From the NCBI RefSeq assembly GCF_019744875.1, contig NZ_JAIETU010000011.1, positions 10,723-74,722 of the forward strand: a DNA stretch of 64,000 nucleotides. The letters are read 5' to 3'. A program made the translations under genes and the position numbers. The stretch comes from Hyphomicrobium sp. GTDB taxonomy: Bacteria; Pseudomonadota; Alphaproteobacteria; Rhizobiales; Hyphomicrobiaceae. The notes below the pieces were generated by a model. That model had not been told where the DNA came from. It was given only the letters and a program-made list of their open reading frames with translations, and did not search any database. Below are positions 1-64,000 of the stretch, piece after piece (within the stretch, counting starts at the first letter, position 1; each line of letters starts with the position of its first letter).

Positions 1-176
1 CGCACGGCGAGGCGCACGTCGTCGGACGCGTCCGGGTAGACGCGTGCGAGCATCGCAGTCATGCGCTGGCCGTAGAAGAGCTCGGCGGGCACGCTGGCGC
101 CGCCGTCCGAGATCAGGTTCGGATCGCGGGCGTTCGCTTCGTCGATCAAGGCATAGGCGGTTTCGAGGTTGGTCAC
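1..176 (-). CDS. DUF4202 family protein, 3' end cut by window edge
   Basis: Minus-strand translation from GTG at 176 reads VTNLETAYALIDEANARDPNLISDGGASVPAELFYGQRMTAMLARVYPDASDDVRLAV. This matches my recollection of the DUF4202 N-terminal pattern. GGAG lies 6 nt upstream. Confidence 0.55.
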   Translation of the reverse strand, partial: MTNLETAYALIDEANARDPNLISDGGASVPAELFYGQRMTAMLARVYPDASDDVRLAV

Positions 177-211
177 GCGCGGCTCCGCTGCGATGGCCCG
201 TGTAGCGCGCG

Positions 212-565
212 CTACAGCGGTCCGTGGAAAATGAAGTAGGCGCCGCCAATGATCAACCCGAAGCCCAGGACGTGATTGATCGTCAGCGGCTCCTTCAGGA
301 AAAAGACCGAGAATCCGGCGAACACCACGAGGGTGATGACCTCCTGGATCGTCTTGAGCTGGGCGGTTGAGTAGTACTCATGGCCGATCCGATTGGCCGG
401 GACGGCGAGGCAGTATTCGAAGAAGGCGATGCCCCAGCTCACGAGTACGACGATCCACAGGGCGGTCGTTTTGTACTTCAGATGCCCGTACCAGGCGAAT
501 GTCATGAAGATGTTCGAGACGAGAAGCAGCAGCACCGGCGTAAGTGCATTCGACAGTCCTGGCAT
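212..565 (-). CDS. DMT-superfamily small membrane protein (DUF486-like), 117 aa
   Basis: Only the C-terminal third of track ORF 212..1288 looks like a protein (MPGLSNALTPVLLLLVSNIF...GGAYFIFHGPL). It has four hydrophobic helices and an ATG at 565. Confidence 0.6.
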   Translation of the reverse strand: MPGLSNALTPVLLLLVSNIFMTFAWYGHLKYKTTALWIVVLVSWGIAFFEYCLAVPANRIGHEYYSTAQLKTIQEVITLVVFAGFSVFFLKEPLTINHVLGFGLIIGGAYFIFHGPL

Positions 566-742
566 CGATCCCCGTGCCTCCGCGATAGGGTTTGAGACAG
601 TGCAGCCCGGGCAGGGCTTCGCGCTTTTCATTAAGGCAAGCTGCCGTTCCTGTCTCGACAGTCCACGGCAATTGGCTATTACTGTGCGCGGCCTGGCCTG
701 CCGCCGAGACGCGGGGGGCGGTTCGACGGCCGATCGGGGCGA

Positions 743-1291
743 ATGGATATGTCGCGTCACCAGCTCGATGCATTGATGGCCGGCGTCGCCCGAGGCGACG
801 AGGCGGCCTTTGCCGAGCTGTATCAGGCAACTTCCGCGAAACTCTACGGTGTCGCCCTGCGTATCCTTCGCAGCAAGGAGGCTGCGGAGGACGTGGTTCA
901 GGATAGCTTTTTCAAAGTCTGGGAGCGGGCAGGGGATTTCGATCCCAAGTTGGCCGGACCTGTGACGTGGATGGTCGCCATCGTCCGGAACCGGGCGCTC
1001 GACGAGCTTCGGCGCCGCGCCGCGCGGCCGTCGTCGGATGTGTCCGAGCTTGACGACCTGCCGGGCGACGACGAGCATCCGATCGAGGCGATCGGCCGGC
1101 GCGAGGATTTCGACCGGCTTCTCAAGTGTCTGGAAGGCCTGGAGCCCGACAAGCGCCAGATGGTGCGGCTCGCCTATCTGGACGGCCTGAGCCGGGAGGC
1201 GCTCGCGCAGCGGTTCGACCGGCCCGAGGGTACGATCAAGACGTGGCTGCATCGCAGCCTGGCGATGTTGAAGGGATGCCTCGAGCAATGA
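743..1291 (+). CDS. ECF (sigma-70 family) RNA polymerase sigma factor
   Basis: Region 2 motif DVVQDSFFKVWE and region 4 motif LAYLDGLSREALAQRFDRPEGTIKTWLHRS. Its stop overlaps the next gene's start (ATGA). Confidence 0.9.
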   Translation: MDMSRHQLDALMAGVARGDEAAFAELYQATSAKLYGVALRILRSKEAAEDVVQDSFFKVWERAGDFDPKLAGPVTWMVAIVRNRALDELRRRAARPSSDVSELDDLPGDDEHPIEAIGRREDFDRLLKCLEGLEPDKRQMVRLAYLDGLSREALAQRFDRPEGTIKTWLHRSLAMLKGCLEQ

Positions 1292-2004
1292 GCGAGCTCG
1301 ACAACATCGATGGACTGGCGGCCGAGTATGTTCTCGGAACGCTGACGCGCGCCGAGCGTGCGGAGGCGGAGACGCGCCGGGCGCAAGACGCGGCGCTCGA
1401 CACGGCGATCCTGGCCTGGGAGCGGCGGCTTGCGCCGCTTGCCGATGTCGTGGCGCCCGTGACGCCGCCGGCCGGGCTCTACAACAAAATACGCGCCCAG
1501 ATCGGGCTCGCTTCGCATGTCGTATCGCTCAAGGCGCGCGAGCAGGCGATCACGCGGCGGGCCAGCCGGTGGCGCGCGGCAACGGCGGGCATGACGGCGC
1601 TGGCGGCATCGCTCGCGGGCGTTGTCGTCTGGCAGGATCATCAGCAGCGTCTGATGCCGACGCAGTATGTGGCGGTGCTGCAGGCGGGCGAGTCCCTGCC
1701 GGGCTTCCTGCTGACGGTCGATACCAAAACCAACATGTTCGTCATCTCGGCGATGCAGAAGCCGACGGAGCCGGAGAAGTCGTACCAGCTCTGGCTGGTA
1801 CACGATGGCATGCCGCAACCGAAATCGCTCGGCGTGTTCGACGACAGCGAGATGGATGTGCGGCCGATGCCCGGCGGCAAGGACCACGACATGTACATGG
1901 ACGCCACCTATGCGGTGAGCGTGGAGCCCAAGGGCGGTTCTCCCACGGGCGCACCGACGGGGCCGGTCGTGTTTTCCGGAAAGCTCGTCAAGGCGACGCC
2001 CTGA
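1288..2004 (+). CDS. Anti-sigma factor, RskA-like (one TM segment, periplasmic C-terminal domain)
   Basis: N-terminus LAAEYVLGTLTRAERAEAE, a central TM segment (AATAGMTALAASLAGVVVW), and C-terminal YQLWLV...PKSLGVF...AVSVEPKGGS typical of anti-sigma-K type. Translationally coupled to the sigma gene. Confidence 0.8.
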   Translation: MSELDNIDGLAAEYVLGTLTRAERAEAETRRAQDAALDTAILAWERRLAPLADVVAPVTPPAGLYNKIRAQIGLASHVVSLKAREQAITRRASRWRAATAGMTALAASLAGVVVWQDHQQRLMPTQYVAVLQAGESLPGFLLTVDTKTNMFVISAMQKPTEPEKSYQLWLVHDGMPQPKSLGVFDDSEMDVRPMPGGKDHDMYMDATYAVSVEPKGGSPTGAPTGPVVFSGKLVKATP

Positions 2005-2077
2005 GTTTGGCCGCATTGATTTGCGCGGCCTGAATCCAAACGGCTTTTCCGGATTACGATTTTAAATCTCGCTGATT

Positions 2078-2105
2078 TGAAACCGCCGCGATCGACGCGC
2101 GTAAT
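2078..2105 (+). promoter_or_regulatory. Candidate ECF-type promoter (TGAAACC-N15-CGTAAT)
   Basis: AAC at 2081-2083 and CGT at 2100-2102 are separated by 16 nt, about 92 nt upstream of the precursor ATG. Motif match only. Confidence 0.35.
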
Positions 2106-2196
2106 AACGGACATGCTTCTGCTGTCCGCAGCCCCCCGGGGACGGGAAGCGCCATGACTTTCAAAAGTCAGGGAGGTTTCATGAAAGGAAACGCCT

Positions 2197-2463
2197 ATGA
2201 AGATTTCAGTCTCGTCGGGTTCCGCACTGGCTGCCGCTGCTGCTGCGCTTCTCCTCTCCGGCGCCGTCGTGGCCCCGAGCTTCGCTGCTGAAGACGCCAA
2301 GGGCCACTGCGTTGGCGGTAACGCCTGCAAGGGCACGAGCGCCTGCAAGACCGCGACCAACGCTTGCAAGGGTCAGAACGCCTGCAAGGGTCAAGGCATG
2401 AGCGAAACCTCGAAGGACGATTGCGCGAAGATCGACGGCGCGAAGTTCGAGCCCGCGAAGTAA
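2197..2463 (+). CDS. bufA: Secreted six-Cys repeat peptide, bufferin-type (BufA2-like) RiPP precursor
   Basis: Sec signal peptide (…VVAPSFA/AEDAKG). The core GHCVGGNACKGTSACKTATNACKGQNACKGQG…DDCAKIDGAKFEPAK has six Cys. It sits directly upstream of DUF692 and DUF2063 genes. Confidence 0.8.
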   Translation: MKISVSSGSALAAAAAALLLSGAVVAPSFAAEDAKGHCVGGNACKGTSACKTATNACKGQNACKGQGMSETSKDDCAKIDGAKFEPAK

Positions 2464-2477
2464 TCGCCAGAAACGGT

Positions 2478-2502
2478 GTCCGGCGGCGCGTTGCCGCCGG
2501 AC
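2478..2502 (+). terminator. Perfect 10-bp GC hairpin between precursor and MNIO gene (attenuator or partial terminator)
   Basis: GTCCGGCGGC-GCGTT-GCCGCCGGAC followed by TTCATTTG, 15 nt after the precursor stop codon. Confidence 0.55.
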
Positions 2503-2578
2503 TTCATTTGCCGGCTGTTACGTGACAGCTTGTTCGGGGCCGCCTGTTCGAAGATACGTGTTCGAAGGATGTGATGCG

Positions 2579-3460
2579 ATGCATGCCGAGACGCAGGGCC
2601 GCGAGAAAAGCACCGCCATACGCCGTGACAAGCCGCCGTATCTCGGCTTTGGGCTCGGTCTCCGGCCGCAGCATTATCAGGACATTTTCGATACGGCGCC
2701 GAACATCGACTGGTTCGAGGTGGTGTCGGAAAACTACATGGTGGCGGGCGGCAAGCCGCTGCAGATGCTCGACCGGATCCGCGCCGATTACCCCATCGTC
2801 ATGCACGGCGTGTCGCTGTCGATCGCATCGACCGCACCGGTGAATATGGACTATCTGCGGGATCTCAAGGCCCTCGCCCGGCGCAGCGAGCCGGTGTTCA
2901 TTTCCGATCACCTGTGCTGGACCGGTGTGCATGGCGTCAACCTGCACGATCTCCTGCCGGTGCCGTATACGCGCGAGGCGCTCGATCATGTCGTGGCGCG
3001 CGTGCAGCATGTGCAGGACTATCTGGGCCAGGCCATCGCGCTCGAAAACGTTTCGAGCTATGTGCAGTTCTCGCATTCGGAAATGAGCGAATGGGAGTTC
3101 ATCGCGGAGTTGACGAAGCGCACGGGCTGCTGGCTGGTGTTCGATGTCAACAACGTGTTCGTCTCTGCGTTCAATCACGAGTTCGACGCGCACAAGTTCA
3201 TTGCGGGTATCCCCAAGGATCGCATTGTTCAGTTCCATCTCGCGGGGCATGAACACAACATGAGCCACATCGTCGACACGCACGACGCGCTGGTGTGCGA
3301 CGAGGTGTGGGATCTCTACCGTTCGGCCGTGCGTCAGTTCGGGCAGGTATCGGCGATTATCGAGCGGGACGATCACATTCCGCCGCTCGCGGAGCTGGTG
3401 GCCGAACTCGACATCGCGCGCCGGGTCGCCGCCGAGACGCTCCGCGACGCCGCAGAGTAA
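2579..3460 (+). CDS. bufB: DUF692 / MNIO family (multinuclear non-heme iron oxidative) enzyme, BufB-like
   Basis: LGFGLGLRPQHY…IDWFEVVSENYM…ISDHLCW…ALENVSSY…HLAGH are hallmark DUF692 (UPF0276) motifs. ATG at 2579 is preferred over GTG at 2522. Confidence 0.9.
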   Translation: MHAETQGREKSTAIRRDKPPYLGFGLGLRPQHYQDIFDTAPNIDWFEVVSENYMVAGGKPLQMLDRIRADYPIVMHGVSLSIASTAPVNMDYLRDLKALARRSEPVFISDHLCWTGVHGVNLHDLLPVPYTREALDHVVARVQHVQDYLGQAIALENVSSYVQFSHSEMSEWEFIAELTKRTGCWLVFDVNNVFVSAFNHEFDAHKFIAGIPKDRIVQFHLAGHEHNMSHIVDTHDALVCDEVWDLYRSAVRQFGQVSAIIERDDHIPPLAELVAELDIARRVAAETLRDAAE

Positions 3461-3470
3461 TGGTGCCGTC

Positions 3471-4280
3471 ATGACAGGGCGCGCGCCCACGCTTGCAGAC
3501 GTGCAGAGCTTGTTTCAGGCGGCTGTCGTCGATGGGTCGGACGATGTGCTGGGGCTGATCCCCGGCAATTCCCGCACCAGCAGCGATGTGTTGTTCGGCG
3601 TTTACCGCCATGCCTACGTGGCGCGTCTGGTCGAGGTGGTGCAGAACGCGTATCCGATACTGGCTGCGCATATGGGAGACGCGCGTTTCAAGGACATGGC
3701 GCGCGCGTATGTGGCGCTTTATCCGTCTCGCCACACGAATGCGCGCTGGTATGCGTCGGACGTGCCGGACCTGCTCGGACGGCCCGAGTATGCAGAGACG
3801 CCGGAGCTGCGCGAGATTGCGTTGATCGAACGGCAGCTCGATCTTGCGTTCGATGCAGCCGACGGCGCGGTGCTTGACCTTGCGGCGCTGGGCCGCCATC
3901 AGCCGGAAACGTGGGGTTCACTTGTGTTTCGCCCGCACCCTTCTGCGGCGGTGCTCAGGCTTTCCACCAATGCTTATGAGATCTGGGCGGCGCTCAAGAA
4001 CGACGCCGTCGCGCCAGACCCGGCGCGGCTTGCGGATCCGCATGCGGTTCTGATCTGGCGGCGCGAGGGCGTGGCCACGTCGCGTGTGCTCGGGGCCGAG
4101 GAAGCGATGCTGTGGATCGAAGCTTCGCGCGGAAAGCCTTTTGGTGGGCTCGCGGAGATGGCGGCGGTATTCGCCGATGCGGACATGGCGGCGCTACGCG
4201 TGGCGCAGTACCTTCAGGGCTGGCTCGTGTCGGGATTAATCAGTGAGGCCGACGTCCACGAGCTGACGGCGACGTCTTAG
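3471..4280 (+). CDS. bufC: DUF2063 domain protein, MNIO partner (BufC-like)
   Basis: N-terminus LQSLFQAAVVDG…VYRHAYVARLVEVVQNAYP…FKDMARAYVALYPS is typical of DUF2063. It follows the DUF692 gene after 10 nt. Confidence 0.85.
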   Translation: MTGRAPTLADVQSLFQAAVVDGSDDVLGLIPGNSRTSSDVLFGVYRHAYVARLVEVVQNAYPILAAHMGDARFKDMARAYVALYPSRHTNARWYASDVPDLLGRPEYAETPELREIALIERQLDLAFDAADGAVLDLAALGRHQPETWGSLVFRPHPSAAVLRLSTNAYEIWAALKNDAVAPDPARLADPHAVLIWRREGVATSRVLGAEEAMLWIEASRGKPFGGLAEMAAVFADADMAALRVAQYLQGWLVSGLISEADVHELTATS

Positions 4281-4323
4281 AAGGCAGCGGCCTCTCCCCA
4301 TTCAGAGAAGAGGCCGCCAACAA

Positions 4324-5064
<741 letters not shown>

Positions 5065-5144
5065 CTGCGGTCTCCGTAGTAGGCTTCTCGACAGTCGCCC
5101 GTATCTCGAGGCGGGGTCAGGCGATATATAGCGACCCGTCACTG

Positions 5145-5171
5145 CAACGCCAATCGCGGCGACATGGTTCA
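5145..5171 (-). promoter_or_regulatory. Candidate ECF-type promoter upstream of the SOD gene (TGAACC-N16-CGTTG)
   Basis: Minus strand reads TGAACCATGTCGCCGCGATTGGCGTTG. AAC to CGT spacing is 17 nt. It shares GCCGCGAT with the spacer of the 2078-2105 motif. Confidence 0.3.
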
Positions 5172-5199
5172 TCACTGGGTACAAGGCGAGCACGGATCA

Positions 5200-5934
5200 A
5201 TGGGGCTTCGGCTCGACAAGGCGCTGCTGGCGCGAGGTTTGGCGCCGACCCGCTCGCGGGCGCGGGACCTCATCCTGCGCGGCGCAGTGCGTGTAAACGG
5301 CGCGATCTCCTCCAAGGCGGGAACGGTCGTGGCCGACGGGGCGGAGATCGCGCTGACGGAGACGTTCGACTATGTGTCGCGCGGGGCGCTCAAGCTGATC
5401 GCGGCCCTCGATGCCTTCGGCTTTTCGGCCGAGGGGCGCGTGGCGCTCGATGCAGGTGCGTCTACGGGCGGTTTCACGGAGGTGCTGCTGGAGCGTGGGG
5501 CGGCGCATGTGTTCGCTGTCGATGTGGGGCGGGGCCAGCTCCATCCGCGCATCGCCGCCGACGCCCGTGTCACGTCGCTCGAAGGAATGGATGCGCGGGC
5601 GCTGACGGAGCAGGAGATCACGCGACGTGTCTCGGCAATCGTGGCCGACGTGAGTTTCATCTCGCTCGAAAAAGTGCTGCCGGGCGTGCTGCCCTTCGCG
5701 GAGCCGGGGACGTGGCTTGCGGCGCTCGTCAAGCCGCAGTTCGAGGCGGGCCGAGAGGCGATCGGCAAGGGCGGCATCGTGCGCGATGCGGCCGTGCGCG
5801 ATGCGCAGGCCACGAAGATGTCCGATTGGATGGCCGCGCAGCCGGGATGGCGCGCGGTGGGGGTGATCCCGTCGCCGATCGAAGGCGGGTCGGGCAATCA
5901 GGAGTTTCTACTTGGAGCCGTTTTCGATGGCTGA
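5200..5934 (+). CDS. tlyA: TlyA family rRNA 2'-O-methyltransferase (hemolysin A-like)
   Basis: S4 domain (RLDKALLARGLAPTRSRARDLI) plus FtsJ-type methyltransferase motif (LDAGASTGGFTEVLLERGA). Confidence 0.85.
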   Translation: MGLRLDKALLARGLAPTRSRARDLILRGAVRVNGAISSKAGTVVADGAEIALTETFDYVSRGALKLIAALDAFGFSAEGRVALDAGASTGGFTEVLLERGAAHVFAVDVGRGQLHPRIAADARVTSLEGMDARALTEQEITRRVSAIVADVSFISLEKVLPGVLPFAEPGTWLAALVKPQFEAGREAIGKGGIVRDAAVRDAQATKMSDWMAAQPGWRAVGVIPSPIEGGSGNQEFLLGAVFDG

Positions 5935-7153
5935 TGCCGTCAAGCTGACCATCGAGCGCGTCGGCGCAAAGGGACACGGCATCGCCATGCGCGATGGCGA
6001 ACCGGTCTATGTGCCGTTCGCGCTGCCGGGCGAAGCCTGGGCGCAGAACGCCGGGGCGTGGAGCCTGGCGTCAGATGCGAACCCCGAACGTGTTTCGCCC
6101 GTCTGCCGTCATTTCATGCAGTGCGGCGGGTGCCTCACGCAGCATATGTCGCCCGCGGCCAACCGTGCCTGGAAGCGCGACCTCGTCGTCGATGCATTCC
6201 GCCATCGCGGTCTCGATGCGGAGGTCATGCCGGCGGTGGTGGTCGGCGCGGCGTCGCGGCGGCGGGCGTTTCTGGGTGTCGAGCGGCGTGGACGCGAGGT
6301 GATCATCGGCTTCCGCGAGGAGGGGCAGCACACGCTCGTCGATCTTTCCGAGTGTCCGGTGCTCGACCCCGCTATCGTGGCCGCCGTGCCGGGGCTGCGC
6401 GAGATCGCCAAGCGCGTGATGGTGGACCGGGAGGGCGGGCGTCTCGTCGTGACGCGGCTCGATCATGGTCTCGATGTATCGTTCGACAACGGGCGCAAGG
6501 ATCTCTCGGCGCACGAGCGCTCGACTGTTGGGGCGCTCGCCGAAACCATGCGGCTGCTGCGGCTCTCCGTTGGCGGCGAGGTGATCGTCGCGCGCGGGCC
6601 GCCGGTCGTGACGATTGCGGGCGTGGCGGTGACAGTCGAACCGGGGCTGTTCCTGCAGGCCGTGCCCGAAGCGGAGACGCTGCTTGCGGATCTCTGCGTC
6701 GCGGCGCTGCCGAAGCGGCTCAAGACGGCCGCGGATCTCTTCTCAGGCGTGGGGACACTGACGCTGCCTCTCGCGCGGCGTGCGGCCGTGACGGCCTACG
6801 ACAGCGACAAGCGGGCAATCTCATCCCTCGCGAACGCGGTGCGCCATGCGCAGGGACTGAGGCCCGTGGCGGCTATCGTGCGCGATCTCTATCGCGATCC
6901 GCTTTCGGTGCGGGAGCTCAATGCGTTCGATGCCGTGGTGTTCGATCCGCCGCGCGCGGGCGCGGCCGAGCAGGCGGAGCGGCTGGCGAAATCGAAGGTA
7001 CCCGTGGTAATGGCCGTGTCGTGCAATCCCGCGACGCTGGCGCGGGACGCGCGCACGCTGATCGACGGGGGCTATCGGATGGGACCGGTCACGCCGATCG
7101 ACCAGTTCCTGTACTCCGCGCACGTCGAGGCATTCGCCGTGTTCCGGCGTTGA
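5927..7153 (+). CDS. Class I SAM-dependent RNA (uracil-5) methyltransferase, TrmA/RlmD family
   Basis: N-terminal TRAM-like region, Cys cluster CRHFMQCGGC, and C-terminal DLFSGVGTLTLPLA…FDPPRAGA…VSCNPATLARD. Its start overlaps the tlyA stop. Confidence 0.8.
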   Translation: MADAVKLTIERVGAKGHGIAMRDGEPVYVPFALPGEAWAQNAGAWSLASDANPERVSPVCRHFMQCGGCLTQHMSPAANRAWKRDLVVDAFRHRGLDAEVMPAVVVGAASRRRAFLGVERRGREVIIGFREEGQHTLVDLSECPVLDPAIVAAVPGLREIAKRVMVDREGGRLVVTRLDHGLDVSFDNGRKDLSAHERSTVGALAETMRLLRLSVGGEVIVARGPPVVTIAGVAVTVEPGLFLQAVPEAETLLADLCVAALPKRLKTAADLFSGVGTLTLPLARRAAVTAYDSDKRAISSLANAVRHAQGLRPVAAIVRDLYRDPLSVRELNAFDAVVFDPPRAGAAEQAERLAKSKVPVVMAVSCNPATLARDARTLIDGGYRMGPVTPIDQFLYSAHVEAFAVFRR

Positions 7154-7192
7154 TGCGGTCAGCCCGGAAGCCGGGTCGAGCCGAGAGAATCG

Positions 7193-7360
7193 TTACGCCG
7201 AAGCCTTGGCCTTAGCGGCGCGGGCCTTGCCGGCCTGCTTCTTGGCGCGGGTGCGGGCGGCGCCCGTGTTGCCCAGCGAGCGCGTGACCTTCGGGCGCGG
7301 AATGGCGCGGCGGGCCTTCTTCTTCTGGGTCTCAACCTTGCGGTGATGGCGGGCGGTCAT
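7193..7360 (-). CDS. Small highly basic protein, 55 aa (below the ORF-track cutoff)
   Basis: MTARHHRKVETQKKKARRAIPRPKVTRSLGNTGAARTRAKKQAGKARAAKAKASA. High GC3, with AAAGGGA upstream of the ATG. Confidence 0.4.
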   Translation of the reverse strand: MTARHHRKVETQKKKARRAIPRPKVTRSLGNTGAARTRAKKQAGKARAAKAKASA

Positions 7361-7521
7361 GAGCGAAAATCCCTTTAAAAGCCGGGCGCTTCGCCCGTAT
7401 CTCGATCTCAGACGCCTCGTCTAAGCGATCTTGCTGCGGGAGGCAAGTCGAACAGGGGTCGCGCCCCCGGGGGAACCGCCAATTTCGGCCAGTCCCGGCG
7501 TTTTCCAGGGCCGCCCCTCTC

Positions 7522-7540
7522 CTGTCCCTGGCCCTGTCAC
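7522..7540 (+). promoter_or_regulatory. Pho-box-like direct repeat (CTGTCCC-N5-CTGTCAC) upstream of btaA
   Basis: Two CTGTC repeats with a 12-nt period, about 60 nt upstream of the btaA ATG. The canonical period is 11 nt. Confidence 0.3.
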
Positions 7541-7600
7541 AGGGATGAAACATGACGGTTCTAGTCCAGCCGCATGACTTAGCTTATCGCGGGGACTGCA

Positions 7601-8866
7601 ATGGGCGGACTGGCCGAGGCGCAGGTACAAGGTGAAGGTGCTGTCGAGGATGGGCGGCGCAATCGCCGGCTCGCTGAGGCCGTGCACCGCTACGGGGCGG
7701 TGAGCCGCAAGGGGCTCGAGGAGCGGTTCTTCACGCTCGCCTTTTCCGGGCTCGTCTATCCCCAGATCTGGGAAGACCCGGTTGTCGACCTCGAAGCGAT
7801 GGCGCTCAAGCCTGGCCAGCGGGTCGCGGCGATCGCGTCCGGCGGGTGCAACGTGCTCTCGTACGTGACGGCCGTCGACGTGCGCGTCACGGCGCTGGAT
7901 CTCAATCCGGCGCATGTGGCGCTGAACAACCTCAAGGTCGCCGCCGTCCGGCACTGCCCCGACTACGAGACGTTCGCGCGCTTCTTCGCCTCCGCCAACG
8001 ACCGCGAGACCGCCGATCTCTACGACCGGCTGCTGGCGCCCAACCTCGACCGGACGACGCGCGCCTACTGGGAAGGCCGCGACATGCTCGGCCGCCGCCG
8101 GATCGGCTACTTCGGCCGTCACTTCTATCGCCAGGGCCTGCTCGGCTGGTTCATCACGATGGGCCACGGCATCTCGCGCCTGCATGGACGCAACCCGGCG
8201 CGGATGCTCGAAGCGAAGAACCGCGAAGACCAGAAGCGCATTTTCGAGGAAGAGCTCGCTCCGCTGTTCGAGATGCGCCACATGCGCTGGCTGATGGACA
8301 AGCCGGCTTCGCTGTTCGGCCTCGGCATTCCGCCGTCGCAGTTCGATGCGCTCAAGGGACAAGAGCGGCACATGGCCGACGTTCTCAAGGCGCGGCTCGG
8401 GCGGCTGGCGCACGGCTTCGATCTCGCGGACAACTATTTCGCATGGCAGGCCTTCGGTCGCGGCTATGCGGCGGGGGGCGCCGGTCCGGTGCCGCCGTAC
8501 CTGGCGCGCGAGAACTGGCAGACGCTCAAGGAGCGCGCCGACCGCGTGACGGTCGTGCATGCGTCGTTCGACGAGCACCTGTCGCACTTCCAGGGTCCGG
8601 CCTACGACGCCTATGTGCTGCTGGATGCGCAGGACTGGATGACCGACGCGCAGCTCACCGCGCTCTGGACCGAGATCGTACGCACGGCCATGCCGGGCGC
8701 GCGCGTGATCTACCGGACGGCCGGTGAAGATACGATCCTGCCGGGCCGCGTGCCGGACGCCATTCTCTCGCGCTTCCGCTACGATGCCGACTACGGACGC
8801 GGCATGGTCGACAAGGATCGCTCGTCGATCTATGGCGGCTTCCATCTCTATACGTTCGAGGGTTGA
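7601..8866 (+). CDS. btaA: BtaA-like SAM:diacylglycerol 3-amino-3-carboxypropyl transferase (DUF3419)
   Basis: LVYPQIWEDPVVD…IASGGCNVLSY…DAQDWM are DUF3419/BtaA hallmarks. A small methyltransferase gene follows. Confidence 0.8.
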   Translation: MGGLAEAQVQGEGAVEDGRRNRRLAEAVHRYGAVSRKGLEERFFTLAFSGLVYPQIWEDPVVDLEAMALKPGQRVAAIASGGCNVLSYVTAVDVRVTALDLNPAHVALNNLKVAAVRHCPDYETFARFFASANDRETADLYDRLLAPNLDRTTRAYWEGRDMLGRRRIGYFGRHFYRQGLLGWFITMGHGISRLHGRNPARMLEAKNREDQKRIFEEELAPLFEMRHMRWLMDKPASLFGLGIPPSQFDALKGQERHMADVLKARLGRLAHGFDLADNYFAWQAFGRGYAAGGAGPVPPYLARENWQTLKERADRVTVVHASFDEHLSHFQGPAYDAYVLLDAQDWMTDAQLTALWTEIVRTAMPGARVIYRTAGEDTILPGRVPDAILSRFRYDADYGRGMVDKDRSSIYGGFHLYTFEG

Positions 8867-8870
8867 GCGG

Positions 8871-9548
8871 ATGGCGAGGGCTGAGCCGATGGTTGATGCC
8901 GCTCAGGAAATGGACTCCATCTACCGGCTGCAGCGTCACATCTACGATGCGTCGCGTAAGTACTATCTGCTCGGCCGCGATGGGATGCTCGATGCCCTCA
9001 ATCCGCCGCCCGGCGGCACGGTGCTCGAAATCGGATGCGGGACGGGGCGTAATCTCATCCTGGCGTCGGGCCGCTATCCGGCGGCGCAGCTCTACGGCAT
9101 CGACGTTTCGGCGGTGATGCTCGAGACGGCGCAGGCGTCCGTCGCCAAGGCCGGTCTCTCGCACTGTATTCGGTTCGCCCAGGCGGACGCGAGCAAGCTC
9201 GACACGCAGGCCGACTTCGGCATCGCCGCGTTCGACCGTGTGTTCGTGTCCTATGCGCTCTCGATGATCCCGCCGTGGCGCGAAGCGCTGGAGCAGGCGT
9301 ACAGCGTCGTCAGGCCCGGCGGCTCGCTGCACATCGTCGATTTCGGCGAGCAGCAGCGCCTGCCTGTGATGTTCCGGTCGGGCCTCCGGGCGTGGCTCAG
9401 GCGGTTCTCGGTCCATCCGAGAGCGGAGCTCGAAGCGGAAGTGCGCAAGCTCGCGGAAGCCAACGGCGCGCACGCGACGTTCACGCGACCGTTCCGCGAC
9501 TATGCCTGCCGGGCCGAGATCCGGAAGCCGGCCGCGCCTACGCGATAA
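8871..9548 (+). CDS. btaB: BtaB-like class I SAM methyltransferase (DGTS synthesis)
   Basis: VLEIGCGTGRNL methyltransferase motif I. 225 aa, 4 nt after btaA. Confidence 0.75.
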   Translation: MARAEPMVDAAQEMDSIYRLQRHIYDASRKYYLLGRDGMLDALNPPPGGTVLEIGCGTGRNLILASGRYPAAQLYGIDVSAVMLETAQASVAKAGLSHCIRFAQADASKLDTQADFGIAAFDRVFVSYALSMIPPWREALEQAYSVVRPGGSLHIVDFGEQQRLPVMFRSGLRAWLRRFSVHPRAELEAEVRKLAEANGAHATFTRPFRDYACRAEIRKPAAPTR

Positions 9549-10557
9549 GCTTGGTGATCAGGACGGCGGGCAGGATCAGGGCGGCCGACCAGATCAGCGC
9601 GCTTACGGCGCTGACCGCGAGGACCGGGATAGCCGGTCGGCTCAGAACGCCCATCTCCAACGGCACAAGGCCGCGATTGAAGCCCTGAAACTTGCTGATC
9701 AGCAGGCTCACGAGGCCGCTGCGCTCGACGAATGCGGCGGCGTCCGCGTGCTGCTTCGGGGTGGCGCTGAAGGGCCAGGTGTCGATGCGGTCGCGCCGGC
9801 CGCTGCGGCCTTTGGCATAGGCGTAGACGTCGCCTGCGAATGCGCCTGCGGCGGCCGCGAAAGCGATCAGCGGCACGTCGCCCTTGCCGAGCACCATCAG
9901 GGTCGCGAGCCCGAATGCGAGGATCAGCGTCGGCACGAACAGGATGGGGCGGGGGATGGAGTTGGCGAGGGCGAGCGCGAACAGTGCTGCGGCGACCGCA
10001 TACTGATGGGCGGCGAGGAACGCGATCACCTCATCCTTGAAAGTGACGAGGAAGAACGCGGGCGCAATCACGCCGCCGGCCCAAATGAACGCGCTCAGAA
10101 CGTTGGCGATCTGGAACGGTATCTCGCGCATGCGGAACATGCCGGCGACAACCGGAATGACCGCGCGAACCGGCCCGAAGAAATGCCCGAGGAAAACACC
10201 GAACGCGCCGTAGGTGTCGAAGAACTCCTCGGCCTGCGAGATCAGGTGCGGACGCGTGGTGAAGGGCCAGATCTTGTGGACGCTGTCCTGGAAGTAGCGG
10301 CCGATCCAGAACGACACAGCATAGCCCAGCGTGCCGCCGAAGCCGGCGGCGACAATGGCGGGCCACAGCACGTGCATCTCGATGCCGCTTGCCGCGAGGA
10401 GCGCTGCGATGCCGACGAGAATGGCCGTGCCCGGAATGAGGAGCGACAGAAAGCAGAAGCTCTCTCCGAACGCGACGACGAACGCGACCGGCGCCGCCCA
10501 GTGCTCGTGCTCTCGAACGAACGCCACCACCGCTTCGACCGTTGCCTCAAGTGCCAT
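9538..10557 (-). CDS. DedA/SNARE-associated family membrane protein with extra C-terminal TM segments
   Basis: FGESFCFLSLLIPG…GYAVSFWIGRYF…FGPVRAVIPVVAG are DedA motifs. Confidence 0.75.
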   Translation of the reverse strand: MALEATVEAVVAFVREHEHWAAPVAFVVAFGESFCFLSLLIPGTAILVGIAALLAASGIEMHVLWPAIVAAGFGGTLGYAVSFWIGRYFQDSVHKIWPFTTRPHLISQAEEFFDTYGAFGVFLGHFFGPVRAVIPVVAGMFRMREIPFQIANVLSAFIWAGGVIAPAFFLVTFKDEVIAFLAAHQYAVAAALFALALANSIPRPILFVPTLILAFGLATLMVLGKGDVPLIAFAAAAGAFAGDVYAYAKGRSGRRDRIDTWPFSATPKQHADAAAFVERSGLVSLLISKFQGFNRGLVPLEMGVLSRPAIPVLAVSAVSALIWSAALILPAVLITKLIA

Positions 10558-10658
10558 CTGGCTCGTCTTTCTTCATGGGAGGCCACGGCACTCAGCGCAC
10601 GGACCAGCGTATGGAAATGCAGTCGCCCGGCGTGGGCTCTGTGTCAGTGTGACGGCGG

Positions 10659-11111
10659 TCAGGCCTTCTTGCAACGGCGATCGATCTCGCGCTGAAGCTC
10701 GCGGCCGACTTCACCCGCCAGCATTGCGCTGCGCGAGACCTGGGCCGGCGTGAGCCGCACGCCGACGCTCGCGAGGCTGGTCTTGGCCGTGTCGGCTTCG
10801 AGCTTGCCGCGCTTCAGCTCGTCGCACGTCAGCTCTTTCTTCTTCGATTTGTACGCGAAGAGCCGCACGCCCGAGGCATAGGCCTCCGGGGTCGGTGCTT
10901 CGTGGACCCAACTGCGGGACTTGTCGTCGACCATGTGTTTCAGCGTCGCCTGGCGGCGGCTGATGCATTCCGGGCTGTCGTCGACGCAGCCGAGACCGGC
11001 TCTCGATCCGATTTCAGGGCTCGACCCAATGGCGCAGGCCGCAAGCGAAAGAAGGCCGGCAACGAGGCCAAGGTTCGCCGCCAGTCGCAACGCGGCGTAG
11101 CAGATCGTCAT
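10659..11111 (-). CDS. Lipoprotein of unknown function
   Basis: Lipobox LLSLAAC after a hydrophobic N-terminus. High GC3. Confidence 0.55.
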   Translation of the reverse strand: MTICYAALRLAANLGLVAGLLSLAACAIGSSPEIGSRAGLGCVDDSPECISRRQATLKHMVDDKSRSWVHEAPTPEAYASGVRLFAYKSKKKELTCDELKRGKLEADTAKTSLASVGVRLTPAQVSRSAMLAGEVGRELQREIDRRCKKA

Positions 11112-11251
11112 CTCCGGCCCCTTGTTCTAACGTCGTTAGGCCAATAGAAGGCAGCCGTGGCAGGGTCAAGGCGGTTCGTCCGGCGGTCGAGACGCCTTAA
11201 GATGCCGATGCGGGTCTGCACATAATCGCGTTCCATTTCATGGAGTTCCAG

Positions 11252-12220
11252 ATGGTCCATGGTGTCCGGTTGCACGAGCTCGGCGGTCCTGACCGGCTGG
11301 TCTGGGAGGAGATTCCGGTTGGAGTCCCCGGGCCTGGCGACGTTCGAATCAAACAGCGGGCCGCTGGGCTCAACTATATCGACGTCTATTTCCGTACGGG
11401 TCTCTACCCGCTTGCGAGCCTGCCGGCGATCATCGGCATGGAGGGCGCAGGCGACGTGATCGCGCTGGGCGAGGGCGTGACGTCGCTCAGCATCGGAGAC
11501 AGGGTCGCTTATGCGGGCGCGCTCGGCGGCTATGCCGAGGAGCGCATCATCGCTGCGGACCGGCTGGTGAAGATCCCTGAGGGGATCTCTTACGAGACCG
11601 CGGCGGCCATGATGCTGCAAGGCATGACGGTCCGCTATCTGCTGCGCGAGACGTTCGCCGTCACCAGCGAGAGCGTGATCCTGTTCCATGCCGCTGCGGG
11701 CGGCGTCGGGTTGATTGCGTGCCAGTGGGCGCGCGCGCTGGGCGCGACGCTGATCGGAACCGTGAGCACCGACGAGAAGGCCGAACTCGCACGTAAGGCG
11801 GGCGCGACGCATGTGATCGTCACGGCGCGCGAGGATTTCGTGGCGCGCGTGCGCGAGATCACGAACGGGCGGTTGTGCGATGTCGTCTATGACAGCGTGG
11901 GCAAGGACACCTATCGCGGCTCGCTCGACTGCCTGCGGCCGCGCGGAACGTGGGTGAGTTTCGGCAACGCCTCCGGACCTGTGCCGCCGTTCGAGCTGAC
12001 GCTGCTCAAGGGATCGCTGTTCGCCACCCGTCCGTCGCTGATGGCCTACACGGCGACGCAGGCCGCGCTTGCGGCCAACGCGGCCGACCTGTTCGCGATG
12101 GTGGCGTCGGGACGCATTACGATCCCGATCAATCAGACGTATACGTTGCGCGACGCGGCGGAAGCGCATCGGGCGCTCGAAGCACGCCGCACGACCGGCT
12201 CGACGGTGTTGACGATTTGA
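11252..12220 (+). CDS. qor: NADPH:quinone oxidoreductase (zeta-crystallin/MDR family)
   Basis: HELGGPDRLVWEE…GLNYIDVYFRTGLYP…AAAGGVG. ATG at 11252 with GGAG 6 nt upstream is preferred over 11240. Confidence 0.85.
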   Translation: MVHGVRLHELGGPDRLVWEEIPVGVPGPGDVRIKQRAAGLNYIDVYFRTGLYPLASLPAIIGMEGAGDVIALGEGVTSLSIGDRVAYAGALGGYAEERIIAADRLVKIPEGISYETAAAMMLQGMTVRYLLRETFAVTSESVILFHAAAGGVGLIACQWARALGATLIGTVSTDEKAELARKAGATHVIVTAREDFVARVREITNGRLCDVVYDSVGKDTYRGSLDCLRPRGTWVSFGNASGPVPPFELTLLKGSLFATRPSLMAYTATQAALAANAADLFAMVASGRITIPINQTYTLRDAAEAHRALEARRTTGSTVLTI

Positions 12221-12239
12221 TTAGCGAGGGGAGACCTGA

Positions 12240-12872
12240 ATGGCTGACGCTCCGATCGACTTCTATTTCTGGCCGACGCCAAACGGCTTCAAGATCCGCA
12301 TCATGCTCGAGGAATGCGGGCTCGCCTACCGCTTGAAGCCGGTCGACATCTCGAAGGGCGATCAGTTCAAGCCCAAGTTCCTCGCCATCTCGCCGAACAA
12401 CAAGATGCCGGCCATCGTCGATCCGGATGGGCCGGGCGGGGAGCCGATTTCGATCTTCGAAAGCGGCGCCATTCTCCAATATCTTGGCCGCAAGTCCGGT
12501 CAGTTCTATCCGACGGACGAGCGCGCGCGCGTGCTCGTGGAGCAGTGGCTGTTCTGGCAGGTCGGCGGGTTCGGTCCGATGGCGGGGCAGGCGCATCACT
12601 TCCGCCACTACGCGCCGAAGAAGGTCGCCTACGGCATCGAGCGCTACACGACCGAGGTTACGCGCCTCTACGGCGTGCTCGAAAAGCAGCTCAAGAAGCG
12701 CGATTTCATCGCCGATACCTACTCCATCGCCGACATGGCCAGCCTGCCGTGGGCGCTGAACTGGGAGAAGCAGGGGCAGGACCTCAAGGCCTTCCCGCGC
12801 GTGAAGGCCTGGATCGAGCGTCTTTCGGCCCGCGACGGCGTCCAACGGGGGCTTTCCAACAAGCTCAAATGA
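12240..12872 (+). CDS. Glutathione S-transferase (Nu/YfcG-like)
   Basis: FWPTPNGFKIRIMLEE…ISPNNKMPAIVDP…FESGAILQYL. Confidence 0.85.
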   Translation: MADAPIDFYFWPTPNGFKIRIMLEECGLAYRLKPVDISKGDQFKPKFLAISPNNKMPAIVDPDGPGGEPISIFESGAILQYLGRKSGQFYPTDERARVLVEQWLFWQVGGFGPMAGQAHHFRHYAPKKVAYGIERYTTEVTRLYGVLEKQLKKRDFIADTYSIADMASLPWALNWEKQGQDLKAFPRVKAWIERLSARDGVQRGLSNKLK

Positions 12873-13138
12873 CGGGCCGCCGGAGAAACTTCCGGCATGG
12901 TTACCGCAAGGTTTCCAAATTGCTTAAGCTTTGATTTCTTGCCGGCCGGAAGCGGCCCGTTCGCCTCGAAACGAGTCGCGGGGCAACCGTTCCTTGGCGA
13001 AACGCCTGTTCCCTCGTTTACTGCTTATCATGAGCGCGCCCCCTATCGTTTGCTTCCAGAGGCCGCGGCACACCTGGCATTTCAGGCCGTGCCAGCCGCC
13101 TTCGGATCAGAAGCGACAGCGCTCAGAGGTAAACAGGG

Positions 13139-13408
13139 ATGGCACGTTTTGAATTTTCTTCCGAAGACGTCGTTGACGTTTCGGCACAGGGCGGCAGCAC
13201 GGATGCGCTCTACCAGCTCGGACTGATGTACTGCGTCGGCCGGGATGTCGGCGTGAACCTCGTCGAGGCCCACAAGTGGTTCAATCTCGCTGCCATGCGC
13301 GGCAACGATGACGCCAAGGCCTACCGGCTCGAAATCTCCCGCGAGATGACCAAAAAAGAAATCGCGGCCGCCCAGAAGAGCGCCCGCGAATGGTTGCGTT
13401 GCCACTAA
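13139..13408 (+). CDS. Sel1-repeat (TPR-like) small protein
   Basis: ALYQLGLMYCVGRDVGVNLVEAHKWFNLAAMRGNDDA is a Sel1 repeat. Confidence 0.7.
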   Translation: MARFEFSSEDVVDVSAQGGSTDALYQLGLMYCVGRDVGVNLVEAHKWFNLAAMRGNDDAKAYRLEISREMTKKEIAAAQKSAREWLRCH

Positions 13409-13427
13409 AGAAGCTGGCGTAGGTTTT

Positions 13428-14318
13428 TTAGGCTGCCTCGCCGGCTTCTTCGACCCGCGCGGCGCCCTGTACAGCCTTCTGGACCTTCTCGAAGGCGCGC
13501 ACTTCAATCTGCCGAATACGCTCGCGTGAGACGCCGAATTCCGTCGACAGCTCCTCGAGCGTGACGGGCTCGTCCGCGAGACGGCGCGCTTCGAAAATTC
13601 TCCGCTCACGATCGTTGAGCGTTGCCAGTGCGTCGCTCAGATACGACTTGCGGCGGCCCATCTCGTCGTCCTTGACGAGCGTTTCCTCCTGGTCGGGCGC
13701 ATCGTCGACGAGCCAATCCTGCCATTCTCCGGATTCGGAGTCGGCACGCACGGGCGCGTTGAGCGAGGCGTCGCCGCCGAGACGGCGGTTCATCGAAACG
13801 ACGTCTTCTTCCGACACGCCGAACTTGGTGGCGATCGTCTTGACGTGCTCAGGCTTCAGATCGCCTTCTTCCAGGGCCTGAAGCTGGCTCTTGGCGCGCC
13901 GCAGGTTGAAGAACAGCTTCTTCTGGGCGGCCGTGGTGCCCATCTTCACGAGGCTCCACGAGCGCAGGATGTATTCCTGGATCGAAGCGCGGATCCACCA
14001 CATCGCGTACGTCGCCAAGCGGAACCCGCGTTCGGGCTCGAAGCGCTTGACGGCCTGCATCAGGCCGACGTTGCCTTCGGAGATCACTTCGCCGATCGGC
14101 AGGCCGTAACCGCGATAGCCCATTGCGATGCGCGCGACGAGACGCAGATGCGAGGTGATCAGCTCCTGCGCCGCATCCGTATCGCCGTCATCGCGCCAGC
14201 GCTTCGCCAGCATGTATTCCTGATCCGGCTCCAACATCGGAAACCGGCGGATTTCCTCGAGGTAGCGCGACAGCCCATTCGAGCCGCCGGCAATCGTCGG
14301 AAGTGATTTTGTCGCCAT
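13428..14318 (-). CDS. rpoH: RNA polymerase sigma-32 (heat-shock sigma factor)
   Basis: RpoH box QKKLFFNLRRAK. Also LRLVARIAMGYRGYGLP and ATYAMWWIRASIQEYILRSWS. Confidence 0.95.
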   Translation of the reverse strand: MATKSLPTIAGGSNGLSRYLEEIRRFPMLEPDQEYMLAKRWRDDGDTDAAQELITSHLRLVARIAMGYRGYGLPIGEVISEGNVGLMQAVKRFEPERGFRLATYAMWWIRASIQEYILRSWSLVKMGTTAAQKKLFFNLRRAKSQLQALEEGDLKPEHVKTIATKFGVSEEDVVSMNRRLGGDASLNAPVRADSESGEWQDWLVDDAPDQEETLVKDDEMGRRKSYLSDALATLNDRERRIFEARRLADEPVTLEELSTEFGVSRERIRQIEVRAFEKVQKAVQGAARVEEAGEAA

Positions 14319-14535
14319 GTCTGTTTCACGCTCTGGCGGGATTGACCCGTCAGTGTACGCTCCCCATATCAACGTCGCGGACAAACTCTCGATATTGGAG
14401 GTTGTTCCGTACGCGCCTGCTTGCGGCGGGCTAGGTTTCCAGCACGTTTCAGCATGCCGAACTGCAACGTGCCAGTTGCATTGGAGTTTCGTTTTCTTAA
14501 CGCAACCTTATGTCGGAATCCGTCGGTCGGGATAA

Positions 14536-15669
14536 TTACGGTTTGGAAATTTTGCGCTTCGCTTTGGCGCGAGGGCCACTGGCCGCCTGTAAATCCGGGC
14601 CTTTTAGCGCCTTGTAGAGCCTTTCGATGTCGGCCGGTCGCGAACTTGTGAAGTGGAGCGAGCGGCCCGTGACGGGGTGCTCGAACCCCAATTCCACGGC
14701 ATGGAGCGCCTGGCGACCAAGTGCGGTCAAGGCTTCGGCGGCGTCGGCCGACAGTGTGCGGATGCTGGCCTTGAAGCCCGTGCCGTAGGCCGGATCACCC
14801 ATCACGGGGTGGCCCAGGTGCGCGAGATGGACGCGGATCTGGTGTGTGCGGCCGGTTTCCAGAACAAGCCGCAAGCGTGTGGCGGCGGGCGTTCCGTTCA
14901 ATCCGTTGAAGGTTTCGATTGCCTCGTAGTGCGTGATGGCGTGCCGGCCAAGCGTTTCGCGCACAACAGCCATGCGTGTGCGGTTGGCCGTGCTGCGTGC
15001 GAGGTTGGCATCAATGGCGCCGCTGGCCCGCAGCGGCACGCCCCAGGCGAAGGCCTCATAGGCGCGCACGAGACGGCCGTCGGTGCCGTGCGCGGCGAAC
15101 TGCTCGGAGAGGCCGCGATGGGCGGCGTCGGTTTTCGCGATCACCAGCAGGCCCGAGGTGTCCTTGTCGAGACGATGGACAATGCCCGGGCGCTTCACGC
15201 CGCCGATGCCGGAAAGCTCGTCGCCGCAGTGGGCGATCAGGGCATTCACCAGCGTTCCACCGGCGTGGCCGGCGGCGGGATGGACGACGAGGCCGGCAGG
15301 CTTGTCGAGCACGAGCAGGTGCGGGTCCTCGTAGACGATGACGAGTGGAATCGGTTCGCCGGCCGGCTCGGCCGCGACAGGCTCGGGAACATCGACGACG
15401 ATGTGCTGGCCGATCTTCGTCTTGGTGCCGGGGTCGCGCTCGGGCGTGCCGTCGCACGTTACGTGCCCCTGGCGGATAAGGGTCTGCAAGCGGGCCCGGC
15501 TCAGGGCGGGCGAGAAGTGGGCCGCGAGCACACGGTCCAGCCGCTGGCCGGAAGCGGCTTCTGCAACCGTGAGCTCCTGGCGGCCCGTCAGCACGACGGG
15601 TTCTTCGAACTCCGGATCTGCGATCTCGGTGTCGTCGTCTTCGATCATGGCGTCTTCGTCTTCGGTCAT
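14536..15669 (-). CDS. rluD: RluA-family 23S rRNA pseudouridine synthase (RluD-like)
   Basis: S4 domain plus HRLDKDTSGLLV catalytic motif and THQIRVHLAHLGHP. Confidence 0.9.
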   Translation of the reverse strand: MTEDEDAMIEDDDTEIADPEFEEPVVLTGRQELTVAEAASGQRLDRVLAAHFSPALSRARLQTLIRQGHVTCDGTPERDPGTKTKIGQHIVVDVPEPVAAEPAGEPIPLVIVYEDPHLLVLDKPAGLVVHPAAGHAGGTLVNALIAHCGDELSGIGGVKRPGIVHRLDKDTSGLLVIAKTDAAHRGLSEQFAAHGTDGRLVRAYEAFAWGVPLRASGAIDANLARSTANRTRMAVVRETLGRHAITHYEAIETFNGLNGTPAATRLRLVLETGRTHQIRVHLAHLGHPVMGDPAYGTGFKASIRTLSADAAEALTALGRQALHAVELGFEHPVTGRSLHFTSSRPADIERLYKALKGPDLQAASGPRAKAKRKISKP

Positions 15670-15765
15670 GATCGGCCGCCTTTTTCACCGGATTTCTGTC
15701 GCCTTGGGCGTTCGGATGCTGTTAGAGCACGGGGGTGACCAGCTTCGTTTCCGAGAGACGACACC

Positions 15766-16185
15766 ATGAGCGAGCCCACGCCCGTCCCGCATGCCGCCGA
15801 TCGCGCTGAGGCGGCCGCGCGCAATCGCAAGGAACGCGTGCTGGTGTTCATCGTCGCCTTTCTCGGCCTGCTCATCGTGGCGGGCATCGCGGCCGTGGTG
15901 CTCAGGATCATCTATCTCTCCGCAAACCCTGCCGCAAATCCCACCGCACCCCCGGGGCTACAACAGGGTTCGGTCGAAATCGGCCCGCGGACGCAGCTCG
16001 GAGCCATGGACGCGTCGCAACTTGCGTTGCCAGAGGGCGCTACGGTCAAGTCGCTCTCGTTAAGCGGTGACCGGCTTGCCGTCCACTACGAGGCGGGGGG
16101 CAAGGACGCGATCGCCATTCTCGATGTCGCATCCGGGGCGGTGCTGCGGCGATACGACGTGGTTCCGGGCGCGCCGAAGCCGTAG
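15766..16185 (+). CDS. Membrane-anchored hypothetical protein
   Basis: One TM segment (VLVFIVAFLGLLIVAGIAAVVL). High GC3. No family recognised. Confidence 0.5.
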   Translation: MSEPTPVPHAADRAEAAARNRKERVLVFIVAFLGLLIVAGIAAVVLRIIYLSANPAANPTAPPGLQQGSVEIGPRTQLGAMDASQLALPEGATVKSLSLSGDRLAVHYEAGGKDAIAILDVASGAVLRRYDVVPGAPKP

Positions 16186-16259
16186 GTTTGCCCGCGCAAA
16201 CGCAAGTTCCCGCTTGATCGCGTGCCGGGCCTCTCTTATAGGTGGCCGCTCCAGCGAGA

Positions 16260-16335
16260 GCCCCGTTCGTCTAGTGGCCTAGGACACCAGCCTCTCACGT
16301 TGGTAACAGGGGTTCGAGTCCCCTACGGGGCGCCA
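16260..16335 (+). tRNA. tRNA-Glu (anticodon CUC)
   Basis: Cloverleaf folded by hand: acceptor GCCCCGT/ACGGGGC, anticodon stem CCAGC/GTTGG, loop CTCTCAC, T-arm GGGGTTCGAGTCCCC, encoded CCA. Confidence 0.9.
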
Positions 16336-16428
16336 CACCAGCCATAAGCCATTGAAATTGCGCAAACCCTTGGTTTCCAAGGGTTTCGCTAGCTCGACTG
16401 CTACGAATTTCTGCTTCGTAGCATGACT

Positions 16429-16702
16429 ATGAGGGACGTGGCTAAGTTCCCCTTTCTGACCCAACGAAACGGCAGCGCAATGGAACTGCAAGCGCGATGT
16501 CGACCCTGGGCTGAGGGCTGAGGGTCGAGGCAAACAGATTGGGTGTTCACTGAAAACACCGGATCGCAGATTGGCAGAGAAGGCCTACGCGGCTCAGCAC
16601 TCGGAGGTCGAGCAGATCTTCGATCGGTGGCGTACGGAGGACAGGCAACCGATTGGTAGGTCTGAACCTGATAAGAGGCCTCCATCGAAACTTGCTGTGT
16701 GA
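16429..16702 (+). pseudogene. Tyrosine-integrase N-terminal remnant (frameshifted, catalytic domain absent)
   Basis: Frame 1 reads MRDVAKFPFLTQRNGS…. The next frame reads WNCKRDVDPGLRAEGRGKQIGCSLKTPDRRLAEKAYAA…. Together these mimic the YL.RNG.WYFRRRVP.DLR…GK.EI..SLKT.D…A integrase N-terminus. It starts 94 nt after the tRNA. Confidence 0.55.
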
Positions 16703-17035
16703 CGCCGGCGCTGCTTCGGCGTCTTGCTGATATCCACTATCTGGAGGATGTCTATCGACGCATCTGCCAGGTCAGGTCCGCTTACGAGCGACAACGGGGC
16801 ATCAGCGCTGGTTGGTGATCCGTCCTATGACCCCGACCCATCGACGCCAACGACGGTGTACCCTCGTGCAACAAGATCACGCGCGACAGGTACGCCTGCT
16901 CCGCAACCTATATCGAGGACCCGGCCCTCTTCGGCTGGCAAGTCCTCGATGAGGTGAACAACCCATTTTCGATGTACGGCAGAAGTTCCGAACCGTTCGA
17001 GGTAGACGCCTGCGCCGTCGTTATAGCCTGAGACG
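16594..17035 (-). pseudogene. Class I SAM methyltransferase fragment (premature stop, no start codon)
   Basis: Minus frame reads …YNDGAGVYLERFG…VLDIGCGAGVPVARDLVARGYTVVGVDGSGS, then TAG at 16825-16827. A downstream remnant lies in another frame. Confidence 0.4.
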
Positions 17036-17309
17036 ACAATCCATTTGGGGGCATTGGACGTGCCGACAACGTTTGCAGATTGGCGATCGAACGTTGAGCC
17101 CGACTGCCGCTCCTGGCCCGTCGCAGACGTTGCAGCCTAGGCAGATCCGTCCCAGAAGCCGAAGTCGGATCAGAGGCCGCCCGCACGCTCGGCCATGTTT
17201 GTCCGCTTCTGATCCGGGCTCCGCCGTCACGGCATGACAGGCTTGGAGCCATTTGCAGCACGAAGACGTATTGTGCTAATGGCCCAGCCGATAGTGATCG
17301 AGCGAGCAC

Positions 17310-17918
17310 ATGCCCGAACCCGACACCTCACTCTCCATTCTCATTATCGATGAGAATCGGCTTCGGGCGGCCGTGATCCAAGACGGGCTGCGCGATGCCG
17401 GCTACAATAGGCTTACCGTGGTCCACGACGTTGTCGGTATCGCGCGACGCATCTCGGACATATCGCCAGACGTCATCGTCATCGATCTGGAGAATCCCAA
17501 TCGCGACGTGCTCGAGAGCATGTTCCAGTTGTCCCGTGCAGTGAAGCGTCCGATCGCCATGTTCGTCGATCGCTCCGACCAGGCGGCGATCGAGGCGGCG
17601 GTGGACGCCGGCGTTTCGGCCTATGTCGTCGACGGACTGAAGCGTGAGCGCGTCAAGCCTATCCTGGACATGGCGATTAGCCGATTCAATGCGTTCGCAC
17701 GCATGTCACGCGAGCTGGAAGAGGCGCGCTCGCAGCTCGAAAGTCGCAAGCTCGTGGATCGCGCGAAGGGAATCCTTATGAAAACGCGCGGCCTGTCGGA
17801 AGCCGATGCGTATTCATTGCTGCGCAAGACCGCCATGAACCAAAATCGCAAGATTTCCGAAATTGCAGAGAGCTTGATCACCGCTGCCGGCCTGTTGGCT
17901 CCGCCGGAGGACACATGA
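17310..17918 (+). CDS. nasT: NasT: response-regulator receiver + ANTAR RNA-binding antiterminator
   Basis: REC domain followed by the ANTAR motif LVDRAKGILMKTRGLSEADAYSLLRKTAMNQNRKISEIA. Confidence 0.9.
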   Translation: MPEPDTSLSILIIDENRLRAAVIQDGLRDAGYNRLTVVHDVVGIARRISDISPDVIVIDLENPNRDVLESMFQLSRAVKRPIAMFVDRSDQAAIEAAVDAGVSAYVVDGLKRERVKPILDMAISRFNAFARMSRELEEARSQLESRKLVDRAKGILMKTRGLSEADAYSLLRKTAMNQNRKISEIAESLITAAGLLAPPEDT

Positions 17919-19144
17919 ACGAGCGCCGTTCACACGAGATTGTCGCCGGCTTCATGCCGCTGCTTGACAGCGCGATTCTCGTCGCTGCCAAAGAGAAGCG
18001 CTTCGCGGCCGCGGAAGGCATCGATCTCACACTCGTGCGCGAGACATCTTGGGCCAATATCCGCGATCGCATGGCCGTGGGTCATTTTCAGGTTGCCCAC
18101 ATGCTGGCGCCCATGCCGATTGCAGCCAACCTGGGCCTAACACCGCTCGCCGCCGACACCATTGCACCCATTGCGCTTGGCCTGGGTGGCAATGCCGTCA
18201 CGGTATCGAACGCACTCTGGATCCGTATGGCTGTGCATGGCGCCATAGCCGATCTCGATCCCGCTGCAGCAGGACGAGCACTTCGACACGTGGTCGCCGA
18301 GCGACTTGGAGCGACGGATGCGCAATTGCGCTTCGCCGTGGTCCACCCGTTCTCGGGGCACAATTATGAGCTCCGGTATTGGCTTTCGGCCTGCGGGGTC
18401 GAACCGGAGCGCGATGTTGAGATTGTCTACGTGCCGCCGCCGCTCATGGCGGACGCTCTCGCGAGCGGAACCATAGACGGCTACTGCGTCGGCGAACCTT
18501 GGAACACCGCCGCTACGTCGAGCAGCCTTGGACGGATCGCGACGATCAAGGCGGCTCTTTGGCGATCGAGCCCCGAAAAGGTTTTGGGCGTTGCGGCGAA
18601 GTGGGCAGAGCGGGAGCCGGAGGCTCTTGCCGGGCTATTGCGCGCCCTATGCCGCTCGGCGCAATGGTGTGCGTCTCGCGAAAACCACCGCGAGCTTGCG
18701 GAGATGTTGGGCGCCCGCGCGCTCATCGACCGCCCGGCGGAATGGATGCTCCATGGCCTTTCCGGCACGCTCGACATTGGTGGGGGCGAGGCGCGGCAGG
18801 CCGATAACTTTTTCGTGCCGTTTGACAAGGCCGCGACCTTCCCGTGGAAAAGCCACGCGCTCTGGTTCTATTCGCAGATGGTCCGATGGGGACAGGTCGC
18901 GCACAGTGCCGGGAATGCGTCGATCGCGCGCGAGACCTATCGGCCCGACCTCTACCGTAGCGCGTTGAAGCCGCTCGGGATCGCACTTCCATCGGCGAAT
19001 GCGAAGGTGGAAGGAGCGCTTGTCGCGCCGACTCCTGTCGGCTCGGCGGGCGCAAGCCTTACGCTGGGACCGGATGGATTCTTCGATGGCACTCTGTTCG
19101 ATCCAGACCGCCTCGACGACTACATCGAGGCTCAGCGGCGATGA
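17915..19144 (+). CDS. nasS: NasS: cytoplasmic NrtA/CmpA-like nitrate/nitrite sensor
   Basis: NrtA-type binding-protein fold motifs with no signal peptide. ATGA overlap with nasT. Confidence 0.85.
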   Translation: MNERRSHEIVAGFMPLLDSAILVAAKEKRFAAAEGIDLTLVRETSWANIRDRMAVGHFQVAHMLAPMPIAANLGLTPLAADTIAPIALGLGGNAVTVSNALWIRMAVHGAIADLDPAAAGRALRHVVAERLGATDAQLRFAVVHPFSGHNYELRYWLSACGVEPERDVEIVYVPPPLMADALASGTIDGYCVGEPWNTAATSSSLGRIATIKAALWRSSPEKVLGVAAKWAEREPEALAGLLRALCRSAQWCASRENHRELAEMLGARALIDRPAEWMLHGLSGTLDIGGGEARQADNFFVPFDKAATFPWKSHALWFYSQMVRWGQVAHSAGNASIARETYRPDLYRSALKPLGIALPSANAKVEGALVAPTPVGSAGASLTLGPDGFFDGTLFDPDRLDDYIEAQRR

Positions 19145-19312
19145 GACTTGCGGAGTTGCACTGCACAAACTTTGTGCCTCCGAAGTGAAAACTGTCTGTT
19201 CTTTGGCCTTGCTGAAATCCCGCCAACGCGCGTATTCGTTAGATAAGTTCTGATCAGGAGCCATTTGCTGCAGCGCCACCGTAGGTACGCCAGCTGGCTC
19301 TAGATCCTGACA

Positions 19313-19402
19313 GGTGCCCAACGATGGGCGCTGATTTGGCAAAGCCGCCGTTCAAGCCATTGCGCACCAGCGCAGGGGTTTGACCGGCGGCTTTTTTGTT
19401 TT
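19313..19402 (+). promoter_or_regulatory. nas leader: two hexaloop hairpins (ANTAR target) overlapping an intrinsic terminator
   Basis: P1 is GGTGCCC-AACGAT-GGGCGCT. P2 is (T)GGC-AAAGCC-GCC(G). Both loops are A..G.. type. The terminator is GCCGCCG…CGGCGGC + TTTTTTGTTTT (19344-19402). Confidence 0.65.
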
Positions 19403-19432
19403 CAAGCCTCGCGGGCACGGGAGACCGGATCG

Positions 19433-20731
19433 ATGAACGACAGCAGTAGCTCAGATCTCAGTTTGGCGCGCTCGGATGGCCGCGCACTGTGGATGTCCAC
19501 GTTCGCCTTCACCGTGTGCTTCGCGGTGTGGACGATTTTTTCCATCATCGGCGTGAAGATCAAACAGGAGCTTGGTCTCTCGGAAACCGAGTTCGGCCTG
19601 CTGATCGGAACTCCGATCCTGACCGGCTCGCTCTCGCGCATTTTCCTCGGCATCTGGACCGACCGCTTCGGCGGTCGTCTCGTGTTCACGGTCGCGATGC
19701 TGATGACGAGCTTTGCGACAGTGCTGCTCGCCTTCGCTGAAACCTATCCGCAGATGATTGCCGCCGCCCTTGGCGTCGGTCTGGCGGGCGGATCCTTTGC
19801 AGTCGGCGTCGCCTACGTTTCGCGCTTTTATCCGTCGCGACGGCAGGGTACGGCGCTCGGAATTTTCGGCGTCGGTAACGTCGGGGCAGCGGTGACCAAA
19901 TTCGCAGCGCCCTTCGTGCTGCTTGCCTGGGGATGGCAGGCAGTTGCTCTCATATGGGCGGCAGTGCTCGCCGTCATGGCGGTCGCCTTCTACGTCACGA
20001 CCGTTGACGATCCGGTCACCATCGAGCGCCGCAAGACCGGCGCCGCTGCCGCACCTTTCATGTTGGAACTCTCAACGCTGCGCGATAAGCGCGTCTGGCG
20101 CTTCGCGCTCTACTACTTCTTCGTGTTCGGGGCGTTTGTGGCGCTGGCCCTCTGGCTGCCGCGTTACTTGATCGGCGTCTACGGCTTCGACATCGCGACG
20201 GCCGGCATGATCGGCGCGCTCTATTCGATCCCGGCCAGCATCTTTCGGGCCTACGGCGGCATGCTGTCGGACCGGATCGGTGCACGCACAGTGATGTACT
20301 GGAGCCTCGGCGTCTCGGTCCTCGCAACGCTCATCCTATCCCTCCCACCGACGAGCTACGTCATGCGCGGCATCAACGGCGACATCTCCTCTCATTTCGA
20401 GATTGGCGTCGGCGCGTTCATCGTCGTTACATTCGTGCTCGGGTTCTTCATGAGCCTAGGCAAGGCCGCGGTGTTCAAGCACATCGCGACTTACTACCCG
20501 CAGAGCGTCGGCGCGGTCGGCGGCCTAGTCGGCATGATCGGCGGCCTCGGCGGCTTCATCCTTCCCATCGCGTTCGGTGCGCTGAACGACCTCACGGGGC
20601 TGTGGTCCAGCTGCTTCATGCTGCTGTTTCTCATCGTCGCGGGATCGCTCGCGTGGATGGACGTCACGATCCGGCGCCTGAACAGAAACGGGCAGCCCCT
20701 CTCCCCTCGCGCCGTCGTCGCAGCAGAATAG
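19433..20731 (+). CDS. narK: MFS nitrate/nitrite transporter (NarK/NrtP type)
   Basis: 12-TM MFS protein with a nitrate-porter signature (GGSFAVGVAYVSRFYP…GNVGAAV…). First gene after the nas leader. Confidence 0.85.
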   Translation: MNDSSSSDLSLARSDGRALWMSTFAFTVCFAVWTIFSIIGVKIKQELGLSETEFGLLIGTPILTGSLSRIFLGIWTDRFGGRLVFTVAMLMTSFATVLLAFAETYPQMIAAALGVGLAGGSFAVGVAYVSRFYPSRRQGTALGIFGVGNVGAAVTKFAAPFVLLAWGWQAVALIWAAVLAVMAVAFYVTTVDDPVTIERRKTGAAAAPFMLELSTLRDKRVWRFALYYFFVFGAFVALALWLPRYLIGVYGFDIATAGMIGALYSIPASIFRAYGGMLSDRIGARTVMYWSLGVSVLATLILSLPPTSYVMRGINGDISSHFEIGVGAFIVVTFVLGFFMSLGKAAVFKHIATYYPQSVGAVGGLVGMIGGLGGFILPIAFGALNDLTGLWSSCFMLLFLIVAGSLAWMDVTIRRLNRNGQPLSPRAVVAAE

Positions 20732-20746
20732 CGGGAGGCCAGTGGA

Positions 20747-23197
20747 ATGACTGAGAAACTCATCATCATTGGCAATGGCATGGCCCCCGGGCGCATGCTG
20801 GAGTATCTCCTCGAGAAGGCGGCGGGGCGTTACGAGATCACCATCTTCAATGCCGAGCCGCGCGTGAACTATGACCGCATCATGCTGTCGCCGGTTCTCT
20901 CCGGCGAGAAGGACTACGAGCAGATCATCATTCACGGTGACGGCTGGTACATCAAGAACGGCATCACCCTCTACAAGGGCCACAAGGTCGTTGCGATCGA
21001 CCGCGCCGCGAAGACCGTGACCTCCGACAAGGGCGTCACGGCCGCATACGACAAACTGGTGATTGCCACGGGCTCGGTACCATTCATCCTTCCGGTGCCA
21101 GGCAACACGCTGCCGGGCGTTCTCTCATACCGCGACCTCGACGACGTGCAGGCCATGCTGCTCGCGGCGCAGTCGCGCTCGAAGGCAGTGGTGATTGGCG
21201 GCGGCCTTCTCGGGCTGGAGGCGGCTGCCGGGCTGAAAGAGCGGGGCATGGACGTCACCGTGCTCCACCTCATGCCGACGCTGATGGAGCGCCAGCTCGA
21301 TCCTGCCGCCGGCTATATGCTGCAGCAAGAACTCGAGAGCCGCGGCATCAAAGTCATCACCAAGGCTTCGACCAAATGCATTCTGGGTGCGCGCAAGGTC
21401 GAGGGCGTGGAGCTTGACGATGGGCGGATCATTCCGGCGACGCTTGTGGTCATGGCTGCCGGCATCAAGCCTAACGCCTGGATCGCGAAGGAGGCCGGCA
21501 TCGCCACCAATCGCGGCATCCTCGTCGATGATCGCATGCAGACATCGGATCCCGACATCATGTCTCTCGGCGAATGCGCCGAGGTCGGCGGACACGTCTA
21601 TGGCCTTGTCGCGCCACTGTACGAAATGGCGCGTATCGCCGCCGCGAAGCTCGCGGGCGAACAGGGGCCGGGCTTTGTCCACAACGACACCCCCACCAAG
21701 CTCAAAGTCACCGGCATCGACGTCTTCTCGCTCGGCGATTTCGCCGACGGTGAGGACCGGCAGGAGATCGTGCTGCGGGACGCTGCGGCGGGTGTCTACA
21801 AGCGGCTGGTGCTCAAGGAGAACCGGATCGTCGGCACCGTCCTCTACGGCGAAACGGCCGACGGCGCGTGGTTCAACGACCTCAAGAAAAAAGCGATCGA
21901 CATCTCGGACATGCGCGAGACGCTGATCTTCGGCCAGGCCTACCAAGGTGGCGCGCCGCTGGACCCTACGGCGGCCGTTGCAGCGTTGCCCGATGACGCA
22001 GAAATTTGCGGCTGCAACGGCGTGTGCAAGGGCAAGATCGTCTCGACGATTAACGACAAGGGCCTGACGTCGCTCGACGACGTGCGGGCGCACACTAAGG
22101 CGTCCGCGTCGTGCGGTTCGTGCACGGGCCTCGTCGAGCAGGTGATGAAGTTCACCCTCGGAGACGCCTACAATCCCATTGCCGTGCAGCCGATGTGCGC
22201 TTGCACGACATTAGGCCATGACGACGTGCGCCGCTTGATCAAGGCGAAGGGTCTGAAGTCCATCTACGCCGTCATGCAGGAGCTGGAGTGGAAGACATCT
22301 TGCGGCTGCGCCAAGTGCAGGCCGGCGCTCAATTACTATCTCATCTGCGACTGGCCCGGCGAATATGCCGACGACTATCAATCGCGCTTCATCAACGAGC
22401 GCGTTCACGCCAACATCCAGAAGGACGGCACCTATTCAGTCGTTCCGCGCATGTGGGGCGGCGTGACGAACGCCAGAGAATTGCGCGCCATCGCTGACGT
22501 GGTCGACAAGTTCCAGATCCCGGCCGTGAAAGTCACCGGCGGCCAGCGGATCGACATGCTCGGCGTTCGCAAGGAGGATCTGCCTTCGGTGTGGGCCGAT
22601 CTCGGCAAGGCCGGGTTCGTATCCGGGCATGCCTACGCCAAGGGTCTGCGGACGGTGAAAACGTGCGTCGGCAGCGAATGGTGCCGCTTCGGCACGCAGG
22701 ATTCCACTGGCCTCGGCATCCGCATAGAAAAATTCATGTGGGGTTCCTGGACACCCGCCAAGGTGAAGATGGCCGTCTCTGGCTGTCCGAGAAACTGCGC
22801 CGAAGCCACCTGCAAGGACGTCGGCGTCATCTGCGTCGATAGCGGATACGAGATCCACTTTGCCGGTGCCGCCGGCCTCGACATCAAGGGCACCGAAGTT
22901 CTTGGCCTCGTCAAAACGGAGGACGACGCGCTCGAGGCCGTCGTCGCGCTGACGCAGATGTACCGCGAGCAGGCACGGTATCTCGAGCGCATCTACAAAT
23001 GGGCAAAACGCGTCGGCATCGACGAAATACGCCGGCAGATCCTCGACGATCCGGAACGCCGGCGCAGTTACTTCGATCGCTTCGTGCATTCGCAGAAATT
23101 CGCCCAAGTCGATCCCTGGTCGGAGCGCGTGTCCGGCCTGCACAAGCACGAGTTCCGTCCGCTCGCCACGGTCGGCCTTCCCCAAGCAGCGGAGTGA
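20747..23197 (+). CDS. nirB: NAD(P)H-dependent assimilatory nitrite reductase, large subunit
   Basis: FAD/NAD fold, BFD-like 2Fe-2S domain (CGCNGVCKG), sirohaem/4Fe-4S motifs (CVGSEWCRFG…SGCPRNCAEA). 816 aa. Confidence 0.95.
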   Translation: MTEKLIIIGNGMAPGRMLEYLLEKAAGRYEITIFNAEPRVNYDRIMLSPVLSGEKDYEQIIIHGDGWYIKNGITLYKGHKVVAIDRAAKTVTSDKGVTAAYDKLVIATGSVPFILPVPGNTLPGVLSYRDLDDVQAMLLAAQSRSKAVVIGGGLLGLEAAAGLKERGMDVTVLHLMPTLMERQLDPAAGYMLQQELESRGIKVITKASTKCILGARKVEGVELDDGRIIPATLVVMAAGIKPNAWIAKEAGIATNRGILVDDRMQTSDPDIMSLGECAEVGGHVYGLVAPLYEMARIAAAKLAGEQGPGFVHNDTPTKLKVTGIDVFSLGDFADGEDRQEIVLRDAAAGVYKRLVLKENRIVGTVLYGETADGAWFNDLKKKAIDISDMRETLIFGQAYQGGAPLDPTAAVAALPDDAEICGCNGVCKGKIVSTINDKGLTSLDDVRAHTKASASCGSCTGLVEQVMKFTLGDAYNPIAVQPMCACTTLGHDDVRRLIKAKGLKSIYAVMQELEWKTSCGCAKCRPALNYYLICDWPGEYADDYQSRFINERVHANIQKDGTYSVVPRMWGGVTNARELRAIADVVDKFQIPAVKVTGGQRIDMLGVRKEDLPSVWADLGKAGFVSGHAYAKGLRTVKTCVGSEWCRFGTQDSTGLGIRIEKFMWGSWTPAKVKMAVSGCPRNCAEATCKDVGVICVDSGYEIHFAGAAGLDIKGTEVLGLVKTEDDALEAVVALTQMYREQARYLERIYKWAKRVGIDEIRRQILDDPERRRSYFDRFVHSQKFAQVDPWSERVSGLHKHEFRPLATVGLPQAAE

Positions 23198-23201
23198 CGC
23201 C

Positions 23202-23528
23202 ATGCAGTGGATTGCAATCGGACAGCTATCGGATATTCCGCAGCGCGGCGCGCGATGCATCAAAACCCCTCACGGAAAAGTGGCCGTGTTCCGCACGGGT
23301 GACGATCGCGTGTTCGCTATCGAAGATCATTGCCCCCACAGGGGTGGCCCATTGAGTCAGGGCATCGTCCACGGCGCCTCCGTGACGTGTCCGTTGCACA
23401 ACTGGGTCATCTCTCTTGAGACCGGAAAGGCGCAAGGCGCAGACGAAGGAGCCGTGCGCACCATTCCGCTGAAAACAGAAGGCGGAACGATCTATATCGC
23501 CAGCAGCGCCGCAGTAGAGGCGGCCTGA
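23202..23528 (+). CDS. nirD: Nitrite reductase small subunit (Rieske-like)
   Basis: CPHRGGPLSQG…CPLHNW. 108 aa, directly after nirB. Confidence 0.9.
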   Translation: MQWIAIGQLSDIPQRGARCIKTPHGKVAVFRTGDDRVFAIEDHCPHRGGPLSQGIVHGASVTCPLHNWVISLETGKAQGADEGAVRTIPLKTEGGTIYIASSAAVEAA

Positions 23529-23531
23529 GCG

Positions 23532-26192
23532 ATGGAAATGGCCGCCCCGCGCTCCGTCAAGACGACATGCCCCTATTGCGGCGTCGGCTGTGGGGTTATT
23601 GCCGAAATCGGCTCGGGCGGTGACGCGAGCGTCCGCGGAGACCCGGATCATCCGGCGAACTTCGGGCGGCTCTGTTCCAAAGGCTCGGCTCTGGCGGAGA
23701 CGATCGGGCTCGATGGGCGGCTGCTCGATCCCGAGATCCAGGGCGCTCGAACGAATTGGAACACGGCGCTCGATCTCGTCGCCACGAAATTTAGCAACAC
23801 GATCCGAGAGCACGGGCCCGACTCCATCGCCTTCTACGTTTCCGGACAGCTTCTCACAGAAGACTACTACGTCGTGAACAAGCTGATGAAAGGTTTCATT
23901 GGCACGGCGAACATCGACACCAACTCTCGCCTGTGCATGGCGTCGTCCGTTGCCGGGCACCGCCGCGCTTTCGGCTCCGATACCGTGCCCGGCTGCTACG
24001 AGGATCTCGAACTCGCCGATCTCGTCGTGCTGGTCGGCTCGAATCTCGCCTGGTGCCATCCCGTGCTCTACCAGCGCATCGCCGCCGCCAAGGAGAAGCG
24101 GCCCGAGATGAAGGTCGTGCTGATCGATCCGCGCCGCACCGCGACAAACGACCTCGCGGATCTTCACCTGGCGATACGGCCTGACGGCGACGTCTCGTTG
24201 TTCCTCGGCTTGCTGAGCCACCTCGGGCGCAACCGCGCGATCAACGCGCAATACGTTAGCCGCCACACCTCGGGCATCGTCGAAGCGCTTTGCGCCGCCG
24301 ATGAGCTTGACCCCTATACGCTGGTACGAAGAACGGGTCTGCCGCTTGCAACGCTGGAAAGGTTCTATGCGCTGTTCGCGGCGACCGAGCGCACCGTCAC
24401 CGTTTACAGCCAGGGCGTGAACCAGTCCGCATCGGGCACGGACAAAGTCAACGCGATCATCAATTGCCACCTGGCAACCGGACGCATCGGCAGGCCCGGC
24501 ATGGGACCGTTCTCGGTCACTGGCCAGCCGAATGCGATGGGCGGGCGCGAGGTCGGCGGCCTCGCAAATATGCTGGCCGCGCACATGGCCATCGAGAACC
24601 CCGAGGATCGTGACCGCGTGCAACGCTTCTGGCGCGCGCCGGCCATCGCCACGAAGCCCGGCCTCAAGGCCGTCGATATGTTCCGCGCTGTCGCCGATGG
24701 ACGGATCAAAGCCTTGTGGGTGATTGCGACGAATCCCGTCGTCTCGATGCCGGACGCAGAAAACGTCAAAAACGCCATCGCGGCCTGCCCGTTTGTCGTT
24801 GTGTCGGACGTTACGGCGCAGACTGACACAGCAAAGCTCGCGCATGTTCTGCTTCCCGCCCTCGCCTGGGGCGAGAAAAGCGGCACCGTCACCAACTCAG
24901 AGCGCCGCATTACGCGCCAGCGCAGTTTTCTACGCGCGCCCGGTGCAGCCCGGGCCGACTGGTGGATCGTCTCAGAGGTGGCTAAGCGCATGGGTCATGG
25001 AGAGGCGTTCTCCTATCGTGGGCCGGAAGACATCTTTGCCGAGCATGCCGCGCTTTCGGCTTTCGAGAACAACGGGACGCGCGACTTGGATATCGGCGCG
25101 TACGCTCAGCTCGACGCCGCCGACTACGACGAACTCCCGCCGTTCCAATGGCCAAGCCCGAAGCAGGGCGAAGCGAGGGTGCGCTTGTTCCACGACGGCG
25201 GATTTTATACGCCGGACGGCAAAGCGCGCATCGTTCCGATCAGCCCCGGCGCTGAGGAGCCTGCTACGCCGGGCTTCCCGCTGACCCTCAACACGGGCCG
25301 CGTGCGCGATCACTGGCACACGATGACTCGAACCGGCAAAAGCGAGCGGTTGTCGCAGCACTACGCCGAGCCGTTCGCTGAAATTCATCCTGACGACGCT
25401 GAGCGTTTCCGGGTCAAAGACGCCGACCTGGTTCGCGTCTCCACGGGGCTGAACTCCATACTGGTGCGGGCGCTCGTGACACCTCGCCAACAACCGTGCT
25501 CGATCTTCGTTCCGATGCATTGGAACGATCAGTTCGCTTCGAGCGCACGCGTCGATTGCCTCGTCCCCAGCATTACGGATCCGATTTCCGGCCAGCCGGC
25601 CTCTAAAAACGTTCCGGCTCGGATCGAGCGCTACGTAGCGGCCACGTACGGCTTCGCGGTGCTGCGTTCGCGGCCCGCGCGCGTTCCCGCGCAATACTGG
25701 GCGATCGCCAAATGCAAAGGCGGATGGCGAGTTGAGTTTGCTCTATCGAGCGAACCCGGCGACTGGCACGCCTTCGCGCGCGGCCTCCTCTCCAGCGCAA
25801 ACGACCCGGCCAACTACGAGGATACGCAAACAGGACGCAGACGCTTTGCGGCCTATGGCGACGGGCATCTCACCGGAATGCTGTTTCTAGCGCCGGAACC
25901 GGTTGCCGTCTCGCGCGAATGGGCCATTTCACAGCTCGCCGCGTCGAACACCTCAGCGGGCAAGCGCAACGCAGTTCTCGCAGGACGCCCCGGAGCTGGC
26001 GTCGTCGACCGCGGTGCGACGGTCTGTGCCTGCTACGGCATTGGCGCGAACGAGATCTCTGCGGCCGTTCGAAACGGCTGCTGCACCGTCGCGGCCATCG
26101 GTGAAGCCACTCAGGCAGGTACCAACTGCGGCTCGTGCCGTCCCGAGATCAAGAGGATCATTCATGACAACACGCTCGCGAAGGCCGGCTAA
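23532..26192 (+). CDS. nasA: Assimilatory nitrate reductase catalytic subunit (molybdopterin) with C-terminal BFD-like domain
   Basis: N-terminal 4Fe-4S motif CPYCGVGCG…C, MopB and molybdopterin-binding regions, C-terminal CACYGIG…CGSCRPE. Confidence 0.9.
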   Translation: MEMAAPRSVKTTCPYCGVGCGVIAEIGSGGDASVRGDPDHPANFGRLCSKGSALAETIGLDGRLLDPEIQGARTNWNTALDLVATKFSNTIREHGPDSIAFYVSGQLLTEDYYVVNKLMKGFIGTANIDTNSRLCMASSVAGHRRAFGSDTVPGCYEDLELADLVVLVGSNLAWCHPVLYQRIAAAKEKRPEMKVVLIDPRRTATNDLADLHLAIRPDGDVSLFLGLLSHLGRNRAINAQYVSRHTSGIVEALCAADELDPYTLVRRTGLPLATLERFYALFAATERTVTVYSQGVNQSASGTDKVNAIINCHLATGRIGRPGMGPFSVTGQPNAMGGREVGGLANMLAAHMAIENPEDRDRVQRFWRAPAIATKPGLKAVDMFRAVADGRIKALWVIATNPVVSMPDAENVKNAIAACPFVVVSDVTAQTDTAKLAHVLLPALAWGEKSGTVTNSERRITRQRSFLRAPGAARADWWIVSEVAKRMGHGEAFSYRGPEDIFAEHAALSAFENNGTRDLDIGAYAQLDAADYDELPPFQWPSPKQGEARVRLFHDGGFYTPDGKARIVPISPGAEEPATPGFPLTLNTGRVRDHWHTMTRTGKSERLSQHYAEPFAEIHPDDAERFRVKDADLVRVSTGLNSILVRALVTPRQQPCSIFVPMHWNDQFASSARVDCLVPSITDPISGQPASKNVPARIERYVAATYGFAVLRSRPARVPAQYWAIAKCKGGWRVEFALSSEPGDWHAFARGLLSSANDPANYEDTQTGRRRFAAYGDGHLTGMLFLAPEPVAVSREWAISQLAASNTSAGKRNAVLAGRPGAGVVDRGATVCACYGIGANEISAAVRNGCCTVAAIGEATQAGTNCGSCRPEIKRIIHDNTLAKAG

Positions 26193-26976
26193 AGGTGTGC
26201 GAAACAACGGCGGGGGCGTCACCCTGGTGGGAGCCGGGCCAGGTGATCCGGATCTGCTGACTCTCAAGGCTATCAAGGCCATGCAGGACGCAGACGTCAT
26301 CTTGTTCGACGCGCTCGTCTCCTACGAAATCCTCGCGTTCGCCAGAACAAACGCGAAGCGTATGCTCGTCGGCAAGCGCGGGCACCGTCTATCCTGCCGC
26401 CAGGACGACATCAACGACCTGATGCTGAAGCTCGCCCGGCGGGGCAAGCACGTCGTACGCCTGAAATGCGGCGACCCCTCTATTTTTGGCCGCGCAGGCG
26501 AAGAGATCGCCCATCTAGAAGCGGCCGGCATTCCCGTGAGCGTCGTGCCGGGAATCACCAGCGCTTCCGCCATGGCGGCATCCCTCAACATGTCGCTGAC
26601 GCATCGCGACTGCGCTCATTCCGTCCGCTTCGTCACCGGCCACGCAAAAACCGGGGACATGCCAGCCGATCTCGACTGGAAGGGGATTGCCGATCCCACA
26701 ACGACGCTTGTCGTTTACATGGGTGGCCGCACGAGCGGGGCGATTGCACGCCGCCTCATGGCCGAAGGCCTCGATGTGTCGACGCCGTGTGTCCTCGCAA
26801 CTTCGATTTCGCAGCCTAGAGCGCACCACCGCCTTGGCACCCTCCAAGATCTCGCCAGCGGAACATTGCAGAGTGAAAGTGACGACCCCGTACTGATCGG
26901 CATCGGCTCTGCATTCGCTGTGGCCGCGTCGCGCGCGAACGACATACCGCTAGCCGCCGCATCCTGCCAATCGTGA
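26164..26976 (+). CDS. cobA: Uroporphyrinogen-III C-methyltransferase (sirohaem branch)
   Basis: VTLVGAGPGDPDLLTLKA…VVRLKCGDPSIFGRAGEE…VVPGITSA. Overlaps the nasA 3' end by 29 nt. Confidence 0.85.
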   Translation: MTTRSRRPAKGVRNNGGGVTLVGAGPGDPDLLTLKAIKAMQDADVILFDALVSYEILAFARTNAKRMLVGKRGHRLSCRQDDINDLMLKLARRGKHVVRLKCGDPSIFGRAGEEIAHLEAAGIPVSVVPGITSASAMAASLNMSLTHRDCAHSVRFVTGHAKTGDMPADLDWKGIADPTTTLVVYMGGRTSGAIARRLMAEGLDVSTPCVLATSISQPRAHHRLGTLQDLASGTLQSESDDPVLIGIGSAFAVAASRANDIPLAAASCQS

Positions 26977-27003
26977 CACCTACGCAGTAACGACGGGTCG
27001 CAC

Positions 27004-28311
27004 ATGAAAATTCGCATAGCTCCGTGCCTTTCACCGTTCGCCATCGCTTCTTCGCTCATCGCGGCAGGCGCACCAGGACTGGCGGCTGACATCTCCGGAG
27101 ACTGTTGCGCCGATCTCGAGGCAAGGATCGCGCAATTAAAGGCCGCAACGGCCCGGAAAGGGAACCGCAAAGTCAAACTCACCATCTCGGGGTATGTCGC
27201 GCAGGAGATCACCTGGTGGGACGATGGCGGAGAGCGAAACGCGTATCTCCACGGTCTCGGTCCGACGCAGGCAACGCACGTCAAACTCAATGGCGAAGCT
27301 GTCATCTCGCCGGGCTGGAAAGCCGGCCATCTGATCCGCATCCAAAATCTTTCGGACAATCCGTTTGGCCGTAGCGGCGCGGCCGCCATGGACCAGAACA
27401 GCAGCACGTTCAATCAAGGCCTCAATCTGCAGATGTCTTATTGGTATCTGCAGAGCGAAGCATTTGGGACGCTGAGCATTGGAAAGCTGGCACCCGCTGC
27501 CAAGAGCATAGCCATGTTTACCGATAAATCTGGAACTCAGATTATCGACAACGACACGTTCCTCGATGGCTTTCCGCAGTTCATCATCCGCAGCGGAGGC
27601 GATCTCTCACCTGCGGGACTGACCTGGGGGCAGCTCGCCTTTTGCTACGCGCAGAACGCGCCTCTCGGTGGCGATTGCGACGGACTCGTCATGAATGCGG
27701 TGCGATACGACACGCCTGTATTCGCGGGCTTCAGCGCGTCCGCGAGCTGGGGCCAGGATGACGACTGGCAGATCGGAGCGCGATATGCCGGAGAAAAATC
27801 GGGTTTTAAAGTGCTGCTCGGCGTCGGCTACTCCGGGAGCACCGACGAGAATCTCTCTGTCGTCCTGCCGAGCCTGATCGAAAAAGATTCTCGTTATTTC
27901 CAGGCCGGCGGATACGCTGAGCACGTGGACACCGGGTTATTCCTGCACGTTGCCTATGGCCGCGAGGATAACGGCGGCACCCGTCTCGCCGGCAACGCAA
28001 CGCCTCCAAACGGTGAGCATTGGTTTTTGAAAGGAGGTGTGCGGAGGAAATGGACACCACTCGGGGCCACGATAGTTTATGGCGACGCCGGAAAGTATAT
28101 CGACCAGGTTGGACCCGCTGCCGTTTCGTTCGGGATCACGTCGAGCGAACTCAACCAGTTCGGTGGTGGAATCGTCCAGGAGCTGGACTCGGTTTCAATG
28201 TCCGTCTGGCTCAAGTATCGCCAGCAGAGCGCCGAAATCTCCGGCGCCGGCGCGATGGGTCCGCTTGAAGACCTACAAACGTTATCAATGGGCGTCCTCG
28301 TCAGTTTCTAG
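27004..28311 (+). CDS. Outer-membrane porin (alphaproteobacterial Porin_2/Omp2b-like)
   Basis: Signal peptide, N-terminal coiled segment (DLEARIAQLKAATARKGNRKV), alternating beta-strand pattern, C-terminal …GVLVSF. Confidence 0.7.
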   Translation: MKIRIAPCLSPFAIASSLIAAGAPGLAADISGDCCADLEARIAQLKAATARKGNRKVKLTISGYVAQEITWWDDGGERNAYLHGLGPTQATHVKLNGEAVISPGWKAGHLIRIQNLSDNPFGRSGAAAMDQNSSTFNQGLNLQMSYWYLQSEAFGTLSIGKLAPAAKSIAMFTDKSGTQIIDNDTFLDGFPQFIIRSGGDLSPAGLTWGQLAFCYAQNAPLGGDCDGLVMNAVRYDTPVFAGFSASASWGQDDDWQIGARYAGEKSGFKVLLGVGYSGSTDENLSVVLPSLIEKDSRYFQAGGYAEHVDTGLFLHVAYGREDNGGTRLAGNATPPNGEHWFLKGGVRRKWTPLGATIVYGDAGKYIDQVGPAAVSFGITSSELNQFGGGIVQELDSVSMSVWLKYRQQSAEISGAGAMGPLEDLQTLSMGVLVSF

Positions 28312-28658
28312 AGCGTTCATGGGTATGCCTGTTTCGAAATTTCTGTTCTGGGCTTTCGAGAAAGATCTCTACATCTGACGTCGCAACTCCCCTCTTGAGC
28401 AGACATGGTCGGCGATGCCGAGGAACGCGCAGTTTGCGAGGAGGCAGACTGCAGCTATTAGGACCTGCCAACTTGCATTCGCCTGTTATGGATCAGAACC
28501 GGTCCACATCGATAGCGAGCCGCTTTGTGTGCTGCTATCAGGTGCCCCAACACTTACTTTCAAAGCAACAAATGCGCATTGTCGAAGGCGTCGCCAAACT
28601 CGGGCGCGCTGCGTGCAATCGCGGGGACTTGCGGCGGCGTCAAACGCCGTTGCCTTCG

Positions 28659-28682
28659 CGCTATATACGTGCCTATATAACG
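28659..28682. promoter_or_regulatory. AT-rich palindrome CGCTATATAC-GTGC-CTATATAACG (copy 1 of 4)
   Basis: Lies in the 770-nt non-coding stretch upstream of the TonB-receptor operon. Matches CGCTATAT-N8-ATATARCG. Confidence 0.5.
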
Positions 28683-29083
28683 GGCAGAGATGCCGGGGGG
28701 CATCGAGTATTGCGTGGGGGAAACTGATGTCGCGGCCTGCCGCTGCAGCTATTGCTGCGGGCGTTTTTCAAACAAATTCGACGTTCGCTGAGGCTCAGCG
28801 ATTTCGCTGCTCCGGCAGCAGATCCAAGGTATCGAGCCTGCGCCCGGGGTTTCCAGCCCCCATTCGAGCTCAGAGTGACGGACCAGGTGGTCCTCCCGCC
28901 TAAGGGTCGCGTCTCACGCTTTTCCCGCATGATTTAGCGCTCTGCTATCCGCGACCAGCACCCTCACGCCCATCAGAACAGGGCCGACCGGTCCTGCGCG
29001 GAACCGATCATGCCGACACCCAACAACATATCAAACGTGGTGAGCCACATCGGCCATCGCGCGTATCGCTAGGAGCGTTGCGT

Positions 29084-31447
29084 ATGAGAGAAGTGAAATT
29101 CGCGCTGACTGCTGCATTGTTTATGGCGCCCATGCCGGCGCTGGCGCAGGAAGCGAAGACCAATGAGAAAATCGAAAGCCTGCCGCCTGTCACCGTGACC
29201 ACCAATTCGCCGGCGAAGGCAGCAAAGTCCGCTGTTGCGAAGAAAAAGCCGCAGGCCGCGCCTGTAAGCACTCAAAATGTGCAGATCGAAGGGGCCAACG
29301 AGGCCCCGTCAACTCCCTCCGTCACGAGCAAAATTGTCGGCGGCGTGATTGTCACGAATCCGGATCTCGGGCGGGTCAGTAGCGTCACGCGCGAGGGCCT
29401 CACACTGTTCGGTGGTGGGGCGCAGACGAGCTTCTATCAAGCCGCCAACATCCTGCCTTCCGTGAACGTTGAGAGCCCTGATCCCTACGGCCTTAGCGCG
29501 ACGCGCAACATCAACATTGCGGGCAAGTCAGACTTTCATCTCTCCCGCAACATCAACGGGCTCCCCGTCGCCGGGATCGTGGGTGGTGCCGATCTCTACG
29601 ATCTCGAGAACATCTATCGGCTTGACGTCTATCGGGGAGCGATCCCGGCTGACAAAAGTCTTGGCATGTCCAACGCGTCCGGCGTGATCGACCAGATTAT
29701 TCTTGGTCCGCAAGACAAATCATCGAGCTTCTTTTCGCAGAGCTTCGGATCCTGGGATTTCAGCAAGACGTTTGCGCGTTTCGACAGCGGGCTGTTGAGC
29801 ACGGGCACGAAGTTCTTCGTCTCGGGCTCGGTTACGGACGCGGACAAGTGGACCGGAGTGGGCGATTCATCGCGCGATAACGCCGCTTTGGGCTGGAGCC
29901 AGAAGTTCGGAGACAACCTGAACGTCGACGTCAACGCCGTCTACAACAAGTTCGACGGCAATCCCTATCGTGCGCTGACCTATGCGCAGACGCGCGATCT
30001 CAAGAGCAACTACAAATTCGACTACAACACCGCTTTGACCGGCAATCCAGCGGCCGACGTCAACTATTACAAATTCAACCGCTCGAGCGCAGAGACCTAC
30101 GCGCTCCAAGCAAACATCGACTACGAGTTCTCCGAAGGCCAGCACGTCGTGTTCAAGCCCTACTATTGGAACAACGATGGCGTGCAGTATTCTGCAGCCG
30201 GCAACAACGTCCAGATTTGGCGTCAGGAAAACGATAACGTTGGCGGCGTGCTCGAATACAAGGGCCAGTTCGGAACCGGCACAGACCTCACAGTCGGATA
30301 CTGGTGGCAGTCCATGGCGCCTCCTCCGCCGCCGACTGACCAGCGTCGCTTCAGAGTCACGCCGACTGGGGACTTGGCGTTCGTGTCGTGGAACACGATC
30401 GCAAAGATCGATGATTTCGTCATCAACAGCCCGTACGCGCAGCTTACGCAGACTTTCGGATCGATCACCGTCACCGGCGGATTGCGCTACATGAGCCTCG
30501 GTGCGCCGGAGATGCAGTATTTCAACGGAGCGGGCGTGCCTGATGGCACCTTGGATGATGCCCTGGCCACTAATCCTGCTCTTCTCCCCGGCACCTCGGT
30601 GGCGCAGCACGACTACAACGAGTTCCTTCCGAACATCGCCATCACCAAGGATTTCGGCGCCGGATGGAGCGCAAACATCGCATACGGTCGCAACCTGGGG
30701 CGGCCGGACTGGGGTCCGCAGGCAAACAACTACATTTCCAACCGCGCTGCCTTCCAGGCCAAAGGCATCACGCTTCAGGATCTCGTTGACAAAGTTAGAC
30801 CTGAAATTGCCGATCAGATTTCGGCTCAAGTCAGCTTCCAGGGAAATGGCCTGACGGTCATTCCCTCCGTCTTCTATGCTGAGCGCGCCAACAAGCAGGT
30901 GAAGATTATCGATCCCGGCATCGGCCCCAACATTGCCTATTACGAAGGGACCGGGTCGAGCACGGAATACGGCGCTGAATTGCAGGTGGGCTATCAGTTC
31001 GGGTCGGAACTTTTTGTCTTCGGTTCGGGAACACTCGCCTCTGAGACCTTCGATGCCGACACGGCAACGCTGAGCGGCGGCGCGCTGCTCGGCACCAAAG
31101 GAAAGCAGATCCCCAACACGCCCCAGACGATGCTCAAAGCCGGCCTGACCTATAGCTGGGAAGGCTTCTCGTTCACGCCGGTCGTCCGGTACATCGGGGA
31201 ACGCTATGGCGACGCGTCGAACCTACAAAAGGTCTCTGCGTATACGGTGGCCGATTTTACTGTCGGCTATGACGCCACCCGCCTGTTCGATCTGGAAGAG
31301 GTGACAATGAGGGTTGGCGTCATGAACGTGTTCGATAGCAAGTATGTGTCTCAGATCGCGCCTAACGATTTCGATCTGAGCTCGAACGCGACGTACTACG
31401 TGGGTGCCCCGCGTACCTTCGTTGGCACCGTGGCGGTGAAATACTAG
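29084..31447 (+). CDS. TonB-dependent outer-membrane receptor
   Basis: Signal peptide, plug domain, beta-barrel, C-terminal …TFVGTVAVKY. AGGAG lies 8 nt upstream of ATG 29084. Confidence 0.9.
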   Translation: MREVKFALTAALFMAPMPALAQEAKTNEKIESLPPVTVTTNSPAKAAKSAVAKKKPQAAPVSTQNVQIEGANEAPSTPSVTSKIVGGVIVTNPDLGRVSSVTREGLTLFGGGAQTSFYQAANILPSVNVESPDPYGLSATRNINIAGKSDFHLSRNINGLPVAGIVGGADLYDLENIYRLDVYRGAIPADKSLGMSNASGVIDQIILGPQDKSSSFFSQSFGSWDFSKTFARFDSGLLSTGTKFFVSGSVTDADKWTGVGDSSRDNAALGWSQKFGDNLNVDVNAVYNKFDGNPYRALTYAQTRDLKSNYKFDYNTALTGNPAADVNYYKFNRSSAETYALQANIDYEFSEGQHVVFKPYYWNNDGVQYSAAGNNVQIWRQENDNVGGVLEYKGQFGTGTDLTVGYWWQSMAPPPPPTDQRRFRVTPTGDLAFVSWNTIAKIDDFVINSPYAQLTQTFGSITVTGGLRYMSLGAPEMQYFNGAGVPDGTLDDALATNPALLPGTSVAQHDYNEFLPNIAITKDFGAGWSANIAYGRNLGRPDWGPQANNYISNRAAFQAKGITLQDLVDKVRPEIADQISAQVSFQGNGLTVIPSVFYAERANKQVKIIDPGIGPNIAYYEGTGSSTEYGAELQVGYQFGSELFVFGSGTLASETFDADTATLSGGALLGTKGKQIPNTPQTMLKAGLTYSWEGFSFTPVVRYIGERYGDASNLQKVSAYTVADFTVGYDATRLFDLEEVTMRVGVMNVFDSKYVSQIAPNDFDLSSNATYYVGAPRTFVGTVAVKY

Positions 31448-31473
31448 AGGACGGCACGAATGGAGCGTCGCAG

Positions 31474-32550
31474 ATGCTCCATTCGTGTGCTTCCGGGAAC
31501 GACTGCATGCTCCTGATGCAAACGATCGCTCGCCGATCTATCCCGCTATGGCTCTCTCTCGTCGTGTTGGTTGCTGCTGGAGCGTCCCCTGTCCGCGCAG
31601 ATCGCCTCGTGACGGATATGGCCGGACGGACTGTGAAGGTGCCTGACAGGATTGCGCATGTGGCAACCATCGGGCCCGTTCCGGTTCTGAACAGCTTTGT
31701 GTTCGCCATGGGAGAAGCGGCGACGATCGCCAACAATCTACCGCCCAATCTCGGAGGACCGAGGTGGCGCTTCCAGTATGTGTTCGCGCCGCAAATCGCA
31801 AAGCAGCCGGTTATTCAAACTGGTGACGGGCCGAGCATAGAGGGTGTCGCCCAGCTTGCCCCCGATGTCGTTTTGACGATGGATCGGCCCACCATCGATC
31901 TGGTGGAGCGGGCGCGCACGCCCGCGATCTATTTGGCGTGGCGGGAGCCGGACGATGTGAAGACGGCAATGCGTCTGCTTGGGGCCTTGTATGATAAGCC
32001 GGATGTGGCGGAAACCTACTGCCGGTACTTCGACGACTCTCTCGCCAAGGTCAGCGCCCGTACCGATGCGTTGTCCGCAGCCGATCGGCCACGCGTTCTT
32101 TATGCAAACCTCAAACGCCTAACGCAGCCGCATCGCATCGCCGAGTGGTGGATCGCGAAAGCCGGAGGAAAAAGCGTAACCGATGACGGTCGCACCAGCG
32201 AAGCGTTCAACTTTTCAATCGAGCAGGTTTTGCTCTGGGACCCCGAAGTGATCATCGTTAGCGGAGCCGACGAGATCGCTGATGCCTACGCCGATGCGCG
32301 GCTCGCCGGCGTTTCGGCCATAAAGAAGCGTCGCGTGTATGCCGTGCCGATGGGCGCGCACGTTTGGGGGAATAGAACAGCCGAGCAGCCCCTGACCGTT
32401 CTCTGGGCGGCCAAGAACTTCCATCCCGAGCTATTCAAAGATGTGTCCCTCACTGAGGAAGTGCGCTCCTTCTACGCCAAGTTTTTTAAGGCCGGCCTGA
32501 GCGACAACGACATCGATGTGATCCTGGAGGGTCGCGCCGGTGCCCGATAG
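31474..32550 (+). CDS. Periplasmic substrate-binding protein, iron-chelate/B12 (cluster A, FecB/BtuF-like) type
   Basis: Signal peptide ending …GASPVRA/DR and Peripla_BP_2-like layout. The start may instead be 31507 or 31516. Confidence 0.75.
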   Translation: MLHSCASGNDCMLLMQTIARRSIPLWLSLVVLVAAGASPVRADRLVTDMAGRTVKVPDRIAHVATIGPVPVLNSFVFAMGEAATIANNLPPNLGGPRWRFQYVFAPQIAKQPVIQTGDGPSIEGVAQLAPDVVLTMDRPTIDLVERARTPAIYLAWREPDDVKTAMRLLGALYDKPDVAETYCRYFDDSLAKVSARTDALSAADRPRVLYANLKRLTQPHRIAEWWIAKAGGKSVTDDGRTSEAFNFSIEQVLLWDPEVIIVSGADEIADAYADARLAGVSAIKKRRVYAVPMGAHVWGNRTAEQPLTVLWAAKNFHPELFKDVSLTEEVRSFYAKFFKAGLSDNDIDVILEGRAGAR

Positions 32551-32620
32551 ACAGAAACACGAAGGGGCTCTGAGCTGCGACGATCAGAGGCGTCAAGCTT
32601 CGCCCGATGCCGCAGCGCCA

Positions 32621-33643
32621 ATGGGCTCGACGGTTCGCATCGGCCTTTCCGGATGCGGCGGCGGCCTGGAGTCGATCTCGTCATCGAAGCTGCTGGATCT
32701 CGTGGAGAGGATCGAAGCCTGGGGGTTCGATGCGCTGTGGCTGAACGAGGAGCACTTCCAGGGCAGCATCGTTGAAGTCGAAGGGCGCCGATGCCATTCG
32801 CCTCTCATCCTTGCGAGCGCCGTTCTTGCGCGTACGCGCAAATTGCGCGTCGGCTTTTCCGTGCTGCTGCTTCCGCTTCATCACCCGGTGCGTCTCGCGG
32901 AGGAAATCGCGACACTCGACGTGCTGTCCGACGGCCGGGTCGATTTCGGCATTTCGCGAGGCGGCAATGGTCGTTATCTCGAAGTGTATGGTGTGGCTCC
33001 CGAAAGTGTGGAGGAGCGCTTCCAAACGACACTGGAGTTTTGCCTCCAGGCTTGGCAGCAAGGCACGATGACGTTCGGAGGGAATGCCTACTCGATCGAG
33101 CCGAAGCCGGTCCAGAAGCCTCACCCTCCTGTCTTCATCGGCACCTATTCCGACGAGATGGCGGGCTGGACGGCGCGCGAGGGCCACGCGCTGATATGCC
33201 ATGGCATCACGAGCATGGACAATCAACGCCGCCTGGTGAAGGCCTTCAGTGACGCCGGAGGCGACGTGCGACGCGTCCCGTTTGGACGATTTGTCTATGT
33301 GAGCGAGACGGACGCGAGTGCGCGCAAAGAGCTTTGGCCGACGGTGCTGAAATTGACGGAGAGGCTGAGAGGCTTCGGTCTGTTCAATCGTAAGGGTGTT
33401 GTCGCCGAGCGGGATCTCGATCCGGAGGTCTTCTTCAACGAGATGGTCATTGCGGGCAGCCCCGAGACGTGCGCGCGGAAGGTTCTCGCGCTCCATGACG
33501 AACTCGGGTTGACGTACCTCAATGCCTTGAGCGCGTTCTTCGGCTTTTTGCCGCTCGAACTTCTCGAAAAGTCGCTGGCTCTATTGGGAACTGAAGTCCG
33601 GCCGCGCGTGGAGCGCGTGCTGGCTGCCGGTCTCACATCATGA
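32621..33643 (+). CDS. Luciferase-like (LLM class) flavin-dependent oxidoreductase
   Basis: GFDALWLNEEHF…LAEEIATLDVLSDGRVDFGISRG…KPHPPVFIG. Sits between the binding-protein and permease genes. An alternative GVG-overlap start lies at 32540. Confidence 0.8.
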   Translation: MGSTVRIGLSGCGGGLESISSSKLLDLVERIEAWGFDALWLNEEHFQGSIVEVEGRRCHSPLILASAVLARTRKLRVGFSVLLLPLHHPVRLAEEIATLDVLSDGRVDFGISRGGNGRYLEVYGVAPESVEERFQTTLEFCLQAWQQGTMTFGGNAYSIEPKPVQKPHPPVFIGTYSDEMAGWTAREGHALICHGITSMDNQRRLVKAFSDAGGDVRRVPFGRFVYVSETDASARKELWPTVLKLTERLRGFGLFNRKGVVAERDLDPEVFFNEMVIAGSPETCARKVLALHDELGLTYLNALSAFFGFLPLELLEKSLALLGTEVRPRVERVLAAGLTS

Positions 33644-34659
33644 GACGGCCGCGTTTATTCTCAATCAGTGCGCTGCTGATGCTGGCGTTGCTTGGCATGA
33701 CGGCAGTGTCGCTCGCTGTTGGCCGTTATCCGCTGAGCCTCGCGGACATTTGGGAGTTCCTGCAGGCGTCGGTCGGCCTGCGCGATATTGGGTCAGAACG
33801 GTACGCGCTGCTCTACAACATCATCGTCGAAATTCGATTGCCGCGAGTTCTGGCGGCCATCCTGATCGGCGCGGCGCTGGCGATATCGGGCGCCTCATTC
33901 CAAGCCGTGTTTCGCAACCCACTGGTCTCTCCCGGCATCCTCGGCGTGCTCGGGGGTGCCAGCTTCGGAGCGGCGCTTGGCCTGCTGCTGTCGGATCAAT
34001 GGCTCGTGATTCAACTGCTTGCCTTCACGATGGCGCTTTTGGCAGTTGGGTTTGGGGTTTTTATCGCCAATCTCTTCGGGCCAGCGACGATGGTGACGCT
34101 TGTTCTCGGCGGCATCATCAGTGGTGCGCTGTTCACAGCCTTGTTGTCGATTACCAAGTACACGGCGGATCCCTACAATGAACTGCCGGCAATCGTTTAT
34201 TGGCTGATGGGTAGTCTCCAGGCCGTGCAGTTGACGCACATCACCGCGGTGGCAATCCCGATCATCGCCGGCATCGTGGTGCTGACGCTGCTCGGTCACG
34301 CACTCGATGCCCTGTCGATGGGTGACGACGAAGCCCGTTCACTGGGAGTTCCCGTCACGGCTGTTCGCTATGGTGTGATTATCATGGCTACTCTTATCTC
34401 CGCACTGTCGGTGTCGATCGCGGGGATCATCGGATGGGTTGGGCTCGTGGTCCCGAATTTCGCGCGTCTGGCGTTCGGGCCAGCGAACACCCGCCTTCTG
34501 CCGCTCAGCGCGCTTATTGGATCGTTGTTTCTGCTGAGCGCCGACCTCATCACGCGTGTCATAACTCCTGCAGAGATCCCCATCGGGATCGTTACAGAGC
34601 TGCTTGGCATTCCCGCATTCCTACTTGTCCTTGGAAGGGCTAGGCGGGCTTGGATCTAG
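33640..34659 (+). CDS. FecCD-family ABC permease (iron-chelate type)
   Basis: IVEIRLPRVLAAILIGAALAISGASFQAVFRNPLVSPGILG is a FecCD signature. Overlaps the LLM gene stop. Confidence 0.9.
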   Translation: MRRPRLFSISALLMLALLGMTAVSLAVGRYPLSLADIWEFLQASVGLRDIGSERYALLYNIIVEIRLPRVLAAILIGAALAISGASFQAVFRNPLVSPGILGVLGGASFGAALGLLLSDQWLVIQLLAFTMALLAVGFGVFIANLFGPATMVTLVLGGIISGALFTALLSITKYTADPYNELPAIVYWLMGSLQAVQLTHITAVAIPIIAGIVVLTLLGHALDALSMGDDEARSLGVPVTAVRYGVIIMATLISALSVSIAGIIGWVGLVVPNFARLAFGPANTRLLPLSALIGSLFLLSADLITRVITPAEIPIGIVTELLGIPAFLLVLGRARRAWI

Positions 34660-34679
34660 ATCAGGCAAAACCCATCCAG

Positions 34680-35480
34680 ATGGAGATGTCGCGAGGGCCT
34701 CATCTCGTGGCGCGCGACATACATTTTCGGATTGGCGCGCACAACATCCTGAAGGGCATCGATCTGGCCATTGGTCCCGGTGAGATCATGTCGCTCCTGG
34801 GTGCCAACGGAGCGGGCAAGACAACACTGCTGCGCGTATTGCTGGGGCTGATTTCGCCCGCCCAGGGACAGGTTCTTATCGACGACACCGCGACTTCGTC
34901 TCTGGCGCGACGAGACGTGGCGCAACGCATGGCCTATGTGCCGCAAGTCCACATGACGCCGTTCCCCTACACCGTCCGCGAAGTCGTCGCGATGGGACGG
35001 CTGTCGCGGAAGGGCTTGTTGGGCAATCCGTCCGATCGCGATCAAGAGGTCGTCCAAAGCGTTCTCGAGCAGATCGAGATTTCGCGCCTCGCCGATCGCG
35101 TCTACAGCGAGATTTCCGGAGGTGAGCGTCAGCTCACGCTCATCGCGCGGGCGCTCGCGCAGCAAGCGTCGATCCTCATCCTGGATGAGCCGATGGCTAA
35201 CCTCGACTTCGGCTATCAGACCTTGCTCAGCACGCATCTGAGAAAACTCGCCCAATCGGGTCACACGATCCTCATGAGCGGCCACGACCCGCAGCTCGCT
35301 TTTCATTCGTCGACGCGCATCGGGCTGCTGTTTGATGGCCGTCTCGAGCTGGACGGCAAGCCACAAGACGTTTTGACCGCAGGGACGATGCAAAGGCTTT
35401 ACGGGGTCGATGTCGACATCATCGCGCTCGCTGACGGCCGAAGAGCATTTTTCCCGGTTGTCAGCCCGGTTAGTCAGTGA
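34680..35480 (+). CDS. ABC transporter ATP-binding protein (FecE/FepC-like)
   Basis: Walker A GANGAGKTT, signature SGGERQ, Walker B ILILDEP. Confidence 0.9.
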   Translation: MEMSRGPHLVARDIHFRIGAHNILKGIDLAIGPGEIMSLLGANGAGKTTLLRVLLGLISPAQGQVLIDDTATSSLARRDVAQRMAYVPQVHMTPFPYTVREVVAMGRLSRKGLLGNPSDRDQEVVQSVLEQIEISRLADRVYSEISGGERQLTLIARALAQQASILILDEPMANLDFGYQTLLSTHLRKLAQSGHTILMSGHDPQLAFHSSTRIGLLFDGRLELDGKPQDVLTAGTMQRLYGVDVDIIALADGRRAFFPVVSPVSQ

Positions 35481-35515
35481 GTGAACCGCTCCGCGTACTT
35501 CGATGAATGTGCAGG

Positions 35516-36178
35516 CTACCCGCGCTTGGGCGATTGATCCGTCGGCTTCTGCGCGACGAGAAAGATGCGGGCGTCTTTCCGCGTAGATCCATGGCGCGCG
35601 CGTTCGATGATCGTAAAGCCGGCAGCTTCGATCTCTCCTTCGAGCTCAGCCGCAGAGAAGCACGATACATACGGAGCCTTGCCCGCGAACTGAGCAATCG
35701 GAATGGCGTATCGTATGAGGGGGTTCATCTCGGAGAGGCACGGGGTCTTCGAGATGAACAGGCCGCCGGGCTTCAATCGTCGATGGAGCGATGAAAGCGT
35801 CGAGGGCCGTGCAGGGATAAGATGTAAGAGGTTGAACGCGAGAACGGCGTTGTACGCGGCATCCGGTCCCGGAACGTCCCCAGCGGCCGCAACCGCGAAG
35901 TCGACATTCGTGCATCCTGCGGTCGCCACCTTTCCGCGCGCGATCGCGATCATCTCGCTCGACACGTCCGTTGCAATCAGGCGCCCCACGGCGGGAGCGA
36001 GCTTCAGCGCGGTCGTGCCCGTCCCGCAGCCGACCTCGAGCACGGTGTCTGTGGCTCCGAGGATTTCCCGCGTGCGCTCGATCGTGCGCTCGTAGCCAAT
36101 CGTGTCCTTGATCGGCGCGGCCGCATATTTGCGCGCTGCCTTGTCCCAGAACTGCGTGTCGTCAGTGGTGCTGACCAT
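35516..36178 (-). CDS. Class I SAM-dependent methyltransferase
   Basis: VLEVGCGTGTTALKLA motif I. Starts at MVSTTDD. The upstream part of track ORF 35516..36484 is non-coding. Confidence 0.8.
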   Translation of the reverse strand: MVSTTDDTQFWDKAARKYAAAPIKDTIGYERTIERTREILGATDTVLEVGCGTGTTALKLAPAVGRLIATDVSSEMIAIARGKVATAGCTNVDFAVAAAGDVPGPDAAYNAVLAFNLLHLIPARPSTLSSLHRRLKPGGLFISKTPCLSEMNPLIRYAIPIAQFAGKAPYVSCFSAAELEGEIEAAGFTIIERARHGSTRKDARIFLVAQKPTDQSPKRG

Positions 36179-36263
36179 TGCGATCCCCCTCGGCCGCAAC
36201 GATCTAACACATGCAAAATTCATTGGTATTGCCGCTGATTGCACATGGCATATACAAATATGC

Positions 36264-37157
36264 ATGGATGAGATCGATTGGAACCTTGTGCGGGCCTTCC
36301 ATGCGACGGCCGATGCCGGCTCGCTCTCGGCTGCGGCACGCAAGCTGGGGCTGACACAGCCGACGTTGTCGCGCCAGGTTGCGGCGTTGGAAGCAAAGCT
36401 CGGCGTCACTCTGTTCGAGAGAGTGGGCAAAAAGCTCATAGCGACCGACGTCGCCCTTGGACTTCTCGCGCATGCCCAGAACATGGCGACAGCGGCCGAC
36501 GCAATGGCGCTCGCGGCCGCTGGATCCGTTCAGGACGTGGAAGGTCGCGTCACCATTTCGGCAACGGATACGATCGCGGCGTATGTCCTGCCCGATATCG
36601 TCGCGCGCCTTCGGCGCGAGGCGCCTCAAGTCACTGTTGCCATTGTGGCCTCGAATTCATTCAGCGACCTGAGACGGCGCGAAGCCGACATCGCCATCCG
36701 TCATGTGCGTCCGACTGAGCCCGAGTTGATCGGCCGGCTGGTGCGCGAAACGACGGCTCACTTCTACGCCTCCGCCCGGTGGATTGCCGAGAACGGATTG
36801 CCGGCCTCGTTTGAGAGCATTTCCGCAGCGGATCTCGTGGCCTTCGAGCCTGTCGAGCAATTTGCGGAGCATCTGGCTCGCATCGGTATCACTGTCAGGC
36901 CCGATGAATTTCGCATGGTCTCGGAGAACGCGGTCGTGCTGTGGGAGATCGTTCGCAGCGGGCTTGGCGTTTGCATGATGCTTCGCGAAATCGCGGAGCG
37001 CACGCCGGGTATAGTCCGTCTGCTCCCCGATTTGCCCGGAGTTCCTGTGCCGATCTGGCTCGTCAGCCACCGCGAGCTGCGCACGAGCCGGCGCGTGCGC
37101 CTGGTCTTTCAGATCCTCGCCGAGGAACTGAGTGGCGAGGGCTGCGTTCCGTGTTGA
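36264..37157 (+). CDS. LysR-family transcriptional regulator
   Basis: HTH motif LVRAFHATADAGSLSAAARKLGLTQPTLSRQVAALE. Divergent from the methyltransferase. GCATAT-ACAA-ATATGC sits at the start codon. Confidence 0.9.
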   Translation: MDEIDWNLVRAFHATADAGSLSAAARKLGLTQPTLSRQVAALEAKLGVTLFERVGKKLIATDVALGLLAHAQNMATAADAMALAAAGSVQDVEGRVTISATDTIAAYVLPDIVARLRREAPQVTVAIVASNSFSDLRRREADIAIRHVRPTEPELIGRLVRETTAHFYASARWIAENGLPASFESISAADLVAFEPVEQFAEHLARIGITVRPDEFRMVSENAVVLWEIVRSGLGVCMMLREIAERTPGIVRLLPDLPGVPVPIWLVSHRELRTSRRVRLVFQILAEELSGEGCVPC

Positions 37158-37302
37158 GTGTGTGCCGGATGTCGCGGAACCGATACGTGTGTGAGGCAGT
37201 GTGGTAGCTGTGCGCCACCTCACTGTATGGATGACGCGACGCCCAACAAACGACACGATGCCGTGGCCGTTGGTGGCCAAGGCTGATGTCAATTTCGATC
37301 GA

Positions 37303-37755
37303 ATGCAAATGAGCCGTATCCGCAGACTGGCCGCGAGCTTTCTGATCGTTCTGCTGGTGCCATCTTTGGCGCTCGCGGCGACGCCGCTTCGCTATTGCAT
37401 CGGGCCGTCCGGTCATCAGGCGCTCGAGTTTGTCATCGACGGCATCTCCCACAGCGGCAATCACGCAAGCCACGGTCACTCATCGCAAGATGCTGACGAC
37501 TGCAGCGATGCCGGCAGCACGGCGTTCTTAGACGCCGAGAGGTGCACCGATACGGCGTTGATGGACACGGCTTCGGCGCCGCCCGTGGTGGACCTGAAGC
37601 ACCTCACAGTGTCGTCGCTGTTAGCGCAGCCGTTGTTCGTGATGCCCGCAGCGTCCGCCGACGATTTGCGCGGTCCTCCTATCGCCAATAGTCACAAGCC
37701 TCAGCTTGTCGATCCGCGCGTTGCGATCCGTCGCACGACGGTGCTGCTCATTTAG
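37303..37755 (+). CDS. Secreted Cys/His-rich protein of unknown function
   Basis: Signal peptide (…VPSLALA/ATP), then RYCIGPSGHQALEFVIDGISHSGNHASHGHSSQDADDC…ERC. No family recognised. A hairpin + TTTTCC follows at about 37774-37810. Confidence 0.55.
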   Translation: MQMSRIRRLAASFLIVLLVPSLALAATPLRYCIGPSGHQALEFVIDGISHSGNHASHGHSSQDADDCSDAGSTAFLDAERCTDTALMDTASAPPVVDLKHLTVSSLLAQPLFVMPAASADDLRGPPIANSHKPQLVDPRVAIRRTTVLLI

Positions 37756-38084
37756 AGCCATCGCGCCCTGCGCGTGCCTCACCTGCAATGCGGGTGAGCA
37801 CACTTTTCCAAACATCTGACAGCTCCGGCCTTGCCTTCGGCAATGCTCCAGCGTGCTCACGCTAACCGCCTCATTTCGATGAGTGGGGATCGATGAGTCG
37901 TGCGCGGATGCAAGTCGAGTTGGCCGCGCGGACGCTACGGACGTCACGGAGGCGGGCGCAAGCCCTGCCACCTCAAGGAACACGGCAATCGACAAGGAGG
38001 AAGCACGCCCTAAGCGACGAAACATTCATTGCGGCCGGTGAGGCCGTTCCAACCTCAACGCAGACCTAAACCTGGAGATGAAAA

Positions 38085-38345
38085 ATGAAATCAGTTGTTC
38101 GTATCGCAGCACTTGCTCTGAGCCTCGGCGCGCTGTCGCTTCCCGCGTTTTCGGCCGATGATCACGGGCATTGCTCGGGCGCAAATGTCTGCGCCGGTGA
38201 CGCTGCTTGTGAAAAGCAGGGCTACAAGGAGCTGACGAAGGACGAGTGCTCCAAGATCGACGGCGCCAAGTTCGAGGCTTCCTCGCATGAGGGCGAAGGC
38301 CACAAGGACGGCGATCACTCCAAGCACGACCACGACAAAAAGTAA
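38085..38345 (+). CDS. Orphan paralog of the bufferin-type precursor: four Cys, His-rich C-terminal tail
   Basis: Signal peptide (…SLPAFS/ADD). GHCSGANVCAGDAACEKQGYKELTKDECSKIDGAKFE aligns with 2197-2463. Tail is SSHEGEGHKDGDHSKHDHDKK. GGAG lies 8 nt upstream. Confidence 0.75.
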   Translation: MKSVVRIAALALSLGALSLPAFSADDHGHCSGANVCAGDAACEKQGYKELTKDECSKIDGAKFEASSHEGEGHKDGDHSKHDHDKK

Positions 38346-38353
38346 CGGACAGG

Positions 38354-38384
38354 GCCGCGCGGCATTCTTCGGATGCCGCGCGGC
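38354..38384 (+). terminator. Perfect 12-bp GC hairpin after the orphan precursor (no U-tract)
   Basis: GCCGCGCGGCAT-TCTTCGG-ATGCCGCGCGGC, 9 nt after the stop and 38 nt before the next ORF. Confidence 0.5.
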
Positions 38385-38422
38385 TGCCCGTTCCGTTGGG
38401 CAACCCATAGGGAGTACGACCC

Positions 38423-38683
38423 ATGCAAAAACTAGTCTGCCTTCTATTTGCAGGCTTCGTCTTTTCTCTCAGTCCGGCATCGGCGAATGTCGGCTCAGGC
38501 CTGCTCGCCAAGGCGTCCAGCCTCGACCGCGGTGTCACCGAAGGGCAGGTGCTTGAGATACGCCATCGCCACCGGCACTGGCGGCGGCATCATCACCATC
38601 GGAGATGGGGGCACCGCCATCATCGTCGGCACTGGGGGTTCAAGCTTCACCGGCGCCATCATCATCATCACCGCTATCATTGA
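38423..38683 (+). CDS. Secreted peptide with extreme His/Arg/Trp-rich C-terminal tail
   Basis: Signal peptide MQKLVCLLFAGFVFSLSPASA/NV. Tail is RHRHRHWRRHHHHRRWGHRHHRRHWGFKLHRRHHHHHRYH. GGGAG lies 8 nt upstream and a hairpin follows the stop. The tail frame is ambiguous (see findings). Confidence 0.45.
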   Translation: MQKLVCLLFAGFVFSLSPASANVGSGLLAKASSLDRGVTEGQVLEIRHRHRHWRRHHHHRRWGHRHHRRHWGFKLHRRHHHHHRYH

Positions 38684-38769
38684 CAGCGGTGGGCGCGGCG
38701 GTTGGGAAGTCCCGCCGCCGCGCTTGTCATATCCGCTGCGATAGCGGGCGCGTCCGGTGCTTCGGCGAT

Positions 38770-39156
38770 TTAAGGTCCGGTCGGCCTCGTTGCGCGGCCT
38801 TCGGAGCCTTCGCTGACGGTTAGAAACATGAGCTTCACCGGCGAGAGCGTGCGCTGGGAATGCCAGACGCCGGCCGGAATTTGAACCACGTCGCCTTTGC
38901 GTGCCGTCTTCTGAATCTCGCCGTCGGGCGTGAGCTGGGTAAGCTCCGTTTCGCCCTCGAGGATGAACAGCATCTCGTCGCCTCCGGCATGGCGCTCCCA
39001 GCCTGTCTGGCCGTGGAAATGCACGAGGCCCATGAGACAGCCTTGGAACGTGCCGAGCACACGCATGCAGTCGATGGCATCTCCCTCGGACATATCTGGC
39101 GTGACGTGAGCGACAGGCATGGCGTCCAGCAGGGTAGAGACGTCGTGGATGTTCAT
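38770..39156 (-). CDS. Cupin-domain protein
   Basis: HFHGQTGWERHAGGDEMLFILEGE…GDVVQIPAGVWH. ATGA overlap with the upstream MFS gene. The rest of track ORF 38770..40257 is out of frame. Confidence 0.75.
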   Translation of the reverse strand: MNIHDVSTLLDAMPVAHVTPDMSEGDAIDCMRVLGTFQGCLMGLVHFHGQTGWERHAGGDEMLFILEGETELTQLTPDGEIQKTARKGDVVQIPAGVWHSQRTLSPVKLMFLTVSEGSEGRATRPTGP

Positions 39157-40460
39157 GCTCTCGATCCTGTTTCTTCTTTTGCATCCAACTCGAGACTGGG
39201 CGTCGACGGCCGTAGAATGGCCAGCGCCAGAACGACTGTGCTGACAGCAATGGTCAGGGCAAATCCGGCGGTGTATCCGATCTGGGCGGCCAGAGCCGTC
39301 GCCAGGCTCGCGGCCATGATCTCGCCGAGCACGTTGGCGCTCTTGAAAATTGTCACGTCCGTGCCCGCCTGCTCGCCTCGACGGGCGAACAGCATCAGCA
39401 CCGTGTAGACCGCAACGGAGGCGAGCCCCATTCCTGTGCTGCCTACGATCCGGAGCGCCGCGGCCGTGACGATGTCGGGGCGCGTGTTCGTCCATGACAG
39501 CGCGAGCCACCCGGCAGACGACGCCATCAGTAGGACAAGCCCTATGAGGAGCGACGGCCAGGCGCCGACGCGCGCGACGAGCCACGCCGCGGCGCCGCAC
39601 CCCAGCACGATCATGGCGCCCATGCTGAGGGTGTCGATAGCGCCGATTTCGCTCGGGGCCCAGCCCTTGTCGACGAGATAGAGGCGAAGGAGCGAGCCAT
39701 CTCCGGAGTGGGAGGCGGCATAGAGGGTCGCGACGATGAGCACGAAAAGGAAGTGAGGGCGCTTGACCGCTGCCAGGAGCGTGGCCCGCTTTCGCGGGGC
39801 GGGCGCGGCACTCTCGGTTTCGCGCCAGACAACAGCAGGGATCGCACATAGAACCAAGAGGCCGACGATGCCGAGGAGGCATCCGCGCAAGCCGATTGCG
39901 TCGACCGTCATCAGGACTCCGCCGCCACCGAGAAGCACGCCCGCCGCCATGCCGCCCACGCTGTAGGCGTTGGCGAGCGCGAGGTGGCGGCCTTCCAAGC
40001 GCTCTGCGGCGAGCCCATCGGTGGCGATGTCCTGTGTGGCGGCAAACAGCGACGCCAACCCTAGAAGGATGAGGCTGGAGGTTGCCCCGCTGCTGTCGGC
40101 GCCGGTCAGGATCAAGGCACCTATGGCTACGAGCACGAGGAGCTGCTGCAAGAGCAACCACGTGCGCCGGCGTCCGAGCGCCGGCCACCAAAGGCTGTCC
40201 ACGAGGGGGCTCCACAGGAACTTGAGCATCCACGGCAGACCGAGCAGCGGTACCCACGCGAGGAGCGACAGCTCAACGCCTGCGGCTCGAAGCAGCACGG
40301 GGTACGAGCCGAAGATGAGCCCCAGCGGAAGCCCCTGGGCGAAATAGAGGGCGCCGAGCAGCAGCAGGATGAAGGCAGGGCTGTCCGTTCGTCCCTGCCT
40401 CGTCGCGCTGTGTGCAGTTTCAGTGCCGTGCGACGTGTCTTGGCCGAGTGAGGTGTGCAC
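39153..40460 (-). CDS. AmpG/RhtX-FptX-like MFS permease (probable siderophore importer)
   Basis: LYFAQGLPLGLIFGSYPVLLR…LLGLPWMLKFLWSPLVD. GTG at 40460 with GAGGAGG 9 nt upstream is preferred over ATG 40538. Confidence 0.65.
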   Translation of the reverse strand: MHTSLGQDTSHGTETAHSATRQGRTDSPAFILLLLGALYFAQGLPLGLIFGSYPVLLRAAGVELSLLAWVPLLGLPWMLKFLWSPLVDSLWWPALGRRRTWLLLQQLLVLVAIGALILTGADSSGATSSLILLGLASLFAATQDIATDGLAAERLEGRHLALANAYSVGGMAAGVLLGGGGVLMTVDAIGLRGCLLGIVGLLVLCAIPAVVWRETESAAPAPRKRATLLAAVKRPHFLFVLIVATLYAASHSGDGSLLRLYLVDKGWAPSEIGAIDTLSMGAMIVLGCGAAAWLVARVGAWPSLLIGLVLLMASSAGWLALSWTNTRPDIVTAAALRIVGSTGMGLASVAVYTVLMLFARRGEQAGTDVTIFKSANVLGEIMAASLATALAAQIGYTAGFALTIAVSTVVLALAILRPSTPSLELDAKEETGSRA

Positions 40461-40482
40461 CTTGTCTTGCCTCCTCAATCGG

Positions 40483-42714
40483 TCAGAACGAGACCTTGGT
40501 GCGCACGCCGTAGGTCGCCGGGTCGCCGAGCGCGCCATAGGCGCCCACGCCGCCGGTTCCGGCGAAGTCGTAGGAGTTCACCACGTAGCGCTCGTTGAGG
40601 ATGTTGCGGCCGAAGAAGGCGATGTCCATGTCGCCGTACTTGAAGCCGAGCGTCGCGTTGAGAAGCGTGACGCCCTTCTGCTTCGAGGCATTGGCTTCGT
40701 CGAGGTAGTAGTCACCCAGCGTGCGGGCATCGACAAGCAGGTAGCCGCCCCAGTCGGCCCGGTACTCGAAGCCATAGTTCGTTGTGAACGAGGGAATGAA
40801 GCTGACCTCGTTGCCGCTGAAATCGGCGTAGTCATTCACGAACTCGCCGAAAGTCGCATGCGTCACGCCGAGCCCGCCGAAGAGGCGGAGCTGGGACGTC
40901 ATCTGCAAGCTCGCCTCCAGCTCGCCGCCGTAGCTTTCGACGCGCTCAGCATTATTGACGCCGAACTCCGACGGGCTGAACTGGTTCAGCACCTGATAGT
41001 TCTCGGTGTCGGAATAGAAGAGCGAGCCGTTGAGGGCGAGGAAGCGTCCGAACGGCCGGCTCTTGAAGCCGATCTCGTAGTTGTCCGAGGTTTCTTCGTC
41101 GAAGCGGAACTCGTTGATGTCGGTCAGCGCGCGGTCGGCGATGAAGCCGCCCGGCTTGAAGCCGCGCGCATACTTCGCATAGGCCGTGAAGTTCGAGGTC
41201 GGCGCATAGAGCAGCGCAATCGAGGGCAGAACCTTCGCATAGTCCTTCTCGGCTTCTGCGATAAAGGGAGCTGGATGCGCGTTTTCTCCCTCGCGCCCTG
41301 CCCACTCGTAGCGCATGCCGGGGACAATGGTGAAGCCGCCGCCGAGCCCGTAGCGCAGCTCGCCGAAGACGGCGACGTCGTCGCTGGTCGTCTTGGCGTG
41401 CCGCAACGGCATGCCGGGAATTTCGATGTCGGGATAGAGCAGTGTGCCGCCGTCGAAATCCATGACGGTGTGCGCGGCGAAGACGCCGGCCGACCACTGA
41501 AGCTGCGCCGAGGGATCGTTCGACGTGAGGCGTACTTCCTGCGTCAGCGAGCGGACCTCCTCTTCCGAGTAGCCGATGTAACGCCACATCGGATCGGGAA
41601 TGGCCGTCTGGTCGCCGTCGTTGTGGAAGTCCCATGTCGAGCGGCGGTTTGCCGTGACCGACAGGATGTCGAACGTGTCGAAGCGGCTTTTGATGCGCAG
41701 GGCCTGCAGGTCCTGGCCGATGCGCTCCTTGCCGGGATCGTTATAGGTGACGTCGAACGGGGCGGTGGCAAGCTGCGCGAACGGAATGAACGGATCGCTC
41801 TGGTCGTCAAAGCGCTCGTGCTGCAGGATGAAATCGATGGTCGTGCGGCTTGTGGGCACGATGGTGAGCTTCGCCCGGCCGCCGTAGGATTCCTTGTCGC
41901 CGTAGGGCTCGTTCAGGGCGGTATTGTCATAGAAGCCGTCGCGCTTCTGGCCGATGAAGTCAGCGGTCAGGAAGGCGGAGCTTGAGCCGAGCGGCGTCGA
42001 GAAGCCTGCGCCGGCCTCGTACGCGTCGTAGTTTCCGGCCGATCCTGTGACGTAGCCGGTTGGCTTGTCGGTTGGGCCGCCCGTCTGGATGTCGATGACG
42101 CCTGCCGGGCGGCTGAACCCGAACGATGTGCTCTGCGGTCCCTTGAGCACGTTGATCTGGTCAACGCGCGTAAACATTGAGGCGCGGGCCAGTGTCGTCA
42201 GCGCGGGGATGTCATCCACGTAGTAGCCGACGCCGGGAACGACGCCAGGGGACGACTGGTAGCCAAGCTCGTGCACGCCGCGGATCGAGAAGGTCGGCAT
42301 GCGGTTGCCGCCGGAGTCGAAGCCGGTGACGTTCGGGAACGATTGGGCAAGATCGCGCGCGGTGCTGAGCCCGCGTGTTGCGACCTCGTCTCCGGTCATG
42401 ACGGAGACGCCCGAAGGAACATTCGCAAACTCGGCAGTGGCCTGCGAAATGCCATCCGCGGGTGGTTTAGCGGCGGGCGGAGGCTGGGGCTGCGGCGCGG
42501 TCGCAGCGACTGGCTGCTCAAGTGCCTTCTTTTGCGCCGCGGGTTTCTTCGCCTTCTTGGCGGTGACGCTCAGAGGCGGCAGATCATACGTCTCGTTGGC
42601 GTCCGCCGGCTTGGCGGCCTGCTGGGCCACAGCTTCTCCGGCGGCCACGACGGCGCAAGAAACGGCATATGCCAGAACGCAGGCCATTCGGCCCGATGCG
42701 AGAAAAGCGGTCAT
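40483..42714 (-). CDS. TonB-dependent siderophore receptor
   Basis: Signal peptide, Pro/Ala-rich linker, plug (SGVSVMTGDE…FSIRG), barrel, C-terminal YGVRTKVSF. Confidence 0.9.
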   Translation of the reverse strand: MTAFLASGRMACVLAYAVSCAVVAAGEAVAQQAAKPADANETYDLPPLSVTAKKAKKPAAQKKALEQPVAATAPQPQPPPAAKPPADGISQATAEFANVPSGVSVMTGDEVATRGLSTARDLAQSFPNVTGFDSGGNRMPTFSIRGVHELGYQSSPGVVPGVGYYVDDIPALTTLARASMFTRVDQINVLKGPQSTSFGFSRPAGVIDIQTGGPTDKPTGYVTGSAGNYDAYEAGAGFSTPLGSSSAFLTADFIGQKRDGFYDNTALNEPYGDKESYGGRAKLTIVPTSRTTIDFILQHERFDDQSDPFIPFAQLATAPFDVTYNDPGKERIGQDLQALRIKSRFDTFDILSVTANRRSTWDFHNDGDQTAIPDPMWRYIGYSEEEVRSLTQEVRLTSNDPSAQLQWSAGVFAAHTVMDFDGGTLLYPDIEIPGMPLRHAKTTSDDVAVFGELRYGLGGGFTIVPGMRYEWAGREGENAHPAPFIAEAEKDYAKVLPSIALLYAPTSNFTAYAKYARGFKPGGFIADRALTDINEFRFDEETSDNYEIGFKSRPFGRFLALNGSLFYSDTENYQVLNQFSPSEFGVNNAERVESYGGELEASLQMTSQLRLFGGLGVTHATFGEFVNDYADFSGNEVSFIPSFTTNYGFEYRADWGGYLLVDARTLGDYYLDEANASKQKGVTLLNATLGFKYGDMDIAFFGRNILNERYVVNSYDFAGTGGVGAYGALGDPATYGVRTKVSF

Positions 42715-42856
42715 TCAGTAGCCCCCACGGCGATCAAACTCATGCTGGGATAGGAGGGCAGCAGGAGATCGATAACAATCGCCGCGGCTTTGGGGATTCC
42801 GTCTTTGTCTTTGGCTTTTCGCGTCGAGCGAAGGGGGCAACGGATGAGACCGGCGG

Positions 42857-43699
42857 CTAGGTCTCATCGCGGCCGACGCACGTGCTCGGCGATACGCCGA
42901 AACGCTTGCGGAACTCGGTCGAGAAATGCGCCGGATGGTAGCCGCAGCTGTAGGCGGCTTGGGACACGGACATTTCGCCCTGCTCGAGCAGCATCTTGGC
43001 GTGATCGAGGCGTGCCGCTTTGACGTAGGCGTAGACGCTCGCGCCGAACAGGGCGCGAAACAGCTCTCCCAACCGGTGGGCATTCATGCCGACTTTGCGG
43101 GCAAGGTCGGGAACGCTCGGCGGATCGGAAAGTGAGGCCAGTAACATTCCGCGAGCCGCATGAACGCGTTCGATCTCGCCGGCGCGGGCAGAGGGTACGC
43201 CGTCCGTGCCCGATGGACTGGCTCTGCCCATCGCATCGCTCTGGGCAACGACGGACAGCAGCTCCAGCGCCTTGCCGGAAAGGTAGAGCCGACGTGCGGG
43301 ACCAACCAGCGGGCAACCGAGCATCTGCCAGGCCAGGGCATTCGCCGGGCGATGATTGTTCCACGATCGGTAGTTTGTCTTGGGAGGCGCGAGGGCGGTG
43401 CGGGCGCCGGGCCCGGCGATGGCGTCTACGCGCTCGAAGGGGAGACGGATGAAGACGGCGCTAAGCTGGCAGTCCTGCGGCACCCTATGCTCGATGCTCA
43501 CCGGATCTTCGAGGCAGTAGTTGATCACCGTCCGCGGTGTCCAGGTGTTGTCGAAACCGGAGCGCGAGGTGGAAATCGTGCCTTCGGTCAGAATACCGCA
43601 CCAGATTCCGGGCAGCATCGAAGAGTCCCAGCGTTGCGCTTCGGACAACGTCATCCTCGAGAGGATGATTTCCAGGCCGTCGAATTGGACGGTTTCCAT
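42857..43699 (-). CDS. AraC-family regulator (PchR/RhrA-like siderophore-responsive type)
   Basis: C-terminal double HTH (VPDLARKVGMNAHRLGELFRALFG…SVSQAAYSCGYHPAHFSTEFRKRFG). Lies upstream of the receptor gene. Confidence 0.85.
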   Translation of the reverse strand: METVQFDGLEIILSRMTLSEAQRWDSSMLPGIWCGILTEGTISTSRSGFDNTWTPRTVINYCLEDPVSIEHRVPQDCQLSAVFIRLPFERVDAIAGPGARTALAPPKTNYRSWNNHRPANALAWQMLGCPLVGPARRLYLSGKALELLSVVAQSDAMGRASPSGTDGVPSARAGEIERVHAARGMLLASLSDPPSVPDLARKVGMNAHRLGELFRALFGASVYAYVKAARLDHAKMLLEQGEMSVSQAAYSCGYHPAHFSTEFRKRFGVSPSTCVGRDET

Positions 43700-43739
43700 A
43701 TCTGGTTCCTACACCTGCAAACCTCACGCTTACATAATA

Positions 43740-43756
43740 TTGACCGCAATAGTCAA
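43740..43756. promoter_or_regulatory. Inverted repeat TTGAC-N7-GTCAA (contains TGA-N9-TCA)
   Basis: TTGACCGCAATAGTCAA, 41-57 nt upstream of the AraC ATG (43699). Confidence 0.35.
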
Positions 43757-43876
43757 GTTTAAGCCCGCGGCTGGCGCGCGACCGCAGTCGGGTGTGGCCG
43801 TCCGGGCGCCGGTTGGTCTGTCGGAGCTTTGGAAATTGGAATCTGGGTCGTCGGAGCGCCGGTTTGGCAGCACGCG

Positions 43877-44080
43877 CTAGGGATTTGGCCCTTGGGCCGC
43901 GCTGGGCCGGCGGGCGGAGTTCGGCCAGAGACCGTAGGCGCAAACGGCCACAGGCACGGCGAGAAGCGCCCAGGATATCGCGTCCCAACCGGCGTCGCCC
44001 GTCAGTCCAATGAGCAGACCCGCGATCGTCGCGACTGCCATGACGGCGGGATAGGTCCAAATGCCGGAGCGCCTTCGCAC
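43877..44080 (-). CDS. Small two-TM membrane protein
   Basis: GTG start overlaps the PepSY gene's TAG stop by 1 nt. Two hydrophobic helices. Confidence 0.45.
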   Translation of the reverse strand: MRRRSGIWTYPAVMAVATIAGLLIGLTGDAGWDAISWALLAVPVAVCAYGLWPNSARRPSAAQGPNP

Positions 44081-45252
44081 TATCTCCGACCTCCATCACG
44101 GAGGCGGCGTGCCCGCAGGATGCGGCCGGACCACAGAACCAGGCCCGATCCGAGAACGAAAATCGTGAGCAGGGTGAGGAGTGCCCAGATTATTTTGAGG
44201 GGGAGGCCACCGTAGTCGCCAAAGTGCAGCGGTTGCGAGACGAGAAGGGCCGTGACGTACCAGGGCATCGCGCGCGAGTCGACGACGCGGCCGGTGGCCG
44301 CATCGCAGACCACGGGTTTGAGAAGGCGCGATGTCAGGGGCGAGGCGCCCTTCATGAACACGGCATAGTGGCTGGCGCTCGAAAAGATCGATCCCGGAAA
44401 CGCGATGAACGACGGCTTCATTCCGGTCGCCAGGGCTTGGGCGGCGTCGGCCGTTTGCTGGACGGAGGACAGCGTTTCGGGGCGCGGCCTGCCGGCTTCC
44501 TTGCCCAGCATGTCGGCGAGCTGGTCGTACTGCCAGTACTTTATGGTGAGATCGGCAAAGGCGTTGAGCACACCCGTTGACCCAACGACCAGCATCCAGC
44601 ATCCGATCACGATGCCCACGAGGTTGTGAAGATCGAGCCAGCGCACGATGGCCACGCGATGGTGGCGGACTTCGCCAAATTTCAGACGCCGCATGGAAGG
44701 CCCGTACAGGGCAATGCCGCTGGCGATAGCCAGAACGAAGCAGGCGCCCATCACCCCGAGAAAGATCTTGCCCTTCAATCCAAGCAGCAACTCTGTGTGC
44801 AGGCGAAGGATAAAGGGAAGCACGCCCGACTGCGCATTTATCTCATCGAGGATAGCGGCTCGATGGGCATCGACGCGGACGGTGCGGTTCTTGGTGTAAT
44901 CCGATGTGGGCGTTGCTCCGATCGAGAGGAGAACGACGCCCGGCTGATCGTCGTCCCAGAACACGAATTGGACCGCGTGACCTGGCAGATGCGCGTGGCC
45001 CGCTGCAACGATGCGGTCGAGGCTCGCGGGCTGTGTGCCAGGTGCGACGGGCTGCGGCGCGGCGTGTGTTCCGCTCAGCTCTTCGATCTAGTGGGCGAAA
45101 ATGAGAGGCAGTCCCGTCAGGCATAGAACGAGCAGGAATGCTGTGGCTACCAGGCTGCTCCACGTATGGACGACCGACCAGAGCCGCCCGCTGCGGATAC
45201 GGCGGGCGGCTGCGGGATAGAGGATCGTTGTGGGATGACCGTCCGCCGGCAT
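44080..45252 (-). pseudogene. PepSY-associated TM protein (PiuB/FoxB-like) interrupted by an in-frame TAG
   Basis: ATG at 45252 overlaps the receptor stop (TAATG). It reads MPADGH…WSVVHTWSSLVATAFLLVLCLTGLPLIFAH-TAG(45088-45090)-IEELSG…FVFWDDDQP…, continuing in the same frame. Confidence 0.75.
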
Positions 45253-47504
45253 TAGAACTTCTGGCTGGCGCCAATGCCGACCACACGGCCGTGCCCGACT
45301 GCCATGCTATGAATGTTCGGCGTGTACGTTGCGCCGAAATACTGCGCATGCTCGTCGAGCATGTTGTTGCCAAACCCGTAGATCTTCAGGTCCTGGTGCT
45401 CCCACTCGATCCGCAGGTTGACAATGCTGTACGGGTCCAGGTCGAACGTGTTGCGGATGTCTGCGGCGCGCGCGCCGACATACTGGTATTCGGCCTGGGT
45501 CAGGACGCTGCCGGGAATTCCCAGCTCGTGGCCGGGAATGCGATACTGCGCGGATACGTTCGCCGTCATATCGGCCGACAAGGGAACGCGGTTGCCGTTG
45601 GCGGCGCCGGTCATGCTGCCGGGCTTTACCCCCACCATTTCGGATTCAGTGACACCCAATCCCGCGGTGACGGTCAGCCGCTCAGTCAGACGGGCGGCGC
45701 CTTCGACTTCGAAGCCGTAAGAATTGTAGTCCTGGTTGGCGAATATGTAGACCGGCACGCCGCCGCTAATGATGTAGTCGTAGAGCTGACCATCGGCGAT
45801 GTCGTTGAAGAAGGCGCTCACGTTCAAATCGGCGCGGCGGTTGAACCAGGAGGTCTTGGCGCCGACTTCGTAGGTCCATCCCGTCGATGCGCCGAACGGA
45901 ACGGAGGGGTTGCCGAGGGCCGAGTTGATCGCCGTTTTCTCGAAGCCGCCGGAGGCGTAGCCGCGGGCGATCGAGGCATAGGTCATGACGGTGGAGGTCC
46001 AATCGTAGGAGGCGGCCGCGCGCCCGGTGAGGTAGGTATCCGACACGCTCTGCCGCTGGCTGAAGGTCGGGACCGTGCCGGGAAATCCGTTCGACACATA
46101 GAGCGACGACAGCTCTTGATCGTCGTGGGACAGGCGAAGTCCGCCGGAAATCTTCAGCCTCTCCGTCAGCGGCACTGTCGTGTCACCGAAAACCGACCAT
46201 GTCTGCGCGGTGATGGCGATGTCGTTGGTGCCGTTCTGGTAGGGGCTCAGCGAGCTTTTCTGGACCCGCTGCTGATCGTACTCGGAGCGGAAGTAGTTCG
46301 CGCCGATCACCCATGAGATGGGGCTCGCATCTGTGGAACTCAGGCGAAATTCCTGATTGTAGATCTTCTCTGTTTCGTCGATGTCCGTCCAATCCGTGGA
46401 GGGATCGGCGAAGTAGGCCGGCGGCAGTCCTGTGTATGCCGAGAAGAGGAACGAGTCCGTGCCGTCGTAGTAGCCGGCGAGGTCGAGGTTCTGGAAATTC
46501 GATACGGACGTGAAGACGACGCCATCGAAGCGGCGCTGGATATCGGCGGTGAACTCGGAGCGCTCGCGGTCGTTCATTGGAATGATATCGGCGCCGCTCA
46601 CGGGATAGCCCGGCTGCTCCAGCAGAAGGGTGTAGGAGTTGTGGCGCTTGTCGCGATCATGGCCGGCCATGAGGTTGATCGTGAGATCGGGTGACGGTGT
46701 GAAGCGGAGCGTGCCACGCCCTGCTGCCAACTCGGCACCCCCTTCGTGGCCCCCGGCGATGCGATTTGGAATGTCGCCGTCCAGGTCTTGGAAGCGCAGT
46801 GCTGCGCGTCCTGCCACAAGGCCGGGCGCGAGCCAGCCGCCTGCGACGACCTCGGCCAGCTTGTGTCCGCTGCTTCCGAGTTCGCCGGTGACCTTGAACT
46901 CCCGCTCGCCGTCTGCGCCCCTGGTGATGACGTTGACGGCGCCACCGAGGGCGTTGCGGCCGAACAGTGTGCCCTGTGGTCCGCGCAGCACCTCGACACG
47001 CTCGACGTCGAGCAATGACGGCGGATAGCCGAACGCGGTTGTCGGGACGCCGTTGGTCGCGAAGCCGACCGTGTTGTCGAGAGAGTTCAGCGGATTTCCC
47101 AAAGGACCGACGCCGCGCATGTTCACGAAGTCGAGACCCGGCTGGCCGAAGCCTGCAAACACGAAGTTGGGCGAGGCGCGGGTGATCTCGGCTCCGGGAT
47201 CGCTGCTGTAGAAGTTGGGAACGTCGCTCATGCCGCCGGACGGGGCGCCTGTGCCGCCGTTGCCGGCCGTGTCGGGTGCTCCCTCGATGACGGTGATGCC
47301 GATCGGTACGTTGCGGGCCTGCTCGACGCGCTTCGTCGAGGAGATCTTGCCGGGCTTGCCGGTGGCTTCGACCGTCAACGGCGCGAGTTCGACCGTCTCG
47401 CCGGCCGGTTGAGGGTCTTGTGGCGCCGCGTCTTGCGCCAGCGCCGAGCTGGCCAGTCCCAATGCCATGGCGGCCACGCCGCACAATCTATCGACGCGCA
47501 TCAA
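45252..47504 (-). CDS. TonB-dependent siderophore receptor
   Basis: Signal peptide, plug (ITVIEG…VEVLRGPQGTLFGRNA), barrel, C-terminal VGIGASQKF. Confidence 0.9.
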   Translation of the reverse strand: MMRVDRLCGVAAMALGLASSALAQDAAPQDPQPAGETVELAPLTVEATGKPGKISSTKRVEQARNVPIGITVIEGAPDTAGNGGTGAPSGGMSDVPNFYSSDPGAEITRASPNFVFAGFGQPGLDFVNMRGVGPLGNPLNSLDNTVGFATNGVPTTAFGYPPSLLDVERVEVLRGPQGTLFGRNALGGAVNVITRGADGEREFKVTGELGSSGHKLAEVVAGGWLAPGLVAGRAALRFQDLDGDIPNRIAGGHEGGAELAAGRGTLRFTPSPDLTINLMAGHDRDKRHNSYTLLLEQPGYPVSGADIIPMNDRERSEFTADIQRRFDGVVFTSVSNFQNLDLAGYYDGTDSFLFSAYTGLPPAYFADPSTDWTDIDETEKIYNQEFRLSSTDASPISWVIGANYFRSEYDQQRVQKSSLSPYQNGTNDIAITAQTWSVFGDTTVPLTERLKISGGLRLSHDDQELSSLYVSNGFPGTVPTFSQRQSVSDTYLTGRAAASYDWTSTVMTYASIARGYASGGFEKTAINSALGNPSVPFGASTGWTYEVGAKTSWFNRRADLNVSAFFNDIADGQLYDYIISGGVPVYIFANQDYNSYGFEVEGAARLTERLTVTAGLGVTESEMVGVKPGSMTGAANGNRVPLSADMTANVSAQYRIPGHELGIPGSVLTQAEYQYVGARAADIRNTFDLDPYSIVNLRIEWEHQDLKIYGFGNNMLDEHAQYFGATYTPNIHSMAVGHGRVVGIGASQKF

Positions 47505-47585
47505 CGCAAGTCCCCCAATAGTTTACGTTCCCCGTAAACTTTCAGGTAGCACCCGTGCGGGGAGGTGCCTACGGCGGGGGCGTTT

Positions 47586-47634
47586 GCGCGATCAAATTCC
47601 TCGTTTGCGCAATCAAACCTGGTCGCGATCAAAC
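47586..47634. repeat. Three direct repeats GCG(C/-)RATCAAA in the AraC-receptor intergenic region
   Basis: GATCAAA at 47590, AATCAAA at 47611, GATCAAA at 47627. Two weaker GATCAGC copies at 47644 and 47660. Spacing is 16-21 nt. Confidence 0.5.
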
Positions 47635-47645
47635 TTGGCGCGCGA

Positions 47646-48696
47646 TCAGCGTTCGCGGCGATCAGCGCTCGGAGGATGGCCGAAGCGCTTGCGATAGGCT
47701 GTTGCAAAGGCGCCCGCGTTGGCGAAGCCCACTCGGAAACCCGTCTCGGCAATGGAGAGGGCTTCGTTGCGGAGAAGCATCTGGGCAATCTCCAGGCGCC
47801 GGTTGCGCACATAGCCGAAAATGGTGTCGCCGAAGGCCAGACGGAATTGCCGCGAGAGGGTGGTGACGTTTACGCCCAGGAGGCGCGACAGTTCTGCGAG
47901 ACTTGGCGGCGAGACGATATCGCGATCGACGATATTGCGTGCGGCTGCCGCGCGCTCGAACTCGCGGGTTGAAAGTCCGCTCGCTTCGCGTCGGCCGCTG
48001 TCCTCGGCGATGAGGCGGGTTGCCTCCGCGATCATGGCGAGGACGCAGCCCTCCAGAAACAGCTCGCTCATGATGCCGGTGTAGGGATTGTCCAGCGTCC
48101 TCTGGGCGAATTCGCTGAAGGTGGTCGATCGCGGAAAGTGGCGGGCCAGAGTTTCAGAGGCGAGCAAGGCGCGGAGAGGCGCTACGTCATCCGTATCGCC
48201 GTCTGAGACGCGGAGGGACTCCGTGAACGCGGAGGTGATCTTGAAGCCTGCTCCCGCGCTTCGTGTTCCTGCGTCGCAGTAGCCCTTGCAGGACGTGATT
48301 CCCAATGACGAATGGGCAGTGGGGTTGCGTGGCGACCTGGCCGACGCCTGCGATCTCGAGGGGGCGCGCTGGGCCTTCGAACATGATGCCGCACCGCACC
48401 GAGGGATCTTCGTCGACTTCGATGATGCGATCCTCGAGGTACTCGAGATCGTAGGCGGTTACGAACAAGCCCGGCTGGAGTTGGCGCGCGAGCATTTTTC
48501 CGCGCGCGAAGGGGGCGTTGACCAATCTCGGCAGTGCATCGCTCGCTCGCGACTGCTCGCCCAGGAGAGACGCAATCTCTTCGAGCTCAGACTGGCCGAT
48601 CTCGTACGTGCGTTGTGCCGTTGAGAATGCGACTGCGCCCATTTGGTGAGACATCCGAAGTTGATGAGAGCGACACCAGATTGCGGCGGGCTCCAA
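47646..48696 (-). pseudogene. AraC-family regulator split by a frameshift near 48290-48310
   Basis: The N-terminal sensor half is in frame 48187..48696 (…QPGLFVTAYDLEY…CPFVIG). The C-terminal HTH half is in frame 47646..48305 (…LAELSRLLGVNVTTLSRQFRLAFG…). The frames overlap by about 118 nt. Confidence 0.65.
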
Positions 48697-48825
48697 ATCT
48701 AAGCTCAGGTCTGAGTGTATACAACGGGTCCTGCTCCGTTATCTTTACGGTATATGTATAGAATAATGAAGGAGCATTTAGAGCGTTCCCGCTGGGGCGC
48801 CGTGCTGCGGTCGCGGCGATGGACG

Positions 48826-49455
48826 CTAGCCCCAGACGCGTCCGGATCTGGGCGTGTCGAGCTGATAGTCCGTGGCGTGGCGGGTGAAGAAGTCTCGTCC
48901 GAAACGGCGTGCGGATGCGACGGGATCGAGCGGGTCCTTGTAGACGTCGCCGCGGGCGTTTCCGATGCCGTGCACGACGCCGACGAACGTCGAGCGGGTA
49001 TAGCGGGAGAACTCCTGAACCTGACTGACGATGCTGGCAGATACCTGAGGAAAGGTCTCTTCGGAGCTCAGTACGAGGCCGACGCGCTTGCCGAGCATTC
49101 CGCCGGTCACCTCGGCGGAGCGCGGGTGGGATGCGGCATAGTAGCAAAACGTGCGATCGAAAAACGCCTTGAGCTGGGCCGATGCGCCATACCAATAGAT
49201 GGGCGTTGCGGCGATGAAGCCGTCTGCGGGAAGGTAGCGTTCGAAGAAGACGGAGCGGAAGCCGTCATCGATTGCGCATTCTCCATCTGGCTTGCGGCAT
49301 TCGCGGCAGTCTCTCAGGAAGAAGCGGATGAAGTCGTCGACGTATGCGAATTCGACCTCGTGGCCGGACTCTTCGAGGCCCTCGCGGACTGATTGAGCCA
49401 GGATCGACGAATTTCCGTTGCGACGAGGACTCGATGATAGAACGAAGGCCTTCAT
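48826..49455 (-). CDS. Flavodoxin-like fold NAD(P)H-dependent FMN reductase family protein
   Basis: MKAFVLSSSPRRNGNSSILA…ATPIYWYGASAQLKAFFDR. Confidence 0.75.
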   Translation of the reverse strand: MKAFVLSSSPRRNGNSSILAQSVREGLEESGHEVEFAYVDDFIRFFLRDCRECRKPDGECAIDDGFRSVFFERYLPADGFIAATPIYWYGASAQLKAFFDRTFCYYAASHPRSAEVTGGMLGKRVGLVLSSEETFPQVSASIVSQVQEFSRYTRSTFVGVVHGIGNARGDVYKDPLDPVASARRFGRDFFTRHATDYQLDTPRSGRVWG

Positions 49456-49758
49456 GTGTTCCCCTTCAGCAGTTCTAATCCTGACGTATTGAACGCGCGT
49501 GCTCGTGGACTTCCAGTGCGCCGGACCCGGGCGTTCCGCCGCAGAGCTTCGCGACGCAAGGCTGAGCGGATTGGAGCAGCGACAGCGATGTTCTCGCGAA
49601 GTTTGGGCTAGTATTAATTATCCAATTAGTTAAATCATTCATCAGGACCGTCGCGATTGCAAGCCCCAGTTTGAAGTCGAGGCGCCTTGCGGGCTAAGCT
49701 CCCGCAGCGCGCCGCAACACGGCTGTTCAGCACGCATCGCCGAGGCGAAAGAGAGAGA

Positions 49759-50460
49759 ATGTCGAACCGGAAATCGAAGGGCGCAGGGCGCCCGGTTCGC
49801 GTGGAGCCGTCTCCTCGCAAAACGGCCGGGGTGGCGGAGGCGTCAGAGCGAGCGAAGGGCCGGGAAGCCGAGTTCCTGAAGGCGGCGCTCAACCTATTTG
49901 CCGAGAGCAATTTCGCGTCCGTGACGATCAAGGACATCGCCCAGTCGCTCGGCGTCAACACGGCGCTCATCTATTACTACTTCGAGAACAAGACGGACCT
50001 CTTCAGGGCGGTCATCGATTTCGCGCTCGGGAACGCGTTCGCCAACATGCGCGCCATTGAAGCCGGCAGCGAGGACCCGGCCGAGCTCATTTCGGCGTGG
50101 CTCGATCATCACGTGGACCGCTACGCGGAAATCCACCACTTCGTGAAGATCGCGCTCGACTACAAGGGCTCGACGGAGCGGGATCCGGCGGTGGATGCGA
50201 CGATCGCCAACTTCTACGCTAAAGAGCGCGAGCTGCTGGCGCGCTTTGTGCGCCTTGGCATCGATCAGGGGCGGTTCCGGCGCGTGGACCCCGGCCGCAT
50301 GGCCCAGTTCATTTCCACTCATCTCGACGGGTGCATGGTGCGGATGGTCATTCTGCCGGATTTCCCGCTCAAGGCGGAGGTCGGCAATCTGCGTCGCCTG
50401 GTGCTGAGCCACCTCGAGCCTGACGCGGCGCAGAAGCCGGCACCGCGATCACGGCGCTGA
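49759..50460 (+). CDS. TetR/AcrR-family regulator
   Basis: HTH motif FASVTIKDIAQSLGVNTALIYYYFENKTDLF. An AT-rich TAATT-ATCC-AATTA repeat lies in the divergent intergenic region (about 49613-49640). Confidence 0.85.
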   Translation: MSNRKSKGAGRPVRVEPSPRKTAGVAEASERAKGREAEFLKAALNLFAESNFASVTIKDIAQSLGVNTALIYYYFENKTDLFRAVIDFALGNAFANMRAIEAGSEDPAELISAWLDHHVDRYAEIHHFVKIALDYKGSTERDPAVDATIANFYAKERELLARFVRLGIDQGRFRRVDPGRMAQFISTHLDGCMVRMVILPDFPLKAEVGNLRRLVLSHLEPDAAQKPAPRSRR

Positions 50461-50573
50461 CGGTGGCTCTCCGTCGCGCCCGAGCGGGCGAAAGCCGCCG
50501 ACATTTCGCTTTCGCTGCAACCGGCCGGTATGCCAACATTGCAAAGTCCGCGAGGCGCGCTGAGGTTTGATGC

Positions 50574-51131
50574 ATGCTCCAGGCTTGGCTGTCGGTCGGT
50601 TTCATCGTTCTGATCGCGATTTTCATCCTCGCCTACGTGCTGTGGCGGAGGGACAGTCGCGTTCTGGCCGTCGCCGCGCTGGTCGTGGGCGTGCCGCTCT
50701 GGTTTGCGTGGGAGTATGCGCGTCCGACGTGGACGACCGGCGTCGTGACCGGAACCGAAGTGCGCCGCAGTGATCCCGATGCCCGCGGCAACACGAGCGA
50801 CGTGCAATACATCTATATTCGCAACCGGTCCGACCGGGGGCTGGAGCTGACCAACGAAGATTCCTGGTGGTGGCTGAAGCGGAACAGCGAGCGCGTCTTC
50901 AACGACGCCAAGACCGCCGAAATGCGTCAAACCGAGATGACGCTGATGTGGAACCGCTGGCGCTCGACGCTCTTCAGTTGGTATCCGAACGTGATCGCCA
51001 TTGGGCAGGCCGGGTCCTGGCCGTTCTGGTCGTTGCGCGTCATCGGCTTCTACGGCATGTCGATCGCGCTTTGGATCGCGTACTTCTACGCGTTTGTCTG
51101 GCTGAACCGCTCGCGCGCGCCGGATGCGTGA
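50574..51131 (+). CDS. DUF1523-like membrane protein
   Basis: N-terminal TM segments, VQYIYIRN…LTNEDSWWWLKRNSERV, C-terminal TM segments. Family assignment is from memory. Confidence 0.5.
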   Translation: MLQAWLSVGFIVLIAIFILAYVLWRRDSRVLAVAALVVGVPLWFAWEYARPTWTTGVVTGTEVRRSDPDARGNTSDVQYIYIRNRSDRGLELTNEDSWWWLKRNSERVFNDAKTAEMRQTEMTLMWNRWRSTLFSWYPNVIAIGQAGSWPFWSLRVIGFYGMSIALWIAYFYAFVWLNRSRAPDA

Positions 51132-51162
51132 CGGTGCCGGGCTGTGAGGTCCACGCCGAGCG

Positions 51163-51666
51163 CTAAGCGCTTTGCCTGAGGCGATTGTATAGTTTTCCGA
51201 GGATGACGATCGCGACTGTGCCGGCCAGTACCGGGGTCAGCAGGAACGACCATCCTGGATTTATCAGCGCGACGACGATCGGATTGGCCCCTGCCGGGGG
51301 ATGCACGGTATCGCTCAGCATCATGGATGCAATCGCCAAGCCCACGCCGACGGCGATGCCGATGGGGGTTGGCCCAAATGCTCCCACTGCGAGAAGCCCG
51401 GCGGCAGCCGATATGAGGTGGCCGCCAATCACATTGCGAGGGCGCGCGAGGGGGCTTGCGGGAATGCCGAAGACGAGCACGCAGGACGCGCCGAAGGGCG
51501 GAATCAACAAAAGTGCGACATGTGTTTCGTTGGCCACCGCCAGAAGGCCGATGGTGAGCGCGCCACCCAACCCCGACAGCACCGCATTGCGCCAGGGGCG
51601 TGCTCCGATGGCAGCGAGGGTTCGCTTCAGCCAGCCGCTTTCGATCGCCGTATCGACGCTCGCCAT
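51163..51666 (-). CDS. HPP-family membrane protein
   Basis: …IPPFGASCVLVFG…RNVIGGHLISA…DTVHPPAGA (HPP motif). Confidence 0.8.
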   Translation of the reverse strand: MASVDTAIESGWLKRTLAAIGARPWRNAVLSGLGGALTIGLLAVANETHVALLLIPPFGASCVLVFGIPASPLARPRNVIGGHLISAAAGLLAVGAFGPTPIGIAVGVGLAIASMMLSDTVHPPAGANPIVVALINPGWSFLLTPVLAGTVAIVILGKLYNRLRQSA

Positions 51667-51681
51667 GTCATGACCTCTCGG

Positions 51682-51719
51682 AAAAAGGTGCGGGCAGGGA
51701 CCTGTCGATCCCCGCCCGC
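51682..51719 (-). terminator. Intrinsic terminator after the formate dehydrogenase gene
   Basis: Minus strand reads GCGGGCGGGGA-TCGACAGG-TCCCTGCCCGC followed by ACCTTTTTCC. Confidence 0.6.
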
Positions 51720-51726
51720 GAAGGTT

Positions 51727-52926
51727 CTAGCGCTTGAACTTCGCTGCTTCCTCGGAGCCGCCGGTGGCATTGCCGGCGCTGTAGGAGTGGGCGCCTACGC
51801 CCGCGAGGCTGCCGCCCTGGACGACGAGGTACTCGTTGCGGATCGGCTTGCCTGCGAAGTAGCACTCGAGGATCTCGCGCGTGCCAGCCGCATAGCGCGT
51901 CTGGGCCGAGAGCGAGGTACCCGAGATGTGAGGCGTCATGCCGTGATGGGGCATCGAGCGCCACGGATGATCCTGCGGAGCCGGCTGCGGGAACCAGACG
52001 TCGCCGGCATAGCCTGCGAGCTGGCCGCTTTCGAGCGCGCGGGCGATAGCGTCGCGGTCGCAGAGCTTGCCGCGCGCGGTGTTCACGAGGTAGGCGCCGC
52101 GCTTGAAGTTCTTGAGCGACTTCTCGTTGATCATGTGCTCCGTCTCCGGGTGGAGCGGGCAGTTCAGCGTCACGACATCGCAAACCTTCGTCAGGCTTTC
52201 GAGCGTCGTGTGATGCGTGAGGTTCAGCTCCTTTTCAACGGATTCGGGAAGCTTGTGGCGATCCATGTAGTGAAGCTGGACGTCGAACGGCTTCAGGAGG
52301 CGCAGCACGCGCAGGCCGATACGGCCGGCGGCAACCGTGCCGACGTGCATGCCTTCGATGTCGTAGGAGCGCGACACACAGTCGGCAATGTTCCAGCCGC
52401 CCTTGATGACCCAGTTGTAGGACGGGATGTAATTGCGGACGAGCGACAGCATCTGCATGACGACATGCTCGGCGACGCTGTTCGAGTTGCAATACGTCAC
52501 CTCGGCGACCGTGATGCCGCGGTCCATGGCGGCCTGCAGGTCAGTGTGATCCGAGCCGATGCCGGCCGTGAGAATCATCTTGAGCTTCGGCGCCTTGGCG
52601 ATGCGCTCGGCCGTCATGTAGGCCGGCCAGAACGGCTGCGAGATGACGATTTCGGCGTCATGCAGTTCCTGGTCGAGCTTGGAATTGGCGCCGTCCTTGT
52701 CCGACGTCACGACGAGCGTGTGCCCGTTCGATTCGAGGAACTTGCGCAGACCCAGCTCGCCCGAGACGCTGCCGAGAAGCGCGCCAGGCTTGAAGTCGAT
52801 CGCCGACGGGGTCGGCGCGGTCTGGCCGTCCGGATACTTGGTGATCTTCGGAATGTCGTCGCGGGCGTAGGACTTCGGGTAGCCATCAACGGGGTCGTCG
52901 TAGAGCACACAAACGATCTTTGCCAT
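51727..52926 (-). CDS. fdh: NAD-dependent formate dehydrogenase (metal-independent, D-2-hydroxyacid dehydrogenase family)
   Basis: MAKIVCVLYDDPVDGYPKSYARDDIP…TAGIGSDH…GTVAAGRIGLRVLRRL-type Rossmann motif. Close to the Pseudomonas sp. 101-type FDH as I recall it. Confidence 0.9.
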   Translation of the reverse strand: MAKIVCVLYDDPVDGYPKSYARDDIPKITKYPDGQTAPTPSAIDFKPGALLGSVSGELGLRKFLESNGHTLVVTSDKDGANSKLDQELHDAEIVISQPFWPAYMTAERIAKAPKLKMILTAGIGSDHTDLQAAMDRGITVAEVTYCNSNSVAEHVVMQMLSLVRNYIPSYNWVIKGGWNIADCVSRSYDIEGMHVGTVAAGRIGLRVLRLLKPFDVQLHYMDRHKLPESVEKELNLTHHTTLESLTKVCDVVTLNCPLHPETEHMINEKSLKNFKRGAYLVNTARGKLCDRDAIARALESGQLAGYAGDVWFPQPAPQDHPWRSMPHHGMTPHISGTSLSAQTRYAAGTREILECYFAGKPIRNEYLVVQGGSLAGVGAHSYSAGNATGGSEEAAKFKR

Positions 52927-53181
52927 CGTAGTTCTCCTTCATGGAATTTGGCCATGAGGAAGCGCTCCGTCCGGCGTGTGCCGGACGATGTTTCAACTCG
53001 GATGAGGGATGGAGCTTCGCCCGGCGTCAGACGCCGCGGCTCAGGTCTGCAACTCCTCGCGCTTCCTCGTGGCGGCGGGTTTCATTTCTTTTGTGAGTGT
53101 TCCGTCGCAACGCGGCTGTTGTCGGACCTGCGGCATCGTGGGTCAAATTGATGTGCTTGACGATGCAATCGATCCCATCAA

Positions 53182-54102
53182 TCACGCGGTTTCGAGCGTG
53201 ACGCTGCTGAAGGCCAATTCGAGGTTTAGCCTCGATCCGGTGGCCATGAATGCGCGCGCGAGCGGGGGGAGCGGATCGCGGTTCGTTGCGACGATGCCGA
53301 TCGTCTGCGTGTGTACCGGCTCGATGAGATCGATGAGTGCGATGTCCTCGCAACCTGCGAATATGTAAGCGAAGCTGTGGGGAATGATGCTGGACCAGCG
53401 TCCGCTGCAGACGTGGGAGCACACGGCGAGGAACGAGTTCGTCGTGACGGTCGGCTCAAGCTCGAGCCCTAGTGAGCGCGCCAGATTGTTCAAGACCCGG
53501 CGATTCTGCATGCTCTCGTTCAACAGGCACAGATTGCTGCGTACGGCCTCGCGCCAAGTGATGACGCTCTTGCCGGCGCTGCCCGGCTTGCGGCTGGTCA
53601 CGAACAGATAGCGCTCGCGGTAGAGCGCGGCTTTGCGCACGTGCTGCAACGGCTCGTTCTCGAGATAGGTCACGCCTGCATCGAGTTCGAACTTGTCGAG
53701 CGCGCGCTGGATTTCTGCGGAGGTGGCCGACTGGACGTCGATGGTGACTTGCGGGTGTTTGAGGGTGAATGGGGCCGTGAGTTCCGCGACGGCGGGCATG
53801 GCGGCCGGGATGACGCCGAGCCGCAGCGTGCCCTTGAGGCTGCCGCGGCATCCCTCGACATCCTGTTTCAGGCTCTCGTAGTCATTCAGGATCTTTCCTG
53901 CCCAGGCGACGACGCGCTCGCCCTCGGGTGTCAATCCCATGAACCGGGATGCGCGTACGACGAGGCGCATATCAAGCTCGCGTTCGAGCGCCTTGATGCC
54001 GGACGAGAGTGTGGGCTGCGTGACGTTGCACGCATTCGCGGCGCGACCGAAGTGCTCCTCGCGCGCCAGCGTAACGAGGTAGGTCATCTGCCGGATGAAC
54101 AT
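53182..54102 (-). CDS. LysR-family transcriptional regulator
   Basis: MFIRQMTYLVTLAREEHFGRAANACNVTQPTLSSGIKALE. Confidence 0.9.
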   Translation of the reverse strand: MFIRQMTYLVTLAREEHFGRAANACNVTQPTLSSGIKALERELDMRLVVRASRFMGLTPEGERVVAWAGKILNDYESLKQDVEGCRGSLKGTLRLGVIPAAMPAVAELTAPFTLKHPQVTIDVQSATSAEIQRALDKFELDAGVTYLENEPLQHVRKAALYRERYLFVTSRKPGSAGKSVITWREAVRSNLCLLNESMQNRRVLNNLARSLGLELEPTVTTNSFLAVCSHVCSGRWSSIIPHSFAYIFAGCEDIALIDLIEPVHTQTIGIVATNRDPLPPLARAFMATGSRLNLELAFSSVTLETA

Positions 54103-54159
54103 GGAAACCTCTAGCTAGGAACGACTGGGGTTCTAAACTATACTAATTTCGTAAAGAAA

Positions 54160-54540
54160 CTAGTGGGTGAGCATCGCGGCCGGACCGACGTCGATCTCGG
54201 ACAGCGAGTGCGCCAGTTGGAGTGCATTGTTCCGCGGCATGGAAAAGCTCACGCCGAAGCCGTCTTTGGTTCGCAGCGTCACGATCAGCGAGGCGGGGTC
54301 GGTGGCCTGCTCGATCGACCAGGCTCCCATCGGAAATGCGTAGCGGAACGACGCATCGCGCAACTGCCGCCGCAATGCCGCTTCGATCAGGCTTGGCAGC
54401 GTGATCGCCAGGTTGCCCAGATCCGGGATGCGAAACTTCAGCGAAGTTGCTGTGCCGGCCTCGTCCTCGAGGCTGAGCGTGACCGTCTCGCCATCATCGC
54501 TGATGTTATAGGTCGTCATCTCTTTGACATTGATGGTCAC
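54160..54540 (-). CDS. Hypothetical protein, 126 aa
   Basis: GTG start with GAGG 7 nt upstream. High GC3. No recognised family. Confidence 0.5.
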   Translation of the reverse strand: MTINVKEMTTYNISDDGETVTLSLEDEAGTATSLKFRIPDLGNLAITLPSLIEAALRRQLRDASFRYAFPMGAWSIEQATDPASLIVTLRTKDGFGVSFSMPRNNALQLAHSLSEIDVGPAAMLTH

Positions 54541-54553
54541 GGGCGAACCTCGA

Positions 54554-54577
54554 CGCTATATCCTGTCGGATATAGCG
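54554..54577. promoter_or_regulatory. Perfect 24-bp palindrome CGCTATATCC-TGTC-GGATATAGCG (copy 2 of 4)
   Basis: Perfect 10+4+10 inverted repeat, 14 nt upstream of the GTG at 54540. Confidence 0.6.
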
Positions 54578-54745
54578 ATAAAGTGCACCGGCCGCGTGCG
54601 CAAGATCGCACATTGGGCTGGAAAAACCGTCAATTGATCGAAGGGCGCAATCGATTGGGGCGCCGGGGGCGTCGTGAGTCGGAGCGCGTCGTGGGAGGCC
54701 CGATGTCGTGCTCGGGCCTCCCATTCCGTACAGGCGATGTCACGC

Positions 54746-55753
54746 TCAGGCGACGTCGAGCACGATGCGGTAACGCGCCTTGCCGTCCAGGAGATGCTGG
54801 ATGGCGTCGTTGACCTTCGAGATCGGGAAGTGCTCGGTCTGCGGCGCGATGTTGTGGCGGGCGCAGAACTCAAGCATCAGTTGCGACGTGACGGGCGCGC
54901 CGTTGGGCGAGCCCGATATGCTGTTCTGCCCCATGATGATGGGGAATGCCGCCACGGGAATCGGCTCGAGCACGGCGCCGACGACGTGGAGACGGCCCTT
55001 GGGGCGCAGCGTTGCGATCATTGCCGGCCAGTCGAGCGTCACGTTGACGGTCGAGATCAGGAGATCGAGCGTGCCGGCGATGCGCTTGAGATCGTCGGTG
55101 TTGCGCGTGTTGACGACGTTGTGGGCGCCAAGCGAGCGGGCTTCGTCGGCCTTGGAATCGCTCGTGGTGAAGGCGGTCACCTCGCAGCCCCAGGCGTGAG
55201 CAAACTTGAGCGCCATGTGGCCGAGGCCGCCGATGCCGATCACGCCGACGCGATCGGTCGGCTTGATGCCGAAGGCGCGAAACGGCGTGAACACGGTGAC
55301 GCCGCCGCAAAGTAGCGGCCCTGCTTCCCGGGCGTCGACGCCGTCGGGGATAGGAATTGCCCATGGCCACTGCGCGCGGACTTTTTCCGCAAATCCGCCG
55401 TGCCGGCCGACGATCGTGCCCGAATGCGTTGCGCACAGGTTCTGGTCGCCGTCGAGACAGGGCTGGCAGTGCATGCAGCTCGAAGAAGCCCAGCCGACGC
55501 CGACGCGCTGGCCGATCTTCAGTCCCTTTGCGTTCGAACCGAGCTTGCTGACCCGGCCGATGACCTCGTGTCCTGGAACGATCGGGTAGGTGGTCATGCC
55601 CCATTCGTTGTGCATCATCGAGACGTCGGAATGGCAGATGCCGCAGGTCTCAACGTCGATTTCGACGTCGTCTGCGCCCAGCGGGCCGGGGTCGTATTCA
55701 AATGGCTCGAGCGGCTTGTCGGCGCCTTTCGTGGCCCATGCTTTGATTGCCAT
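54746..55753 (-). CDS. Zn-dependent NAD(P) alcohol dehydrogenase (YahK/cinnamyl-ADH type)
   Basis: GICHSDV…GHEVIG…C..C..C…C structural-Zn motif, GIGGLGH Rossmann motif. Confidence 0.85.
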   Translation of the reverse strand: MAIKAWATKGADKPLEPFEYDPGPLGADDVEIDVETCGICHSDVSMMHNEWGMTTYPIVPGHEVIGRVSKLGSNAKGLKIGQRVGVGWASSSCMHCQPCLDGDQNLCATHSGTIVGRHGGFAEKVRAQWPWAIPIPDGVDAREAGPLLCGGVTVFTPFRAFGIKPTDRVGVIGIGGLGHMALKFAHAWGCEVTAFTTSDSKADEARSLGAHNVVNTRNTDDLKRIAGTLDLLISTVNVTLDWPAMIATLRPKGRLHVVGAVLEPIPVAAFPIIMGQNSISGSPNGAPVTSQLMLEFCARHNIAPQTEHFPISKVNDAIQHLLDGKARYRIVLDVA

Positions 55754-55776
55754 TGTGATTGCATCCTCCTCCAGTT

Positions 55777-55821
55777 TGAAAATCAACCGTAGCGTCCTTG
55801 GTTTTCCAAGGCACGCTACGG
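55777..55821 (-). terminator. Intrinsic terminator after the dehydrogenase-cytochrome c gene
   Basis: Minus strand reads CCGTAGCGTGCCTTGG-AAAA-CCAAGGACGCTACGG followed by TTGATTTTC. Confidence 0.6.
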
Positions 55822-55876
55822 CCAGCTCGATCTTCCAAGCACTCCGCTTCTTGCTGTCGAAGCCGGAAAAAGAGCC

Positions 55877-57643
55877 TCAGCGCGCCCGATGCCCGATGGC
55901 CCAAACATAGGCGGTGACGGCATCTAGGTCCGCCTTCGACAGCTCGACGCCTCCCATTGGCGGCATGGCGCCCGGGTGCTGCTTGGGTGTTTCGACGCCA
56001 TTGGCGATGGTGTCGTGAAGGCTTGCAACACTACCGTCGCCCCACAGCCATTTACCCGACGTGAGATCGGGACCAACGGGCGTGCCGATGCCGTCGGCGC
56101 CGTGGCAGCCCGCGCATGTCGCGCCCGCTACCTCGCCGTGGAACACCTTGCGGCCCTGCTCGACTTGATCGGCCGTGCTGCCTTCCGGCGGCGTCAGTGC
56201 TGCGACACTGCCCGCGTCAGGGTGGACGCCTTCGGGAGGCGAAGCGTCTTGTGCAGAAGACGCGGCAGCGATCTGGGGAGCGGCCTCGATCGGTGCGCCG
56301 GCGTCTCCCTGATAGGTGATGCGCCAGATACGGCCTGCCTTGTCGTCGGAGACAAAGAGCGCGCCGTCCGGCGCGACCGCTAGACCGGACGGACGATGTG
56401 CGGCGCGCCCGGGCTCTCTGAACCGCCCTGCGAAGCCATCGGCGAACACGACGTAGTCGCCGGACGGCTTTCCGCCGGCCAGCGGCTGGAAGACGACATT
56501 GTATCCCTGCTGCGGACCTGGTGCACGGTTCCACGATCCGTGGAAGGCGATGAAGGCTCCGCCCTGATAGGCCTTCGGGAACAGCGCACCACGATAAATC
56601 TTGAGATCGTTGGGCGCCCAATGCGCAGGGTAGTAGGCGACGGGCGGCGTCTTGTCCGCACATTTGCCGACTGCCTTGCCGCCGTCACCGCCGTATTCCG
56701 GCGCCAGCACGAGCTTCTTCTGCGCGGGATCGAAGTAGCACTCGGGCCATCCAAAGTTGGCGCCTTGCTTGAGGATCATCACTTCCTCCGAAGGAAGGTT
56801 GAACCCCTGCTCCTGAGTGTAGAGCTTCGACCAATTCTCGTGCAACTGGTCGCGCCCGTGCTGGGTTACGAACAGCCGCCCCTCGTCGTCGAAGTCGAAC
56901 CCTTCGGGATTGCGGATCCCGGAAGCGTAGCGCTCCTTGGCCGAAAATGTCTGGCCGAGCTTGTTGGCGTCGTAGCGCCAGACGCCCGCGCGAGTTTCGA
57001 GCTCCGTGCAGGGCTGGTTGCCGGGCGAGGCCGGCATGCGATTCTTCACTTCGCAGGTGTTGGTGGCAGAGCCCATCGAGACGAATAGGTTGCCGGCGGC
57101 GTCGATGGCGAATGGATGCATTGGGTGATCGCCAGTGATCGGCATGCCGCTCAATACGACCTCGGCCTTGGCATCGGCCGTTGGCAGCGCGCCGTTCTTG
57201 ATCGCGTAGCGCACGATGCGATCGTTAATCTCGGCGTAGAGCCAGTCCTTGTGGATCCAGATGCCGGTGCCGCCCTTGCCGCCGTTCGCGAACGTCTCGC
57301 CGAAGCGGGAGACGGCATCGGCCTTTCCTGCTCCTTTGGTGTCCTTCAACGCGACGACGAAGCCGCCATCGGGCGGCGTGTCGTTGCCGTAATAGACGCC
57401 GCTCCACGTATTGACATAGAGCGTGCCGTCGGGAGCTACCGCCATCTGGCGGGCATGTCCGACGTTGTCAGCGAAAATCGAGGCGCAGAAGCCCTTGGGC
57501 AGCGACAAGCCCGCATTCTCTATGCACGCCGATTTTGGATCCTCCGCCCTCGCAGGCGAAGCGACCGAAGGGACGAGACCAACAGCAATGACATTCATGG
57601 CCAGGAGCGCCGCGCTCTGGCGCCAGACGATCGACGACTGCAT
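55877..57643 (-). CDS. Periplasmic PQQ-type (sorbosone/glucose dehydrogenase-like) beta-propeller fused to a c-type cytochrome domain
   Basis: Signal peptide. Propeller motifs (…GDHPMHPF…GWPECYFD…FHGSWNR). C-terminal CAGCHG haem-binding site and …MPPMGG. Confidence 0.6.
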   Translation of the reverse strand: MQSSIVWRQSAALLAMNVIAVGLVPSVASPARAEDPKSACIENAGLSLPKGFCASIFADNVGHARQMAVAPDGTLYVNTWSGVYYGNDTPPDGGFVVALKDTKGAGKADAVSRFGETFANGGKGGTGIWIHKDWLYAEINDRIVRYAIKNGALPTADAKAEVVLSGMPITGDHPMHPFAIDAAGNLFVSMGSATNTCEVKNRMPASPGNQPCTELETRAGVWRYDANKLGQTFSAKERYASGIRNPEGFDFDDEGRLFVTQHGRDQLHENWSKLYTQEQGFNLPSEEVMILKQGANFGWPECYFDPAQKKLVLAPEYGGDGGKAVGKCADKTPPVAYYPAHWAPNDLKIYRGALFPKAYQGGAFIAFHGSWNRAPGPQQGYNVVFQPLAGGKPSGDYVVFADGFAGRFREPGRAAHRPSGLAVAPDGALFVSDDKAGRIWRITYQGDAGAPIEAAPQIAAASSAQDASPPEGVHPDAGSVAALTPPEGSTADQVEQGRKVFHGEVAGATCAGCHGADGIGTPVGPDLTSGKWLWGDGSVASLHDTIANGVETPKQHPGAMPPMGGVELSKADLDAVTAYVWAIGHRAR

Positions 57644-57697
57644 CTTTCTATCCTTGGAGCTGATGAACGAAACAAGCTAGCTAGTCGTGGACGTGCC

Positions 57698-58666
57698 CTA
57701 ATTACCGACGTGAACTGGCACGATCTCGAACGGCAGGGATGGCGGCCCCTTTTCCTTGGGCGCGAGCAGGTGCGATAGCTGTCCTTCGGCGACCCAAGCG
57801 GTATCGCCAATTTTGGCGAACGCCGTCGGCTCCTTGAGGCCATCCTTGATGGTCTCTATTCGCGCCGTGTCGCCTTCGATCGTCACGCGGTCGAGCGTTC
57901 CGCTGCCTTCGGCCATGAGAAACGTCGCTGCGCCGATGCGGCGGAGCCCGTCGGGAAGGGACAGCGGCCTCGAGGTTTTCAGCTTGGTGACGGCGCCGGC
58001 CTTGCCGTCCGCGATTTCGATGCGGAATAACTCACCACCGTGAAACGTGTTGACGTAGAGGTGCCCATCCTCGCCGAGCGCAATGCCGTCCAAGCCGGCG
58101 CCGTTGTTGGGCGGCTGGAACTGCTTGTCCTCGATAAAGATTTCGAGCGCCTTTGCGCCGGGGGCGAGCCGCAGGATGCGGGGAACGACCGTATCGGTGA
58201 CGTAAAGCGTGCCGTCGGCCGCGATCGTCATGTCGTTGCAGAGCGACGGACCGGCCGGGAACGCGTAGCTCGCCTTTCCTTCACCGGACGCGAGATCGAA
58301 GGCCTTGAGGTGGGAGCCTGCAATTGAGCTTGGTCCCGGAACTCCGAACCCCGACACGTCGTTCGAGCACACCCACAGCGTCGCGGTCTTCGCGTCGGCG
58401 TAGAGGCCGAACGTCGACCGACTGTCGAATGCGCCCGGCGGAATCCACGGCTCGGCCTTTGTTGCGCCAGCATTTACGCGCTGAACGCCACCAGCCGCAA
58501 AGCTGCTCACGTATAGCGACCCATCCGGCCCGGCCGTGATGCTCTCCGTGTAGGCTTGGTCTCCCGGGACAACGATTGGCGTAGCGCTTTGCGCGAAAGC
58601 GGCTGGTGGAACAAGAAGCACAGCCATCAAGGTGAGGTGAGCAGCGATCCGATCTGGCAAGCTCAT
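57698..58666 (-). CDS. Secreted beta-propeller protein (SMP-30/gluconolactonase/NHL-like)
   Basis: Signal peptide …PPAAFA/QS. Repeated …DG.LYV. strands. Family assignment is tentative. Confidence 0.45.
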   Translation of the reverse strand: MSLPDRIAAHLTLMAVLLVPPAAFAQSATPIVVPGDQAYTESITAGPDGSLYVSSFAAGGVQRVNAGATKAEPWIPPGAFDSRSTFGLYADAKTATLWVCSNDVSGFGVPGPSSIAGSHLKAFDLASGEGKASYAFPAGPSLCNDMTIAADGTLYVTDTVVPRILRLAPGAKALEIFIEDKQFQPPNNGAGLDGIALGEDGHLYVNTFHGGELFRIEIADGKAGAVTKLKTSRPLSLPDGLRRIGAATFLMAEGSGTLDRVTIEGDTARIETIKDGLKEPTAFAKIGDTAWVAEGQLSHLLAPKEKGPPSLPFEIVPVHVGN

Positions 58667-58685
58667 AAGCGTCCGTCCTTCCATT

Positions 58686-58709
58686 CGCAGTATATATTCG
58701 TATATAGCG
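58686..58709. promoter_or_regulatory. Degenerate palindrome CGCAGTATAT-ATTC-GTATATAGCG (copy 3 of 4)
   Basis: Right arm matches 9/10 and left arm 6/10 to the 54554 palindrome. Lies in the divergent region between 58666 (-) and 58975 (+). Confidence 0.35.
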
Positions 58710-58974
58710 ATATCCGATTACAGATCTTGCATGCCGACGTCGGCCACATTCATCGCGCTTGTGCTTCAACGCGGTTGGGCTTCATCGCGATCCCACAGCA
58801 CGACGCTTTGCATCGGCCATAAGATGGGAACCAAACGTCCGAATGCGATAGAACGAAGCTCTTGTGTTCTTGCCTAAAACTCCCAAATTGAAGATCGTCG
58901 CCTAGCGGAGAATCCGTCGGAAGCTTAGCAATCAGATCCACGGCCTCGATTTCGATCTTCCAGGAGAAGCACGA

Positions 58975-59883
58975 TTGTCCAGCCTCGTAGACTTGGCCGA
59001 TCTTATCCGGCGGCATGCGACGGCCGATGGGCCTAACGAAACCGCGATCCCGCGGATCGGACTGTTTCGTGCCTCGCGGGCCGATGAGCCCGTCTGCATG
59101 ATTTACGAACCATCGGTCTGCATCGTCGCTCAGGGGCGCAAGAGGTCCATGGTTGCGGACCGGGAGTTTCGTTACGATCAGTCCAACTACCTCGTCATCA
59201 AGGCGGATGTTCCAATCATCAGCCACCACGTTGATGCCACGCCCGGACGGCCGTTCTTGTGCATGCGCATGAAGCTCGATTCGGCCGCCATCGCAGCTTT
59301 GATGCTCGAGCGGGGGATGAAGCCGACTGGCAGCGATGAGCCGGGATCTGCCCTCGTGATCAGCAGTGTCACCCGTGATCTGATTGATGCATCTATTCGC
59401 ATGCTCCGGCTTCTCGAAACGCCGGGTGACATTCCAACACTCGCCCCGCTGATAGAGCGCGAGATCCTGTATCGGCTTCTGCAGGGCGACCAAACTTCGA
59501 AGCTCGGGCAAATTGCGTTCGCCGGAAGCAAGCTACGGCAAGTCACCCGTGCGATAGCTTGGATTAGGCAGAACTTCAGAGAGCCCTTTAGTGTCGAAGC
59601 CACTGCTGCACAGGCGAACATGAGCGCTTCGCAGCTTCACCTTCATTTTAAAGCCGTGACGACGCTGAGCCCTCTTCAGTATCAGAAGCAGCTGCGGCTG
59701 CAGGAGGCCCGGCGTCTCATGCTGACGCAAAACCTCGACGCAGCCGCGACGGCTTACGCGGTTGGATACGAAAGTCCCTCACAATTCAGCCGCGAATACC
59801 GCCGCCTGTTCGGTGTTCCGCCTGCCGCCGATGGCCGTCGTCTTCGCAGTTCATTGCCTCCCTTGGAGGATGCAGAAACTTAG
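58975..59883 (+). CDS. AraC-family regulator with AraC_N-type N-terminal domain
   Basis: …CIVAQGRKRSMV…. C-terminal HTH is ATAAQANMSASQLHLHFKAVTTLSPLQYQKQLRLQEAR…YAVGYESPSQFSREYRRLFG. Confidence 0.85.
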   Translation: MSSLVDLADLIRRHATADGPNETAIPRIGLFRASRADEPVCMIYEPSVCIVAQGRKRSMVADREFRYDQSNYLVIKADVPIISHHVDATPGRPFLCMRMKLDSAAIAALMLERGMKPTGSDEPGSALVISSVTRDLIDASIRMLRLLETPGDIPTLAPLIEREILYRLLQGDQTSKLGQIAFAGSKLRQVTRAIAWIRQNFREPFSVEATAAQANMSASQLHLHFKAVTTLSPLQYQKQLRLQEARRLMLTQNLDAAATAYAVGYESPSQFSREYRRLFGVPPAADGRRLRSSLPPLEDAET

Positions 59884-59959
59884 ACTGCGTTCGCGCAACG
59901 GAAAAAGCGGCGCAGGCTCAAGGCCTGCGCCGAAATCTGAGGACCGCATTCGTCCGCAT

Positions 59960-61012
59960 TCAGACGGCGCGCAGAAGGCCCGTCTTCGGGTGGCAGTTGA
60001 TGTACTCGAAATGCTGGTTCGAGGCGTCGAACACCGACACCTCGTGATACAGTGTCAGATCCGTGAACTTGTGAACGTTCCGCATGAACGTCACGAAAAT
60101 CTGCAGATGCGTCGGGTGAGACTCGCCCCAATGCTCGAGATGGGCAAGGGAGTTCCAGAGGCTGACGCCGAAACCCTTCTCCTGCGCGTTGCCGTTCTCG
60201 TCGATGTGATGGCAGTAGCGGTTGGTGTAGCAGCCGACCTCCAGGCCTTCGTCGCGAAGAAAGTTCATGCCTTGATGCAGCACGGGCTCGATGTCCTCGT
60301 ACCACGTGCGGCGCTCCTCGTCCTTGGTCCGGCTCCAGTCCTCTCCTGATCTGATCAAGGTCAGGTTCTTGTGGCCGCTGATGACGACGCGTCCGCCGGC
60401 CTTGGGCTGACCCTGTGTGACCGTGAGTTGGCCGACCGGCTCCATAGTGTCGTTCTGGGAGACGGGCAGGCGATCGCGCATGGATCCCCAGTAGCCGTGC
60501 TCGAAGATCGGCTGGCTCATGTTGCCGAAGAGGATGCTCGCGCCTTCGAAGGGGCCGTAGTCGTGCGTAAAGATCGTCTCGAACTGTTCCATTCGGGGGC
60601 TGAGCACCTCGCGGAAATAGCCGACGCCCTCCTTGAGGCGATCGTCGGAGGCCCACCAGCCGGAAACGTCTGCGCTGTCGGTCCAGGCTTTATGCGCGGT
60701 CGGGTCTTGCCAGTAGGCGACAACGATCAGGTTCAGGTAGCCATCGGCGTCGACGAACTGAACGAGGTCGTGACGTGCCGGTCCGTCGGCGAGTTTGAGG
60801 CTATCCTGGATGGTCTTGAAGGCCGCGAATGCTTTCGCGCGCATGTCGTCGCCCTTCGACTGAACGCCGAGGTACGCCATGACGAGTTGTTTGACGGCCG
60901 GATCGACGCGGGCGGAAAATGCGTCATAGGGCGGTTTCCACGAGTCGCTGACGCGACGGTGACGGGTGCGTGGGCACCGCAGGTGGCTTGGAATCGATGA
61001 GTCCAAAGACAT
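59960..61012 (-). CDS. oxd: Aldoxime dehydratase (haem enzyme, OxdA/OxdB family)
   Basis: SSIPSHLRCPRTRHRRV…PPYDAF…YLGVQ…HGYWGSMRDRLPVSQND…GGRVVISGHKNLTLIRSG…ESHPTHLQIFVTF…LYHEVSV…FEYINCHP. Colinear with P. chlororaphis OxdA as I recall it. Confidence 0.85.
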   Translation of the reverse strand: MSLDSSIPSHLRCPRTRHRRVSDSWKPPYDAFSARVDPAVKQLVMAYLGVQSKGDDMRAKAFAAFKTIQDSLKLADGPARHDLVQFVDADGYLNLIVVAYWQDPTAHKAWTDSADVSGWWASDDRLKEGVGYFREVLSPRMEQFETIFTHDYGPFEGASILFGNMSQPIFEHGYWGSMRDRLPVSQNDTMEPVGQLTVTQGQPKAGGRVVISGHKNLTLIRSGEDWSRTKDEERRTWYEDIEPVLHQGMNFLRDEGLEVGCYTNRYCHHIDENGNAQEKGFGVSLWNSLAHLEHWGESHPTHLQIFVTFMRNVHKFTDLTLYHEVSVFDASNQHFEYINCHPKTGLLRAV

Positions 61013-61054
61013 TGTGATCCTCCCGAGTTTTTTTATCGTGCAGTTGTTAGTTTG

Positions 61055-61078
61055 CGCTATATCCATACAGATATAACG
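61055..61078. promoter_or_regulatory. Palindrome CGCTATATCC-ATAC-AGATATAACG (copy 4 of 4)
   Basis: Left arm is identical to the 54554 copy and the right arm matches 8/10. It lies 43 nt upstream of the oxd ATG. Confidence 0.5.
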
Positions 61079-61266
61079 AATTTTCACCAAGGTGGTTTGG
61101 CGTCTTCCGATCCGCCGGAACCTGCTGTCGAAAAACTGCTGAGTTTGATAAGCGCCTCAGCTTGTGCGTTTGCCAAACGCCCGTGCTGCGGGTCACCGGC
61201 AGTGTCGAAGAAGGACTGAGGCGCTGCAAGTGCAGGGTGCCTTCCGGCGCCGGGTAAAATGCCCGA

Positions 61267-61935
61267 CTAGGCCGTCGTCACGCCTGCAAGTTTGTCGGGA
61301 CCGATCAAGCCTGCGCTCAACGCCAGCCATACGAGATGCGCATCGTTCTCGGCGCCGATCTTGGCCTTGATGGCGTAGTGATGATTGCGAACTGTCTTTT
61401 GGCTGAGGTTGAGCATGTTGGCGATGGCGTCACTGCTGAGGCCGGTCGCGAGAAGTCTCAGGATTTCAGTCTCGCGCGTCGACAGTAGAGCGATGGCCGG
61501 GTTGGTGCCGCTCAAACGGTCCGCCGCCAGAGCCTGGCAGATGTCGTCGCTCAAGGCGCGTCCACCGCGGGCAACCGCTTCGACCGCTCTCACGAGTTCG
61601 CCGGGCGGACTGCTCTTGGTGATGTAACCGCTGGCGCCTGCCTCGAAAGCTTTGAGGGCGAAGGCGGAGCCAGCATGCATCGAAAAAATCAAGATGCGGG
61701 CGTCCTTGTCCCAGTCTCGGATTCGCCGCACGGCTTCCAACCCGCTTGCACCCTGCAGCGTGAGATCCATGACCACTACGTCGGGCTTATGGGCCTTGTA
61801 GGCGATGTAGGCCTGCGCCACGTCCTCCGCCTCAGCGCAGACCGCAAACTGCTGCCGCATCTCGAGGAGCCTTCGATATCCCTCCCGCACCACCGGGTGG
61901 TCGTCGACGAGCAGGATGGAAATTGTGCCGCTCAT
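61267..61935 (-). CDS. NarL/FixJ-family response regulator (REC + LuxR HTH)
   Basis: ILLVDDHPVVREG…DVVVMDLTL…TRETEILRLLATGLSSDAIANMLNLSQKTVRNH. Confidence 0.9.
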   Translation of the reverse strand: MSGTISILLVDDHPVVREGYRRLLEMRQQFAVCAEAEDVAQAYIAYKAHKPDVVVMDLTLQGASGLEAVRRIRDWDKDARILIFSMHAGSAFALKAFEAGASGYITKSSPPGELVRAVEAVARGGRALSDDICQALAADRLSGTNPAIALLSTRETEILRLLATGLSSDAIANMLNLSQKTVRNHHYAIKAKIGAENDAHLVWLALSAGLIGPDKLAGVTTA

Positions 61936-63311
61936 GCCAGAGCTTCGGGAGCACTGGTCGGTACCACGGCCAAAATGCGCAGCCCGCGCGGTGCGTTGCC
62001 GATTGAAAGCGCGCCGCCGATTCCGGCGAGCCGCTCTCGAATGCCGAGAATTCCATGGCCGGAGCCGGTCCGGATTTTACTCGCGTCGCCACCGCCGTCG
62101 TCCTCAATCGTCAAGGCGACGTGCGGCGCCGTCTCCGCTACATGTTCGAGCCGCACACTGACTTCGGTAGGGCGACCATGCTTTGAAGCGTTGGTCAGAC
62201 ACTCCTGGGCAATTCGATAGAGATCGACCGCGATACACTTCGGCAAGGTGGCAATGCGTCCGGACATGTGGAGCTTGTAGACGGTGCCGGAGTTCGATTG
62301 AGCGTTGAAGTCGTTGATGAGCTGCCGCAGGCTGGCCTCCAGTCCAAGCTCCTCGATGCTTTGCGACCTTAGGCGAACGAGCGTCGTTCGCAACGCATCC
62401 ATCATGCGCTTCTGCGCCTTCGTAATGGATCGCGCATCCTTGGCAATGTCAGGCCGGTCAGCCGGCGCGCCAGCTTCGATGACAGTGGCGAGCGCAGCGG
62501 TCGCAGCCAGAGCTTGTCCGAACTCGTCGTGGAGGTCTCGCGCGATTGAGCGCCGCTCATCCTCCTGGACTTGGAAAAGGCGATTGGTCAGCGCGAGGCG
62601 TTCGGAATTGTTCTGATGCAAGGTTGCAGCCAGCCGATTCACGGCATTGGAGATATGATTGAACTCCGTGCTCTTGAACTTATTCAGCTTGAGCGCGAGT
62701 TCGCCGCCCTCCAGTTTGCGTAGGGCGTCGATGATGGCGCGCGCCGGCATGAGCGCATGGCCTATCATCACGGCCGCCAGAAACGCGATGGCGCCGGCCA
62801 TCATGATGGCGAACTGAACGACCGTCGAAATCTCTCGCCATGCCCGCCGCAGCGCGGCGTCGGGATCGGCACTGGTTACGAAGACGCCTGCCGACGAATC
62901 GCGAATGGAGAGGTTCTGGGCAATCGGCTCATGCGGGCCGAGAATGTCGAGATAAGCGGCTACGAACCACTGTGGCGCTTGCGGTCCAAGCACCTCGACT
63001 TGACTGCACAGCGTCTGCTGGTCCGCGCCCGGCGGTGCGTACGTCACACAAACACCTGGTGAAATGATGCTCTGGGTTGCCACCGATTTCCATTCGGGCA
63101 ACGTCATCAATGTTCCGCGCGCCATGCCGTTACGCCAGACCAAGTGCTGCCAATAGAGACCCTGGAGATGCGTGTTGACGCGCTGACTGGTCGCCGAGAC
63201 GTCGCTCTCGATGGACCGATGCGCATCTATGATGAGGCATCCGACAGCGACGACCAGACATAAGAGGACGACGGCCATCAATCGCAGCACGAGCAAGGTC
63301 AGGAGACGCAT
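61932..63311 (-). CDS. Sensor histidine kinase (HAMP + HisKA_3 + HATPase, NarX-like)
   Basis: Two TM segments. ERRSIARDLHDEFGQ H-box and DDGGG…GHGILGIRERL. Its stop overlaps the regulator gene's start. Confidence 0.85.
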   Translation of the reverse strand: MRLLTLLVLRLMAVVLLCLVVAVGCLIIDAHRSIESDVSATSQRVNTHLQGLYWQHLVWRNGMARGTLMTLPEWKSVATQSIISPGVCVTYAPPGADQQTLCSQVEVLGPQAPQWFVAAYLDILGPHEPIAQNLSIRDSSAGVFVTSADPDAALRRAWREISTVVQFAIMMAGAIAFLAAVMIGHALMPARAIIDALRKLEGGELALKLNKFKSTEFNHISNAVNRLAATLHQNNSERLALTNRLFQVQEDERRSIARDLHDEFGQALAATAALATVIEAGAPADRPDIAKDARSITKAQKRMMDALRTTLVRLRSQSIEELGLEASLRQLINDFNAQSNSGTVYKLHMSGRIATLPKCIAVDLYRIAQECLTNASKHGRPTEVSVRLEHVAETAPHVALTIEDDGGGDASKIRTGSGHGILGIRERLAGIGGALSIGNAPRGLRILAVVPTSAPEALA

Positions 63312-63472
63312 GGTTCCGCTCCGAAGGTTTTCGGGATACTGGCACAAACAATGGAGAATTGAAGCCTGAAACCAACGAGCCGGGCAAATTGCCCGGCCCG
63401 CGGCCGAATTTGTTTTGAAACGAGCTGATCGCTACGGCATCTGCTTGCCGCAGACCGCGCGCCCGGTCGCGG

Positions 63473-64000
63473 CTAGCCCGACGTTCCGCACGCGGCGCGC
63501 AGGATGAAGGGCGCTCCCGCAAGAAGGGCGCGCACGTCGTCGGCGATGATTTGCGATTGGTCGCCCTGCGTGCGCATGCCGTAGATGAACTTCCGGATGC
63601 CCAGATAGAAAACCATGCCGTGCAGCGCCCAAAACGCTTCCTCTTCCCGCGCCGTGATCGGGAGGGATGCCAGCGTGGGGAGGCCGAGCTCGGCGCGCAG
63701 TTCCCCGCAGGCCGGGCGGATCAGCTGCGTACGGATGAGCGATACGTACCGGTTCGTCATCGGGTGGCCCTTGAGGCCGGCGAACATGAAGATGCGCATC
63801 CACTGGGCATCGAAAATGCGCTCCGCATACGCGTGATAGAAACGGATGAGCCGCTGCTCGAGCGGTTGGGACCTATCGGACAGCAAGCCCCTCCAGTCCG
63901 GATCCCACCTCGACAGGAAGACGTGGTCGTAGACGCGTTCGATGAGCGCTTCCTTGCTCGGAAAGTACCGGAAGATTGCGGAGTGGGTTATTCCCAGCGT
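63473..64000 (-). CDS. TetR-family regulator, 5' end outside the window
   Basis: The minus frame continues upstream of track ORF 63473..63886 as …TLGITHSAIFRYFPSKEALIERVYDHVF… (end of a TetR HTH). Confidence 0.7.
   Translation of the reverse strand, partial: TLGITHSAIFRYFPSKEALIERVYDHVFLSRWDPDWRGLLSDRSQPLEQRLIRFYHAYAERIFDAQWMRIFMFAGLKGHPMTNRYVSLIRTQLIRPACGELRAELGLPTLASLPITAREEEAFWALHGMVFYLGIRKFIYGMRTQGDQSQIIADDVRALLAGAPFILRAACGTSG

Follow-up and report, generated by a model that had tools for sequence, protein, structure and literature searches.

The locus analyzed here raises the question of what becomes of a RiPP precursor-like peptide whose gene stands far from any maturase gene: is it modified in trans, has it turned into an ordinary metal-binding protein, or is it a leftover? 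The gene in question (38085-38345, forward strand) lies in a stretch of 64,000 nt from Hyphomicrobium sp., referred to below as the window, 34 kb from the bufBC genes of a canonical buf operon. This operon comprises the 6-Cys precursor gene bufA2 (2197-2463; NF050166, 86.4 bits, cutoff 60), the gene of the MNIO maturase BufB (2522-3460, with the ATG probably at 2579; 380 bits, cutoff 310), and that of the DUF2063 partner BufC (3471-4280), all on the forward strand. Genes for an ECF sigma factor (743-1291) and an RskA-type anti-sigma factor (1294-2004) are located directly upstream of bufA2 on the same strand, and the candidate ECF promoter TGAAAC-N16-CGTAA at 2078-2104 (forward strand) is the sole instance of this motif in the window. 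The dyad of the maturase is ERDD, as in MNIOs of the Cys-Lys type. A tblastn search of the 64-kb window yielded no second MNIO or DUF2063 gene, the only ones being those at 2522-4280, which agrees with the first-pass annotation that none is found near the peptide gene.

The product of the 38085 gene is an 86-aa peptide with exactly the sequence that the first-pass annotation had quoted. The gene is preceded by a Shine-Dalgarno sequence GGAG (38074-38077), 8 nt before the ATG and conserved in orthologous loci, and ends with a stop codon at 38343-38345. Inspection of the sequence and of the alignment of relatives delineates a Sec-type signal peptide (approximately 38085-38153) with a basic n-region (MKSVVR), a hydrophobic stretch, and an A-x-A/S site (AFS followed by A); a core of the form HGHC...C...C...C.KIDGAKFE (38154-38276); and the His-rich tail noted earlier, ASSHEGEGHKDGDHSKHDHDKK (38277-38342), which contains 22 residues, 5 of them His. 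All of these elements are on the forward strand. The mature peptide is acidic (pI 5.5) and contains 7 His, whereas mature BufA2 is basic (pI 8.3) with a single His. Directly 3' of the stop codon, folding revealed a perfect GC-rich 15-bp hairpin (38353-38385, forward strand); the region 38340-38425 has a folding energy of -44.1 kcal/mol (z = -3.6), and none of 200 shuffled sequences was equally stable. The hairpin has no T-run and was not called by the terminator scan; it is possibly a terminator or an mRNA stabilizer. Neither a sigma-70 promoter nor a canonical terminator was found around the gene by the promoter and terminator scan.

The proposed colinearity with the BufA2 precursor of the window (the 2197 peptide), which was to be given up should the similarity prove insignificant, withstood a BLASTP comparison (E = 8e-15, 46% identity over 59 columns, a single 14-column internal gap). 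A multiple alignment with 12 relatives reduces the gap to a clean deletion of 13 residues, exactly the two Cys modules that had been reported as missing; the 38085 peptide has 4 Cys and the 2197 peptide has 6. Scoring on the BufA2 model NF050166 separated the two peptides, since the 2197 peptide passes at 86 bits, whereas the 38085 peptide reaches 27.1 bits, in two stretches, against the cutoff of 60. The peptide shares with BufA2 (Buf_6/12Cys, NF050166, 'Cys-Lys' captophorin group; e.g., Caulobacter vibrioides CCNA_03001) a Sec signal, the homologous core GHC.G.N.C.G...C...G.xE..K.EC.KI.GAKFE, an outer Cys pair placed for a disulfide, a central C-x5-C, and a predicted small strand-plus-helix fold. 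It differs in having 4 Cys, while Buf2 has been described with 6 or 12 (PMC12452194), in the HMM score, in an additional His before Cys-I, in the absence (in the window copy) of Lys after the central Cys, and in the acidic mature form with its His-rich tail. Judged from its sequence, the 38085 peptide is clearly homologous to BufA2, although it fails on Cys number, curated cutoff, Cys-Lys motif, and MNIO linkage.

The AlphaFold2 model of the peptide (overall 67.7, core pLDDT 81-86) contains strands at residues 27-31, 48-51, and 62-65 and helices at residues 40-45 and 52-56, with Cys-I (C30) predicted on a strand and Cys-IV (C55) on a helix. The modeled core matches the published account of the bufferin fold (PMC11626156), the comparison being one of descriptions only. 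No match to the peptide was obtained from the PDB, either by sequence or by fold.

Homologs of the 38085 peptide form 41 clusters in a large protein database and are 80-108 aa long. Family members are named 'hypothetical protein' by NCBI, which the low score of the 38085 peptide on the BufA2 model (27 bits) explains. The four Cys are invariant in all 42 sequences (42/42), as are, among others, H27, G28, H29, V35, G38, D39, A40, K44, G46, K57, G60, and F63. The residue following Cys-II is A, K, Q, or G across the family, and that following Cys-III is E, rarely V or Q. Four His residues of the tail are conserved in at least 90% of sequences. When 1.84 billion representatives were searched exhaustively with the family profile, four of them fell into the tight family (E < 1e-25), below which the scores drop sharply to the next-best matches, canonical 6-Cys BufA2s at 61 bits or less; the family is therefore a narrow subfamily that stands well apart. 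Other variants with few Cys and no His tail also came up in this search, two with 4 Cys (P0191 and P0196) and one with 3 (P0184), and thus module number varies within the superfamily.

In a scan that covered each species with one genome, the family was present in 12 genomes, all of Hyphomicrobium or other Hyphomicrobiaceae except for one bin labelled 'Proteobacteria bacterium'. The scan pattern misses BufA2s of the CEKVEGAKF type, and the absence of canonical matches was therefore not used. Among the carriers are H. zavarzinii ATCC 27496, a type strain in culture, and a complete chromosome of 4.13 Mb (OZ257134.1) with two copies; no copy was found in the plasmid collection. Codon comparisons among 15 orthologs place the family under strong purifying selection in both core and tail, with dN/dS at 0.07 in the former and 0.12 in the latter; the signal peptide has a value of 0.5. 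The low values for core and tail indicate that both are functional. A chance reading frame in GC-rich DNA is ruled out by the 41 homologous clusters, the invariant Cys and His residues, and the dN/dS of 0.07-0.12.

The genomic context of the subfamily differs sharply from that of canonical BufA2. No BufB or BufC gene was found within 10 kb of any of the 15 distinct 4-Cys loci, whereas BufB is encoded directly downstream in 24 of the 34 loci of canonical BufA2 that the scan also gave, 23 of which (23/34) also have BufC (Fisher p = 8e-7, entered as 0/15 vs. 25/34, with 24/34 on recount). A further 25 metagenome 4-Cys loci likewise contain no MNIO gene (0/25). Conversely, Czc-type transport genes are present within 10 kb of 13 of the 15 4-Cys loci but of only 5 of the 34 canonical loci (Fisher p = 3e-6), as well as at 10 of 13 metagenome loci with long flanks. 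The island P-type ATPase scores above the Zn/Cd-type cutoff (495 > 313) and below the Cu-type one (379 < 397); the other island genes encode a ZitB-like CDF transporter, CusA/CzcA-family RND pumps, and a CsoR/RcnR-family repressor. By their family assignments, these transporters point to divalent cations (Zn/Co/Cd/Ni-like), and it is from the neighboring genes alone that we infer the metal choice of the peptide.

H. zavarzinii (L008) and L059, the closest relative of the window locus with a 94% identical peptide, show the archetype of the island. There, a gene for a secreted protein of no known family (up148) is followed by a secreted His/Gly-rich ORF, the 4-Cys peptide gene, one or two secreted His/Arg-rich ORFs, PEMT, CDF, and repressor genes on the minus strand, an up148 paralog, and OEP-CzcB-CzcA. 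The context is constant in that up148, secreted His-rich ORFs, and Czc-type transporters are present and MNIO genes are apart. As far as gene order and family assignments tell, the constant home of the family is a Czc-type efflux island with other secreted His/Cys-rich proteins. The description of the 38085 gene as an orphan is thus correct with respect to its maturase, from which it is unlinked, but not in the sense of isolation, since it is a family member in a conserved island. The search for a regulatory motif shared upstream of the 4-Cys genes was negative, the alignment giving only the Shine-Dalgarno sequence. A recurrent 'CACGGCAATC' block that had been considered as regulatory turned out to be coding sequence of the His/Gly-rich ORF.

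In the window, a fragment of 1.6 kb (37139-38716) has DNA homology to the L059 island; it lies between a LysR gene (36102-37157) and a cupin/MFS/TonB-receptor cluster. The fragment encodes, all on the forward strand, up148 (37303-37755, 150 aa, secreted), the conserved upstream partner of the peptide; a remnant of the secreted His/Gly-rich ORF (37897-38013), which is intact in L007, L008, L010, L011, and L059 and sits there between up148 and the peptide gene; the peptide itself; and, as a conserved downstream neighbor, a secreted low-complexity His/Arg-rich ORF of 86 aa (38423-38683; 82% identity in L059, 57% in L008). An internal deletion of ~275 bp has removed most of the His/Gly ORF, and no czc genes are found anywhere in the 64-kb window. 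Because the efflux genes are absent there, the window peptide may function on its own, or it may be a leftover. That it is a decaying, non-functional relic of a deleted island in this genome seems to us very improbable: the short stretch of island retained, the damaged His/Gly ORF, and the 64 kb without czc genes would fit such a history, but the reading frame, the Shine-Dalgarno sequence, and all invariant residues are preserved, up148 and the His/Arg ORF are intact, and the peptide differs from that of its closest relative at only 6% of positions.

The constant presence of up148 raises the possibility of another role for the peptide. Proteins of the up148 family are secreted, have ~148 aa and invariant Cys/His motifs, and match no Pfam or NCBIfam family. 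Their paralogs are encoded immediately upstream of OEP-CzcB-CzcA in related loci; czcI occupies the position in front of czcCBA in czcICBA operons, and the placement of the up148 paralog is thus a positional analogy. The peptide and up148 could accordingly be signaling or regulatory partners that sense periplasmic metal and modulate Czc expression or activity, with no bulk buffering. The tight pairing of the two genes, the second paralog at the head of the efflux genes, and the invariant motifs of up148 would speak for such a role. We nevertheless regard it as improbable, given that up148 belongs to no recognized family, that its structure model (pLDDT 45) is unusable, and that its likeness to CzcI is one of position only.

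The genomes that carry the peptide bear indirectly on whether it is modified. We estimate the chances as about even that the central Cys, C36 and C42, are modified to thiooxazoles by the resident BufBC acting in trans. These two residues retain the C-x5-C spacing observed between adjacent modified Cys of BufA2, each with a small residue before it. The C-terminal block C.KI(D/E)GAKFE, common to BufA2, is invariant and carries no modified residue; recognition is known to use the core and not the signal peptide (PMC11626156). The proposed survey of tail-bearing copies against MNIO clusters gave a split result, with co-occurrence in the same genome and no linkage at any of ~40 loci. BufBC co-occur with the peptide in all four genomes that are checkable among 13, namely the window genome, 12-62-95 (L017 and L024), co242_132 (L016 and L028), and probably H. 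zavarzinii, the last by NCBI name. The best 120 BufB matches, extending down to ~72% identity, include none on the 4.13-Mb or 580-kb peptide-bearing contigs, which at that depth is uninformative. In a survey of complete genomes, none of 864 genomes with a Buf2 precursor was devoid of MNIO (0/864; PMC12452194).

Several observations point the other way. In Hyphomicrobium, BufB has a far wider distribution than the 4-Cys peptide, which several complete genomes with BufB lack. In the window and at ten other loci, canonical bufA2 is preceded at a distance of 70-200 bp by the ECF-type motif TGAAAC-N16-17-CGTA(A/G), which is present at all evaluable loci with a sigma/anti-sigma pair (7/7); none of the 4-Cys loci examined has it in promoter position. 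In addition, the central Cys of the window copy are found in the contexts NVC-A (Cys-II) and AAC-E (Cys-III), the Lys after the modified Cys being replaced. In Cys-Lys-type MNIOs (ERDD), the second Asp has been modeled to contact this Lys (PMC13097082). The evidence on modification in trans is therefore mixed, with co-occurrence for it and the missing promoter motif and lost Lys against it, and such modification is possible.

A stronger version of this proposal holds that the peptide is an obligate trans-modified RiPP, functional only after BufBC have turned C36 and C42 into 5-thiooxazoles and then acting as a hybrid thiooxazole/His-tail metallophore. We consider this a tenable reading that falls somewhat short of an even chance. 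It would account for the homology, for the retention of the central pair with its small preceding residues, for the invariance of an unmodified block within the recognized core, for the presence of BufBC in every checkable genome, and for the confinement of the family to Hyphomicrobiaceae, where BufB is very common; it also accords with the MNIO-bearing state of all Buf2 genomes in the literature. It is harder to reconcile with the lack of MNIO linkage and of a promoter motif in common with the buf operon, with the loss of Lys and the Glu adjoining Cys-III, and with the fragility of an arrangement in which part of an island relies on a differently regulated host operon. The island context suggests that the peptide is not strictly dependent on the trans step.

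The opposite possibility is that the peptide has left RiPP chemistry behind and is an unmodified periplasmic metal-binding protein, with disulfides C30-C55 and C36-C42 and metal bound by His, Asp, and Glu only. Several features lean in this direction: the conventional ligands gained (the HGH N-terminus, the invariant Asp39, Glu43, and the four near-invariant His of the tail), the shift of charge from basic to acidic, the setting in a Czc island with other secreted His-rich ORFs, the missing MNIO linkage and ECF motif, and the lost Cys-Lys signature. However, the central Cys do not vary, nor do their flanks, and they are spaced like modified sites, none of the four checkable genomes is without MNIO, and Cys-Glu-Lys and Asn-Val-Cys are natural in MNIO clusters, the motifs NVCGG and QCEKA occurring in MNIO-PME1 clusters (PMC13097082). 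We accordingly hold this reading to be possible but rather doubtful.

The peptide is best explained as a BufA2-derived periplasmic metal-binding peptide that is probably an accessory of a Czc-type divalent-metal efflux island, an assignment drawn from homology and gene context. Its BufA2 homology, the loss of two Cys modules, the gain of a selected His tail, and the island context are directly supported; from these we infer export, disulfide formation, metal binding, and metal choice. The peptide would be exported by the Sec pathway and cut after AFS, and a structural disulfide may join Cys-I (C30) and Cys-IV (C55), like the outer Cys in Buf1 and Buf2. In the periplasm, the acidic mature form with its 7 His would bind a divalent metal, with the HGH N-terminus, Asp39/Glu43, and the tail providing the ligands, and the bound metal would be buffered or handed to the efflux machinery. 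C36 and C42 are candidate sites for thiooxazole formation by BufBC in trans, before export; should BufBC not act, the two Cys may instead form a second disulfide. The 'two-mode metal binder' of the first-pass annotation, a thiooxazole-type core joined to a His-rich tail, is a reasonable hypothesis. Its most far-reaching form would be a mobile Czc-type island that brings its own bufferin-derived precursor and no maturase, with host BufBC installing the two thiooxazoles in trans to give a hybrid thiooxazole-plus-polyhistidine metallophore for Zn, Co, Ni, or Cd; we consider this scenario unlikely, albeit conceivable.

Among known systems, small secreted ligand-rich proteins such as SilE/PcoE and CzcE, whose genes neighbor those of RND, CDF, or P-type efflux systems, are presumed to buffer metal in the periplasm. 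The 38085 peptide is not known to be related to them in sequence, and they are not known to derive from RiPP precursors. Bufferin 1 (BufA1, DUF2282) also has four Cys, of which the outer two form a disulfide and the inner two are modified, and a shift of -10 Da would be expected for the 38085 peptide if it were modified likewise; yet the latter has no DUF2282 match and belongs to a different sequence family, and BufA1 is encoded with MNIO, DUF2063, and DoxX, whereas the 4-Cys peptide is not. In contrast to BufA2, the 4-Cys genes are never beside MNIO/DUF2063 genes, although linkage is typical rather than required, unlinked members being accepted in the literature, and they are located in a Czc-type island and not behind an ECF sigma/anti-sigma pair.

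Stand-alone bufferin precursors have been reported as common, with trans-modification or lack of modification left open by the authors (PMC12452194), so the orphan state is not new in itself. Like those precursors, the 38085 gene is unlinked to an MNIO gene that is present elsewhere in the genome; unlike them, the unlinked state is fixed across the subfamily, which has its own conserved neighbors, a context that the survey does not note (PMC12452194). The same work describes MerC-Buf1 and MerC-Buf2 fusions in mercury operons, which hint at other metals and form a precedent for bufferin domains recruited to resistance against metals other than copper (PMC12452194). Here, by contrast, the peptide is free and secreted and the island is of the Zn/Co/Cd-type efflux kind. 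Stand-alone precursors, the trans question, and MerC fusions are thus already known (PMC12452194), and the His-tailed 4-Cys subfamily in Czc-type islands appears to be new: the papers searched contain no description of this subfamily, no link of bufferin-like peptides to Czc-type islands, and no description of up148 or the His/Arg partner ORFs.

The bufferins/captophorins, one of the largest RiPP classes, have so far been tied to copper. Two questions in the field are whether unlinked precursors are modified in trans and whether there are bufferins for other metals. The 4-Cys subfamily bears on both, being unlinked, located in a Zn/Co/Cd-type efflux island, and equipped with a selected His-rich tail; it is present in the cultured H. 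zavarzinii ATCC 27496, and for this species a canonical BufB is named by NCBI. The up148 proteins and the secreted His/Arg-rich ORFs are further unannotated components of these islands. If the peptide is modified, it would exemplify trans-acting maturation of an island-borne precursor; if it is not, a RiPP precursor would have turned into an ordinary metal-binding protein. Should the hybrid-metallophore reading be true, bufferin chemistry would extend from copper to Zn, Co, Ni, or Cd.

The 4-Cys gene, which encodes the secreted His-tailed BufA2 relative, is accompanied upstream by up148 (37303-37755, + strand), a member of a secreted family of ~148 aa that carries no annotation. The invariant motifs of this family are RYC.GPSGHQA.EFV..G..H.G...SH, C.D..LMDTAS.PP, and a C-terminal DPR....RR..VLLI. 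Loci contain up to three up148 copies, and paralogues (13098-13529 in the H. zavarzinii locus L008; 13555-13989 in L059, the closest relative of the window copy) immediately precede OEP-CzcB-CzcA, a slot that we take, by likeness of position, to be that of czcI in czc operons. In OZ257134.1, a complete 4.13-Mb Hyphomicrobiaceae chromosome, the 4-Cys gene is present twice, as diverged copies separated by 8 kb (L009/L001, 1726-1989 and 10001-10249) and accompanied by three up148 paralogues; one adjoins an EptA-type phosphoethanolamine transferase and an HlyD-type adaptor rather than a Czc pump.

Other neighbors of the 4-Cys gene are secreted, low-complexity ORFs of extreme His/Arg content (e.g., ...HRHRHWRRHHHHRRWGHRHHRRHWGFKLHRRHHHHHRYH), conserved at 57-82% identity: one in the window (38423-38683, + strand), two in L008 (10336-10593 and 10660-10986), and one in L059 (10353-10598). 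A weak match to "HHHH-motif protein" was the only family assignment obtained for these ORFs, whose products may be periplasmic metal sponges. A secreted His/Gly-rich ORF, whole in L007, L008, L010, L011, and L059, is represented in the window by a frameshifted or deleted remnant (37897-38013), where ~275 bp are absent in comparison with L059.

The fragment of the Czc-type metal-efflux island retained in the window sits amid metal- or siderophore-uptake genes (29078-35480 and 40483-47504), including three TonB-dependent receptors, a FecCD-type ABC system with a periplasmic binding protein, a luciferase-like monooxygenase, a PepSY_TM protein, and AraC regulators. In L059, the island is preceded, at a distance of a few kb, by the TIR-domain genes ThsB_TIR and TIR_2 (2729-5397), which suggests that the region is variable and island-rich.

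At the canonical buf operon, the stretch separating bufA2 from the RskA-type anti-sigma gene contains a candidate ECF-type promoter, TGAAAC-N16-17-CGTA(A/G) (2078-2104), which occurs at the equivalent place in L023, L024, L028, L033, L034, L041, L043, L046, L051, and L054. Another conserved block, GTCTCGACA ... TCTAAC/TATTAC, precedes the ECF sigma gene (approximately 640-680). The operon faces a convergent gene (4324-5193, - strand) for an Fe/Mn superoxide dismutase that carries a Tat-type signal, a layout kept in relatives (e.g., the L054 counterpart at 5181-5918). H. zavarzinii-type loci have a DoxX gene between bufC and the dismutase gene, whereas the window operon has none.

Neither BufB nor BufC was found in the available flanks of seven canonical 6-Cys BufA2 genes (L036, L037, L038, L042, L045, L048, and L052), several of them from Methyloceanibacter, in agreement with the numerous unlinked precursors of a published survey (PMC12452194). 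Some Hyphomicrobium canonical BufA2s bear short Met/Asp-rich C-terminal tails, e.g., ...EAMKMDDMKMDDKKG (tailed genes: L024, 9923-10222; L032, 9908-10222; L041, 9749-10189); thus, metal-ligand-rich C-terminal tails vary clade-wide, beyond the 4-Cys family.

Follow-up and report, generated by a model that had tools for sequence, protein, structure and literature searches.

The Hpn proteins reside in the cytoplasm, carry no signal peptide and are enriched in Gln, Glu and Cys rather than in Arg and Trp. Histatins combine His with basic residues and some aromatics, are disordered, and bind Zn and Cu. SilE is a periplasmic metal 'sponge' that is intrinsically disordered and encoded together with an efflux system (PMC5008109). 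Bufferins such as BufA2 are Sec-exported RiPP copper metallophores, for which the criteria are 6 or 12 conserved Cys and adjacent MNIO and DUF2063 genes (PMC11626156).

A small gene of Hyphomicrobium, g4, is compared with these systems here. It lies in a 64-kb stretch of DNA, called the window, which was analysed as a whole. g4 is a real protein-coding gene that is read in the frame giving a tail of His, Arg and Trp, and it belongs to a previously undescribed five-gene cluster, g1-g5, in a methylotrophic genus.

The g4 gene and its reading frame

The original prediction described an ORF of 86 aa on the forward strand, preceded by a ribosome-binding site. This ORF translates exactly as quoted, and the GGGAG site lies where it had been placed, 8 nt from the ATG. 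The features of the gene are as follows.

38410..38414, + strand: GGGAG ribosome-binding site, 8 nt before the g4 ATG
38423..38683, + strand: g4, the His/Arg/Trp peptide gene, 86 codons plus stop, based on translation, homologues, and codon-position and pN/pS tests
38423..38485, + strand: signal peptide MQKLVCLLFAGFVFSLSPASA, g4 residues 1-21, predicted cleavage ASA/NV
38486..38557, + strand: neutral spacer NVGSGLLAKASSLDRGVTEGQVLE, g4 residues 22-45 (24 residues)
38558..38680, + strand: polycationic His/Arg/Trp tail, g4 residues 46-86 (41 residues)
38688..38726, + strand: GC hairpin directly 3' of the g4 stop, at the junction where g5 is missing

In the orthologous genes the ribosome-binding site reads AGGGAG, AAGGAG or ACGGAG, and its spacing to the start is unchanged. 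The signal peptide MQKLVCLLFAGFVFSLSPASA has the n/h/c layout of the Sec type, with K/R in the n-region, a hydrophobic core of 13 residues, and Ala at -3 and -1. Its LSPASA segment is invariant across all g4 orthologues. A signal peptide is kept in every orthologue and in the distant relatives, which supports the earlier proposal that the product is secreted. The spacer ends with a conserved V(L/I)(Q/E)(I/V)R boundary. The earlier description of the tail was also borne out: 18 His, 13 Arg and 3 Trp account for 34 of its 41 residues (83%). Behind the stop codon, the hairpin that had been reported is present, and its size, given earlier as 9 bp, was computed here as ~17 pairs (arms 38691..38701 and 38712..38723, -30.6 kcal/mol, without a T-run).

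The tail includes an invariant octapeptide, HRHHRRHW, and a short alternating G-F-K-L-H-R segment. About 15% of its residues are hydrophobic, and Met is absent. Its charge is about +15 at pH 7 and +27 at pH 5.5, and that of mature g4 is about +14. The 13 Arg make the tail strongly cationic, which disfavours the binding of further cations and is a counterpoint to metal binding. His makes up 45% of the tail; elsewhere in the six frames of the window, the His content of 40-residue stretches stays at or below 22.5%. At the DNA level the tail is no tandem repeat, and Tandem Repeats Finder gave no match on the g4 ORF. In an AF2 model that is poor overall (pLDDT 57, pTM 0.19), a helix is predicted at residues 2-15, and the tail has a pLDDT of 50-59 and no secondary structure.

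The original prediction had left the frame of the tail ambiguous. Its hand count, according to which the +1 frame is richer in third-position GC, is arithmetically correct (0.80 vs 0.61). The GC contents at the three codon positions of the tail are 0.80/0.44/0.61, and the 'GC3' of 0.80 in the +1 frame arises from the CAY and CGN codons. A codon alignment was made of eight g4 orthologues taken from their encoding contigs, and pN/pS was computed on the ungapped blocks of the tail. Pairwise differences at codon positions 1, 2 and 3 amount to 0.16, 0.116 and 0.516. The His/Arg/Trp frame has a pN/pS of 0.11, as against 1.63 in the +1 frame and 3.05 in the +2 frame, which is also interrupted by a stop in one orthologue; the three antisense frames give 1.3, 4.06 and 0.5. 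The ORF is intact in 8/8 further near-identical loci, where its length varies by whole His codons (HHHHH vs HHHH). These codon-position, pN/pS and intact-ORF data lead us to reject a frameshift, a sequencing error or an alternative frame, all of which had been considered earlier. The homologues keep the His/Arg/Trp frame and neither a different frame nor none at all. The conservation of g4 also means that it is not a chance ORF.

There is consequently almost no room left for a true product that is the +1-frame Gly/Thr/Ile ORF (38448..38744), an antisense ORF, a frameshifted pseudogene or a regulatory leader made of His/Arg/Trp codons. Automatic gene callers did choose such frames. At the g4 position of eight near-identical contigs they called the antisense ORF in five, the +1 frame in one (L022), no gene in one and the correct gene in one (L026). 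A metagenome variant (P0008) is frameshifted close to its end, and the +1 frame has its higher 'GC3'. Against this, the signal peptide and the ribosome-binding site are conserved for the His/Arg/Trp frame only, every other frame has a higher pN/pS than 0.11, and a leader peptide would have no need of a conserved signal peptide and is not followed by a biosynthetic operon. The comparative data thus contradict the +1 frame, the antisense ORF, the pseudogene and the attenuator leader.

At the amino-acid level, no part of g4 is conserved as well as the tail, and the codon comparisons show that this polycationic, His-rich segment is under strong purifying selection. The strict conservation of position is unusual for a metal sponge and may reflect a specific partner or structure.

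Distribution and annotation of the g4 family

A protein search returned nine clear homologues of g4, of 84-90 aa and 46-92% identity, with the same architecture of signal, spacer and tail. Their alignment has 28 invariant columns, which include the whole octapeptide at H64-W71. They share the family signature, namely the LSPASA signal, a neutral spacer, a V-x-Q-I/V-R boundary and the HRHHRRHW tail, in a gene 3' of g3. In a profile search of 1.84 billion cluster representatives, only three matched at E<1e-30. As judged from these searches, the g4 family is very small and has no name, and its members come only from Hyphomicrobium and metagenomes.

The statement that g4 resembles no recognised family agrees with the present searches. 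Scans of g4 and one orthologue against Pfam and NCBIfam, up to E=10, found zero families, and a PDB sequence search with g4 gave zero matches. No description of the g4 family was found in the literature on the motifs and on His-rich periplasmic small proteins. H. zavarzinii, Hyphomicrobium sp. DMF-1 and a Hyphomicrobium MAG have the proteins neighbouring g4 annotated as 'hypothetical protein'. The 86-aa neighbour in the window is identical to WP_291155063.1 (Hyphomicrobium sp.), so that the window is almost certainly part of a Hyphomicrobium chromosome.

Genome scans gave a similar picture. A scan of 185,579 species-representative genomes with g3 recovered only Hyphomicrobium zavarzinii ATCC 27496 (L015), which has all of g1-g5 and whose g4 protein is identical to P0009. 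A scan of genomes with the g4 alignment produced 598 pattern matches, none of which was confirmed. Since the known carrier H. zavarzinii was missed as well, the tblastn confirmation is apparently blind to the low-complexity g4. Neither megablast of 4.6 kb nor tblastn with g3 and g4 found a match in a collection of plasmids.

The rarity of the family is in part an annotation artefact. The low rate of correct calls in the eight near-identical contigs is explained by the misleading GC3 and the open antisense frames of genes rich in CAY and CGN. A collection of 15 billion proteins lacks the exact g4 protein, although two loci (L020 and L022) encode exactly that protein; searches of protein databases therefore understate the abundance of such genes. 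This is a warning for annotation, as the conserved g4 is routinely miscalled in the antisense or in a shifted frame.

Beyond the family, weak profile matches (E 1e-9 to 1e-3) and an exact-DNA scan point to further small exported proteins with a V-x-Q-V-R-H-x-H-R-H-W boundary. These distant relatives share the layout of signal, spacer and basic tail and have tails of His, Arg, Trp and Tyr, some of which run into Tyr/Pro/Gly-rich ends (...GFGF). Two of them (P0028 and P0029) carry the His/Arg/Trp segment after the signal peptide and ahead of a C-terminal BA14K domain, and in P0039 the segment is fused to a chitin-binding CBM_5_12 domain. Another, P0012, belongs to a separate array of small ORFs for exported His-rich proteins, which includes a His/Arg/Met-rich one and one of the (GH)n type and adjoins an RND/CzcB pump. 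An exact-DNA scan of metagenomes for HRHHRRHW gave 120 hits, most of which are spurious frames in GC-rich DNA. Among them were only 3 more orthologues, plus small exported proteins of 3 other kinds with this ending (the L044 type, the L092 type and L053), which are unrelated; because the octapeptide itself was the query, this set is ascertained by design. These proteins with the motif, and others that have the layout, lie in non-metal contexts, such as def-fmt, a GntR regulator or a PAS kinase, so that the HRHHRRHW motif may have a more general envelope role. Judging by gene neighbourhoods, the orthologous g4 family is the only group of motif-bearing proteins tied to metal islands.

The g1-g5 cluster and its genomic contexts

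g4 is the fourth of five co-oriented genes for small proteins, g1-g2-g3-g4-g5. Each product has a signal peptide, and the order is kept across loci. The cluster and its elements are listed below, with coordinates for those present in the window.

37239..37269, + strand: conserved 31-nt element ACGCCCAAYAAACGACAYGATGCCRTGGCCG, ~40-70 nt upstream of g1
37309..37755, + strand: g1, exported protein of ~148 aa, PLRYCIGPSGHQALEF ... VDPRVAIRRTTVLLI, with orthologues in the corresponding place of every locus
g2: 90-101 aa, Gly/His-rich, with CRLTHDGLVCGGG; mature charge ~+8
38085..38345, + strand: g3, exported acidic Cys4/His protein of 86 aa, DDHGHCSGANVCAGDAACEKQGYKEL..., adjoining g4 upstream
38353..38384, + strand: GC-rich hairpin in the g3-g4 spacer, after the stop of g3 and before the ribosome-binding site of g4, with a 12-16 bp stem in orthologous loci
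g5: 99-114 aa, VEQIARRCRYD, a Tyr-rich part and a poly-His/Gly part, in this order; mature charge ~+10
38701..38745, no strand: junction replacing g5, 45 bp instead of 448 bp in L001

The 31-nt element is nearly invariant in 6 loci whose flanks are otherwise unalignable. It has no convincing RNA structure, and a scan of 36000-40000 against Rfam gave no match; it is probably a promoter or operator. g1 has alternative upstream starts at 37201, 37258 and 37303. Its product follows the pattern PLRxCIGPSGHQAIEF ... VDPRIEVRRTVVLLI and has a mature charge of -5.6. A paralogue of g1 lies directly upstream of OEP-CzcB-RND genes. No Pfam or NCBIfam match was found for g1. A naming of g1 as CzcI, suggested by gene position only, was dropped, as all homologues are named 'hypothetical protein'.

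g3 has a mature pI of 5.5, a charge of -5.6, and four Cys plus His, and its orthologues are 80-89% identical. In 13/13 loci, g4 directly follows g3 after 70-85 nt, and the loss of g2 or g5 leaves this arrangement intact. The hairpin between them is found at the same place in 7/7 orthologous loci, where the stem sequences vary and the pairing is kept. It has no T-run, and a terminator scan made no call. The products of g2, g4 and g5 share a layout of signal, Ala/Gly/Ser spacer of ~20 residues, (D/E)-V-x-Q-I/V-A/R-K/R boundary and basic His-rich tail, and hhalign reaches only 44-83% probability for a putative common ancestry of the three. None of g1-g5 belongs to a curated family. Against the NCBIfam family mini_HHHH (NF040554), g5 of L005 scored 17.7 bits (cut-off 40) and g4 gave no match.

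In 6/6 distinct contexts besides the window, metal efflux genes lie within ~10 kb of the cluster. An RND pump is present in all six, in one of them (L013) as a truncated RND fragment only. In some contexts there is also a CDF transporter, a CsoR/RcnR-type repressor, or MerR together with a P-type ATPase. In L005-7, L015 and L050, the cluster is bordered by genes for a PEMT-like membrane protein, a CDF transporter and a CsoR/RcnR-type repressor, followed by the g1 paralogue and its OEP-CzcB-RND genes; L008/9 have the same arrangement minus the CDF gene. In L010-12, where genes of this efflux set also adjoin the cluster, MerR, an HMA P-type ATPase, LspA and DUF411 are on its other side. L013 carries MerR besides its RND fragment. 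In L003/4/129, the cluster is on a ParA/relaxase element, with a two-component system, CusF and an RND pump 6-9 kb off. Integrase, relaxase or ParA genes are often near the cluster, and integrase or large helicase genes flank several loci. The contexts are mostly metagenome contigs of one genus and are not fully independent.

The surroundings are different in the window, in a 97%-identical locus (L001) and in L020-27. Here the cluster follows a LysR gene and lies between two uptake regions. The first, at 29.1-35.5 kb of the window, is a cluster of TonB-receptor, periplasmic-binding-protein, luciferase-like, FecCD and ABC genes. The second consists of a cupin-MFS-TonB receptor-AraC unit, followed by PepSY_TM and another TonB receptor. 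The copy in the window is thus among TonB-receptor and siderophore-type/iron-uptake genes and has no adjoining efflux genes, a counterpoint to the metal reading of g4.

This copy is a reduced chromosomal version of the cluster with g1, g3 and g4 only. g2 and g5 are absent from the whole window, in which no remnants of them were found, and g2 is absent throughout the lineage of the window, L001 and L020-27. In L001, g5 encodes an exported His/Tyr-rich protein of 114 aa. Its replacement is seen in a blastn alignment of L001 with the window, in which 1-8281 matches 30387-38700 and 8730-13881 matches 38746-43897.

Proposed function and comparison with described systems

Export and cleavage of g4 would yield a mature peptide of ~65 residues, which would be disordered and reside in the periplasm or envelope. 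There it would handle an excess of divalent transition metals (Zn/Co/Cd/Ni/Cu) by clustered imidazole binding. By general principles, flanking arginines can depress the pKa of His, and a neutral segment can permit Sec initiation ahead of a highly basic one. In g4, the arginines would plausibly keep the histidines deprotonated and the affinity for cations modest, making the peptide a high-capacity buffer that is engaged only at high metal load, and the spacer plausibly serves Sec initiation. g4 probably cooperates with the acidic g3 and, where present, with g2 and g5. The view that mature g4 is disordered and binds excess divalent transition metals through clustered imidazoles has, in our judgement, about an even chance of being right.

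The original prediction had offered a periplasmic metal buffer as one possibility. This idea gains circumstantial support because the orthologues adjoin metal efflux genes, and it fits less well with the copy in the window, which is placed among genes for TonB receptors and iron uptake. The company of efflux genes in the six other contexts favours metal handling circumstantially. P0012, an independent distant relative with its own array of His-rich ORFs beside an RND/CzcB pump, points in the same direction. In a wider and tentative proposal, which we consider possible but doubtful, g4 and g3 would be the core of an unrecognised accessory metal-defence cluster, g1-g5, beside czc-type efflux, and the polycation would represent a new class of disordered proteins for periplasmic metal buffering or envelope shielding.

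Other functions were considered for the tail. One of them partly overlaps with metal buffering: the tail would bind the acidic g3 in a two-protein complex, as a chaperone, an inhibitor or a co-receptor, and metal binding would be secondary. The strict adjacency of the two genes, which survives the loss of g2 or g5, supports the link to the neighbouring peptide that had been suggested earlier, and the chaperone role in that suggestion is putative. The opposite charges of the mature proteins (-5.6 for g3 and +14 for g4) agree with such a complex, as do the His and Arg positions of the tail, which are conserved singly and would fit a defined interface; the conserved intergenic hairpin suggests a tuned relative expression. 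Adjacency by itself is no proof of binding, however, and conservation is unequal, at 80-89% for g3 and 46-92% for g4. We regard a complex of this kind as rather improbable. Binding to the envelope itself is improbable too. In that case the polycation would coat LPS phosphates, acidic glucans, phospholipids or polyphosphate without chelation, and would either limit how far toxic cations bind or enter, or add stability to the outer membrane. The charge of the tail at pH 7 and its rise at pH 5.5 would suit a coat, and the 3 Trp and a short amphipathic strand of the G-L-R-I type are possible interfacial anchors. The fusion of related segments to lectin-like BA14K or CBM_5_12 in P0028, P0029 and P0039, and the relatives in non-metal contexts, would fit a general envelope role. 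A coat does not explain why His dominates and is conserved over Lys and Arg, or why g4 co-occurs with the His-rich, non-cationic g1 and g3.

A secreted cationic antimicrobial or bacteriocin-like peptide of the Trp/Arg or histatin type, which had also been suggested, is highly improbable. The composition recalls Arg/Trp-rich and His-rich cationic peptides, and the product has a signal peptide for export. That signal is of the Sec type, with the periplasm of the producer itself as the expected destination, the tail is poor in hydrophobic residues, the neighbours are metal efflux genes, and genes for immunity, ABC export and processing are absent in ~20 loci. A reading of g4 as a RiPP precursor was rejected, as a modifying enzyme is absent among the called and scanned genes of the loci.

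If metal handling by g4 holds, metal-resistance islands of Hyphomicrobium carry small exported His-rich proteins that act in the periplasm alongside efflux pumps. The His/Arg/Trp polycation differs from the described His/Met sponges and would then represent a new chemistry of periplasmic metal buffering, and its tail might be useful as a metal-binding peptide.

The comparison with described systems places g4 near several of them and within none. Like Hpn and Hpn-2, the nickel-binding proteins of Helicobacter (PMC4671568), it is very small, and roughly 45% His is reached in both; the compositions are alike, and there is no homology. Histatin-type and Arg/Trp-rich antimicrobial peptides belong to eukaryotic host defence, whereas g4 is bacterial, predicted to be exported to the cell's own envelope, and found without an antimicrobial gene context. 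A distant link to BA14K (PF07886) is given by P0028 and P0029, which share the His/Arg/Trp segment, and by the same Hyphomicrobiales range. In contrast to these two proteins, g4 and its orthologues lack the BA14K domain, the function of which is poorly defined. g3 resembles BufA2 as a small Cys-containing protein with a Sec signal in a metal-stress context. Its scores against BufA2 (NF050166) are sub-threshold, at 23-27 bits with a cut-off of 60, it has 4 Cys as opposed to 6 or 12, and no MNIO (DUF692) or DUF2063 gene is among the called genes of any locus.

The closest likeness is to SilE and PcoE. Like these proteins, g4 is small and rich in metal-ligand side chains, and it is predicted to be Sec-exported and disordered, as they are predicted or known to be. 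The genes of SilE and PcoE lie on mobile elements, next to those for RND pumps, P-type ATPases and other efflux functions; the six other contexts of g4 match this setting, and the copy in the window does not. There is no sequence similarity and no match to a family profile in Pfam or NCBIfam. SilE and PcoE rely on His/Met motifs and lack a polycationic character, whereas the g4 tail has no HxxM or MxxH and contains 13 Arg and 3 Trp. The strictly conserved order of residues is a further difference. By analogy, g4 would be functionally closest to periplasmic metal binders of the SilE/PcoE type, although it is not a member of that group.

Conserved elements and lineage-specific losses in the cluster

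The cluster g1-g5 encodes small exported His-rich proteins, and the window carries g1, g3 and g4. Features of the window considered here are the following.

17310..26192 and 29078..35480, 40483..47504: nitrate-assimilation cluster and three TonB-dependent receptors
37239..37269: 31-nt element ACGCCCAAYAAACGACAYGATGCCRTGGCCG upstream of g1
37309..37755: g1
38085..38345: g3, exported and acidic, containing four Cys; conserved at 80-89%
38353..38384: strong GC hairpin (12-16-bp stem across loci), following the g3 stop and preceding the ribosome-binding site of g4
38423..38683 (+): g4, the His/Arg/Trp peptide gene
38701..38745: junction replacing g5, 45 bp in place of 448 bp at L001 8282..8729

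The nitrate-assimilation genes comprise an ANTAR regulator, an NMT1-like binding protein, an MFS transporter, a NirB-like nitrite reductase and a molybdopterin nitrate reductase. Siderophore-type ABC, MFS, AraC and PepSY_TM genes accompany the three receptors.

The element upstream of g1 is nearly invariant in six loci, within surrounding DNA that cannot be aligned. It has no Rfam match and no convincing RNA fold. It probably serves the g1-g5 cluster as a promoter or regulator site. The hairpin between g3 and g4 is found at every orthologous locus (L003, L005, L008, L010, L013 and L014 besides the window), and its pairing is kept across loci despite differing stem sequences. No T-run follows it on the 3' side. 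The hairpin may set the ratio of g3 to g4 expression, acting either as a partial terminator or as a stem that stabilises the mRNA.

The composition of the cluster varies between lineages. The fifth gene, g5, encodes a 114-aa exported His/Tyr-rich protein that is missing from the window and from the near-identical loci L020 and L022; both L001, which is 97% identical, and L023-L026 retain it. The 45-bp junction that replaces it contributes to the post-stop hairpin. The whole chromosomal lineage of the window is without g2.

Gene calling and His-codon runs

Among the eight near-identical loci (L020-L027), the correct frame of g4 was called only once; an antisense ORF was called in five, the +1 frame in one and no gene in one. 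Genes rich in CAY/CGN codons form a systematic blind spot of gene callers. The gene called at the g5 position of L008 resembles an off-frame product. Near its 3' end, g4 has a run of His codons whose length differs between strains, HHHHH or HHHH, as a comparison of L025/L027 and the window shows, and in the metagenome variant P0008 a frameshift in this run leads to the ending ...ITTTIITT.... CAY runs appear to be slippage-prone.

Related His-rich and Cys-containing exported proteins

The g3 protein scores 27 bits against the bufferin precursor family BufA2, below the cut-off of 60 bits, and no MNIO or DUF2063 gene lies near g3. It could be an unmodified relative, or the match could reflect chance Cys spacing.

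An array of small exported His-rich ORFs from another lineage than that of the g1-g5 cluster lies beside an RND/CzcB pump at L016 (5651..5890, 6001..6264 and 6870..7136). One ORF is His/Arg/Met-rich and contains …HGHHRHMGRHHRHGHMMRHHHHRR…, the second is rich in His/Arg/Gly/Trp, and the third is a (GH)n-Phe/Trp repeat. The array points to a recurrence of such peptides beside metal pumps. The octapeptide invariant in g4 orthologues also occurs as an exact C-terminal ...HRHHRRHW(H/R) in other small exported proteins, encoded at L044, L114, L115, L117, L123 and L032 (77-78 aa), L092/L098 and L053. One conserved type carries QHVITNPGWCAQFYPNANCQNYGRGNPYTSYGW; another shows a Tat-like signal. The genes lie in non-metal contexts, and HRHHRRHW may be a portable C-terminal motif.

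A g1 paralogue at czc-type loci

A 143-aa g1 paralogue lies directly upstream of OEP-CzcB-RND efflux genes at three loci, each with a perfect G-tract palindrome, ATCCTATCC-TGGGGG-ATAGGAT.

L005: paralogue 10763..11194; palindrome about 10632..10653
L010: paralogue 9356..9787; palindrome about 9224..9247
L008: paralogue 7452..7883; palindrome about 7320..7342

The palindrome is flanked by the gene of a CsoR/RcnR-type repressor on one side and by the g1-paralogue/czc operon on the other, and it looks like an operator of that repressor. It is absent upstream of the g1-g5 cluster. Neither g1 nor its paralogue has a match among the Pfam or NCBIfam models; their homologues are all Hyphomicrobium proteins labelled 'hypothetical'. 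The paralogue occupies the same position as czcI in Cupriavidus, immediately 5' of the efflux genes.
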